From positions 1,798,001 to 1,862,000 of the forward strand of contig NC_058368.1 of assembly GCF_018350175.1 (NCBI RefSeq): 64,000 bases of DNA. The letters run 5' to 3'. Positions 1 to 64,000 of this stretch are shown in pieces. The position numbers and the translations under genes are program-made. How positions within the stretch are numbered: the stretch's first letter is position 1; every line of letters begins with the position of its first letter. This DNA is from Felis catus. Its lineage: Eukaryota. A model generated the notes under the pieces. That model saw only the letters and a program-made list of their open reading frames with translations, had not been told where the DNA came from and did not search any database.

Positions 1-218
1 CTCCTCATACCCTTCTAAAAAATAAAAATCTTCCTTTTAATCAATGTGTTGCATAAACATGGCTTTCAAAGTCAAATGCACTACTAGGCTTACAAAGAAA
101 AACAACAGTCCCTGCCCCACGTCTCCCCACCAGTGAGTTCCACTCCTCAGAAGCACCTTTCCAACTCTTCCTTTGATCATCTGTCTCCATATTTCCAAAT
201 ATTATGCTTTAAATGCTC

Positions 219-328
219 TTTTTAAAAGTTTATTTTTTGAGTGATCTCTACGCCCAATGTGGGGCATGAACTCACGACCCCAAGACTGAGAGTTGCACAC
301 TTTCCCAACTGAGCCAGCGAGGCACCCC
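219..328 (-). mobile_element. Short older CAN-SINE
   Basis: tRNA-like head GGGGTGCC..GGCTCAGTTGG and A-rich tail; flanking TAAATGCT repeats. Confidence 0.8.
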
Positions 329-559
329 TAAATGCTATCTCTTGATTTTTCCACTTTATACAATGTATTATATTATGACAGATGAGGATATTGCTCTGTC
401 ATGCACACACTTCTCTGTCCCTCATGCTCCCCATATGGTTGTAACCTGTTTCTGGTTAAAATCATTGCCAGTGTTCATTGTGGGGCCAAATGACACATTT
501 CCTTCTAGGATGGAACCTTTTATTCTTCCTAGACTTAATAAATGTATCATTTGCTTGTT

Positions 560-1105
560 TCTCTGAGCCAACCTCTAAATCTTCCAATATACTCTGGCAG
601 CTTCAGAGAAGCAGTGTCCCGGAGGCCAATACCATGAGATTTGCTGTATCTAAAATGTTTTTATTTTATCCTGCACATTTGAGTATGCTGAAACCTGGGC
701 TGAACAAAATTCTACTCCCAATACCGAAGACACTGCCCCACTTTTTTCTAGTTTCTAACAAAGCTACTGAGAAGTGTGGTGTGACTCATCCTGAGACTTT
801 GTAGGTGACCTGCTTTTCCTCTGGAAGGTTCTAAGACCTTGTCACCTGCATACAGAATTTTCAGAGTCCTGTAACCATGCATCTTCGTGAGAATCTTCAG
901 GTCTGGGAAATTTTCTAATGTTCCCCTTTGAAGATTTCCTCTCCCCTTTATTTTCTGTTCTAGTTTTCTAGAATTCCATCCATTAGTTAAATACTGAGCC
1001 TCCTGGATTCATCCTCTAGTTGTACAAAATGTTTTCTTTCCAGCACTTGCATCATTCTCTCTTTCTCTTTTTGCTTCCTAGGAGATTTCCTCAATTTTAT
1101 ACACA
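560..1105 (-). mobile_element. Degraded old L1 fragment
   Basis: T-rich sequence resembling an antisense L1M 5'/ORF1 region; by eye only. Confidence 0.4.
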
Positions 1106-2073
1106 AAACAAAACAAAAGAAAGTATCAAAATTATAAAAATACTTAATTCTAAGTAGTGGGATTAGGAATAACTTATTTTTGTGTTCATGTTTTTACATT
1201 TTTCTACAACAACCATGGATTACTTTTAGAATCAGAAAAAAAAAAGCACATAATATTTAAAACATTAAGCAGAGGGAGAGGGAGAAAGAATAATGCGGTC
1301 CTTCAGGTTTCTGATACTCACCACCTACAAAAGCATCCAGCTACAAGGCAAAAGCATGTAAAGAAGGGGAACTGTTAAAAAGAGGCTTTTGTGTAGGTGG
1401 AAAATTTAGTGTAAATGTAAAGAAACATTTTTATCGAGTCAGTTTCAAACAGATGGTAAATAGGAGAATTTAATACAACTTAAGAGATCCAAACTCGACA
1501 CAAAATGTAAAAGGATGTTGAAAAAAAAAAAAAAGAGTGTGAGAGATTCCTTCTAGGTGGGAAGTGATGGACAGAGACAAGCCCACTACCGAGGGGCAGG
1601 CACAGACAAAAAGCCCAAGCTTTGTGTATCTCCTTCAAACGGTCTCCTTCAAAAGCTTACACTTCTAGGTTCTAGCTTAGGTTAGTTTCCCTCCACTCAT
1701 TTAATTAATTCCCATTTTTAATTCCCATTTTTATTTATACCATAAAAATATAATTTAAATACATACTATGCACCAGAACCTATTAATATCTTTTTCAGAA
1801 CTCCCTTTCATCTTTTTTCATTGCACATTTAAATGAGTTTCATTGCACGTTTAAATTAGTTACCCCATTTACCGCAGTATTATATTTTACCCCCTCCACA
1901 AGGATAATGGGCACCAGAAAAACCAACCGCAAGTGTCTGTGCACAGAAGGAAGCACAAGTTTGTGTTGGTCACAAGTGACATGTTGTCCCCCTGTCTGAA
2001 AAGTCCCCTTGTCTGACCACCAACCAGCCTGACCGTCAGAACCAGGAAAATCCGCATTTAAACAGTCTTAAAT

Positions 2074-2283
2074 GGGGGCGCCTGGGTGGCTCAGTCGGTT
2101 GAGCATCCCACTTCGGCTCAGGTCATGATCTCACGGTCCGGGAGTTTGAGCCCCGCGTTGGGCTCTGTGCTGACAGCTCAGAGCCTGGAGCCTGCTTTGG
2201 AGTCTGTGTCTCCCTCTCTCTCTCTGCCCCTCCCCCGTTCATGCTCTGTCTCTCTGTCAAAAATAAACATTAAAAAAAAAAAA
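2074..2283 (+). mobile_element. CAN-SINE (SINEC_Fc type)
   Basis: GGGGCGCCTGGGTGGCTCAGTCGGTT head, (CT)n, AATAAA and poly(A); TSD TTAAACAGTCTT. Confidence 0.95.
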
Positions 2284-2472
2284 TTAAACAGTCTTCAATG
2301 TTTGGGGACTGCTTTCTGTCTTAGCAGCGCACACAGGACATCAGCTCCTGAGGGGCAGGTGAGGCAGACGTGGGTGTGAGGCGGGACACAGACAAACACC
2401 AGACCGGATGGACAGGTGCAGAATTGGCAAGCAGCTCACCCACATTTCCTGAGACATGTGGAATGCACTTAC

Positions 2473-2616
2473 CCAGTTCTCTTCTATTATTCCAATATTA
2501 TATTTATCATCCCCGCCTGGGTCGCTTTGTTGCTTCTGCTCAGAATAAAATTCCTGGAGGGCTGCTAAGGCGTGGGAAGACAGCTGGGGGACATCATCAT
2601 CCTCAGAGTCACTCAT
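2473..2616 (-). CDS. EEF1AKMT1: EEF1A lysine methyltransferase 1 (N6AMT2), first coding exon (exon 2 spans 2473-2635 including 19 nt of 5'UTR)
   Basis: Encodes MSDSEDDDVPQLSSHALAALQEFYSEQKQQSDPGGDDKYNIGIIEENW (48 codons), recognisable as the N6AMT2 N-terminus. Acceptor TTTGCAG| at 2636-2637, donor TGG|GTAAGT at 2471-2472. The gene is the known neighbour of XPO4. Downstream exons lie outside the window. Confidence 0.95.
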
Positions 2617-2703
2617 TTCACGAATCGTCTGTAACCTGCAAATAAATGAACAAAGATGTTGTGCGGGTATTTTTTTTCCCTTCTCATCAAATAGCGATTT
2701 AGA

Positions 2704-2929
2704 GGGACACCTGGGTGGTTCAGTCATTGAAGCCTCTGACTCTTGATTTTGGCTCAGGTCATGATCTTACGGTTTGTGGGCCCGGAGCCCTGCATCGTCA
2801 GGCTCTGTGAGCCTCTGTGAGCTGACAGTGCGGAGCTTGCTTGGGGTTCTCCGTCTCTCCCTCTGTCTGCCTCTCCCCCATTTGCACACGACATTCTCTC
2901 TCTCTCTCAAAATAAATAAACTTACAAAA
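2704..2929 (+). mobile_element. CAN-SINE
   Basis: Typical head/body/tail; TSD AAATAGC(G/A)ATTTAGA; ~70 nt upstream of the EEF1AKMT1 exon 2 acceptor. Confidence 0.92.
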
Positions 2930-3000
2930 ATAGCAATTTAGAAATTTTTTATCTCACAGCAAGGATCCAAACTGGAAGTGAGGTTTTTGTTTGTTTTTCA

Positions 3001-3209
3001 TTAATTAAAAAAAAATTTTTTTTTTTTTAATTTTAGAGAGAGAGCAGAGGAGGGCCAGAGAGAGACGGAGAGAGAAATCCCAAGCAGGCTCCCACATTCA
3101 GCATGGAGCCTGATGTGGGGCTCAGACCCACATCTAAGAACTGTGAGATCATGACCTGACCTGAAATCAAGACTCGGATGCCCAACCAACTGAGCCATCC
3201 AAGTGCCCC
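3001..3209 (-). mobile_element. CAN-SINE
   Basis: Reverse-complement head ending ..GTGCCCC; degenerate TSD GG(A/G)AGTG(A/G)GTTTT. Confidence 0.92.
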
Positions 3210-3644
3210 TGGGAGTGGGTTTTATAAGGGAAACTCATATTTTAAATTTCTGAGATCAAACATCCACAGAGGTCTCCTACTAAACCACAGCTTAACAAAT
3301 ACAGGCTTTTCCTTTACGTGTATCATTTTTACAAATGAGATTCTCCCATTTTTAAGACTCCTTGCAGAATGAATTTTTTTACCATAAATATCTAAAGACA
3401 TATTTGGTTTTTTTCAGGCACTGCAATGGCCATGTGCAGACATTCACTGTGGACTCTCTGAATCAGAGATCTTTCCACCCACGAGTGTCACTGTTCAGGT
3501 GATCTAAGGCTCAGGGGTGTCATTGACAGGGTAACTGAAATTAGTATGGAAAGAAGTATGGAAATTTAAAGGAATGACAGAGAAAGGGAAGAAGTAAAAC
3601 ACAAGGAGGGAGAAAAGGAAGATGTCTTGCAGGAACGGATGGCC

Positions 3645-4257
3645 AGGCCAGTCACTTCTTGTGGTACCACTGGAGTTAGCCAGACTGCTAGGTTAAGCCA
3701 CAAGCTTGGTCTGGACAGCAAATTCTGCCCCAGGACTCCTGACCTCTCCAAGTTCAGGGGGTTCCCCAAACCACCCTCACATCCACTAATTTGCAAAAAA
3801 GACTCAGCACTCACTGAAAGCAATTATACTCACAGTTGCATTTATTACAGGGAAGGATACAAATTAGAGCCAGCCAAAGGAAGAGGTGCGTAGGGCAGGG
3901 TCCAGGAGAGTTCCAAACAGGAAGCTCCCGTGGCCCTCAGGAAGCATCACCCTCCCAGCAGGGATGTGGGCCAATACGCAGAGTCCTGCCAGCCAAGGAA
4001 GCTCTGCAGGCTTTGATTAAGGCTTTGTCATGCTGGCCTGAGTGACCGAACTATTGCCCACCTGAACTATTGCCCACCCGGCTGAAGTCAGCCTCCAGCC
4101 CCCCAACCAGGATGGCTGGATGTGACCTGAGGGACCTCCATGAATAACAAAGACCTTCCTATCACTTGGGAAAGTTTAAGTGTTTAAAGGTTACATCCCA
4201 AGAGCCATGACAAAGGCCAAACTTCCCTTTGACTGAGGTCATATTGCTTACTACACA
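3645..4257 (-). mobile_element. MER21-like ERVL solo LTR
   Basis: Contains ACCACCCTCA...TTTATTACAGGGAAGGATACAAATTAGAGCCAGCCAAAGGAAGAG, as I recall from MER21-family consensus. Confidence 0.65.
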
Positions 4258-4267
4258 GGTCAATACA

Positions 4268-4287
4268 TTTTTTTTAGTTTATTTATT

Positions 4288-4319
<32 letters not shown>

Positions 4320-4475
4320 AGGGGAAAGGCAGAAAGAGAGGGAGACACAGAGAATGCCAAGCAGGCTCTGTGCTGTTAGCACAGAACCCAACGTGGGGCT
4401 CAAACTCATTAACTGTGAGATCATGACCTGCGATCAAGAGTCTGATGCTTAACTGACGGAGCCACCCAGGGGCCC
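4268..4475 (-). mobile_element. CAN-SINE
   Basis: (AG)n and reverse head; TSD-like A(T/C)ACATTTTT. Confidence 0.92.
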
Positions 4476-4508
4476 CTGCCAAACACATTTTTAAGTCAAA
4501 AGTTATCT

Positions 4509-4721
4509 GGGGCGCCTGGGTGGCGCAGTCGGTTAAGCATCCGACTTCACCCAGGTCACGATCTCGCGGTCCATGAGTTTGAGCCCCGCGTCAGGCTCCG
4601 GGCTGATGGCTCGGAGCCTGGAGCCTGTTTCTGATTCTGTGTCTCCCTCTCTCTCTGCCCCTCCCCCGTTCATGCTCTGTCTCTCTCTCTCCCAAAAATA
4701 AATTAAAAAAAAAAAAAAAAA
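4509..4721 (+). mobile_element. Young CAN-SINE (SINEC_Fc)
   Basis: CpG-rich, long pure poly(A); perfect TSD AAAAGTTATCT. Confidence 0.96.
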
Positions 4722-5759
4722 GTTATCTAAGAGCGTAACAACAACACTCCATTTGCTTTGTGTCACATTTTACATCAAAGTCTACACTTTTCAGCAGAGA
4801 CTGCTCAAGAAAATTCGTCACGTTGCTCCCTTCCTCCTCCAAGACCTCTGGGGGTGTAGCTGATGGACAGTCTTGGCCTTCCGCCTGCGCCACCTACCGA
4901 GGGCAGCTGGTAAAACACCATTTGAACCTGGCGAATCCCGATGCTTAGGAAGAGAGTTTAAAAGATGCTGAGCAGCCATTTCAAATGAGAAATAACTGCT
5001 TGATGCTTTTTTTCTCCTTTTCAAAATCAAAGAGCCAGCCATTCCTAAAAACAACCAAAAAACCAAAACCAAGACCAAAAAAACCCTGTATATACCAACT
5101 ACTGACAGTGTATTTTCATGTGCTAATAGTCTGTTGATTCCCTTTCCTTTCTTCATCAAAGACTTACCTGTAAAAGTTAACTGATAAAATATCTGGTCAC
5201 ACAAATTAAGCTAGAAATATAAATAAGCGTTCTATGAACAAGCAGTTTCCCCTCTAGGAAGAGAAGGAGCAAAACACAAGGTATATACACTATGATAGAT
5301 TTATAAAGTTCAAAAACAAGTAAAATTAAACTATTCGTTTAAGGAACATATAGGCTTACATTCAAAGATAGGCTAATTTTGTTACTAAAACCTTCCTACG
5401 TAGAAGGCTCCAGGCTGAGAAGAGTCACTGATGAGTTCTATCAAACATATAAAGAAATGTTGATAATTTTATCACCCAGAAGACAGAGGAGAAAGGGATC
5501 CTTCCCAACTTGTTTAACGAAGCCAAATTAAATCTAACATGAACACGTGTCAGTATATAACTGGGCTCAACTCCCCATCAGATTTTGAGTGTGATCAGAT
5601 ATCAAAGGGGGTTGGGGGCATTGGTGGTAAGTGGTGGTGGTGGGTTTCTGGGTAAACTGATTTAGCAAGGTTCTTGCTAAAACTAGATTTTACAAAGTAC
5701 ACAGATGGGCCTAGAAGGTTCAGAAGCCTGACTCAAGGTTGGTCAAACAATCTTAGCTA

Positions 5760-6031
5760 CAGGAAACTATGGCCTGCAGGCCAAATCAAGCCTGTGCCTT
5801 GTTTTTGCCAACAAATGTATTGGAAAACAGCCACACCCTTCTGTTTACATATTGCTTACAGTTGTTGTCCTTTTAAAGTTTGAACTCACAAACCACGAGA
5901 TCACAACCAGAGCCGAAGTCAGATGCTTAACCTACTGAGCCACCCAGGTGCCCCTTGCCTACAGTTGTTTTTAATGATAAGCCTAAAATATTTATTATCT
6001 GGTCCTTTACAGAAAGTTTGCTGACTCCTGG
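5760..6031 (+). mobile_element. MER58-like hAT-Charlie element interrupted by a deleted SINE (5870-5954, minus)
   Basis: AAACTATGGCCTGCAGGCCAAATC...TGGTCCTTTACAGAAAGTTTGCTGACTCCTG; insert flanked by TGC(T/C)TACAGTTGTT. Confidence 0.75.
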
Positions 6032-6957
6032 TTTAACAGTATAAAAGAGAAAAGCCACATGATCATTTGCATGGATACTACAAAAGAATCTGACAAAATT
6101 CAACATCCATTCATGTTAAAAACTCTGAGCAAACTAGCTATAATAGGGAACCTCAATCTGAAAATGGGCACTGAAAAAAAACATACGCCTCATACTTTCT
6201 TAGTGGTGAAACACTGAATGCTTTCTACGCTCAGGAACAAGGGAAGGATGTTCACTGTCACCACATGCATTTAACATTATCCTGGCCTTTCCAGTTAATG
6301 CAAGAAGGCAAAAACAAACAAACAAAAAACAAAACAAACAGAAAGACCAAAAAAAAGCAAGCATAAAGACTGCAAAGGAAGAAATGTCCATATTTGGAGA
6401 TATGATTATTCACAGAGAAAATCTTAAGGAAATAATGGTCTCATCCATGTGACCAGGTCAACATCAGTGGGGATAATTCATGTCAATGGCATGTACCCTT
6501 GATATGTAGTGATGAAAACAGCGCTTCATTTCCATGGTCTTCCCCTCAAAAAACATAATCCCAGTGTAAGCATGACCAAAACTCAGACACAACCACAATT
6601 AAGAGACATTCTACAAAATATCTGACCAGTATTTGCCAAAACTGTTCGGTCATCAAAAACAAGACGAAAATGAGAAACTGTCACTGCTAAGAGGAGCCTA
6701 AGGAAATACGATGACTATCGGTAAGACAGTATGAGGTCCTAGAACAGAAAAGGAGTATTGCATAAAAACCAAGGACATCTGAACAAAGTATGGACTTTGG
6801 TTAACAATAGTGTAGCAATATTGTTCGTTAATTGTGACTAATGTACCATACTAACAGAAGATGTTAATAGGGGAAACGGAGTATAGGTATATAGGAACAA
6901 CACTCTATCTTCATAATTTTTCTGTGAATCTAAAACTATTCTAAAATAAAGTTTATT

Positions 6958-7160
6958 AAAAAAATTTGTTTTAATGTTTATTTTTAAGAGAGAGAGGGGG
7001 GTTGGGAGGGGTAGAGAGAGAGAGGGAGAAGGAGACACAGAATCCAAAGCAGGCTCCAGGCTCTGAGCTGTCAGTCAGCACAGGGCTTGAACTCATGAAC
7101 CATGAGATCATGACCTGAGCCAAAGTCAGACACTTAACCAACTGAGCCACCCAGGAGCCT
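6958..7160 (-). mobile_element. CAN-SINE
   Basis: Reverse head and purine-rich body; TSD TAAAGTTTATT. Confidence 0.92.
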
Positions 7161-7389
7161 CTGTAAAGTTTATTTTTAGAAAATTTTAAGGAAGCATAAC
7201 CAACTTCACCAACAAAAACTACTAGAATGAGTTTATTGAAGTTTCAGAGTACAAGGTCAATACAGAAAAATAAATTACATTTTTGTATTCTAGCAGCAAA
7301 TAAATAGAAATTAAACTTAAAAGCAATTTTCCATTAAATAGCATAAAAATGCTTTGAATATATTTAACATAAAGGCTGTAAGATCTTGA

Positions 7390-7714
7390 AGCACCTGGGT
7401 GGCTCGGTTGGTTATGTGTCTGCCTCTTAATTTCGCTCCCTCTCTCTTGCAAAAATGAACATTAAAAAAAGGGGTGGGGGTAGGGGCACCTGGGTGGCTC
7501 AGTCGGTTAAGTGCAGGACTTTGACTCAGATCATGATCTTGAAGTTCAGAGTTCGAGCCCCGCATAGGTCTCTGTGCTGACAGCTTGGAGCCTGGAGCCT
7601 GCTTCAGATTCTGTGTCCTCGGATTCTGTGTCCTCCTCTCTCTCTCTCTGCCCCTCCCCCACTCGCTCTATCTCTCTCTCTCTCTCAAAAATAAGTAAAC
7701 ATTATAAAAAAAAA
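7390..7714 (+). mobile_element. Tandem CAN-SINEs: internally deleted copy (7390-7470) plus full copy (7483-7714)
   Basis: Two GCACCTGGGTGGCTC heads, two A-tails; outer repeats AAG..CT.TAAGATCT. Confidence 0.88.
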
Positions 7715-7939
7715 AGACTTTAAGATCTCAATACTGAAAATTCCAAAGCATTGCTGAAAGAAATTAGAAAAGACCTAAATAAAAGGAAAGGTATACCATG
7801 CTCATGAACTAGATGAACCAGTATTATTAAGGTATCAATTGTTCCCAAATTGATCAACAGATTCAATATATCCTAAATAGAGTGTGTGTATGTGTGTGTT
7901 TACTTAAAATAGAAACTGATGTGCTGCTTCTAAAATTTA

Positions 7940-8167
7940 TTTATTTAAAAAACATTTTTTTATGTTTTTATTTTGAGAGAGGCAGACAGACAGAGCATGA
8001 GCTGGGGGAGGGGCAGAGAGAGAGAGAGGGAGACACAGAATCTGAAGCAGGCTCCAGGCTCTGAGCTGTTGGCACAGAGCCTGACACGGGGCTCAAACTC
8101 ACGCATGGTGAGATTGTGACCTGAGCTGAAGTGGGACACTTAACTGACCGTGCCACCCAGGCGCCCC
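7940..8167 (-). mobile_element. CAN-SINE
   Basis: TSD TCTAAAATTTATTTA. Confidence 0.93.
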
Positions 8168-8547
8168 TCTAAAATTTATTTAAACATTCATTCATTAAAG
8201 GATATTAAGATTGCTTCCACTTTTTGGTTACTATAAATAAGGTAGTATGAACATCTATGTACAGTTTTACCTTTGTTTTCTGACTAAAGCTTTGTTTATA
8301 TATACATCAAACAAATCATAGCACTAAACCACTTATCAATATTTTGATTAGCTTCTATATCTCCAGTGTGAGAAACAAATGGCCAAAATCAGAGTAGACC
8401 GATAAAACAAGTAAAAAAGAATGGCAATGCTGAGGAGAATGTAAGGATATTGGTACTCTAATTCAGGTAATAATTTAAATTGGTATAATCTCCTTTTGAA
8501 AAGAATCAGATAGTCTGGATATAAGAATATTCCTACTTGGCGGGGAG

Positions 8548-8775
8548 GGGCACCTGGTGGCTCAGTCGGTTAAGCCTCTGACTTTGGCTCAGGTCATGAT
8601 CTCACCATTCGTGAGTTCGAGCCCCGTGTCGGGCTCTGTGCTGGCAGCTCAGAGCCTGGGGCCTGCTTCGGATTCTGTGTCTCCCTTTCTCTCTCTGACC
8701 CTCCCCCACTAGTGCATGCACGCATGTGCTTTTGCTCAAAAGTAAATAAACGTTAAAAAAAATTAATTGAAAAAA
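8548..8775 (+). mobile_element. CAN-SINE
   Basis: TSD AAGA(A/C)TATTCCTACTT. Confidence 0.93.
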
Positions 8776-8884
8776 GACTATTCCTACTTTCCGACCCAAT
8801 TCTAATTTCTAAACTTTATATTTTGAAATATTTATAGATTCACAGGAAGTTATAAAACTAACAGAGGTCCAAGTATCCTTGACC

Positions 8885-9022
8885 TATTTTTTTTTTCTCA
8901 TTCTAACAACTCTAAAAGCAGGACGTAACTTTAAAATAACGGTGTAGAAGTTTATTGTGGGCACGTTTTCTTAAAGTGGTGGTATTCTTATAGTCCACGG
9001 CATCTCGGACTCGATGAAATGG
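8885..9022. mobile_element. MER104-like TcMar MITE remnant
   Basis: End CATCTCGGACTCGATGAAAT resembles the TIR of this family as recalled; degraded. Confidence 0.4.
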
Positions 9023-9269
9023 GATCACTGTACCAACCGCAGGCGGCAATGCAGTGAGCCATCCGTGCAGCACTTCCATCATTTCACAGCCTCAGAATAA
9101 AGTCACAAAGAGGTGAGGCTGTTCTGGGGGTTGGCACTGTCTGAGTGGTATCCGCGGGGAGGAATGGTGAAGAAGAGCGTGCTACTAGGGGATTCTGGGG
9201 GACTGTCTCCACACCTAGACAACTGTACTGGCCCAATCTGTCTGATGTGTTTCAATGTTTGAAAGAATA

Positions 9270-9328
9270 TTTTTTAAATGTTCATTTATTTTGACACACA
9301 GAGAAAGCGTGAGCAGGAAGGGGCAGGC

Positions 9329-9395
<67 letters not shown>

Positions 9396-9517
9396 CCCAA
9401 GCAGGCTCCAAGCTCAGTGCAGAGCCTGACATGGTGCTCAATCTCATGACTGTGAGATCATGACCCAAGCTGAAATGAAGAGTTGGATACTCAGCTTACT
9501 GAGACACCCAGGTGCCC
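9270..9517 (-). mobile_element. CAN-SINE with expanded (AG)n microsatellite (~9337-9392)
   Basis: Reverse head ..GGTGCCC; long pure AG run. Confidence 0.93.
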
Positions 9518-11058
9518 TGATGTAGCTATTTTAGAACTCTAAAATCTCTTCAAAGGCTTGCAGTTTCGTCCAAAAGACACAACTTCCAGTTAATTTGAGT
9601 TAATCTTGGCACATAGCTCAGCAGTGGCTACCCATCCCCCACTGCTTATTCCTGTGTCAGGTAGCTATGCACATGATTCTACTTTGTGTTCAGTCTTAAT
9701 ATACAGAGCTGAGAGAGGATATGCTATCAAGCGTTTAATATTATTCACAGTTCCCCTAGAAATGAGAGGCACAGTGCCCCATGAAGGGCCACACGAAACC
9801 TGTCATATGTGGGGAGAAGGAAGCAGACAGAGACCTGGAACTCTGTCTTTACTGCTAAGATGACTGGGAAGGAACTGGGTGGGGATGTCCCCTATTGGGC
9901 GCAAAGTAAAAACACACATTCTACAGTTTGCGGTTGGGAGCTTCGTGATATGACTTTGATGTGCCCATGAGAGCTGGTTTGCAGCAAAGGGGTAAGCAAC
10001 TTTGGCCACTAGTTTGGCCCTGTAATTAACTGACACCAAATAAACAAATACAAAACCGAAGAACACACAATTTCAAAAGTTCCCGGAGCAGTTGGTACGC
10101 AACTTGTGGGAGCCAAGGTATGCAGTAAGGGCTCTGTCCTGCAAATACTGGGGATCTGTGTTCTGATCACTAACTGCTGCTTCTGATCGTGGAGGCGGGG
10201 ACACAGAGTCAGGCAGCCATTACCACAACGCTCCCACTGTTGTCATTACTTCCACCTCCAGCTGAAGCAACTTTCAGGGGATTTAAAGGGCCAACACTTC
10301 TTTCCTTGCTTTATTTTTCTCTTTTTCTCCTTTTGGGAGCCAGACATTTAAGGACTAGATCATTACACAAAGCAACTGCATATACAGGGGAATTTAGGTC
10401 ACTGTACATGCCCAGGAAGAGGTGGAGGCTCAGAAAAGAACTGAGATAAGTTTACACCTCAGGCTGACACTCAGCACAGACAGCCCTACAACAATCAAAA
10501 AACAAAAATAATAAACAAAACAACAAAAACAGCAAATCCTTGGGAAGGGGGAGAATCTGATTTCCAGAGTTCCCACATTATTAGATTCAAATATCCAGTT
10601 TTCAACCAAAAAATTACAAGGCATACAAAGAAAATGGAAAATGTGGCCCATTCACAGGAAAACAACAGAAATCACCCCTGAGAAAGATCAGATGGTAGAC
10701 TTACTGTCTGAAAGATGCTGAAAGAATTAAATGAAGATATGGGAAAAACTAAGAAAATGATGTATGAACAAAATGGAAATATCAACGGAGATAGAAAACA
10801 TAAAAAGGTATCAAAAGGGAATTCCAGAGCTGGGAATTACAATTACTGAAATGAAAAATTCACTAGAGGAATTCAAAAGCAGATTACAGTGGGCAGAAAA
10901 TCAGCAAACTTGAAGATAATTGGAATTACTGAGTTTGCTGAAAAGACAGAATGAACAGAACCTAAGGCCATTGTATCAAGTGGACCAAAATACACATTGT
11001 GGGAGTCTCAGAAAGAGAAGAGAAAGGGACAGAGCAATTCTTTAAAGAAAGAATGGCT

Positions 11059-11279
11059 GGGGCGCCTGGGTGGCGCAGTCGGTTAAGCGTCCGACTTCAG
11101 CCAGGTCACGATCTCGCGGTCCGTGAGTTCGAGCCCCGCGTCGGGCTCTGGGCTGATGGCTCGGAGCCTGGAGCCTGTTTCTGATTCTGTGTCTCCCTCT
11201 CTCTCTGCCCCTCCCCCGTTCATGCTCTGTCTCTCTCTGTCCCAAAAATAAATAAAAAAACGTTGAAAAAAAAAATAAA
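11059..11279 (+). mobile_element. Young CAN-SINE (SINEC_Fc) inserted in L1
   Basis: CpGs intact; perfect TSD AAAGAATGGCTG. Confidence 0.96.
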
Positions 11280-11724
11280 GAATGGCTGAAAACTTCCCAA
11301 ATTAGGTGAAAGATAGAACTATAAACACGTAAGAAGTATAATGAACTTTAGTATGATAAACTGAAAACACCCACACCAACACACATTATAATCACTATTA
11401 AAACCAAAGACAGAACCTTGAAAGCACCAAGAGAGGTGACTTGTCACATATTGTCGCATAAAAGGGCTCACCAATAAGATCATCAGTAGATTTTTCATCA
11501 AATTTTGGAGGCTAGATAGCAGTAGACTGATACACTCAAAATGCTGAACAGAAAAAAAAAAAAAAAATCAACCAGCAACCCTATATCTGATGAAAATGTC
11601 CTTCAAACGTGAGGAAGAAATTAAGACATTCACAGATAAAGAAAAGCTGGAAGTTTGTTACCACTAGACCTGCTTTGCAAAAATTGGTAAAGTGAGTCCG
11701 GCAGGTCAGAATAAAAGCACACTA

Positions 11725-11944
11725 GGCATGCCTGGGTGATTCAGTCACTTAAGCATCTGACCCTTGATTTTGGCTCAGGTCATGATCTCACAGTTCATAA
11801 GTTTGAGCCAAGTACTAGGCTCTGCACTGTCAGTGTGGAGCCTGTTTGGGATTCTCTCTCTCTCCCTCCCTCTCTGCCTCTCCCCCACTTGCACTCTTCC
11901 TTTCTCAAAATAATAGACTTAAAAAAAAAAAAAAGAAAGAAATG
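11725..11944 (+). mobile_element. CAN-SINE
   Basis: Degenerate head; TSD-like GAAT.AAAG.ACACTAG. Confidence 0.9.
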
Positions 11945-13548
11945 AAAGGACACTAGACAGTGTAGAGTCATATGTAGAAAAAAAAAGATCTCAGGATCTC
12001 AGGAAAGGTAAATGTGGGCAATTATAAATGCTAGTATTACTGTAACTTCAATTTATAACTCTACTTTTTGTTCTCCAGATTTAAGAGACTGATTGATACC
12101 CAAATGTCTATCAACAGACAAATGGACATACAAAGGAATATCATTCAGACTCCAAAAGGAAGAAAATTCTGATACATAGCTACAACATGGATGAACGTTG
12201 AGGACATTATGCTAAGTGAAAAAAGTCAGTAACAAAAGACAAATACTCTATGATTCCACTGATATGAGGTACCCAGGGTCATCACATTCACAAAGACAGA
12301 AAGTAGAATGGCAGTTGCCAGGGGCTAAGGGGTGGGAAGAATAGGAAGTTGTTTAACGTGTATATAGTTTTAGTTTTACAAGATGAAAAGTGTTCTAGAG
12401 ATGGACGGTGGCAATGGTTGTGCAACAGTGTGAATTATTAACACTACTGAACTGTACACTTAAAAATGGTTAAGATGGTAAATTTGATGTTACGTGTATA
12501 TTACCACAATAAAAATATTGGGGGAAAATGTCATTAGAGTGGATATCAACGGACTGTTAAGCAAGGTAATTAGATTGTTGTCATGGCTCTGTTGTCTCGT
12601 TTCCCTGAAGAAGTCATATTTAAGCTAGGATCTAAAGAAGAAGTTCTCCCATTGGCAAAGAAAGGAGAAAGAGCATTCAAGGTAGAAGAAACAGCATCTG
12701 CATCAAGTGGTTGGTAAGAGAACTGATGCGTTACACAGTTTGAAGTAAATTAGGCGTAATTTCAAAAGAATGGCCTACTAATTCAGCAATAAAACAATGT
12801 CTGCAATGTACTGTTAATTTGAATTTTGTTGTTTTAGTTTTGTTTATACTGAATTTGAGAATGTGTTAAATTCTGTAGTTGTGGAAGAATCAAAAGCAGG
12901 ATGAATTATTTACCTCTGAGGTTTTAATTTAGAATAAAAATAACTTAAATCAACATTGAAGTGTCTGCAAAAGTCCCACTGAGGAATGGTATGAAGGCTT
13001 TAAATTAGTAATTTTAGTTTACTGCGAAAAGCACAAAGAATAAATTTTTAGAAAAGCATACCAGGAGCTCTCAGGCTGGAGAATTTCCAGGTGGAAATTC
13101 CAAAGATTGGTGTGTGTGTGCATGCCTAACTGAGAAAGACTAAGAAAACATAGCAAACTGATCTGCAACCTACTGAAAGGTCTCATTTTGGTTTGGTATT
13201 TCAGGATTAAGAGTTCCTTTCATTCAGGAAAAGAATTGGGCAACTATTAAAATCCAACGTCTCCTGGCAGAGTTGAAGTGTACAACCAGTTTCTGATCAA
13301 AGCTGTACCATGATACTGACTAGAAGAGGTAAATGAAAAAGAAAAGTATGTACGTGTTACTGTATGTATGTACAGATATGTGTGTGCATCCATATAGGCA
13401 CATGTACATATGTATATGCTTGTCATAGACAGGAATATTTGAATTTTTATTTATTAGTACTAAGCACTTTCCACAGCTGCATATGTGGAGAGGGCTTTCA
13501 AACTGCAGCTTGAAATCTGTTAGCTAATCATTTGGAAATAAAACATGA

Positions 13549-13765
13549 GGGGCGCCTGGGTGGCTCAGTCGGTTAAGCAGCCGACTTTGGCACAGGTCAT
13601 GATCTCGCGGTCCGTGAGTTCGAGCCCTGCAACGGGCTCTGTGCTGACAGCTCAGAGCCTGGAGCCTGTTTCAGATTCTGTGTCTCCCTCTCTCTTTGAC
13701 CCTCCCCCGTTCATGCTCTGTCTCAAAAATAAATAAACGTTAAAAAAAAAATTAAAAAAAAAAAG
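13549..13765 (+). mobile_element. CAN-SINE (SINEC_Fc type)
   Basis: Perfect TSD GAAATAAAACATGA. Confidence 0.95.
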
Positions 13766-13944
13766 AAATAAAACATGAAAACCATAAAAAGAAAACGGTG
13801 ACATTATGTGCAAAGTAACAAACTCCAAAAAGGAGTTTAAGAGAACTGTCTACTTTCATGGCGGTAAAAGGCAATTACACTTCAATCCATACCTTAGCAT
13901 GAATTTTGTCTCAAAATAAAATTTTATCTTAAAGCTGATCAAAT

Positions 13945-14130
13945 CCGTTCATTTGGTAATCATTTATTGAGGAACTGCCTTGTACGAAGCACTGTTCTTG
14001 GTGATGGAAATCAAAATCCCAGTCCTCTTGGGAGATTATATTCTAGTGAGGCACAGACTATATGCAATAGAAATATAAAGTATGAGTTGGATGATGATAA
14101 GATCAATGGAGGAACATGTGGAGAATGAAG
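13945..14130 (-). mobile_element. L2 3'-end remnant
   Basis: CATTTATTGAG...TGTACGAAGCACTGTTCT...ATATTCTAGTGAGG, typical of the reverse L2 tail. Confidence 0.55.
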
Positions 14131-14449
14131 GGGCTGCAAACTTTAGCAATCATAGATGGTTTTCTACATTATCAAAGTGAGTTCAAGATTGTATCACTTG
14201 TTAAATGGGAAAAACTGAAATTTGCTTATGTAACAAACATTGCTACAGACTAAAAGAACTTCAGTTTCAATACACTAATTTTTTTACTCAAGTCACTACT
14301 TCATCCTATCTTTAATGTTGTCTACAAATTTTCTAAGTGGGTTTATGAAATTGATGTAAAGAGATTTTCATGTCCAAAAGCATTGGGGAGTGCTGTGTCA
14401 TCTTATTATTGAACGGATGCTGAGCCTCACATGGCTCAAACGTGAGAAC

Positions 14450-14662
14450 CGTGGTTCTTACAGGAGATTTTGCAACCACCTGCCCCAGAAAGGGAACATT
14501 CGGCCAAGTCTGGAGACGTTTCTGGTTGTCAGAACTGGGAAGGATGCTACGGGCATCTAGCGGGTAGAGTCCAGGAACGCTGGCAAATACCATTTACGAG
14601 ACGGTCCTCCGCAACAAGCAACTGTCTGGCCCCAAACGCCTCCAGTGCCACGGCTGAGAAAC
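14450..14662. mobile_element. MER20 hAT-Charlie element
   Basis: GTCTGGAGACGTTTCTGGTTGTCA...GGCATCTAGCGGGTAGAG...CTGGCCCCAAACG...GCTGAGAAAC. Confidence 0.8.
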
Positions 14663-15479
14663 ACACAAATGATTGTGATAATGTGGTGAGCCTTCTATTA
14701 GAAAAGCACTATTTAGTGCCATGGGATCAGAACGGAGAGCATGTACCGGCAGAAAACAGAAGTGAAACAGCAGGTGGCATTTTAACCTGGCCTTGAGGGA
14801 GAAGAAAAGATGAAGAGTGAGGATTACAGAGGGAACAGCATGAGCAAAGGGCCGGACACATTAACGTGCAGCATCAGTAGGGATTAGCAGGCTCCTAGTG
14901 TACTGTGGTTGCTTTCTATTGCTTTAAACAGTACTTAACTCAATATAACTAGTGTAATCCTAAAGAGCAATATGCAAATTCAATTACATTTCAAATGTAT
15001 ACAATTCTACAATTGCTATATATCAGTTTTACTTAAAGCAAGCCACTCCCTCCCCCACTGTATAAATTCACACAGTATCCTATTGCCTTCTGCAAGTTAT
15101 TTTAGTCAAGTAGGTGTGATCCAGTGGGGTGAGCATTAACTTAGAATTCATCCCAGGCACTTAACTGGGGGGTGCGGTGGGAGAGAGGGGAAATCTGAGG
15201 TAGTCTGTGAGGCTCCCTCTGCGAACAGGTAAGAATAATCTAGATGTTCCCTACATATATTTTGCATATTGCCCTATGATTCTACCCGGAATCCGATTTA
15301 CTGTCAGAAAAGGGCCATAATCTTTCATTTTCTTTTTATCTTTGCATATGTAGTTTTCCCTGCCTAAAATGCTTCCTTTCCTCTCGTTTTCTAAAATTCT
15401 ATTTATCCTGTTATTTAAAAAATTAACTTCAAAAAAGTGAGGTTAAATTTACCCAGGGCGAAACACATACAGTCCCCAA

Positions 15480-16290
15480 GTGTACAGTGCGATGAACTGC
15501 GACGTATACCTCCACGTGACCTCAACCCCGATCAAGATACCCTTCCGGTCTTACACATCATCCCCTCCCCACCCCGGAAGTGTCCCCGGCCCCAGGCAGG
15601 TCCTTTACTTCGATCATACTGTACCACTAAGACGCTACTGCCCTCGTGCACTGCCAAGTGTCGCGTGTCCCCGCCAGCCCCTCGGGGGCTGAGGTCTCGC
15701 CTCTCCACTCTACACCCCGCGCCCGGCAGAGAGGCCCTGCCTCCTAAGACCCCGGCAGACAGGTGTGGGGGCTCGAACGTCCTGGTCAAAGAAGCACAGG
15801 GTAGTGGGCCCAATCCCACTTCTGACCGGAGCGGAGTTCTCTTACTGCCCTGGCCTGGGGGTTAAGTTTTCTCCTCCGCACCCGGGCCGCCTAAGCCCAG
15901 GTTGGGCCGCTCCTCACGGGCCCCAGCCCACGAGGCCAGGTCACGCGGCGCAGGGACCGCGCTCCCTCTCGGCTCGGCTGCAGCTCGCCCTCCGTCCCCA
16001 GACATTAACTGAATCCCTCCGCCCCCACTGCACTGGCGAAAGGGTGACGAACGGAAAAAAGAAACCACAACCGACTCCGAAGCCGCAGACCAGCGCGGAA
16101 GCGACCCCACCTTCGCGCCCAGGTTCGTCCACTCAGTAGCCACGCGTGCGCAGTCACCCTCAGGTGCGACAGGGGTCGAAGCCGGCCCGCGCGGGCCCGC
16201 GCCGCGTCCGCGCATGCGCACACCCTCCGGCCGGAGGGCGCTTCCGGAAGACCCCGGAACGCAGTTTCCTCCAGGCGTTCCAGTCCTGCC
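15480..16290. promoter_or_regulatory. EEF1AKMT1: CpG island: promoter and non-coding exon 1 region of EEF1AKMT1
   Basis: Sharp rise in GC and CpG content upstream of exon 2 on the minus strand. NRF1-type CGCGCATGCGCA at 16209-16220 and ETS/GABPA-type CTTCCGGAAG at 16241-16250. Candidate exon-1 donors on minus: AGG|GTGACT (GT at 16156-16157) and AAG|GTGGGG (GT at 16109-16110); which is used is uncertain. Confidence 0.85.
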
Positions 16291-18160
16291 TTTAACAGAG
16301 TGTAAGGGCGTGCTGTTGATAGGAGTTGTCCCCTCTTGTCTCTATCTTATAAATGACCTCCAAGAATAGTGGCAATTAAAAAAATAATAATAATAATAAT
16401 AAGGTTTTAATTAGATTCCCTTCCAATTAAACGTATTCCAAGTAGCTATTTGCACTTGAAACTGGTATGTTTCGCAAACATTAAATTTAGGCCTTTGTCT
16501 ATTTAGTTTACTCGGTCTTAGAGGAATTAAGACATTAAATTGAGGGTTTATATGCAGGAAGACTCTCAAACCCTGCACTTTGCTCCTATGATTTGCCTAT
16601 CCAAACTTAATGTGGTTAATGTAAGTCTAGTTATATGCATTTTTCATTTGGGGGTTAGCTGCAAAAAATGGAAGAGATGTAAATGAGTGCACGATCTGAT
16701 CGGTAAACAGATGATGCAAGGTAGAGGTCTTCATGCTGAAATAAGACCAGCTACTAATTTGGCAAACAACGCAATTATGAGGCAACAACATTCTCCACGA
16801 AAACGATGGATACTATTTGGTCAGCTGACTTGCCATTACTCTTTCATTCAACATACGTTAAGACCTCTAGCACAGTACCTACCACATAACAAGAACTTAA
16901 TGTAGGAAATGTTCCCCTTCACCTTCGCTGTTACCGAGTCGTCAGATTTATTTTCATTCCCCAAGGCAATCTATATTATGTTCCTACCTTCCTTGCCTTC
17001 ATTTTCTTTATTAATTTTATTATCTTGCTAAGTTTTATATATTCTCCCAAATACCTTTAAATCCTTTCTGGGACAAGGTGAGGATATAAATGAACTGCTG
17101 AGCTGCCAAACGATGCCATTTGGTAGTTCGTGAAAGAGGTTTACAACTTTGTGAGTACCATGCTTTCTATTTTAAATATAGTTTCCGGGTCTGTAACAAC
17201 CCATGTTTTGTTTTGTTTTGTTTTTTTACTTTGAAAGTTTTGAACTGATGACAAATCTACTAAATACTTCAAAATCAGATGTAACTTAGCAAAAGAGCTG
17301 GAAAGAAAAATGTAAAACTAAAGGAAATCAATAATAACATGAACCAAGAAATAATTAATAACCAACTTTTATGGCAGTATATTTTTACAGAGGTAGTGTT
17401 CCATATATACAAGACTGCCTTGGCTTCTAAATTAACAGAAAAGTTTATGCTAATGAGTTTTGGCTTGAAACATCTTTTTAAGCGTTCAAAGTTTCAATTG
17501 CTTTCATATCATGTGAGACACAATAGTTACCTTCATGTAATGTGTATGTCATGTTATTTTTATAATTAAAATGACCTAGATGTCAGAAAGTTCGTATAAT
17601 TATACTTCCACCAAGAGTGCTGACTGGCCAGACAGCATGTCTCACTAATACATGAAGATTAGAATTCTCCTGGTGAAACATTTTCATTGTAATTTAATGG
17701 TTATTAAAATCATAGAAAAGTGTAAAACATCAAAAGCAATTTGACTGGTATTGAAGTAAAGTGAAGATTATTTGTCAAGTTAGACTTGAAAGATGCTTTC
17801 AAATCAATTTCAATTCAGGAATTACTCCTTTGTTTATTAAAAAAATTATTTTTGTTCATCTCACTACTCTTCAGAAATGGTGCATAAAAGGAACAAAGAT
17901 TACCCTGAAAAGGTTTCTTAAAAGATGAACTTACACTCAAGTTTTTCCTTTTCTAAAAAATAACTAGAAATTACCTATAATTACAAGAACAGATTCTGGT
18001 GTTTTTCTTCCATTCTCCAAGTACTGTATTACCAAATTACTCAAATTAGCCTAAGCATGTTGCAAAGGATGTTCCCTAGAATTCTAGTCCCGTAAGATGC
18101 TTTGAGAAGAAACCATTAAATAAGCTGATGAAAATCTCATTAAGATCTTCTAGAGCTCCT

Positions 18161-18364
18161 GGGGACCCCCGGGGGGGGGGGGGAGGGTCAGTTGGTTGGG
18201 TGACTGACTCTTGATTTCGGCTCAGGCTGTCATCTCAGTTTTGTGAGTTCAAACCCCAAGTCTTGCTCTGCACTGACAGTACGGAGCCTGCTTGGTTGGG
18301 ATTCTCTTCTTTTCTCTGCCCCTGCCTTGTTGGTGCTCTCTCCAAAATAAATAAATTTTGAAAA
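18161..18364 (+). mobile_element. CAN-SINE with a G13 run in the head
   Basis: TSD AAGATCTTCTAGAG; A-box region replaced by poly-G. Confidence 0.88.
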
Positions 18365-18508
18365 GATCTTCTAGAGTTTTCTGATGTGCATTAGTGTAGT
18401 AAAGCTTTAACTTCACACAGGAAAACAAAACAAAACAAAACAAAACAAAACCTTGTTTCATTTCTCCAATTTATTTAGTAACAGCTAAGTTATAAAGAAT
18501 TAGTGATT

Positions 18509-18699
18509 GGGGCACCTGGGTGGCTCAGTCAGTTAAGCATCCAACTCTTGATTTTGGCTAAGGTCACGATCTGTTTTGTGAGTTCGAGTCCCACATTGGG
18601 CTCTGCACTGACAGCAGGGAGACTGCTTGGGATTCTTCTCCTCTCTCTGCCCCTCCCCCTGCTTGCACTCTCTCAAAATAAATAAACTTTAAAAAAAAA
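18509..18699 (+). mobile_element. CAN-SINE
   Basis: TSD AATTAGTGATT. Confidence 0.93.
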
Positions 18700-18889
18700 T
18701 TAGTGATTCATGAAACCTACTTTGGGAATCACTGTTACGATTTTGTTGTTGTAGAATTACGAGGTGAATATTCAACAGAAACTGAAACCACCAACTTAAA
18801 TAGATCAATTTTCTCGTATAGAAAAGAAGAAAAACTAATATGGTGAACTCTATTCCAATACTAACATGGTGGTTGTGGCTAGGTCACAT

Positions 18890-18895
18890 TTTATT
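18890..18895 (-). terminator. XPO4: Probable distal polyadenylation signal of XPO4
   Basis: AATAAA on minus followed by CA dinucleotides near 18870-18878 and GU/U-rich downstream sequence (TGTTAGTATTG; TTAGTTTTTCTTCTTTTCT). It marks the end of the SINE-free block. Confidence 0.65.
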
Positions 18896-21800
18896 GATGT
18901 TTAGATACTACAGTACTTAAAAGTAATTAATGGCTACCAGGTATTGGACTTTATATTAGAACACGTTGATGGATCAAAATGTGTTCTTAGAAACAATCTT
19001 TAAATATAATGCAATCTATTGAGCATCTATTATTATATCCAATGACCATGTTTAAAATTTTCCATTTAGGAAGAATGAACATTTATGGTCCTATGATATA
19101 GAGGATATATTAAGAATTGGATTTAGGGCTCTCTACCTCTCCCCTGTACTGTACCAGTTCATATGGCTTTACCAGGTCAGTCCTCAGAAAGGACTATCCA
19201 GGGCAATGCAGTTATAAGAAGGGGTGCAAATGAATATTGCAGCCTAAGATCTCAGGATATTAGAAGACTAACCCTGGCAGCAAAGTAAGCCAAAATGAAC
19301 ACTATCAAAACTTAAAACCGCTAACTACCGTGGAAATAAAAATATTTATTAGCACACCCCTATTTAACTGTCCTTTGCTTCAGTTTTTTCATTCTTTGAC
19401 TCCAGGAATCCTCAGAGACTTACCTCAGTTCACTGTCATGCTAGATGTTAAAAATAACTTCCCAGGAAGGAGGTTGGTTCATGGGCTAGAACTAAGGCAG
19501 TGCACTGCTATTAGTACTGTATGGGACTTCTGAGCAGAAGACTTTCTCATTAGTTTCACCCAACATGCCTTTGCTTCCACTTAGTTTCAAAAAGAGAGTC
19601 AAACTGAACTGCCATTTGAAATGACAAAGAACGCACAAGACTCCATCTGGGATGTGACGCTTAAAACACAAACAAAAATGTCAACCTAATCAATGCACCA
19701 AAGGCATTATTCACAAGCCACTCAACATAAAATGACTATTTTTAGAGAGAACCATTAAAGATGACTATTTACAAATACTAATTTTTATATTTGGGGCCTT
19801 TAAAATCATTTATGGCTCTCTTCAAGAGACAGGTGATCAGCCTGTGCTTGAGGTCCCCCCCGAATGTAAGAGGGGAAACAAATACTCAACATGCACTCTA
19901 CCTACTGTACCTCTTAAACAACCTGCTTTTTCTTATCTACCCTTGGAGTGGAATTACATTTCAACATAACCTAAGAAATACCATTATAAGTCAATGAATA
20001 TTCAAAGCAAAATCAAGTTTAAAATAAATATATTTCAAAATGCATTTCCTTTTCTTAAAAAAATTACTTTTCCACTGCACATGTTTACAAGATTTAAGAT
20101 TGGGTGAAAGGTGCGAGTGTGTAAGTCTAACACAGAGCAGGATGGCAATTCTCTACTTTCCCTGAAAAGGCCGAAAAGAAAGACCCGAACTACTAAAAAT
20201 ATTTACTACAAATATGCCCAAGTCCAGTGATTTAACTAGTCACTCTGAAAATGTTTCTAAAGCCAGGAGGTGAGATAAAAATAAATATGTTCAATATTAC
20301 AGAATATAAACAAAACCTTTTCTTTCGGAATCCTGAATACTCTATTAAGGTTGGGTTATTTTCCCAGAAGGTAATGCAAATCTTTATCTATACAGATATG
20401 TCTCATCCCATGTTTCTTATTTAAAATTATTTTATGACTGTGTAACGTCCCCACTGTCAATCATCCTATGATTGTAAATGAACTAGCACCATTTCAATAA
20501 GCTTCATAAAATAGCCTAGCTAAATACCCATGAACAAATCACACATGGTCAAAACAAAAATGTAATAAAAATATTTAGTGAAAAGACACATTTTTAACTC
20601 CCATTTATGGATTTAAAAAATACAAATAAAATTTTATCAATTTGATATTCAGCTTGTAACTGGCTCAATACATAGCCTTGATTTATTTCCTAAAATCATA
20701 TTGTAGCATCTTTTGAAAAATTAAATGCAACTTTATACCTTCATTAGTAATGTTAATAGAGGTAAATATTTAAACAGTATACTCTCATCCCTGGGTCTCT
20801 CAAAAAAACTGAAAAGTCTTAGTGTAAGTTTAAAATTTTAATATTTATAAATTTAAAAAATTGTACATGTGCTGAATGGTAGCAGTGCTAACATTTTGTG
20901 ACCATTAAACCACAAACTCACTGCATGGAGCTTCTTTCTTTGTACAGAGAACCAAATCACAATCCCAGTACTTGCAACGTGTCATAATTTTATGTGGTAT
21001 AAGACACCACTCCAGGAAGCCTGGGCTCAGAACACACTTGAGGTCAGATCCCCATCAGGTCCATAGTGCGGACACAGTATTTTTCATTTCAGGCCAGGAA
21101 AATGAGCTATCAGTACATACCTGACAACTCCTAGTAGCTAAGACTGAAAAGGAGAAAACTAAATCTCTCCCCCGGTGAGAAGGGCTGGGAATAAGGGAGG
21201 AGTAAAACCCCAGTGGATGGGTGGAGGAAGATGGTTTCGGGTGCAGCTCAGGAGTCTCGGGCGTAAACTGCACCTCCCAGTCACCACCAAAGCCGTCTTA
21301 CAGAGTTTGTCTTTCCAAAGTAGAGCGCGCTGCCGGCCAGAAACAGATCCCTTCATCCACCCTCCTTAACACAGAACGGACGGCCATTATGAAGTCTGTA
21401 GCTTCACGTGGACCAAACAGATCCTCTGGTGAAGTTCGTCACGCGTTCCCATTAGAACCAGTCAGGAATAGCTCACACTTCTCACATCTAAACCTAAATA
21501 TTTCAAGTTCAGCCTGAACCAGGGCACTTCAAATCAATTTGAGCTCAGCAATACACCAAACGTGGACATTTGTTAATTTTAGAGAACCAATTTTTAACGA
21601 ATCCTTAAATGTAGCATTTTACCAAATCAGAGAATATCCATTTACATTTTAAAACAATTTAAAACATTATTATATCCTCAAATCAGCTATGCTGTTTTGT
21701 AGAAGAATTTATAGAAAATTAGGTTAAAAACTTACATCCAATCAGTTCCTTATTCTCTGGTTAAAAACAAAAGCAAAAACTCTAAGAAGTACTGAGGTTG

Positions 21801-24794
21801 CTTCTGCCTAACAGCTAATATTTTATTCAGGAACCAATATGATAATTATCCGTCAGACATAGCTAACTTGGTAAGGTTTAATGACAACCGCTTCTAACGG
21901 TACGTGGCAAACAGAAACAAGTGGAACTGTAACAGACAAGAGTCTTTTAGGGGTTCAACTGACACTGAATAGTAGGACACTCGAACTTGAAATCCTTGAA
22001 ACTGAAAGCTAGTTACCTTCAATACTTGAGAGATTCATACCAATATAAACAGAAATGGGATACATGGTGCTATTAGAGAGACAAAGACTTGACATCTTGG
22101 GAAAAGAGAAAGTTCAATCAAAGACAGCAAGGGGAGTGTTAAATATTGCCGACTGGGGGCAAATTATAGAGATGCTTGGTTTTGAAGTGAAAACTGAAAA
22201 AGGTAGTAACCATCATATCTGAACAGAGTAATGTAATTAGAAACATGGCTTACAATGAAGGCTAAATTCTTTGAAAAATATTGCAAAGTGTTCTGTTTTT
22301 TTTTTTAACGTAAGCTGTCACACTTTAAACCCGACAAAAAACTCAATGCAGTGATATTAACATGCCCCCCTGTCTTCGAACAGATTAAGAGGCAACAAGG
22401 CAGAAAAGACCCAGATAACTGTGTTGAGAAGGACGCAGTCAAACACTGCCAAGCAGTTTGACCCAGGCAGTCACCCGTCCAGATGAACTGTAAAAGCAAA
22501 CCAATGCTTTTAACAGAGCTACAAGAAGACAGTTACAGGTGCTGTTATATGGATAGAAATTGTGTATGGACCAAGTCCTTAGTGATTGTGCCCTGGGATT
22601 CTGTAGAGATTGTGCCTTTGGGAAAACAAATGGGCAAGGAAAATAAAAGAAATAAGTCAAATAAAGAATGAATTGAAACGAGAAGTTAAAGGATGCTATA
22701 CATGAACAAAAGAAACTTTATAAAACACAAAATTCTAAAAATCATATCCTTGACAGTGTCCCTTTAACATATAAAAAGGGGGGCACAAATAATGTTTTTG
22801 TTTTTAGAACTCTTTTTAACAACTTAGTTTTAATAGTAGAAGTCAATTTACTAGAATTAAGCCAGTGCTCTTTACATCCACTGGGCCAAGAACATTAAAA
22901 CAAAACCCCCAAAAACTAGCGTCAATAAACATAGCCAAAGATGAAACTGGACAGAGTAAAACAAAAGACCCAAACACTAAACAAATATTCAGTAAGGCAA
23001 ACGTTAACACAAACACCCTGAAAAGAAGTCTTAGCCATTGCAATTAAAGTGGCATCCCCGTTACCTAGAAAATGGTGGTTGCTTTTTCCTCCAGTTTGCC
23101 ACTACTCAACGTTCAGGGGACACTGGAAACATTATTTGGTCCAATCTGAAGTAAATCTCACTTTAACTGAAACTGATCTAATGAAATTGCAGGACTATAA
23201 TAAAATCTGGGCAAATTTAGCAAATACATTTCTGTCTAGGAAGAAGTTATTAAATACGGACACCTTTTTATTTACCAAGGTATTTCTTTCCTACTCATCT
23301 TTATTTATAATAATAATTTGATCAGAGTTTTGTCATGGCAGACCTACCCAGTCAGTTGTGTATTTCAGTGTCCTTTGGCAAAGGGACTATTCTTATCGAA
23401 CACACAGATACACACTGCTCACAACTCTTAAGAAAGCATGAGGGAGCTGGGAAACGTAAAACACCAAGAAAGAATATTGCCACAAGTTAAGGGAAAAAAA
23501 GAAGAAACCTAAAAATAAATGCACTTGTTCAAAGTGTTCTTAAAAATACGTGTATTTCATGAAGAGCGATCTTAGTTTTTTCCTAGCTGTCTTTTAAGAT
23601 GTTTTTGCTCCACCTCAGTTATTAGTCAACAATAATCGAATTAAGAGTGACGTTCCTCAAAAAGTTACGGCCTTAGGCTTTGCATTCACTCGTGTCTAAC
23701 ATCACATGCACAGGTTGGATGTAATTTAGATGCTCCAGTTTTGTTAACTGTGAGTAGCACGGAGTTATACAAAGTTCTGCACAGCATCACGTGTGAAGAT
23801 GCATATACTATATGCAATTCAGATATGAAGACTACGTCCGAAGGACAGTTGAGCCTGTAGGTGTCAAGGACACAGCAGGAGAAAGCCCACCCCCTGGAAG
23901 CAGTTTCAGAGCGAGACTGTGCCCGATTCCCGTCACTGTGCTGTGGGATTTTGACATTGCAGTGGGCAGAGCTTCATACGCCGGCAGTTTATAAATTAGC
24001 TTTCATTTCCATAATTTAAGCTGGCACACAGAACTAAGGGGAGCATGGCAGCAGTACAAAAGTCCTGATTAGAAAAATCAAACTAGAGGATCTAAACAGG
24101 AAGTTTTTAATCTCTTAAATTAAATGTACATGGCTCCTGTGAAATGAGGAGAATGTCCACTCTAGCGTAATTATTGCCCCTAATGCCCCAACGTAGAATA
24201 GTCTGTATGAATCAGTAATTCACATCCTTTAAAATAGTTATTGCTTAAGCAAGCCATTCAGAAATAGATTATTAGCCATGGGCTACGTGGCTGAAGAGAA
24301 ACATACCCAAAAAGTTAGACTACATACGAATGAGACTTTCATTTCACTCATAAACCCAACATAAATACACGATCAAAAGGGCACCAGATTCATAGCAGCT
24401 AACACCCTAAACCAACTCTGAAGCATCAAGACTTGATTTCTTACTAAAACAAATCTGCTCTTTTTTGTATTTTCTTCTTAAAATTAAGGCAATGAAATGG
24501 CTACAGTTCCTAAAGTTCTTTTTATGGAACAAAAATATACACCCATTTTCCCCCTCAAGTTCAGGCATCAGAGTGTGACTGGAGGCCTGTATCACACAAA
24601 GCCTGCAACACCAGGCTGATGTTACAAACAACAGAGAGCCAGAGTGTGTGACACAAGAAGCCAGCAAACACCTGATGTTTCTTCTTCCCGCTGAATTACA
24701 AACCGAATCATCAAAGGGAGGAAAAGTTTGAAAGCACAAAACCTCGGAAGAGATTCCACTGTCTTTTGCATTGATTCAAAACTTGTGGGGTGGC

Positions 24795-24948
24795 AGAGGG
24801 GAGGAGTGTGTTAAAATGAAGAGTCCAAGGCCCAACAAACAGAAATTCTGACTCTGAGGGTCTGCAGTTGGGCCCAAGAATCTACCTTTTCAACCAGCTC
24901 CTCCAATGATGCAGGTGGTCTATGGACAACATTTTGAGAAACAATGCC
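24795..24948. mobile_element. MER5-like hAT remnant within the XPO4 3'UTR
   Basis: ATTCTGACTC...GGGCCCAAGAATCT...TGATGCAGGTGGTC...CATTTTGAGAAAC. Confidence 0.65.
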
Positions 24949-25327
24949 GAGCACATGTCCATCTAATATATTTAATTTAACAGAAAGTCTACACTTTGGC
25001 TAGCCACCTAACGTTTTGATAAGGGGGAAAGGCACTGAATGTGCATTTCATGGTGCCCATATCTGTTTGCACACATATGGAATTGAAAATCTTAGATCAC
25101 CATTCAAAATCTACAAGACACATATGACAGACTGTGGCTAACACCCAACAGCGGAAGCTGATTCAAAGGTGACCTCTCCTGTTTCACTGCATTACATATC
25201 AAACTTTCAGGCTCTCCAAGATCCAAAACGGCCAAAGAACTGAAGAACAGGACAAGACTCAAGTCAGCTTTTAGCAATTCAGTGCACTTTGCAGAAAGGA
25301 TCTAAATTAAGCATAAAGTTTTGTTGT

Positions 25328-25525
25328 TTATTTTACACAAAGGAGGCCACCAACATTTGCCATAAACTCTTCTAAACTCTTTAGGAAGGCCATCTTCTGC
25401 TTCCGGTCCAGCGTCGGAGGAGTGCTGCTTGCGGTGAGCTTGTTGAAGGCATCTGCTAATCTCTGGTAAATAACCGGGTCTTGCTGACTTGACAGTAATG
25501 TTTCAACCAACTCGGAATATTCAGC
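25328..25525 (-). CDS. XPO4: Exportin-4 last coding exon (exon 23 by human numbering)
   Basis: AEYSELVETLLSSQQDPVIYQRLADAFNKLTASSTPPTLDRKQKMAFLKSLEEFMANVGGLLCVK*; acceptor TAG| at 25526-25527; 198 nt, phase 0. Confidence 0.97.
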   Translation of the reverse strand, partial: AEYSELVETLLSSQQDPVIYQRLADAFNKLTASSTPPTLDRKQKMAFLKSLEEFMANVGGLLCVK

Positions 25526-25751
25526 CTATTGAAGAGACAAAGTGTATACGTAAGAACATTTAGCTTCCTCAAATGTCACACAAGTAGATGATATCAGGTA
25601 CTACCTTGTGGGATTTCTGAAAGGCAGGGTCTGACAACGGCTCTTCTTCTTTTGCATTAAAGTGCAATTGTCATATAATATTCTATTAGTTTTGGGTGTA
25701 CGACACAATCATCCCACATCTAAATACACTGTGAAATGATCACAATAGCTC

Positions 25752-26219
25752 TTTTTTTTTAATTAAAAAAATATTTCTTTATGTTTATTCATTTTTGTTA
25801 AATTTTTTTTTAACGTTTATTTATTTTTGAGACAGAGACAGAACACGAATGGGGGAGGGGCAGAGAGAGAGGAGGACACAGAATCGGAAGCAGGCTCCAG
25901 GCTCTGAGCCATCAGCCCAGAGCCCGACGCGGGGCTCGAACTCACGGACCGTGAGATCGTGACCTGAGCTGAAGTCGGACGCTTAGCCGACTGAGCCACC
26001 CAGGCGCCCCTGTTTATTCATTTTTGAAAGACAGAGAGAGACAGAGCACAAGCAGGGGTGGGGCAGAGAGAGACGGGGCGGGGGACACAGAATCTGAAGC
26101 AGGCTCCAGGCTCCGAGCTGTCAGCACAAAGCCCGACGCGGGGCTCGAACTCACGAACCGCAAGATCATGACCTGAGCCGAAGTTGGATGCTCAACCAAC
26201 TGAGCCACCCAGGCGCCCC
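25752..26219 (-). mobile_element. Nested CAN-SINEs: younger copy (25798-26010) inside the tail of an older copy
   Basis: Inner TSD TGTTTATTCATTTTTG; outer TSD CACAATAGCTCTTTTT. Confidence 0.95.
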
Positions 26220-26417
26220 CACAATAGCTCTTTTTACTGATTAATATTCACTGAAAGTTCACTCTACTGTAAAAGTACTGTTCCAGCCTTTTACATTAGT
26301 AACTCACTTTTTATAACAATCCTATGAACAGCAGTACAAAAAGTACTGTTATTCTCCTGATTCACAGATGGAAGTACGTACACATAGTGAAATTAACATG
26401 TCTAAGATCACACTTGC

Positions 26418-26622
26418 TTTTTTTTAATCTTTATTTATTTACTTTGAGAAAATAAGCATGTCAGGGAGGGGCAGAGAGACAGAGAGGGAGAGAGAGAATC
26501 CCAAACAAGCCCCACACTCAGGGCAGAGCCCGACACGGGGCTTGATCCCATGACTGTGAGATTATGACCTGAGCCAAAATCAAGACTGAGACACATAACC
26601 AACTGAGCCACCCAGGCAGCCC
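26418..26622 (-). mobile_element. CAN-SINE inserted in a MIR remnant (~26270-26690)
   Basis: TSD AAGATCACACT; flanks show MIR-core-like CACAGATGGAAG. Confidence 0.88.
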
Positions 26623-28565
26623 AAGATCACACTGCTTTTAAGCAAGAATCCAGGCTGCTTGGCTCCTGAAGCCATGTGATTACCAAGTTTGTTGTCTCCT
26701 CTCTATTTTTCAACCACATTATTCATATTTATTTTGCATTTTATGCATAGTCTAAGTCTGCAACCTGACTCTCAAGCATTTCCCAGGGCTTTCTATAGGC
26801 ACCCTGTCCACACAGCTCTGAGGACAGCAGACCCGTACAAGGCAGACAGGAGCTGTCTGGGAGGGGGTGACACAAGGGGAGGGGTATATTTCAGTCCTTT
26901 CTCAAGGTGAAGGTGCAGACGTACCTCCAAACCAGTACTGGACTCAGTGGCTCTGGGAGAAAGGGCAGGAAAAGGAACCTAATAAATATAGGAACATGGG
27001 GGGGGGGGAGAGATATGTAGTGCTTCTACTTTTAATGCCCCTTATAATAAAGCCTTATACAGAAGAGAGAGTGTGGGGTTAAGGAACATTCAACCAAAAC
27101 AGCTTTCTAAGATAAGCTCTCTTAAAAAACAAACGAACAAACAACAAAAACTGGTCTGACACTATTTTTCATTAGCTTCTTGGGATATCATAATGGACCA
27201 AAGGGTGAAATGAAATATTAATTGCATTTGGAAAAGAAGAGTAAGGCACTGGACGCAATCCCTGACCCACAACACAAGCCGGGAACCAGGGTGGCCACCC
27301 TAAATGCCCTATCCAAGAGACATACCTACTCACAGAAGAGTAAGTATAAACTCCAAATCATTTCCCTATTCAAAAGACATGGTGGTCCCTCTGGAACCAG
27401 ACCAGCAGATCTCATGCTAGCCAAACCTAACGCCTTGCTCCCTTTTTTACAATGTGTGAATATGTTGTTGTTGTTGTTTAAAGGCATCTGGAATGCAATG
27501 GCTTATACATATGGGGACAAGACATCTATCTTCCAAGCAAGCAACAAGGAAGTAAAATGACACAGAAAGCCCACAGACCTGAGATGGGCACCATGTGCAG
27601 AGAGGACAGCAAGAACTCAAGCCCCAGAGTACCTTCAGCTTGGAGCGTAGATGGTATAGGAAGTCTACACAAAGGGAATCTTTAAGTTGTATGAAAAGGC
27701 CTCAAAATCCTATCTTTCTTCAAAAAGGTAAATAAAATCAAGCCCTGAGTGCCACTCACAGCAAATGCAATGGACTCTATATACTTTAAGGGGAAAAAAA
27801 GGCAAAGCTTTTAACAAAAGTCAATTGCTTAGTCATGCTGGGATGTGTGCATGTGCTAGGGGGTGGGGAGACCAAAAATTGGGGAAAGGAGTGTTGGGAA
27901 ACTGGGGCAGCTGATGATCTAATATGGTTCTTCTCATACACTTCACGGGCACCTACTCTACCAGAATAGGGAAGGGACAGGTGAGCTAGCGTTAACTTTT
28001 CTCCCATAACGTTAACCCCAAACAACGAGTGCGTGCTTCCGAGTCTTTAAAGGCTCAACAAAATAAATTGAAACAATACACTCCTTTCCGTAGTATAATA
28101 TGAAGCAACACACTTTCCCTACCATGACAGGAAATAATACACTGTTGATTTCCGCACTTTCTCAAGGCAGATCCTCTGGGTCCCCAGTCTTCTTCGTCTG
28201 GTCTCCCTTACAAAACTGTGAGTTCCTCAAGGACAGAAACTGTGCCTCTACTATTCTTTCATGTTAATTCTTGGTTCCAAGCACACTTGTTTACAAGGAC
28301 AAGCTTTAGGGCAGTGATCAATGCAAAGGATGATTCAGAACAGGGGAGAAGGGAAAGTAAGTGCTTATTCACTGACAAACAGCTTGTCAGAAGAGCTAAT
28401 GTGGAAATGAAGAAATACGCCCTCACTGAAAGCAATTGAAGCACTGAGTCACAGATTCTCTAAGAACTGGGAGTATCAAAGGCCCACTATCTGCACAAAC
28501 AATCTCCTTGCTGGAAAAAAAAAAAAAAAGGGAAGAGACCCAACGAAGAGACTTGTGCCCAGTAC

Positions 28566-28658
28566 CTGATGCAAGCACACCAACGTGTAGAAAGCTTCAC
28601 CGGCTGCAGTGGTCATCTCTGTGTTGTGCTTTTGCAAAACCAGCATATCAAAAACCAG
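28566..28658 (-). CDS. XPO4: Exportin-4 exon 22
   Basis: LVFDMLVLQKHNTEMTTAAGEAFYTLVCLHQ; 93 nt; CAG| acceptor, CAG|GTACTG donor. Confidence 0.96.
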
Positions 28659-29087
28659 CTGAAAGGACATAATACAAAACCTCTAAATAAAAATACATGA
28701 TGATCGTACAATCTCCCATCCTGTGTCTAATCCAAAAAAGACAAAGAGGGGTGGTAGTTGCTCTTATTTATTAAATAAATCTGAAAATGGAAGAAAACAG
28801 CTTTTTAAAGACCCAAGGATTTATAACAACAGAGGTTATTCCTTGCTGTGACATGTGCCATCATAAATGACCAGACTGTTACATTTGCCACGTCAGGTTT
28901 CAAGAACACACAAGCGGAGAATAAGGTGTCCAGGGAACTGGTCTCCAGAAAAGCACAATGAACAGAAAGTAATTCTTTCCTGCCCTCCGAATGACGTAAG
29001 CGTTGCCTCATTCGAATGAAGATTTGCAGGCACGAACTGTACTAAAGCAGACAGCTTCGCGACATGCCAGCCGAACATCTATCTTAC

Positions 29088-29205
29088 CTTTAGAAAGTGC
29101 CGTGTTGCTAGAAAAAGTGGTGAATCTGTTTCCTGTGCTTTTGCACACTGCTCAGCTAATGGCGTCAAAGCTTCCAGGCAAAGCTGGCAAACTTCCGAAC
29201 TCATT
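29088..29205 (-). CDS. XPO4: Exportin-4 exon 21
   Basis: (S)MSSEVCQLCLEALTPLAEQCAKAQETDSPLFLATRHFLK; 118 nt; preceded by U12-type branch site TTCCTTGAC and CAG|; donor AAG|GTAAGA. Not in the ORF track. Confidence 0.93.
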
Positions 29206-29751
29206 CTGATCATGAAGGTCAAGGAACAGACTAGGTGTATTTAACTTATAAAAGATTAAAAAATCATGGCTATTACCAAATTCTAGGAATGACCACAGTT
29301 AAGTGAGTACCCTAGTGTGCAATATGTCTTTCCAGGGTTGCGAGCTACACGACAAAAGGTTTCCAGTGTTTCGGAGAGGGTCTCGGACTGTAGATTTCTG
29401 ATGTGTTTCTGATCATGAGCACACAACTGATAAAAAGCCTTAGTATTCTCTACTACCGGGCAGCTGAGATCAGAGACTCAACAACAGTCGACGACATTAC
29501 TAATTGGGGCTCTTAATGAAAGAGTGACTTTCGGACCAGGCACCAAAAGCCTTTGGGATTGATCTGTGAACGGAGGACAAGATGAGGTGAACTAATAAGA
29601 GAAACACAGAATTAGGGCTGTTAGACGACAGCTTTCTTATGAAATAAAACTAAACACAAAGGAAAATTTAAAAATACAAGTTTTTAAAACTTTGGGAGAT
29701 TTTTTTTTCCCCCCAAGGGATAAATGATAATGATGTTCATTTAAAGGATAT
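29206..29751 (-). other. XPO4: XPO4 intron 20: U12-type (minor spliceosome) intron with AT-AG termini
   Basis: 5' end |ATATCCTTT (29751-29743); branch site TTCCTTGAC (29226-29218); 3' end CAG| with no polypyrimidine tract. These boundaries give TC|A = Ser and keep the frame between exons 20 and 21. Confidence 0.88.
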
Positions 29752-29882
29752 GATGTCATGCCTAGTTCTAGAGAGTACATCAGACTTTTAAAAAGATCTT
29801 CAGGAAGCTGTGGTATTTTTTCAGGAAAAATCTCACAGATAAATGTGATTAATTTGTAGTACTGATTACAAAGGGTTGGAAA
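29752..29882 (-). CDS. XPO4: Exportin-4 exon 20
   Basis: FPTLCNQYYKLITFICEIFPEKIPQLPEDLFKSLMYSLELGMT(S); 131 nt; TTTTTCAG| acceptor; ends at the U12 donor. Not in the ORF track. Confidence 0.93.
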
Positions 29883-31382
29883 CTGAAAAAGAAATATTAA
29901 ATATTTAGATGCTTAATGATATCTAATTTCTATTTTCATTAATGCAATAAAATAACCAATAAACTTGTAAATATAATTTCTCTAAAAGAATCAAGATGTA
30001 TAGAAAACATAAAGATCTAATTAAATATAAAAATGTTTCAATAAAGGAAATATTTTAGTAACATGAAAATAATGTACAGTAGAAGCAATTATCTTCTGGA
30101 CAGTTAATAACAGCTATCGCCAATTCCAGATAGTCTTGTTTACCTTGAAAAAGTAGACAAAGCAGCCAAATTTCAAACAATCAAATGACCTATAATTAAA
30201 ACCCTTTTGCAAATGTGTTTATTTGATTTCCAGCATGTTAGAAAAATACAAGAAGGTAATACAGATTAGGATTATGCATGAAATAGAGTATTCACTTCTT
30301 CACACTTCTAAAAGTTGGTTGGACAGTCCTGGAAAACTGAAGTAAAAAGTAGGCAATCTACAGTTTAGCAATTCTTAAGAAAATACACATCTAAATGTGT
30401 AATGGTTTATTTGATGAGAACCCCCCCCCACCCCTCACAACCAAACCAAAAAACCCTAAAAGAAAGCAATATACAGAGCTTAGGAAACTTCCCCATCCGA
30501 CTGGTGGCCACATGAACACTCAGCTCACGGGTCACCAATCATCTCCCAAAGACACTGCTCAAGGAGAGACACATGTGGTCCCCGCCTACTCTGTGGGAAT
30601 CTGACAGCACCTCCTACTCCTCAATGCGACTTCTAACCACTTCTCAACCGCTATTTTCTTCCTTCCCACGACCGACCTCTCTTTCCCTCTCCCACTCTAC
30701 CTCGTTCGTGTTCCACACACATGCGCACGCACACACCTCCCTCTTCCTTCCCAGCCATGTCTTTGTCCCCACCCTCACCCTCCGTGACAACTCACGAAAG
30801 AGACTCCCTTCTTCTGCGGTACCAAAGGAGGAAGAAAGGGCAGCCTCGTCACCACCCCACCCTCAATACTGACTGATGACCCCGAGACAGGACGTCGCCA
30901 GAATGCACACAAATTTAAAAACCGCTAGTCTTGGTTTCTTACCATCCCATTTCTACATGGGGTTGCTGGAAAACGCCTTCTGCTGCTCAATCCTTAAAAT
31001 CAGAGAATGACGTTCAAAAGCACGAGTGGAATACAAATACACCTAAACATATAACTTAATTTGCTCAATGACAAATGAGGGAATCAAAACTGCTAACATC
31101 AGAATTCAGTTTCTAAAAGAACCAGTTTTTTTTCTGTCGCTAATTATCAGTGAAGACAGGACTCTGGGGCAGGATTAAATGAGGGCACGAACCACGTACT
31201 GAGCTGCATGTGTGAGTATAAATGACACACAATGGGAACCAGAGCCTCTGATTTTCGTGTGTACTTAACAGACAAGCAGGTACTTATACCTCCTTAATTA
31301 AATCAGAGGTGTATTCTTGTCTACAACATCTTTGAACTCCGAGCAGACGGTTGGGGTTTTCACATTCACTGTCTTCAATTAC

Positions 31383-31501
31383 CTTCAAAAGATCTTGTGA
31401 CATCAGGGGCAGAATGAGGTTCACTCCATACAGAACAACATCAGCCGCGGACACAGACCTGTTTGCCGCCTGCCCTGGCTCATGTCCTCTGAACACCTCA
31501 T
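31383..31501 (-). CDS. XPO4: Exportin-4 exon 19
   Basis: (D)EVFRGHEPGQAANRSVSAADVVLYGVNLILPLMSQDLLK; 119 nt; CAG| acceptor, AAG|GTAATT donor. Confidence 0.96.
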
Positions 31502-32086
31502 CTGTTAAGACAAAAAGGTAGTCTTAGAATTGCAACATCAATAAACCTACAGAGTTACACGTATTCCCATCTTTGTGAGAAAGTAACAAAAGATGAAAAC
31601 CCCTAAGCCAAAATATATCTATGAGTGGACAGCTGATCAATCTGGCCCTGGGTCATCCCTTTGTATTTCATTTGTCAGGGTCTCTGATGCAGTATTCCGT
31701 GTTCACATTATTATTCTACAGTGATGGAAACTAACGCTTCATGTTTTAAAAAGTAGAATCGAATCTACTCACAAGGAAGTTATACTGTGAGTTAAATAAT
31801 TTCCACAGTAATATTTATTTTATCTATTAGGTGTGTGAAATTTTTCTATGCTGAAGAGGAATGGGGGGAAACAGAAATTAAAATGTTACAGAAGATGGTA
31901 GTTAACAAATAACTACCAATATTAAAAAGGCTTATTATCCTTAATCCATATAAAATGCATACAAATTAAGAATCCTCCTAAGACCTAAATAGGTAAATGA
32001 GGAAAATCCACAAACATCTATCAAACCCAAAGCCTAATGAAAAACAGTTCACTGCAATCATTAATGAAACAATGGAATTAAAAAAA

Positions 32087-32662
32087 AATTTTTTTTAACA
32101 TTTATTTATTATTGAGAGACAGAGGGAGACAGAGTATGAGCAGGGGAGGGGCAGAGAGAGGAGGAAACACAGAAACTGAAGCAGGCTCCAGGCTCTGAGC
32201 GGTCAGCACAGAGCCTGATGCAGGGCTCGAACTCACAAACCATGAGATCATGACCTGAGCCCAAGTCAGACACTTAACCAACTGAGCCACCCAGGTGCCC
32301 TGAAGCAATGAAAATTTTTAATGAATAGTTAAAAAAAATTTTTTTTTCAATGTTTATTTATTTTTGAGGGACAGAGACAGAGCGTGAGTGGGGGAAGGCA
32401 GAGAGAGTGACACACAGAATTAGAAACAGGCTCCAGGCTCTGAGCTATTAGCACAGAGCCCGAAGCGGGGCTCGAACTCACAAACCGTGAGATCACGACC
32501 TGAGCGGAAGTCAGAAGCTTAACTGACTGAGCCACCCAGACGCCCTTTTAATGAATACTTCTGACTCATTACATTAAAAATGACTTTTAAATGATAACAT
32601 TTAAACTTTTTAACGTTTATTTATTTTGAGAAAGAGGAGAGAGTGTGTGACTGTGCATGAGC

Positions 32663-32721
<59 letters not shown>

Positions 32722-32821
32722 CCCAAAAGCCGGCATGCGCTGGGAGTGGAAACCTATGTGGGGTCTGTCTCATAAAGGTGGGAGCCGGACGCTTAACTGA
32801 CTGAGCAACCGAGGCGACCCC
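32087..32821 (-). mobile_element. Three consecutive same-orientation CAN-SINEs (32087-32300, 32330-32545, 32600-32821)
   Basis: Three reverse heads; TSD-like TGAA.CAATG and TTTTAATGAATA; the third has a long (AG)n and a diverged body. Confidence 0.92.
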
Positions 32822-32911
32822 CCCCTTTATTTATTTACTTAGTTTTATCTTCCTTTGCTTTACAAAAAAGATAAGTAAAACAAAATTTAAAACCCTCACA
32901 CCTCACCTTAC

Positions 32912-33092
32912 CTGTATCGCTAAAATCTATGAATTCTTTTGACAGAAGGTTAGTGAGAAGTTCCATGATGAGAAGCAGGTCTTGGTACTGTTCTTCCTCT
33001 GCTGTAACATCTATTCTTTGCCGCCCCAAGTTATTCTTAGAATATACTTGCAGCAAAGTAAGGCAGGCTTCATACAGGTTCATAGCTTTGGA
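32912..33092 (-). CDS. XPO4: Exportin-4 exon 18
   Basis: SKAMNLYEACLTLLQVYSKNNLGRQRIDVTAEEEQYQDLLLIMELLTNLLSKEFIDFSDT; 181 nt; CAG| acceptor, CAG|GTAAGG donor. Confidence 0.96.
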
Positions 33093-34154
33093 CTGTAAGA
33101 GAACGTGCATAAATCATACTTAGTTGGGAAAAAATATCAACCCTAAAAGAAACTTGAAATTATAATCTAATAAATTTAGTCTGGATCCCAACAGTAGCTC
33201 AAACACTTGTTTGAAACTCTTATAAAACATTAAACTCTTATAACTCTTATAAAACAAAAAAATGAAACAGCATGCATTAAAGATTGCAGTTATGTTTTAA
33301 AAATTAGCAGTTTTCTAACAAAATTTGACATCCATTTTTTTTGTTCACTTGATAATACGTACTAGAGAGATAATAAGATTTTGGCAACAGAACTGTTTTA
33401 CTTCTGCTATTTACCTCTGTGTACACTATTTATTATTTTCAGATTTAAAACTGTTTAACTTGCAAAAGCAAAGTGTACCAAACCATGGTCTTAAATATCA
33501 GAATGGCAACGGCCTGCCCTCTCAGTCATGCATCTATGGCTACATTTGTAACATTTATAAAATAACCTTACTTTTGAGCAAGTGCCTTTGATCTAACAGC
33601 AACAACAACAAAGATTTACAACTCAGGAACCCACATGAAATGATTTAAAACAAGATTTATGCTAATCCACAGACAAATACAAATATATTCCTTTAGGGCA
33701 GTTTTAAAACAGCTTTCTAAATGATTTCTAAACAGGGTAAAAAGTGTACCTGTGGTTACTGATTATAAAAGAATTTAGCTTGTCTAAATTATCCATTTGA
33801 TTTATAAAGCAAAGATACAAACTGTCACTTAAAATTTTGAGCCTCAAGAGTTTCAACAGACAGAAATTGGTTAAATTTTTCTGTTTGTCTTATCAAACAC
33901 GCCTCATCTGAATGGTTTTGACTGAATAAAATACTATATCTCAAAGAAATTACTGGTTTTACCAACAGTTTTAGGTCAGAACTGACTTTCCTTCAATAAG
34001 CCTTCCCCTGGATTTTGAGTTCTTTTGAAAAGTTCTGAAGTCTTTTTGAAAACTCCTTTGGATAACATTCACAGAATTTAAAGGAAAGTGTCTGTTACTT
34101 TGTTATACTTTCAGGAGTTCTAATCCGAAAGAGGAAAAATTAGAAAGTGCTTAC

Positions 34155-34448
34155 CTCTCCAAGATAGCATATCTGTTTATGTGCAACTTCCACAAAAACT
34201 TCTATTATGAGATTGACGGTCTCTGGGGTATTTTTGTAAACTTCCATCAATCCAATGCAATTGGTAAGGAAGTCCATCAAAAAATTAAAAAGAATTGCTA
34301 CGTTGTCAATCTGGGTAGCCTCCGCAATGCCACACAGGGCCTCCAGCGTGGCCGTGATCTCCTGCTTGACTTCCTCCTGCTGGCACATCTGCTGAAAGTT
34401 TTCTTGATTTATCACTCTTAAGAATCGCTGCTGAAGTGGCTGAAGGAC
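34155..34448 (-). CDS. XPO4: Exportin-4 exon 17
   Basis: VLQPLQQRFLRVINQENFQQMCQQEEVKQEITATLEALCG...KQICYLGE; 294 nt; CAG| acceptor, GAG|GTAAGC donor. Confidence 0.97.
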
Positions 34449-34639
34449 CTGTCAAGTTAAAGCATCATTCTTCTAAAAGTTTAATTCCCACGATCCCTTT
34501 CTTTCAGCTTTACTCCCTCAACCTGGAGATGTCCCTTCTAAAACATTTCTGAAAGCACCGCAAACAATGATCGGAACTACAGGCTATGTTCCCCATCACG
34601 AGGGGACGCGTAACTTCTAACCTACAGAAAGAACGAACA

Positions 34640-35575
34640 CACAGTACACTGGTCCTTAGGGAAACGGAAATCAAAACCACAAGGCGACATCACCTCAGGT
34701 CTTTTAGAATGACCACCATCAAAAAGACGAGACAGAAAGGCTGGCAAGGATGTGGAGAAAAGGGGACCCCTGTGCACTGTTAGTGGAGGTTGTCAACTGG
34801 GGCAGCCGCTAAGGAAAACAGTGAGGAGGACCATCAAAAAATTAAAACAGAGTTACCATATGACCCAGTAATTCCACTGCTGGGAATATATCCAAAGGAA
34901 ACCAAGACAGCACTTAATCAGACGTCTGCACCCCCATGTTCACTGAAGCATTATTTGCAATGGCCGAGACATGAAAAAAACCTGAACGTCCATCCATGGA
35001 TGAATGGAAGGAGTTGTGATACATATGCAATCATACAGTTAGCCGTACAAAATGAGGAAATCCTACCATTTGTGACCACACGGATGAACCTTGAGGGTAC
35101 ACGTTAAGTAAGTCTGACAAAGAAAGACAAATACCATATGATCTTACTTAGATGAGGAATTTTAATACAATAAAATAATAAAATAACAAAACAAACAAAA
35201 AATCCCAACTCTCAGAAAAAGATCTGTAGTTGCTACGGTGGGGGTGGGGGGAGGTGGGAAAAGGGGGATTTGAACTTCCAGTTGTAAGATAAATTAAGTA
35301 CTGGGAGTGTCACGTATAACATGGTGACTATAGGTAAACACTGCTGTGTGACAGATAGGAAAATTGTTAAAAGAGTAGATCCTCAGAGTTCTCATCACAA
35401 GAAAAGAATTTTCTTTTGTTGTTTCTTTTCATTGTACTTATATGAGATCGTGGATGTTGACTGAAGTTCTTGCAGTAATCACTTCATAATATATGTAAGT
35501 CAAACCGCTATGCTGTACACGTTTTGAACTTGCGTAGTGATGCATGTCAATTACCCCATGAAAGTGGAAAAAGTA
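34640..35575 (+). mobile_element. L1 3' portion (end of ORF2 and 3'UTR), antisense to XPO4
   Basis: Translates ELPYDPVIPLLGIYPKE, the L1 ORF2 C-terminal motif, followed by an L1MA-like 3'UTR. Confidence 0.9.
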
Positions 35576-35789
35576 TTATTTATGGAAAAGCAAATCAGCA
35601 CATGCTATCACCTCACTTTCTAAAGTAATTTAGGTTCCAAAAACCACAAATCACGGAACATGACTTAGTCAATGCCATTCACAGAATTCTGTCACTATCA
35701 TCATCTCTTTCCAGTGGATTAACCTCCCCCCTCAAAAAGATGAAATTTAAGTCTCCAAAGGGTCAGAGAGTAAGTATCAACTTTGAAGA

Positions 35790-35950
35790 ATATGTCAACT
35801 CTGGCCCAACTATCCAATTACAATTTAGTACAGAAGCAGCCATAGATAAAATACAGACAATTGAACATGACTGTGTTTCCATAAAACTTTACTTAGAGAG
35901 AGAGACAGCAGGCCGATTTTGGTCCGTGGGCTCCAATTTGCCAAACACTG
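35790..35950 (-). mobile_element. MER58-like fragment
   Basis: GCAGCCATAGATAA...CTGTGTTTCCATAAAACTTTA...GGCCGATTTTGG...TTTGCCAA. Confidence 0.6.
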
Positions 35951-36294
35951 TTCTACATTCAGCTCTGGACTGTTTTTCTCCTTTCCAAATTTCTCTTGGC
36001 ATAGAGCATAACTTCAGAAAATCAGTCCTGTCCTGAGTGAACATGCATATTCATGAAGATATCTTAATTCTAAAGCTATACATATGATAATACAATTGTT
36101 TAAACTAGAAATATATGGTCAGCCTGGTTTTCTTTTGGTCTGAAGTCACAGATGACTGCCAAATTCTGTTACTGTGTCCCTTCTCAGACATTAAGAGCAC
36201 TCTAGTCACAAGGATTATAGGCCAGCCACCTATACTGATACCTCTTGGTTCCTGACTTAAAGCTAACTTACATAATGCAATGTGTTCACAGTGG

Positions 36295-36725
36295 TTATTG
36301 GTTGATTATGCATCCCCCCCCACCCCCGCAACTGATATGTTGAAGTCCAAATCTCTAGTACCTGAGAATGTGGCCTTATTTGGAAACAGGGTTGTTGCAC
36401 ACATAATTAAATTGAGTTAATTAGGGTGGGCCGCTAATCCAACGACTGGTATCTTTACACCGAAATGCACACATGGAGAATATCATGTGAAGATGAGATT
36501 ACGCTGATGCTTCTACAGCCTAAGAACACTAAAGCCTACCTGTCAACCACCAGCAATTTGGCAAGAAGCCTGGAACAGATTCTCCTTGATAGCCTTCAAA
36601 AGGAACCAACCTACCAACACCTAGACGTTGGATTCTGGTCTACACAACTCCAAGACAATACATTTCTGTTGTTTGCTCCACTAAGTTTGTGGCACTTTGT
36701 TACAGCAGCCTTAGCAAACTAATAA
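36295..36725 (+). mobile_element. MLT1 (MaLR) solo LTR
   Basis: GAATGTGGCCTTATTTGGAAACAGGG...TTAGGGTGGGCC...CTTTGTTACAGCAGCCTTAGCAAACTAATA. Confidence 0.85.
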
Positions 36726-37025
36726 TAATAATTTGCACCTCCTCATTCAACAGAAGCGGATATTTCACTGATTCTTTAGGCTCTCATTTGAGTTGTGGGC
36801 AAAAATGTGCCCATACTACAGAACGTTTGACAAAGTCATCACATATGCAGATATGGGCAAATTATAAGATGGTATTTGTAAAATAATAAGCTTCAACCTA
36901 TTCCATTATAAAGGGAAAAACATTAGAGAAGGTATGACTGAAATGTTTCTGTCTCCACAGAGTATTTTATGCCACCACATAGGGTAAAACATAAGAAGGC
37001 CGATCCAAATAAAGGAAACTATTAC

Positions 37026-37200
37026 CTCTGTCCAATACTGCTGTTTGGTTTCTGTGTCCATATGTGCAAAACCACCCAAGACAAGAGCCTTCATCAGTGT
37101 CCTCTGCACGGGACTTGACAGGAAGTTCAGAGGTGGGCTTCGACTTGCAAACTGCTTGGCTAAGTTCCACCAGTTTTCACACTGAATCACTAAGTTTGCT
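37026..37200 (-). CDS. XPO4: Exportin-4 exon 16
   Basis: (R)ANLVIQCENWWNLAKQFASRSPPLNFLSSPVQRTLMKALVLGGFAHMDTETKQQYWTE; 175 nt; TAG| acceptor, GAG|GTAATA donor. Confidence 0.96.
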
Positions 37201-37292
37201 CTAGAAGCCGAAGTAACAAAACAAAAGACGTATTACTTTACACTGCGTGTATACCGAGTAAACAAAAATGGAAGGTAACTGAATTTAATTAG

Positions 37293-37508
37293 TTTAAAAA
37301 AAATTTTTTTTAACGTTTATTTTTGAGACAGAGAGAGACGGAGCATGAACGGGGGAGGGGCAGAGAAAGGGAGACACAGAATCCGAAACAGGCTCCAGGC
37401 TCCGAGCCGTCAGCACAGAGCCCGACACGGGGCCCGAACTCATGAACTGCGAGATCATGACCTGAGCCGAAGTCGGCCGCTTAACCGACTGAGCCACCCA
37501 GGCGCCCC
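37293..37508 (-). mobile_element. CAN-SINE (SINEC_Fc type)
   Basis: TSD TAATTAGTTT; CpG-rich. Confidence 0.95.
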
Positions 37509-37529
37509 TAATTAGTTTTTAAAGTACAG

Positions 37530-37790
37530 TATATAGTAAACTGATATAAATTTTGGAGTCACACAAGTCTGTGCTCAAATCCCATTAGTTGTTTGACAAT
37601 GTAAAATTTATTTACTCTCTTATTTAGTTACCAGATCCGTAAAACAGGGTAACAACAGTAATAACAGCGTTAACTCTCATGGCTGATATGTACACTATAA
37701 CTAAATAGTTACAATAAAATTAAATAAAATACTATATATGAAATGCTTGAAACAGTACAGTAAGTTACAAGAACTCAATAAATAACAGTC
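37530..37790 (+). mobile_element. MIR remnant
   Basis: TTTTGGAGTCA...CTCAAATCCC...CCGTAAAACAGGGTAACAACAGTA...CTCAATAAAT. Confidence 0.55.
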
Positions 37791-37840
37791 AATGCTAAGA
37801 GTAATAACAATCACATTCCTATATAGTAAGAAAAATGTTT

Positions 37841-38060
37841 GGGGTACCTGGGTGGCTCAGTTGGTTAAGCGTCTGACTTTGGCTCAGGTCATGATCTCAC
37901 AGTTCGTGAGTTCAAGCCCCACACTGGGCTCTGTGCTGACAACTCAGAGCCTGGAGCCTGCTTCAGATTCTGTGTCTCCCTACCTCCCTCTCTGTCCCTC
38001 TCCAGTTTGTGGTCTCTCTCTCTCTCTCTCTCTCTCTCTGTCAAAAATAACAAAAAAGAA
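37841..38060 (+). mobile_element. CAN-SINE
   Basis: Typical head, (CT)n, A-tail followed by GA/CA simple repeats. Confidence 0.93.
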
Positions 38061-38209
38061 AGAGGGGATGGGGGGAGAGAGACAGAGAGAGAGAGAGAGA
38101 CACACACACACAGAGGGAGGGATAGAGGAGGAAAAATTTCCAGAGTTTGTTGTAGAAAACACTAAAACTCTTAATTTGCAAAATTATTAAATTATCAAGT
38201 TTTTCTCAC

Positions 38210-38241
38210 CTTTATTTTTATTGTTTTTTAGGTTTATTTAT

Positions 38242-38297
<56 letters not shown>

Positions 38298-38460
38298 AAC
38301 AAGCAGGGGAGGGGCAGGTGGACACAGAGAGAATCCTAAGCAGGCTCTGTGCTATCAACGTGGAGCCCAATGTGGGACCCGAACTCATGAACCATGAGAT
38401 CATGACCTGAACCAAAATCAAGAGTCAGACGCTTAACCGACTGAGGCACCCAGGCGCCCC
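38210..38460 (-). mobile_element. CAN-SINE with long (AG)n
   Basis: TSD CAAGTTTTTCTCA. Confidence 0.93.
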
Positions 38461-38762
38461 AAGTTTTTCTCATCTTTAAAACAGAATAATAGGATATCTG
38501 AAAAAATTAAATGAGACTACTAAAGTGTATTAAAATGTTTTTAAAACTATAAATTACTAAACACATGTTTCTCATAAGAGTCTTTGATGCCAATCCTTGA
38601 ATAGCCAAAGCAATCCTCAACTGTACCATGAGAAAGCTCTATTTACATTCATAGCAATAATATGATATTGACTGTGTCTTTTTTTTTTTTTTTAAACACA
38701 TTGCTCCCAAATGCAGGGTCTATTTGCATTTAGGACCATGTAACTGTTTGCCACTTGAAAGA

Positions 38763-38763
<1 letters not shown>

Positions 38764-38811
<48 letters not shown>
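38764..38811. repeat. (CA)24 microsatellite, read as (UG)24 in XPO4 pre-mRNA
   Basis: Perfect dinucleotide run beginning at intron position +27 after the exon 15 donor. Confidence 0.98.
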
Positions 38812-38815
<4 letters not shown>

Positions 38816-38837
38816 CAGCCTCCAATTATCACCTTAC

Positions 38838-39007
38838 CTTTCTCTTCTTTCCACCAAAGTGACAAGGAGCTGCACAGTGTCATTTGCAAGGTCCTGCTCA
38901 CTACTCCACACTGAGAGGTTACTGATGACTTTTTGTAAGAGGTAGCCAATAATCCACTGAGAACCTTCTGTATCTGCTCCAAATGCTGTACTGAATGGCA
39001 GACTTAT
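38838..39007 (-). CDS. XPO4: Exportin-4 exon 15
   Basis: ISLPFSTAFGADTEGSQWIIGYLLQKVISNLSVWSSEQDLANDTVQLLVTLVERRE(R); 170 nt; AAG| acceptor, AAG|GTAAGG donor. Confidence 0.95.
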
Positions 39008-39486
39008 CTTAAAGGAGAAAACAAAAATTTTAAGGTCAGAAAGATCAGCTTAAAAAGAAGTGCACAGAAAAATCAAACTGAAGTTAGCATCTAAATCTGG
39101 AGTACCGTTTACTTTGCATCAATTTTATAAACGCATTCATTTCTGGGAGTCCAAAATAAAACCTCCTCAATCCACGGACATCTTCCAATGTGAGTTAACT
39201 TTACTCTCATTAACACACTAACATGGTGTTCATACCAAACACAAAGAACGTAAATTAATCCATTCCCACTAGTAATCTATAAATTAATATGGTCAAAATA
39301 AGCTGAATCAAACGATGTGCTCTAAGGAAAGTTATTAAAATCGTACATCGTTCATACAGTTCTCTTCAATGTGGAAGATGTTCAGCTCTTAGTTACATCT
39401 CGATGAGAAAATCACCAAGAAAAATATTCTCATTTCCACAAGTGTCGAATTCATAAATCCAAACAAAGCCAGTTTTATATTCTGAC

Positions 39487-39646
39487 CTGATCGTATAGTT
39501 TCTCATCCACCAGGAGGTAAGTCTTTGCCCAGCGCTTTAGGAACCAAACAATGTCTTTGCCCATTTGAGGGCTTAGGAGGTGAGTGAGGTCTGCTCTTAT
39601 TGCTCGAGATTCAACCTCTGAAACTCTGAGAACAGCAGATAATAGC
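39487..39646 (-). CDS. XPO4: Exportin-4 exon 14
   Basis: (R)LLSAVLRVSEVESRAIRADLTHLLSPQMGKDIVWFLKRWAKTYLLVDEKLYDQ; 160 nt; CAG| acceptor, CAG|GTCAGA donor. Confidence 0.95.
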
Positions 39647-40120
39647 CTGTAGGCATAAAAAAGAAGTCGTTTATTCTTCCATTTATTTGGCCGTCTAATA
39701 ATATTTGCTTCTGAAAAGTCCTTTTTGTTCTGTTTTCAACTCTCTGAATTTAGGCCAGGCTATAACTTGAAATTTTCATCAGCAGGATGAAAGTCCCCGT
39801 TCATTGCTGACCCTTCAGAAGCAGGAAACAAGACTCAGTCATGGGTAGAGACATCCTTCTGTGGAAGTCTCAGCATTACCATCCACAGAGATTTTTCACA
39901 TTGGACAGATACATACAAGTAAAAGTTCAGAGTAAAGGCTACATTCTGCAGCCCTTCCTCACTACTTCACTCCACGGTTAGCACTGTTTATTTTGATACA
40001 TTTGTTATTTTATGGTGGAGGGTCTGGTAACTAACTTACCCAGAATGCTCTGAACATTAAATCTTGCCTCTAAATTGGACACTCCTATATACTTCCTAAC
40101 AAACTTGATTCTTACTGGTA

Positions 40121-40341
40121 TTTTATTTTATTTTTTTTCAACGTTTATTTATTTTTGGGACAGAGAGAGACAGAGCATGAACGGGGGAGGGGCAGAGAGA
40201 GAGGGAGACACAGAATCGGAAACAGGCTCCAGGCTCCGAGCCATCAGCCCAGAGCCTGACGCGGGGCTCGAACTCACGGACCGCGAGATCGTGACCTGGC
40301 TGAAGTCGGACGCCCAACCGACTGCGCCACCCAGGCGCCCC
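40121..40341 (-). mobile_element. Young CAN-SINE (SINEC_Fc)
   Basis: Perfect TSD CTTACTGGTATTTTA; CpGs intact. Confidence 0.96.
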
Positions 40342-41370
40342 CTTACTGGTATTTTAAAATGCAAGTCTTGCTAAAAAAGTTATCCACGTAAGCGTGCATA
40401 CTGTCCTCTCCTACACTACATAATTCATACGGCTGTGTGGTGTTAATAACAGCATGATATGCTGAGAAGTTAGAAAGTCTTCTTCCGGGGGTGGGAGTAG
40501 GAGAGAAGAGAACCCGAAGTGATACATATTTAGCTTGACTTGAGCTAAAAGGCAAAGAAGCTGAGGATGTAATTGAAAGGATCCATCTTAACATCATTTT
40601 ATAGATGTCCTGCCAAGACCGGGATCCTAATCACCTGAACCTTGGCTTCTGCTACTTCTCTTTACTGTTCTCAAGATGACTAAAAGTATCTCCCTGTAAT
40701 GAAATCTTACATTTCAGTTCTTTGTCCAACTGTATATCTCGAAAGTACTAGATACTATTTATCGCCCTATCCTTTTGAAATAATTTCTCCCCTTGAACCA
40801 CACAGGTTTTTAAGTTTCTACCCCCAGAACATCCTTTTTCCCTATATAACACCTACTCCCTATACTACCTACCAGTGCTCAAATTTTCAAAAATTATTTT
40901 AGGGTGGATATGAACGAAAATACTCCAGGACCTCACATTACATTTAAGTTAAAGTATCAGATTTTTCCCGTAAGAATAGTTTGAAATGATATAATCTGCA
41001 GCCTAACAGAATTTGAATTAAATAATTACAGTAACTTTGTAAATTTGTGCACAGGAATTTAATTATCAGTGTTTTGGTACCCACCATCATCCATTTGAAA
41101 AACAAGTTTTTCTTTAACAGTTGGAAACTTAATACATTCTTTTTCTCCTTAAATTTTTATTTCTTTTCCCCACAGGTTATCTTATTGTAATACATTTTTA
41201 TAGTCATTTTTATTGATCATACCACATCCATCTCTGAAACAAATGTCTAGTTATTGAAAAGTCATTTTAAAAAATTCCCAGTGACCATAAGACTTGGTTC
41301 TAAAATGTGTTTTGGACTTATTAGTATACAATTGAGCGAAGTATAACACAAATTTAAATTATTAAACATA

Positions 41371-41600
41371 GGGGTGCCTCGGTGGCTCGGTCAGTTAAAT
41401 GTCTGACTTGGGCTCGGGTCATGATCTTGCGGTTTGTGAGTTTGAGCCCTGCGTCAGGCTGTGCTGACAGCTCAGAGCCTGGACCTTACTTCAGAGTCTG
41501 CGTCTCCCTCTCTCTCTCTGCCCCTCCCCTGCTCACGCTCCTTCTGTCTCTCTCTCTTTTTCACAAAAAAATAAACATTTAAGAAAGTTAAAAAAATTTA
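41371..41600 (+). mobile_element. CAN-SINE
   Basis: TSD TTATTAAACATA. Confidence 0.93.
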
Positions 41601-42249
41601 TTAAACATAAAACTAAAATTCTATGCATTTGTGAATGAGATTAATGTACCAGGATTTTGTTTTTCCAAATTAGTTCATGCATCTGTGAAAAAAAAATGGC
41701 TAATTAAAAAATAAATTATTTAAAAAAAATTAGCAGCCATTAAAAAATATATATATATATATAAATTCCTTATTCTTAGAATGAGACAGAGTTGAGTATA
41801 ATTTGATTTGATTCCTTTTTCATTTTTATAGAAACACTGAGAAAACCTATTCACATAAATGGAAAAAGCAGTTTTAAAATAACAGGGTTCCTCAATTATC
41901 TGAACCTAGTTTTATGCAAAACATCACGAAGATCTACTATCAAAAACTATTTTTAATCATCTCTTAGCTGACAATTTGATTTCTTGAGTCCCGTAATGCA
42001 AAGGGCTGAAAAGCTCCTGACCTGTAAAGTCCCTGTCATCCGCTACTCGGTCATTCACTCCCGACACCACACACTCAATTCGGAACCGTCGCTTTATCTG
42101 GCACCGCACGCTTTGACGCACCTGCCTCTCCGTCACGTTAAGACTCAGAACGAGCAAGAGCCTTGCCTTTCTCTGGCAAAGCAGGAGCAACGTAAAGCAG
42201 CGCGGGCTCCTGCGGCCTCACTGCCACAGCCCGTTGGGCGAGCAAAATC

Positions 42250-42780
42250 CCACGGGGCCGCCTCTGACAGAACCTCTCACAGCCACCTGACTCTTTCCAC
42301 CCCCACTTTTACCAGTGGAAACGCTTCCTCACCTGCCTGGTCGCCCTTTGAACCCACCTTCCACGGTACAATCCTGCTACCACCGTCTGACCGGTCCACC
42401 TGCCCGTTTCCGACGTTCTTCACCACTTTCACTCCTACCTCAGTCGCCCCATCCCCAATGCCAACCCTACTTCTCCACCTCCGGAAACGTCTCTCCCCTC
42501 CACGTTCACATGTGAGCCACACCACACTTCCTCTTGCTTTAGGCCATGCTCTCCTCCCAGGCCTCGGCCTCTGCTGTTGCCGCTGCCTGGAATCTTCTTC
42601 ACCTTTTGCTGCATGTTGCAAACTCCTACGCATCCCTCAACTATCTGCCTAAATAAATAAATCTCTCCAAAGCACCCCCTGATCCTTCCCCTGCCAACAG
42701 GTTAGGTAAACCCAGGCGCTCCTCTATCCCTCTTATCAGACTCCTGTTGTATCCTCAGATCCTGGCATACGGGGGAGGTG
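42250..42780 (+). mobile_element. L2-like remnant
   Basis: C/T-rich with TGCTGTT.CC.CTGCCTGGAAT and AAACTCCTAC.CATCC motifs typical of the L2 3' region. Confidence 0.55.
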
Positions 42781-42870
42781 AAGGAACAACTCAAAACATT
42801 TTTGTCATTAAAGTGTAGTTGACACACACATGTTACAAAACATTTTTTAATTGTTGATAATTCCAATTTC

Positions 42871-43088
42871 TTTTTTTTTTTTTAATATTTATTCATTTTT
42901 GAGAGACAGAGAGACAGAGTGTGAGCAGGGGAGGGGCAGAGAGAGAGAGGGAGACACAGAATCCGAAGCAGGCTCTGGGCTCCGAGCTGTGAGCACAGAG
43001 CCCGATGTGGGGCCTGAACCCACAGACCGTAAGATCATGACCTGAGCCGAAGTTGGATGCCTAACCGACCGAGTCACCCAGGCCCCCC
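42871..43088 (-). mobile_element. CAN-SINE
   Basis: TSD TTCCAATTTCT. Confidence 0.94.
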
Positions 43089-43229
43089 GATATTTCCAAT
43101 TTCTAATCCTACTTTAATTTCTTAAGTATGGTATCTAAACATACTTCCTATTTCAGACAGCACTCACAGTTTCCCATACTCTACAAATTAATCTTGAATT
43201 ACCTTTGCATTCATAAACCAAAAGTCTGC

Positions 43230-43995
43230 AAAATGAGTCAGAGCTTGTTAGTTTCTCACATCTGCTATTATCTCTCTGATTCAGACCACTATCATCTTTC
43301 TCTTGGATTACTACAACTAGCCTCTTCATTGGTCTCCCTGCTTCCATTTTTGTCCTCATAGTTTACTCTCAGTGCAGCAGAGGAATCTTTTTGCACAGTT
43401 CTGCTCAAACCTTACGACAGCACCCTACTTCATTCAGAGCAAAGGCTAAAGCCTTGATCTGATATCCCTCTGTTTTCCCTTCTATCTTGATCTCCTGACA
43501 AAATTCCACCTCATTCTGCTCAACCCACAATGGCAGTTCTTACTATTGCCTGAATATGCCAGACGTGCCACAGGGCCTTAGCATTCCCTGTTCGCTCTGC
43601 CTGGAATACTCTTCCCAGGCCTTCACGGCCTCCCTCACCAACCTCAAGTCTTTGCTGACAAGTCACCTTCCAAATGAAGTCTGTTACTGATTACACTACT
43701 TAAAATTACACACAGTCCCCGAATCTGTGCTCCAAATCCCCTCACCCTATTCAGTTTCTTATCTAGAGCACGTAGTCTTCTAACACTGTTTTTCCTTCCT
43801 TCCTTCCTTCCTTCCTTCCTTCCTTCCTTCCTTCCTTCCTTCCTTCCTTCCTTCCTTCCTTCCTTCCTCTCATCCATTCATTATCTTTCTCCTACAAGGA
43901 GCTTTAAAGGGGGATTGATTTTTGTCTGCTTTGCTCACTGATGTATCCCAAATGCCTACAACAGTACCTGGTACTCAATTAATTATTTGTCAGAG
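43230..43995 (+). mobile_element. L2 3' region, including a (TTCC)n repeat at ~43792-43868
   Basis: CTCTTGGATTACTACAACTAGCCTC...CTCTGCCTGGAAT...GCTCACTGATGTATCCCAAATGCCTACAACAGTACCTGG...CTCAAT. Confidence 0.8.
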
Positions 43996-45342
43996 GATAA
44001 ATTCTTCAAGAAATGTGAACTTTTTTTACAAACAAGGAATGTTTCTCTCATACGCCTTTCAATTTCACATTAATTCTTTGGACTTAAAAAAAAAATAGGG
44101 TGTTTTTTTGGTTTTTGGTTTTTTTTTTTGGTTTGTTTTCCAACCCTCCATAGTCTGTGCTCTCAGATACAAAAATATTTTGCTCCCACACTGATACCTT
44201 AGACTGGCAAAAATTGAAAAAGCACTGAAAATACAAGGAAAGCATACCTGATGGTACTGCCCAGGCAAGAAATATGACAAAGAATATAATATGACAGCCC
44301 TCTGAAATGAGCTGCCTTTGAAATTAACATTCACCATGAATCAAACCAAAGCAAAAGCAATGATTTTCACAAGCAATTAACCTAGCGCCTATAGTAATCC
44401 CCAAAAGAAGAGATAAAAATTTTGCAAAAATAGAGCATTGGTATTTTATTTCAAACAAGAAAATAAAACAATAAAGGAAATAAATTCCTAAACATTTCCT
44501 TGATAGTTCATTAAAAAAAAAAAATCCTGTTTTCTACTGCACAGGTATAAATGATATCCATGTATTTTTGAATTAAATTAAAAAGATGAAGGGGACAGCA
44601 CCCTGCTTGAGTTACTGATTCTGCAATTGACAAAAACCAGTGTTATTTCATTATTGGTGTATCTGCCTGCAACTTAACTTTAAAGATACTGAAATTTCAA
44701 ATGTTGGTTTTAAATCCACTTGTAGGAGGATATTCGGTCTAGGTTTATCCTTCCTTAATTTCACCATTAAGAATTAATGAAAATTTTGGCACTACTCCTA
44801 GGAAGATCAAAGTGAATTCTCATTTGAGGCACACAATTGTCTTCTAACTTTACCTGACAGGACACTCAAGTTTCACATATTCAGAACAAATACTTCAATT
44901 TTATAAGGTAAGAATCATAGTTTTCCTTCAGAAAGCCACTGAAATGTAGTTTTAGCTTTATGAACAATAAAAACTTGCCAATGTTCACCTGGTGTCTAGG
45001 AGGCTCACAGACTTTGATTCACTCATTTAGGGCACCTGTGCCACATCAGCACTGCTTTCTGATGGCCAAGGGACATGTCCCTTCAAACTTACACTGTATC
45101 CAGAATAATTTGACAAGTGTTTTCCTCAGTACAGGATATAGCTGTCAATTCTCACCAGAGTGGCACTGCTTAAATATACCGAGTACTTGCCATCCTTGTT
45201 TATTTCAAGGCTTCTCCAAGTTTTATTTTCTTTCACGTATCAGATTTACAATGTGGCCAACACAGGAGTCATCTACCCATCAACTCAGAATTTATTTAAA
45301 ACATTATCAATTACAAGAGCACAGCTATAGAGTTCATATTAC

Positions 45343-45520
45343 CTAATCACAGAATCTGTTCTGTTGTACCCTGGGATGGAAGAAGCCTTTTCTCCTGGAG
45401 ATCCCAAAATTTGAAGTGTTGTATTAATGTCAACTTCAGATGAATGCTTAATGGAATATTCCATTATTTCTGGAGGTATTAGCGGAGTCTCTCCCTGAGT
45501 ATCATCAGCTAAGAGGTAGC
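45343..45520 (-). CDS. XPO4: Exportin-4 exon 13
   Basis: (G)YLLADDTQGETPLIPPEIMEYSIKHSSEVDINTTLQILGSPGEKASSIPGYNRTDSVI(R); 178 nt; AAG| acceptor, TAG|GTAATA donor. Confidence 0.95.
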
Positions 45521-45929
45521 CTTCAGTTTAAAAAAAATTAAAAACGAACACTTAACAAATCTACATTTATCAAGTTGCACTATAAATGTTCTCAGTTTTA
45601 TCTGATTTACATACATATTAAGTTGATGTAAAAGTAAATTATAAATGTTAATGTTAATTTCAAGTTTGATGAGTAGAAACTATTTCTCAGATAATGAACT
45701 CTCAAAATACAAAGGACAAATATTTTATTCACCAATTTTATAATTCATACTGATAGGTAGGCTTTTTAATCTACTATCTTTTAATAACTTTTAGTACTAT
45801 ATTCAGTAAAATTAACAGGAATTCTATTATCTATATCAAAGGCAATATTTGGGAGTGCCTTTTCCAAAATTAAGATTTTTTTTTCTTGATTATTAAAAAC
45901 ACAGAAACATTGACAGTATGGTTATAAAA

Positions 45930-46140
45930 GAAGACCCTACAAGTCAGACTGCCTAGATTTGCATTCTGGTTCCGGAAATTAATAGCAGTGTGACCACAGG
46001 CTACGTTCTTAAAACTCTCTCTCAGCTTCTTCATTTGCGAGATGAGGATAGTAACAATAATGAAACCTGACAACAGTACTAAGTCACTGGGCTGCAATGA
46101 ATTCCACATAAGACATTTGGTATGCAACAGACACTAAATA
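45930..46140 (+). mobile_element. MIR remnant
   Basis: AGTCAGACTGCCTAGATT...TGTGACC...CTCAGCTTCTTCATTTG...GGATAGTAACA. Confidence 0.65.
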
Positions 46141-46323
46141 TGCATGTCAGCCAATATTTTTACAAAATGCATCCCTAGCTCTGTGATATACAGCATCTGT
46201 ATTCAAATTTCATCCAACACTATGTACGGAACTTATTTTTAACATATGAAGCTTCTTCTAACACATAAGAACTTTAAACTGCTCAGTTGGCGATTACACT
46301 TCAGAAGGCAACAACCAACCAAC

Positions 46324-46469
46324 CTGTAACTAAAATAAGCCAGTGAATATCTTCATACAGATCATCAAGCATTTTGTTGTCTAGAGTGCTCGAACCAGGT
46401 GAAGCAAGTAACTGCTGCTGATGCCGCTGTAACTGACCGTGGAGCCTCGTTACTCTTTCTTCTAATAGG
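46324..46469 (-). CDS. XPO4: Exportin-4 exon 12
   Basis: (S)LLEERVTRLHGQLQRHQQQLLASPGSSTLDNKMLDDLYEDIHWLILVT(G); 146 nt; CAG| acceptor, CAG|GTTGGT donor. Confidence 0.96.
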
Positions 46470-46984
46470 CTGAAAAGGGGGGAAAAAACCCAAAGTTTCA
46501 TAAAGTTCAATACGCAAAGATCTAGAACAAACTGTATACATAATTTCCATTTATGAGACAACATAAATTAAGATGTTAGCACAAAAGCACATATATGAAA
46601 ATATTTATTGTAGTACACAGCTGTTCTCATAGCAGTATAGGAATTGTGATTTATTCTTTATGACATAGAATTAAAACATTGCTTTACAAACAATCAAGGC
46701 TTACAACAGGCATTCGAAAACTGGTCATTCCAAGTTTTTATTGACATGGGTCAAATCATTCTCATACCATGTTTTCCACAATCTCTCTGCCATCTATGCT
46801 GTGGTGCCTGGGCTCCAAATGTACAAGCCAAGGAATGCAACCATGAGTATGTTTCTGTCCGTTTGTTCCAGTGTGCTGGGATACGGGGTGGGGGTGTTTA
46901 AAGTCTTTAAACACTTTAAGTGCTCTCCAGGGAATTGTGAATAGAGAGTATTTGCTCCATGGGGTTTCTTTGGACTGTGTGTAC

Positions 46985-47127
46985 CTTGTCAGAAGAGGTA
47001 TACAGTGTTCTGCAGCAATCCTTCCTAGCATTCCTACACTGGCTAGTTGATCTGAAAACTGGTCTCGATCATCCTCTTGAAGTTCACTTATTTCTTCTTC
47101 CTCACGAGAGGCCACACCATTGGCAGT
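46985..47127 (-). CDS. XPO4: Exportin-4 exon 11
   Basis: TANGVASREEEEISELQEDDRDQFSDQLASVGMLGRIAAEHCIPLLT(S); 143 nt; TAG| acceptor, AAG|GTACAC donor. Confidence 0.96.
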
Positions 47128-47746
47128 CTATTATCAATGAGAGAAATAAAGAGTGAGGAGCTGCACTCCTTTGTGCAACAAATCATGCATTTCTGTTGCA
47201 CTGTAAAATAACTTCAGCACTTCACACAAGGAGGAGAGCTGGACGGAGCCAACCCAGTGGTCTAGAGCCTGCTGGAATGACAGTGCTGGTCATTCCAAAA
47301 GAAGGAGGTGGCGGGGGGGGGGGGGGGGGGCACAGAAGAGCAAGAAATAGAAGGTATCACCCCATGGTGCACATATGTAAACACAGCAAACTGCATTCAC
47401 AACCCACCTCCCACCCCTGAGAATTTAACTTCTGTCACTGAAAAGATCTGACATCTTTAAGATCCATGGAGCTTTGTATGCAAGAAGTCATTTATATCAC
47501 TCAACAACTAGGAAGACATAGGTGGATAACTGAAAACTGAAGAGAAACGGGGTAACTACAAGCAGCACCCACAAATATGAACTCATTTAGACAACAGGGT
47601 TACTTTTGCTCTCTAATGCTCTCCGCGAATCTTCTGAGGATGGTCCCCCTAAATTTCTAGTATTATGCAATGTATAATAGGATAAATGAGACGAAATAGA
47701 GCTACGATGAAATGCATTTTTACTTACAATCCAGCTTGAAGCTTAC

Positions 47747-47923
47747 CAAATTCCTCGTGCCATCTGGAGCAGCGAGGTGGCACTGAATATAGGAATTGAA
47801 AACTTGAACTGCATGTTGGGTAAAAAAGCCTTTGTGGAAATGTTTGTCGTCTTGGACCAAAGTTAGCCAGGATTCCAGCAATTTGTCATAGGCTTCCATG
47901 TACACCATGTCATCTTTATCAAG
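47747..47923 (-). CDS. XPO4: Exportin-4 exon 10
   Basis: LDKDDMVYMEAYDKLLESWLTLVQDDKHFHKGFFTQHAVQVFNSYIQCHLAAPDGTRNL; 177 nt; TAG| acceptor, TTG|GTAAGC donor. Confidence 0.96.
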
Positions 47924-48404
47924 CTAAGAGGAAAGAACACTCATAAAACAAATGGCTGGAGAAAGAAGATGGGAATTATAACAAGAGTTACACAGTTATA
48001 CATATAAATAGTTTTATGAGTTTTTCCTTTAGCAAAGGTTCCCAATTATTCAATAATCTCACTGACTGAGCACATTCTAAAATTAATCAAACATTGCAGT
48101 AAAAATGTGTAAGCTTTTTATTAAACCTTCTAAAATCTTTCTAACTTAATCTAAATAATGCTTAAGCAAACAGAAATTAATGTTTACTTTTTAAGAAAGA
48201 ATAAAAATACTGTGTACTTACTATACACTGTTAAATGATTTTAGAAAAAGTGAAGAATGATGAAAACAGACTGGTCTAATCAGCATATTTAAGAATATGT
48301 AGGGAGAACTTCATAGATATTAAATCCTTATTAAATTATCTTATGACATTCTTTTCATTTTCCCCTTCATTCTTTTGTAAATTTTTCACAAAATGACTTA
48401 AAAC

Positions 48405-48628
48405 TTAAAAAAAATTTTTTAATGTTTGTTTATATTTGAGAGAGAGAGAGACAAACACATAGGGTGAGCAGGGGAGGGGCAGAGAGAACCAGAGACAGAA
48501 TCTGAAGCAGGCTCCAGGCTGTCAGCTGTCAGCACAGAGCCTGACACAGGGCTCAAACTCATGAACTGTGAGATCATGACCTGAGCCAAAGTCCAACACT
48601 TAACTGACTGGGCTTCCCAGGCACCCCT
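48405..48628 (-). mobile_element. CAN-SINE
   Basis: Reverse head ..GGCACCCC, (AG)n, T-tail. Confidence 0.93.
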
Positions 48629-50109
48629 AAATGGTGACATTCTTAAGAGTAAACTAGGCAGTCCTAATAAAATTATTATTTAACACCTGGAGGGCCTAGC
48701 TGATACAGCAAGGAAAAGGAGTAAGTGCAAAAAACTGGAAAGAAAAGCAAAAAAAAAAAAAAAAAAAAAAAAAAAGATGATTATTTGCAGGTGATATTCA
48801 GAAAAAGAAATCCAAGGAGATTAAACTTAGAACTATTAGAATAGTTATTAGGTAAGGTGGCCAGATATTAAAAACAAACAAACAAAAAACCCCATTGTGA
48901 CGTTTCCTATATACCAACAATGAGGTTAAAATTGGAGCAAAGATCTCACTCCATTAGAGCCTGCCTGGGATTCTTTCTCTCTGCCCCTCCCACACGCGCT
49001 CTCACTCTCAAAATAAATGGATAAGCTTTTTCAAAAAAAGATTTAAAAAATAATAAATGATATAAATGATGACATGGATTAGGAGAAAAGAGAACTTTTT
49101 ATGCACTGTTGGTGGGATCATAAATTGCTACAGCCACTATGGAAATCAGTATACAGAATCCTCAAAAAATTAATAGAATTACCATATGATCCAGCAATTC
49201 TACTTCTGGGAATATATCCAAAGGAAATAAAAACTTAAAAAGATAATCTGCAACCCCATGTTAATAGCACCATTATTTATGACAGACAAGACATGGAAAC
49301 AACCTACGTGTCCATCGACAGATGAATAAAGAAATTACGGTATAGATACACAATGGAATATTTTCCAGCCACTTAAAAAAAATGAGGAAAATCTACCATT
49401 TGTGACAACATGGATAGACCCTGAAGTACTATGCCAAGTGAAATAAGTCAGAAAAAGACGAATACTACATGATCTCATGTAAATGTAGAACCAAAAAACC
49501 CACAAAACACAAAAAAACAAAACCCCACCAAACTCAGAAAAAGATATCAGATTTGTGGTTAGCAGATGTGGGGCAGCGGGTGTGTGTGTGTGTGTGTGTG
49601 TAAATGGTTAGAGGAAGGTGGTCAAAACGTACAAACTTTGAGTTATAAGATACATAAGTACTAGAGAAGTAATGTACAACATGATGACTACAGTTAACAT
49701 TGCTGTGTGATACACAGGAAAGTTATTTGAGATCTGAAGAGTTCTCACCACAAGGAGAAAATTGTCTTTTTATTGTATCTCTATGAGATGATAGATATTA
49801 ACTAATAAACCTGTTGTGGCAACCATTTCACATATATGTAAATCAAACCATCATGCTATACACCTTAAACTTACAAGGGAATGTATGTCAATTATTTCTC
49901 AATAAAACGGGGGAAAAACAGACATAAATAAATATTGCTGGACAAATCCGTTATCCATGAGAACAAAAAGGAAACTGAATCCTTATTTGATACCATATTC
50001 AAAATTAAATTCTAAGATGGTAAAATCATGAAAGGCAAACTTTAAAAACATTTAGAAGAAAACACAGGAAGGATAGGTGTCTGAAACAAGGAACTAATAA
50101 TGCAAATCA

Positions 50110-50211
50110 TTTTTTTTTTTTAAGTAATCTCGACACCCAGTATGGGGCTCAAACTTACTACCCCGAGACCAAGAGCCACAAACTCTACTGACTGAGCCAA
50201 CCAGACACTCC
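50110..50211 (-). mobile_element. Short older CAN-SINE
   Basis: Same short type as 219-328 (TAATCTC.ACACCC...TGGGGCTCAAACT...CTGAGCCA). Confidence 0.78.
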
Positions 50212-50644
50212 TAATAAAAGAAATGACAGTAAGTTCAACTCCACTAAGATGAAGAACATTTGTTCATCAAACAATACCATAAAGTCTACATGCAATATGG
50301 TGTCCAGGATTAGATCCCAGAAAGGAAAAATAACTGGTAGAAATTTGATGAAATCCAAATAAAGACTAAATGTTTAGTTAATAACAATGCATCTAATGTT
50401 AATTTCTTAGTTTTGACAAATGTACCGTGATAATATAACATGGTAATGATAGAAGAAATTAGGTAAAAAGTACTCTTTGCAATTTTCTGTAAATCTAACA
50501 TTAACCCAAGTTAGGAATAAGAAAAAAGGTACCATAAAGTGAAAAGAAGAGCCACAAAACCGGGAGGATAAATCTGCAACAAGTAACTGACAAAAAAAAT
50601 TAGTGTACAGAATATATGAAAAATGTCTACAAAGGAGTAAGAAA

Positions 50645-50871
50645 GGGGCACCTGGGTGGCTCAGTCGGTTAAGCGTCTGACTTTGGCTCAGGTCACGATC
50701 TCGCAGTTTGTAAACTCGAGCCTCATGTCGGGTGCTGACAGCTCAGAGCCTGGAGCCTGCTTCAGATTCTGTGTTTCTCTCTCTCTCTCTCTCTCTCTGC
50801 CCCCCTCCCCTGCTTGCACTCTGTATCTCTCTCTTAAAAATAAATAAACATTAAAAAAAAAAAAAAAAAAA
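50645..50871 (+). mobile_element. CAN-SINE
   Basis: TSD AGTAAGAAA; long poly(A). Confidence 0.94.
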
Positions 50872-51367
50872 GGGCAGTAAGAAAAAAGACAACCTGATAG
50901 GGAAATGGGCAATGGACTGAACAAACATTTCATAAGACTAACCATGGGAATCATATATTTATATAAAGATGTTCAATATTATCAGCACCCAGGAAAGCAA
51001 ATCAAGACCGTATCATATACTTACAAGTTTGGCAAAACTATGATGGTGAAGACATGGATCAATGGGAACTCGCACACACCACTGCTGAACATGTAGTGGG
51101 TCCCATCAGTTCAGCAATCAATTTGAAACTATCTTGTAAAACTGAACATTTACATATCCCAGCATCCAAAAATTCCACTTGGAGGTACCTTAGAAAACCT
51201 CTCCCAAGTATATACTAGTAAACATGCAGAAGAATGTTTACTGTAATGCTGTTTGTAATGGTAAAAAAAAGGGAAACTCCAAAGTTCACTTACAGCAGAA
51301 CAGAGAAAAACTGTGGTATAACACTCACACAACGATACATCCTGTACATAGAAGTGATCAAAATCTT

Positions 51368-51586
51368 TATTTAAAAAATTTTTTTTAATGTTTATCTATT
51401 TTTGAGAGAGAGACAGAGCGTGAGTGGGGGAAGAGCAGAGAGGGAGGGAGAAACAGAATCAGAAGCAGGCTCCAGGCTCTGAACCGTCAGCACAGAGCCC
51501 GATGCGGGGCTCAAACCCACCAACAGTAAGACCATGACCTGAGCTGAAGATGGACACTCAACCGATTGAGCCACCCAGGCACTCCC
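51368..51586 (-). mobile_element. CAN-SINE
   Basis: Reverse head, purine body, T-tail. Confidence 0.93.
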
Positions 51587-53019
51587 AAAATTTTAAAGCA
51601 AGAGAATAGACAACATTCAGAACAGTGGTCACTTCTCTTGCAGGGATGGAAGAGGGGAGCAGCTGGGGCCCCAGGATTAGGATGAACACACTGGTACCAT
51701 CAATGCGGTACTGGTAATGCTACTGGGTTGAGTCACGGGTTCACTCACGGTGATTTCATAATGTTTCAGAACATCATGTTTTATTTTTTATCTGTATCAA
51801 ATATGACATAATAAAATTATCTCTGGTGGTCTGAGGACTAAAAAAGATATATAAAATGAAGAAACACAGCTAAAATGACCATGCAGAGTGCTCGATGGAT
51901 TATTAGCACCGAGAAAAAAGGGTGGTTTTACGCCTTCAACAAAAATATATTGAATGCTGAGAGCGGAGCATTGGAATACAGAGATGAGTAAAATAGTTTC
52001 TTCCCAAAGAAACATCTGTGGCCTGTTTATATACTTAACAAAGCACGTGCTTTGCAGACATCATTTGTTAAGTCTTAACAGTTTATCTTGCCAAAATAAA
52101 CAGACTGGTAACATATCTTAAGAGGAACTTACGGAACAGCATCCTCTGACCTCTAGTACCTCAAAAGGAAGAAGCGGGACATTTTCTAAAAACTATCTTT
52201 GCTGTTCTTTAGTACATATATAATGCACGCTATCATATTTTAATTATTTGTATATAGAAAACTATAAATAAAATGTAAAAGCCTTTCAAGCCTTTTTATT
52301 ATTGAAAGAGCAATAATCCCTCCTATAAAGCCCTGATATTAGACAAGGCAGAAGATCACAGACTGTTAAGAGACTCTATTCACTAGATGGTGATTTAAAA
52401 TAAGAACCCAAAACTTCTAGAGCCTTCTGGTTCCTTTTGGATATCAACACGTAACTCATCAGGCAAAGTGTGAGAAATCTGGTTGATGACAATTGGCAAC
52501 TAAATCTTTCAGTCTAATCATGGAGAACTGAAACCTGACCAAGTGCTTTTTCATACATAATACCTTGGCCCTGCTCCATGACCACTCTGGCCAACACCCA
52601 GCAGCCAAGCCAGAGCACGTGCACAGGGATGACGAAGGAGTCCAAGCTAGACTCTCTGTGCTCATGCCCTAAGTATTGTCAGGCCTGCTGCCAGAAAGGC
52701 TTTGGAAAGGGGCTTAGAGCTTATGAGACTACTTGACCCCACTTTACTCCATTTGGGGATGGAGGGTGCAGAAGGTAATCAAACTACGATAACAGCACTT
52801 ACATTTCAACGCCCATATTTAACTTAGAAGGGTACAGAGGAGTGAATCTGCAGCCCGTCAGCCACAGAAAAACTGCTTTTATGACTGGTAACTATGAATA
52901 TAAAAAAACAGTGGTTAATTTCATTTACGAAAATGTTACCAAATGAGGCTCTCTAAAAAATATATGTATATGTGAATCTGCTCCCCCTTTAACACTGAAT
53001 TTCAGAAGTTAAAATCTAA

Positions 53020-53455
53020 CATGATTACTTGATTCCAACTATATGACATTCTGGAAAAGGCAAAACTATGGAGGTAGTAAAAGATCAGTGGTTTCTAGGG
53101 GTGGGGGAAGGAGGGATGAATAGGTAGAACACGAAGGATTGTTAGAGCCATGAAACTATTGTCTATGATTCTGTAAGAGTGAATACATGTCATTACACAT
53201 TTCTCAACATCCACAAAATACATAACACCAAGAGTGAACTCTAAAGTACATTATGGACTTTGGGGGATAAGGATGTGTCAGTCCTGGTTCCTCAACTGTA
53301 ACAGATGTTTACCACACTGGTGGGGGAGGTTTACAGGAGGGGAGGTTGTGTGCATTTGTAGGGGTGGAGGAGGGTGAAGGATGGGATATGGGAACTCCGT
53401 ATTTTCATTCAATTTCACTGAGAATCTAAAACTGTTCTAAAAAATAATGTATGTG
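53020..53455 (+). mobile_element. L1MC-like 3' end
   Basis: GATTCCAACTATATGACATTCTGGAAAAGGCAAAACTATGGAG...GAATCTAAAACTGTTCTAAAAAATAA. Confidence 0.85.
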
Positions 53456-54551
53456 TTTATTCCTAAAATGAGACATCCTAAAAGTGTGTAAGATAACTCT
53501 TGTACTGAAAATACATCTCATGCTCGAGTAGTTCTAAATTTTATTGTTACATTGCAAACAACTGCAAATCTACTCCTAGCTACAACAGGATTATGGTTAC
53601 TGTCAGGTACTCGGTATGATCCATGCCACTATACTAGATCTGTTTTCTCTGAACAACAAATAAGCAACATGAGAACGCCACATCTTTTTCACGAAATTGA
53701 AAAGTTCTTTCTTTGATCATCAGTATTTTCTTCATATGTAAACGTAAATTACATGAGTTAATAAAAAGAGAAGCGAATGATTCAGACATAAAAAATCCAG
53801 TAAGATGGGCACGGACAATTCACTCTCACGTAGAAAATTTTATTTCTAAGGAATAATCTTTAAGAAGTTCCTTAACCTGATAAGACTTTGCATTCCGTAT
53901 TTCCAGCCTGAGGCTGCTGCTACTATAATTTCTCTTTCAAGGACCTGGGACTGAAAACAAATTAAACAATCAGAGATTATAGAGGCCAGGAAAAAAGTGC
54001 CAGGAACATTGACCAGGAAGTTCACTAGCAGTGTTCGTTTGCAAACATGATAAAAAAAAAATCATTTTGCAGAAATAACTGATGTGACAAAAATGGGTCT
54101 TCAATAAAAGAAGGGGGCAAGAAAACTCCAGATAAATGTAAAGGTTAAAAAAGGGGTTCTATCAATATACGGTTTCTTAATATGGATGGTTGGTATACAG
54201 TTGTTCATTTTATTATTCTTTACAACTTTTATACACATATGAATTTTTTTTTTTTACTTTATATGAAGTATTTCACAGTAAGTTTAAAACATACAGGCAT
54301 TGGTACAACCTCCCAGGTTCCGTGACAGATCAAATAATACATGCACTGCAGAGGGTAAAACATTAAAAAGAAAGGACATACGAAAGATTAAAGACTGAAA
54401 GAGCTGTATTAGTTTATGTTGTTACTCATCTGCTGGAAGTAGATTCTTTTCCTGGGGTACTAGTATTTAAGGCAATTATTGGAAAAAAAAAAACCCCACA
54501 GAATTGTCACAAATGAGGCTTCATGAATTCTATTAAAAATTAGGAAGTCTT

Positions 54552-54779
54552 GGGGCGCCTGGGTGGCGCAGTCGGTTAAGCGTCCGACTTCAGCCAGGTC
54601 ACGATCTCGCGGTCTGTGAGTTCGAGCCCCGCGTCGGGCTCTGGGCTGATGGCTCAGAGCCTGGAGCCTGTTTCCGATTCTGTGTCTCCCTCTCTCTCTG
54701 CCCCTCGCCCGTTCATGCTCTGTCTCTCTCTGTCCCAAAAATAAATAAACGTTGAAAAAAAAAATTTAAAAAAAAAAAA
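54552..54779 (+). mobile_element. Young CAN-SINE (SINEC_Fc)
   Basis: Perfect TSD TAGGAAGTCTT; near-identical to the copy at 11059. Confidence 0.96.
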
Positions 54780-57700
54780 TAGGAAGTCTTTGAATGTTAA
54801 CTGCAAAAGGAATTAATTCATTCTTTTTTTTTTTTTTTCCTAGCCAGTCCTAAAGGCACAGAAATAATTTAACTTCAGAATACCTATGCAGCTGACAGTA
54901 TTCCTGGCTTCTAAAATCCCTCAAGAGGAATTGATTTAGTGGGCAAGTACTGCAGCTGTTAGAAGAATCCTATAGATAGATCACTTAAAAAAGTCTGCCC
55001 CCACAAAACCACCAAGAGTCCAAGCTGCAGTTTGCAGAAAGAGTTTTTGAACATTAAACTCCTCGATCAATAAACTTTCTTCCTTTTGGAAGCGCCTATG
55101 AATTTCCAAATTTTAATGCTGAACAATGTATATGCATCAAGCACCGTGACTGGCACATGGCAGGTGTTCAATAAGTATGTATGGAATTGAATTAATCCAG
55201 CAATAATCCTAGCAGGCCGACGTCTCAGGGACTCGCCTGGCTTACAAGGGGTAGAAGGGCAATCCCTTTTTTCTACCTCACTCTGGCGTTCACTTTTGAA
55301 CTCCTGGCACATCAGATCTGTTTATGCTCCTAATGCTGCATTATTGTTTGAAACAATACAAAGGATACTAAATGGAGTAATAGTTATGACAGTAAGTAAG
55401 CTTTATTCTCAACCATCTACATAGTCTATCTCAAGTGCAAGAATGCTGTAAAATATAAACACTGGATCTGTGCTAGGATTAGCATAGCAAATTGAGAAAA
55501 CCAGAGGTGACTCATAGACAAGTCAGGAAACACTCCATTGGTAAAATTAGGATCCAACCAGGATTAAATGCAACAATGAAATTGTTTTGTAAAGACTTGT
55601 TTTAATAAGAATCTTTATTTAAGATGTAATTGTAGCCAATTTTCTTCCAAATGTCCTAACAGAGGGAAAGCTACTGTTAGTATGAAAAAGAAGTGTACTG
55701 TCCTTTAAACGTGCAAGGTTTAATGCACCTCATCTAATTCCCTCTCTTAACCATTTCAAGCAGATGAAATGAATGCGCATAACAGGAGCTGGACAGCCGT
55801 CTTGCTCTCAACAGTATCACCAATTTATTCATTTCTTCTTTCCTGGCCATCAGGGCCACTGTGTGGGGGGCTGGGATGGCTTTCCAAATGGCCCCATCCT
55901 CTTGCGAGGTTAGGGGAGAGGCTGACTACGTCCGAATATCGTGCTGGCCTCACCATGCCCTCCTGCCCTCCCCCAAAAAGTGACTAATAGCTTTCTCTCT
56001 TATCACGGAAACAGTCCCAAATTTATGCTTCCTGCTTCCAACTTATAATGTGGCTTCCGTGTACTCCTTTTCACTGCATCTCCTCCCCACAAAGTAACTG
56101 TCCACTGGGCAGGGAAACTAGATTTTGAATGAAGAATGTTGAATTCTACCACATTACACTCTGTACTGAACTTCCTACAAGTATCTTTTTCTCCACTGCT
56201 TTGTCCCACACGTCTTGAGATTAGGCTACAGATGTACCGAAAGGTTTTTCTCTGCCAGGTTTACCTACCACCACCTCCTTTACATACCCACCCTCACACA
56301 CCTGTGCACAGCCAGACACACATACATTTCACATGCACTCCAAGTTTAAGTATCGTGCTTGGAAGCTCTGCTCAATTAACTCAACAAGTTCTGCGGCTCC
56401 AGTGATGAACCTACTGGAGGCTGAACTTAAGATTTTCTCTGACAAAAGAAACCAACCGAGTATAAACCGAGTATAGAGTTCAACTCATAGAGTTCGATTT
56501 CACTGAGCTGATTCCAATGGATGTACCAGTAGTATTAACATTTGATGAAACAATCGATATGATATCAACAACTACTGTGTTCGAATTTTAACTTTAAAGG
56601 CAACGGTTCCATGTCTATAGTCCTTTTCACCTCTTCAGTACAGCAATAGACAATAATTTGATTTCTGGGGTGCAGTGAAAAAATTCTTGGCCTCAGGAAG
56701 CCTCAAGTAACACCAGGAAATTTTAACGGCCAACAGAACAACTTGGCTGAAGACTGGAATTACTCTTTTTGAGCACAGACTTTCGGTTTACTTGCCAGTT
56801 GAGGAGCATAAATAACTGTCTTCACCCACAGGCTAAAGCCACCAAGTAAGGACATACTTCATGAAATGCACATTAGTATCAAGAATTTTTCCTCCCACGT
56901 CTATATATTTTTTTCTCGCTGCGGCCACATCATCACCACCAGAGACACAAATTTCAAAAAAGGGAGACAATCTATATGTATTCCTAAGTAAGTATAGTTC
57001 TGAAAAAATGTTCTCACAATGAGACAAAAGTGTATATGCTGAATCTGTTTTCCTACTGGGGAAAAACCTCCTTCACTATTAGAGAAAAGCAGAACATTTC
57101 ACAAAATTAAAATTATGAAGAAAAGTAATATTAAAACTATTACAGCCTGCACAAAACAACAAAACTCAAAAACTTGTCTTACTTGGTAAGACAGTGTTCA
57201 CAATATAGGTAGGTTCTCAATAAATGCTATTATTATGAAGGTTCATTTTTACCATTATTATTCCACATTTTAATGTGCATACCGTACAGGAACTTTCATA
57301 TTGTTAACCCACCCCATAGATCATTAGAAGAAAATAATTATCCTACCTATATCAACATGCTCAAAAAAGGTTAAGCAATTCGTCCAAGATTCTGTAGTTT
57401 ATAATTACTTGGCTCATGACTATACAGTCTCCTTTCAAAGTTCATGACCTTTCTTTCTGAATCACTGACTCTCAAAGCAGTTCTTTTTGTCTCAGTTTTT
57501 CTAGTTTTACTTAAAAGATCATTTACTTATGTATTTTTCCACCTGAGGTCAACGACTATGTATTAGGGACCAGTACTCCAATCACCGGGTACCTAAGGAA
57601 ACAAAAATGATGTGACCCGCGTCCCAGAACTTCCACTCTGGTTTGGCAAGATTTGTTCGCGTAGTTTGGTATTAGCTGCACATTCCCCAGCCTCCCCTCC

Positions 57701-59483
57701 CCCAGCACACACAAGATACATGAAAACCGCACGAGGCTGAGATGACATTTAGGAGGATTTGTTTAGCCTTCTGGCAACTCATGGTGCAGGGGCCTCCCTT
57801 TCGGCCGCCCCCCAGCTTCACCAAACCTCGCCTACCTGGCTGCTCCGAGCAATACCAAGCTTCGGACCAATCTTCCCCCTCTGCCTTTTGAAACAGGTAA
57901 CCAAGTCTTTTAAAACCATTTTTAAATGTCACAAGCAGATCAATTAGAAGAAATTAATAAAAGAAATGAAAGGAACACTTCTGCAGCACACCTTCTTGTG
58001 AAACAAGCACAAATACACCTACTCTGAACGAGTATCTATGCTTGCCACTTTCTAAAATTTCTCAACCAACCTTGACAGAAACATTGTTTTCCAAGTTGTC
58101 AGTCTCCTGGTCAAAATAAATGAATTCTAAACTTAAAATCTGCAAAACAAGAATGATATATATCTTCTAGCAATTCTTCTATAGAATGTTTAGAAACTTC
58201 CTTAACCCACAAACAGAAACTAAAATATAGCTATGTTTCTAAATATGTGATCAACATACTGTTTCATCTATCTGGTTTAGAAGAGAAAACAAACCAAGGG
58301 GGAGAAAGCACAATGAGACCATGTTAAATGAAACCTGAGTTGACTCAGAATTTGTAACAACCTGAAAGGGTTTCGAATAAAGCTGAAATACTTAAAATTG
58401 ACCTATATTTCCATGCATAGAACATAATTTTTCCTCCTGAGAAATTCAAATTTCACATACAATGCCTTTAAACTTCTACTCCTCTACTAACTACATTTTT
58501 TCAAACACACAAATTATCTGCCTGACCTGGTTCCTTTCCACATCAAACCGCTGAAGTGTCCAAGTACATAAATCATTCCCGAGTTCTGTCTTCTGAACAC
58601 CTCTAAAGGGATATGAAAATGCACGGACGTTGCCACACCCCCAACAAAACACAGGATTTCGTGTCTAATACCAATTCTAACAGATACTGACAAATATTCT
58701 TTTTACTCTTACAGTCTTTGAAAGAAATTCACATATTGATTCATAAAAAGAAAAATTCATTTCAACAATTTAAGAACCACTATGGAGGAAAAAATTATTT
58801 CCCATGATTAATGTAGTTATTCACGGTAACTTACAAACACAGCTGTGTCGTCAAGGAGTTTTAGTACATGTTTCCTAAATTAAGTTTTATATCTGGAAAA
58901 TATACATTTGAAAACTTGTACCAAAAAACAGCTTTCGTACTGTTACTGGTCTTAATTTAATGAAAATTAAGTGCCACCAAGATACACTATTAAACCAAAA
59001 AAATTAAAAGAGCACACAGCCTAATCAAAACCAGCATGATTACAATCAAGTGAACCAAATTTTATCTACATAATTTCCAGATAAGTCCAAAATTTTTAAA
59101 TTCTCAAAACAATATAAAATTATAATCACAACCACACTACAATGTTAGCAGCGCCCTTTAAAGTTTTCACTGTTAAAATGGGGTTTCAACATAATCCTTA
59201 ATACAAACGTTTCATTCCATTTCCTATATTCAGACACTAAATTATCTCAAAGTTAAAATCTTGACACCAATAAATTTAATCTACAAAAGTGATTTTAATC
59301 CACAGAAAATTTTAAAGTAACATTTCTAAACACAGATTGCCAAATAATTTTGACATGTAAACAAAAATGCAATTTTAACAATAGCTAGCATTTGCTTCAT
59401 TACTTGTCACGAGAAATGTTGCAGAGGCATTGCAAATTTCCTTGTAAAAAACAGACACAATTTATTTTAAAACAGTCACTCAC

Positions 59484-59658
59484 CACTTCTTCCAATGCAG
59501 CACTTCGCCCAAAAGAACAAGTGAGGTGTGTGAGACAGTTAACAAAGGACGAGAAAAGTTCATTTGGAATGGCAGTTAAAACATTTCGAGGGAACACAGT
59601 TATCAGGTTGCTGATAATGCTGGAGATTCCCACAGCTTCGGAATCTTCTATTTCAATT
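59484..59658 (-). CDS. XPO4: Exportin-4 exon 9
   Basis: (G)IEIEDSEAVGISSIISNLITVFPRNVLTAIPNELFSSFVNCLTHLTCSFGRSAALEEV; 175 nt; TAG| acceptor, GTG|GTGAGT donor. Confidence 0.96.
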
Positions 59659-59908
59659 CTACAAATCAAGTAATGAGTATTATTAAGTGGCAGAAGAAAA
59701 GTACCCCAAACTCATCTCCAAACATGCAAATATTATCACCTATTTGTTTTTCAAGGCATGTCTCTGTGTATTAATTTCAAATTACCCGCATAACTACACT
59801 TTAAAATATAAACAGGGAAAATCACTAGTTTCTTTTTCTCCTCTACGGTTAAACATAAAGAAAAAACTGAAAGCTCTTTTTTCAGTTATAAAGGGCAAGT
59901 ATACCTAC

Positions 59909-60066
59909 CCATTGATAGTATTCAGTAATCCCTCAATGAAGTGTGCTAGATAATCAACTTGTGAGCCTTCATCGGGGAAGATGGGTCCATGAAGAGAAGC
60001 TAACTGGGCAAGGCACTGAAGAGAATCTTGTGCCATATCTGAATCTTCTCTGATTTTTCGATGTAC
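59909..60066 (-). CDS. XPO4: Exportin-4 exon 8 (most 5' exon in the window)
   Basis: VHRKIREDSDMAQDSLQCLAQLASLHGPIFPDEGSQVDYLAHFIEGLLNTIN(G); 158 nt; CAG| acceptor, TGG|GTAGGT donor. Not in the ORF track. Confidence 0.95.
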
Positions 60067-60876
60067 CTGTTAGAAAGAATTACTAATCCATAAAAATAAA
60101 TTCTTCTTTTGTAAGGGTCACGTGTCTATCATGCCGAATGAGGTAAGAGAAAAATTCACTGTAGCTAGTTATTTCTAGAAAATTAATTCCTGAACCTAAC
60201 TAAATTTGAAAATTGCCCCTCAGTCCACTTTACATTACAGGCCATGATTTTTTAAACATATCGAGTAATTTTTAACTGAGGGCTACCTACATTTTGAAAA
60301 TTGAACTGTCTCCAGGATGTTATGACAAAGAGAGAAACAGATGCCAGCCAGTCAGACATACTGCCTTCTTCTAAAAACAGCAACGACGACAGTCATCTGT
60401 ATTATGCTAACTATGCCTAGCTACAGCTTCTTGCTAAAGTTAGCAGACAAGTTCAATCAGGAGTATATAGATGCTGCTTTAGTAGAAGTAAACAGTTGTA
60501 CACTTAGAAAAGCAATTTACCTTTCCATCACCAGACACTCACTCACTCAACTAGTACATAAGCACACTCTTGCATTAACTCTGACATTGCCACAATTTGT
60601 CTGAATCTCATTTTATCCTGTACACACTGCTATGAGTAAGGGCTAAACGTTTTTTTAATTTTACTTAGTCCACTTTAAGCCTCATCTAGATTTTATATCA
60701 GTGATGCAACACTGGTGTGAAACACCTCGTACACGGTATTCTGTTTGAAGGACATCAATTACTGCTCCCTAATTTTACACTGTTATTAATATTCTCAGAT
60801 TTTAAGGACGTTTCATTGCTTAAATCTGACACAATTAATCATAATTAAGGAAAATACACTTAGTAAAGAAATTACA

Positions 60877-61082
60877 GGGGCATCCGGGTGGCTCAGTCGG
60901 CCGAGTGGTTGACTCTTGGGTCATGATCTCAGTTCCTGAGATCGAGCCCTGCGTCGGGGCTCTATGCTGACAGCAGGGAGCCCGTTTGGGATTCTCTCTC
61001 TCTCTCCCTCTCCGCGCCCCTCCCTTGCTCGTGTGTGCTCTCGCTCGCTCTCAAAAATAAATAAACTTGGGAAAAAAAAAAA
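60877..61082 (+). mobile_element. CAN-SINE
   Basis: TSD-like AAGAA.TTA.AGG. Confidence 0.92.
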
Positions 61083-61491
61083 GAACTTATAGGTATTTTT
61101 TAATCTTAATCCACCAACCACATTGATGGCAACCATCTTCTATTTTCCACAAGCATTTGACTTCTCCAGCCCTTCTTTTCTTACACAAATTTCTTTGCTT
61201 TCTGAATGTCACAAAATTTTAAACACTTGTGCTCTATTTGTTTCAAGTTATGTTCACTTCAACTCTGAAATCATTTATAAATTACTTGCAGTTAGAATAT
61301 TTCTTATAAATATTCACAGGTACACTTTTGGTACCCAGGCACACAGCAAACAGGTAATAAACCCTTATTCACTGATTGATTCCATTACTCTTTAAACCTT
61401 GAACTTCTTAAGGCTCTAAGATATTTAAAATACTAAAGAGTTACAAAGTTCATTGAGACACTTGAAATACACCACCCTCTTTGGTCTCCAA

Positions 61492-61843
61492 CAGGGGCTG
61501 GAAAACCCACAGCCGATGGCCGAATCTGGCCTCCTGCTCATGTTTGTATGGCCTGTAGAATGGTTTCTACATACTTATATGGTTGGGAAGAACAAAACCA
61601 AAGAATAACAAAATCTCAAGACATATGACAATTAAACAAAATTCACATTTTGATGGCTGTTACAAAAGTTTTGCAGGAACACTGCCCCGCTTGTTTGTTT
61701 AGGTATCAGCTATGCTGCTTCTGCACTACAAAAGGCTTCTGTACTACAAAGGCAGAGCTGAACAGCTGCCTCAGAGAACAGGTGACCAGCAAAGCCTAAT
61801 GTTTACTACCTGGCCTTTACAGAAAAAGTCTGCCAATGCCTGG
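61492..61843 (+). mobile_element. MER58B-like hAT-Charlie element
   Basis: TIR-like ends CAGGGGCTGGAAAAC and GTCTGCCAATGCCTG; internal TACTACAAAGGCAGAGCTGAACAG..TGGCCTTTACAGAAAAAG. Confidence 0.75.
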
Positions 61844-62519
61844 TCTAGAATAACACAAATGTTTCCCGAAATATGTTCTATTACATTTTAAGTTTTATGT
61901 AGTAAAAGTATAATGCACAAATTCATATAATCTACATTGTCCAGTTCATGAACTTTTGAACACAACTCATTTTTAAGTTCCTTATCTGAAAAGTATAACT
62001 CAATTTCATCATGCTGTTTAACCTAATCAACATTTAAGCATGTTATCCAGGGGTACATTCAACCAATGGATACAATGCAATCTGGGACAATAGAGGGTTT
62101 CTTTTCTACCAATAGAGAGCCAAATGGTTATTCATTACTGGTCCAGAAGTGAGGAATCAAAAGAAATGATGAGTGAAATGGCTAATCTGATGATGTAATA
62201 CAATCAAATAAAAATAAAGAACTACCACAGAGCCTGCATGTACTGTTCAAACTTAATTTATGTTCTCTGAAATGTGAACCATATAAAACTCATGATACAT
62301 AATGATTAGTTCTTGCATAATACAGTAGACTCCTGCCCTTCTTCCAATGTCAGCCTTACAAAGGAGTTCTTCCGCAACGGAACCATGTGACACAAATTAA
62401 AAACTGAATTCATCACCTGAGTAGGGAAAGCAGAGGGCTAAGGAAAGGCAAAGTCTAACAGAACACCCACAGAGGTGAATGGTGAAGCAAGACAAGAATA
62501 AACAGAAGCAAGTCAGTAA

Positions 62520-62870
62520 GACGATAAATTCTACTGGAACATGCTGAATCTGAGATGTTTGTAGGCCTTCCAAATTAAAACATCCAGTAAGCACTTGGAT
62601 TATAAGGCTCTGGAACTTTGGAGCAGCCTGTGCTGAATATAGATTTAGGAGTCATCGGTGCAGAAGTGGCACTTGAAGTCCTACGTGTGGAAGAGACAGT
62701 CCGAGGAGAGTGTATACAGTCGGCAGGGTTGAGAACTGAGACAGAACACTAGCAGTTTGGCAATGAGCAGAGAAAAACAGAGAGCATAAATGAGGTCAAG
62801 AAGGATCAGCCAAGAAGGTAGGAGGAAAAACTAACCAGAGTGGTTTTTCCAATACCTTGTGGAAGAAAGA
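62520..62870 (-). mobile_element. L2 remnant
   Basis: ACATGCTGAATCTGAGATG...ATAGATTTAGGAGTCATC...CAGCCAAGAAGGTAGGAGGAAAA. Confidence 0.6.
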
Positions 62871-63929
62871 AAAACTGAAACATCTGTAAACTTCCGAGGG
62901 GCAGAATGTCACCTCGAGTGTTTCTCGATTCAGATGTGACCAACATATTTAAACTTTTAATTCCGTTCAATAGTGTATTTATGTCTATATACTCAAATCT
63001 AGAGAAACGAGGATAACCAATGGAACACTGCTTTCTGTTCGGTGACGAACTCACGATTGAAAATAAGTTTAACAAAACCCGAACGAAATAAAAAGATTAG
63101 CCCCACTGTCATCTCTGTAACAATTTACAAACTAAAGTTGCTTATCAACTCCTCAAACGAAAGTACCAGGCCCCAGGCACAAAACTGCTAAAATGACAAT
63201 GCAAAAAGGGTTAACTTTCAGGCTGAGAAGCCATCTGCGTGTGGTGGTTCACAGCTGACAGGAACAGCTGTCTGCTTTGTCTAGACAGCTGCTCGGATTC
63301 GGGGTAGCTGTTTCCAGTACCGCCAGCAAGTTTTGCACCTTTTCAAAAACTGCTGGAATGGGCTCTTCTTTCAGTCAAACGAACAACACAAAGAAGTGAA
63401 CTCGGATACGTATCGAAACAATTTCTGTCAGATACGGCAGCGCCAGAACCTGTTAATTTAGTTACAACTGCCTCTTTGATACTGATATGCTTTCGGTCAC
63501 CATTGCTCCGATTTACAGAATATACTGCAAGGTAATGAAGTCCCAGCATTTCTATAGAAAACATTTTTATGTATACAACCATGGACGAACAACCTTATTC
63601 TAGGTATTTTAAAATACGTACCATAGAACTACAATATTTTAAATGGTTCAATCGAGAAGGGAAGGCAGTTGTAAGGATAGTAAATAATATTTTTCAAACG
63701 AATAAAAAGGTGAGAAACTAAAATGGTTGGGATTAAAACAGCTTCCATTTTTTTCTTCTTAACTGGTCTTTATTGGACTTTTGCCCCAGTCATTACATCT
63801 AACTTGTGTGCTTAGGCTATTAACAGGAAATCAACATCCCTCTCCCCTCCACACACACATTTCTTTCACCAGCCTTTGACTATTACGGTGGGGACCCTCA
63901 TGAACAAACATGGGAACGTACAGCCTACT

Positions 63930-64000
63930 TCTTTTTTAAAATTTTTTGATAGAGACAGAGCGTGAGTAGGGGAAGGGCAGAGGAAGGGGGAGACACAGAA
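63930..64000 (-). mobile_element. CAN-SINE 3' part, truncated by the window edge
   Basis: T-tail followed by AGAGACAGAGCGTGAG...GGAGACACAGAA. Confidence 0.88.

Follow-up and report, generated by a model that had tools for sequence, protein, structure and literature searches.

A predicted U12-type intron with AT-AG termini in the exportin-4 gene of Felis catus, very probably the orthologue of a catalogued human minor intron

Introduction

Minor introns that combine an A-start U12 donor with a terminal AG form a rare subtype: Table 2 of Sheth et al. (2006; PMC1557818) counts 11 U12-type AT-AG introns in human and 8 in mouse. The same paper places U12-type introns of the unrelated genes NUP210, USP21, RAPGEFL1, and INPP5B in this subtype, with AT-AG termini common to human and mouse, whereas its Table 3 gives AT-AG in human and GT-AG in mouse for the exportin-4 gene (XPO4). 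The human XPO4 intron (chr13:20787599-20788485, minus strand) is classified as U12 A-type, AT_AG, in the datasets of de Wolf et al. (2021; PMC8280824). Its mouse counterpart in Xpo4 (chr14:57585985-57586579, 595 bases) is a GT-AG U12-type intron and is the same intron of the same gene by the orthology tables of PMC6717393 and PMC1557818. The 12-base 5' splice sites listed in the supplement of Olthof et al. (2019; PMC6717393) are ATCATATCCTTT for human and ATCGTATCCTTT for mouse XPO4, and its expression tables show high values in testis for both species.

Removal of the human intron responds to perturbation of the minor spliceosome. In the datasets of PMC8280824, its retention (PSI) in HeLa cells was 0.099 in the control and 0.392 and 0.578 after 24 h and 48 h of CENATAC depletion (padj 2.6e-28 at 48 h), with log2 changes in XPO4 mRNA of -0.27 (24 h) and -0.69 (48 h). 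Retention also increased from 0.092 to 0.266 between ZRSR2 wild-type and mutant samples (padj 0.026) and from 0.115 to 0.293 between healthy and MVA patient cells, and no response to CENATAC depletion was seen among the 85 major AT-AC-type introns (PMC8280824). Knockdown of U6atac is reported to give less XPO4 protein in three prostate-cancer lines (bioRxiv 10.1101/2021.12.09.471104), and U11 ablation in mouse gave validated changes in the splicing of Xpo4 (PMC12956336). A second human XPO4 minor intron (chr13:20827180-20842894) is likewise A-type and retained upon CENATAC depletion (PMC8280824).

The proposal that AT-AG introns are intermediates between AT-AC and GT-AG forms is also a published hypothesis (Sheth et al. 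2006, PMC1557818; Turunen et al. 2013, PMC3584512). For the human orthologue, the literature thus already covers the intron and its rare subtype, the need for the minor spliceosome, the difference between human and mouse, and the "intermediate" hypothesis. Literature searches found no paper on the XPO4 minor intron in cats or other carnivores, where it would be a routine orthologue. Here we describe the intron in a stretch of 64,000 nucleotides of the cat genome (NC_058368.1, positions 1,798,001 to 1,862,000), referred to below as the window.

Results

XPO4 gene and reading frame. The exon at 47923-47747 matched PDB entry 5dlq chain B, Exportin-4, in a structure search (58 of 59 residues identical, E = 7e-36). 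Used as a query, the same exon returned 295 of 301 candidates at E <= 1e-10, and the names among the 120 listed were mostly vertebrate exportin-4. Mapping of a full-length protein model onto the window gave 16 exon matches on the minus strand (Table 1). Joined, these exons comprise 2616 bases and 871 codons, end at a stop codon at 25330-25328, and contain no internal stop, which bears out the claim of an initial sequence-only reading that a serine codon split TC/A at the intron keeps all 16 exons in one frame. The 871-codon product aligned with the 1151-residue model P0084 as a single ungapped block (833/871 identical, residues 281-1151); identity was 808/810 with the dog model P0030 and 868/871 with that of a snub-nosed monkey, values so close that they do not discriminate between the two lineages.

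The AT-AG intron is the 13th among the 15 XPO4 introns of the window and the third counted from the end of the gene. That reading had labeled it intron 20, a label which presumably would fit an XPO4 gene of 23 exons. The other 14 introns are all GT-AG with U2-type donors.

Table 1. Positions of the XPO4 features and of example repeat sites in the window
Feature	Position	Strand	Description
Last 16 coding exons of exportin-4 (XPO4)	25328..60066	minus	871 codons, residues 281-1151 of the 1151-residue protein
Upstream exon (window exon 13; exon 20 in the initial reading)	29752..29882	minus	131 bases; ends ...GGC ATG ACA TC, TC being part of a split Ser codon
Predicted XPO4 minor intron	29206..29751	minus	546 bases; AT-AG termini; U12-type (A-type minor intron)
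5' splice site ATATCCTTT	29743..29751	minus	9/9 to the U12-type consensus RTATCCTTT from intron base +1
Branch-point sequence TTCCTTGAC	29218..29226	minus	9/9 to TTCCTTRAY
3' splice site AG	29206..29207	minus	earliest AG past the branch motif
Downstream exon (window exon 14)	29088..29205	minus	118 bases; starts AATGAGTTCG at 29205; A completes Ser, then Met-Ser-Ser-Glu
Short interspersed repeat, example sites	near 7120, 8126, 25969, 26178, 32260, 37467, 43047, 48586	minus	
Short interspersed repeat, example sites	near 2116, 2752, 8587, 11773, 13590, 37882, 50686	plus	

Intron boundaries. Every donor/acceptor pair that preserved protein length was enumerated, with no dinucleotides assumed, against four proteins, namely, dog P0030, P0084, newt P0047, and bat P0027. 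The best match was obtained only with 29751/29206 (AT-AG) or with its one-base slide, TA-GA, at 30/30, 30/30, 30/30, and 29/30 residues for the four proteins, and the enumeration against them found no GT-AG or AT-AC alternative for this junction. We take the 29752/29205 junction to be the one used in the cat because of this protein conservation and because of the human orthologue. With these boundaries the intron starts with AT and ends with AG, which would place it in the AT-AG subtype of the A-type (AT-AN) minor introns. The exon end, the directly following ATATCCTTT with no GT at the boundary, and the intron end TTCCTTGACCTTCATGATCAG (more fully, ...TCTGTTCCTTGACCTTCATGATCAG, with the last G at 29206) all lie on the minus strand exactly where the initial reading had put them.

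Splice signals. The only A of TTCCTTGAC, at 29219, is the presumed branch adenosine. It lies 13 bases from the last intron base (29206) and 14 from the first exon base, with no intervening AG; the earlier figure of 14 nucleotides from the intron end therefore holds when counted to the exon and becomes 13 when counted within the intron. The optimum distance between the branch A and the 3' splice site of U12-type introns is given as 11-13 bases in the review of Turunen et al. (2013; PMC3584512), and the spacing of the XPO4 intron is at the edge of this short range. The earlier description of an intron lacking a polypyrimidine tract is a matter of degree. No pyrimidine run in the last 40 bases exceeds 6, at the low end of the 5-17 of the 14 GT-AG introns, but pyrimidine content at positions -3 to -25 is 73% (0.73, inside their range of 0.41-0.86), because the branch motif is itself pyrimidine rich.

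This pyrimidine content, together with the existence of AT-AC introns of the U2 type (Sheth et al. 2006; PMC1557818), might suggest that the major (U2-type) spliceosome removes the intron despite its AT-AG ends. The signals argue otherwise: the donor fits the U12 consensus perfectly and does not resemble a U1 site, and the branch motif, like its distance of 13 bases, is of the U12 type. The human orthologue, moreover, responds to CENATAC depletion and ZRSR2 mutation in the datasets of PMC8280824, to the former of which major AT-AC-type introns were insensitive. Removal by the major spliceosome is, on these grounds, very improbable, and we treat the intron as U12-type.

Chance occurrence of the motifs. 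By itself, neither motif stands out from chance in the window; the signal is positional. RTATCCTT was found 7 times on both strands (4.96 expected; 28 of 100 shuffles reached 7) and TCCTTRAC 9 times (5.51 expected; 11 of 100 shuffles reached 9). On the strand of the gene, only the donor motif at 29751 has branch motifs downstream within 20 kb, in three pairings, and only the 526-base pairing puts the branch motif directly ahead of an AG at an exon start. Both motifs thus paired are at the exact exon edges demanded by the protein. Assuming equal base frequencies, our own arithmetic gives a chance of ~3e-5 for a fixed-position 8-mer with one two-fold position, ~2e-4 for the branch motif in a six-base spacing window, and ~1e-8 for both positioned motifs jointly.

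The second XPO4 minor intron of human was also sought in the window and rejected as a candidate there, as no other RTATCCTT site adjoins an exon edge and none of the other 14 introns is U12-like. The intron ahead of the first mapped exon has a normal pyrimidine-rich AG acceptor (60067-60140, minus strand); therefore, the second minor intron would lie upstream of the window. Unlike the AT-AG intron, it has canonical AT-AC termini and is farther upstream in the gene, beyond the window.

Comparison with the human and mouse introns. The window strings were compared by eye with the human strings in the CENATAC datasets (PMC8280824). The cat and human introns share the gene, the split serine codon TC/A, the AT-AG termini, and the spacing between branch motif and AG. 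They agree at all of the first 15 intron bases (15/15) and at 27 of the last 29; in the flanking exons, 9 of 10 upstream bases agree, the exception being one synonymous change (GGC in the window, GGA in human), and 6 of 6 downstream. One of the two 3'-end differences is in the branch motif, which is TTCCTTGAC in the window and TTCTTTGAC in human, the window being one base nearer the consensus. The introns differ in length, with 546 bases in cat versus 887 in human. The mouse 5' splice-site 12-mer in the supplement of PMC6717393 matches the window at 11 of 12 positions, with G in mouse at intron base +1, and the branch 12-mers are CGATCTTTGACC in mouse and TGTTCCTTGACC in the window.

A single base separates the window from a GT-AG donor, and mouse carries G at the position of 29751, so that an assembly or base-calling error in an ordinary GT-AG U12 intron, as in mouse, has to be considered. 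The window base at 29751 is, however, that of human, within a run of 15 identical bases, and the window contains no N anywhere; we consider such an error to have very little probability.

Agreement in gene, split codon, and splice signals indicates with high confidence that the window intron is the orthologue, in a nonhuman mammal, of the catalogued human XPO4 AT-AG minor intron. The initial reading of a U12-type XPO4 intron with AT-AG termini agrees with the published human classification (PMC1557818, PMC8280824, and PMC6717393). It had also allowed that the intron might be catalogued for human; it is, in these three sources, which removes the novelty of the intron.

Gene models at the junction. 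Exportin-4 models of at least 700 residues (93 retrieved) were compared at the junction; 88 span the neighboring exons, and the other five were not counted. From fish to mammals, the junction is clean in 64/88 models, 8/88 carry 3-54 extra residues exactly at the junction, 10/88 lack both flanking exons, and 6/88 deviate in other ways. About a quarter of the models (24/88) are therefore deviating at the flanks of the minor intron, in agreement with the suggestion of the initial reading that gene predictors misannotate this site. When all 15 junctions were scored alike as a control, the minor-intron junction was the least clean (65/88), while the 12 junctions not adjoining it were clean in from 76/92 to 90/90 models. 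Insertions were also most numerous there (8), the next highest number being 7, at junction 11. The excess of deviating models at this junction is real but moderate.

The models with extra residues, which include P0009, the representative of a 599-member cluster, could be read as real isoforms whose donor lies a few codons into the intron and whose junction is elsewhere than at 29752/29205. In seven of the insert-carrying models, however, the extra residues begin Tyr-Pro-Leu, which is the read-through of TAT CCT TTA, intron bases +2 to +10 and part of the U12 donor motif itself. This form would require AA-AG, AA-GA, or AT-AA boundaries in the window, none of which has a splice-site consensus, and the insert lengths vary by species (3, 5, 10, and 54), as expected from ad hoc fixes by annotation pipelines. 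Given also the majority of models with a clean junction, a donor inside the intron is highly unlikely, and the AT-AG boundaries are retained.

The two flanking exons together comprise 131 + 118 = 249 bases, and omission of both preserves the frame (83 codons), so that omission offers a predictor an easy way out. Some of the models lacking both exons may nevertheless be real isoforms. The ten models (P0007, P0010, P0017, P0022, P0046, P0055, P0061, P0069, P0073, and P0075) come from rodents, whale, birds, snake, and sturgeons. Their omissions fit an intron that is hard to model and probably U12-type across vertebrates, but they could also reflect true exon skipping.

A predicted model of another felid, P0015 (Prionailurus iriomotensis isoform X4), also lacks both flanking exons and has a short alternative exon instead. 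This exon matches the window at 15 of 16 residues at 30943-30990 (minus strand), in the intron upstream of exon 29882-29752, and this match is the best pointer to a felid source among the protein comparisons. The matching segment is flanked by AG and GTAAGA, and reading at phase 0 from the preceding exon leads to an immediate TGA. The form may be a real isoform that splices around the minor intron or a prediction artifact.

Other features of the window. A scan of the whole window against Rfam at gathering thresholds gave no matches. Pfam searches with the single exons 2344-2766 and 34155-34448 found no family in either, the pieces being too short to inform. Within the open stretch at 2344-2766, positions 2473-2619 (minus strand) matched the C-terminal portion of P0022 at 59% over 51 residues (E = 4e-10). 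This fused snake model carries PF10237, and one source names it EEF1A lysine methyltransferase 1. Because of this match, EEF1AKMT1 is the probable identity of the downstream gene, which shares its strand with XPO4. Long G+C-rich open stretches, the longest of 159 codons and with abundant Gly, Arg, Ala, and Pro, occur at 15250-16350 (minus strand) in a window with an overall G+C content of 39.5%; the region resembles a CpG island and may be the promoter of the downstream gene, past the 3' end of XPO4. A short interspersed repeat was found at 15 sites (Table 1), with translated pseudo-peptides containing AQV(M/T)I. We take these copies to resemble the tRNA-derived SINEs of carnivores, which would be in keeping with a felid genome.

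Discussion

Splicing of the XPO4 intron. The mechanism considered here is taken from the established U12 pathway. It starts from what was observed directly: the splice signals and their identity with those of human, the exact intron boundaries, and the open reading frame. The U11/U12 di-snRNP would jointly recognize ATATCCTTT through U11 and TTCCTTGAC through U12, with the A at 29219 bulged, and U11 at the 5' splice site would then be exchanged for U6atac. The first AG, 13 bases beyond the branch point, would serve as the 3' splice site without the help of a polypyrimidine tract. An A-type (AT-AN) minor intron such as this would be expected to show somewhat inefficient splicing and a strong dependence on CENATAC. 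The efficiency of AT-AG introns may also be below that of canonical minor introns, since AT-AG combinations "appear to be disfavored" in the review of Turunen et al. (2013; PMC3584512). That the cat intron depends on the minor spliceosome, and how much of it is retained, is inferred from the human and mouse data.

In the retained-intron frame, the split codon still encodes Ser and is followed by 37 codons and a TAA at 29639-29637 (minus strand), as the initial reading had predicted (about 37 codons and then TAA), with two further introns downstream of the TAA. Retention would accordingly end translation ahead of two more introns, and the likely result would be a nonproductive, degraded transcript and less exportin-4. 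A rate-limiting role of the intron for exportin-4 is plausible, as basal retention of ~0.10 in human rises to 0.58 upon CENATAC depletion and the human protein drops with U6atac knockdown.

Evolution of the AT-AG state. The base at intron position +1 is A in human, A in cat, and G in mouse, and by parsimony over these three taxa A would be ancestral and the A-to-G step would have been made in the mouse lineage. Models from monkeys, sheep, goat, and golden mole stumble at the XPO4 donor, which would fit a non-GT start there. We judge it about as likely as not that AT-AG is ancestral for this intron among placental mammals and long-lived there, rather than a fleeting intermediate. The consensus-perfect branch site in the window may compensate for the AT-AG ends.

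The XPO4 minor intron is a useful check of genome annotation, and the cat intron adds a data point outside primates and rodents on the persistence of AT-AG introns or their conversion to GT-AG. If AT-AG is indeed the long-lived state, a supposedly disfavored hybrid intron would have persisted in an essential transport gene over tens of millions of years.
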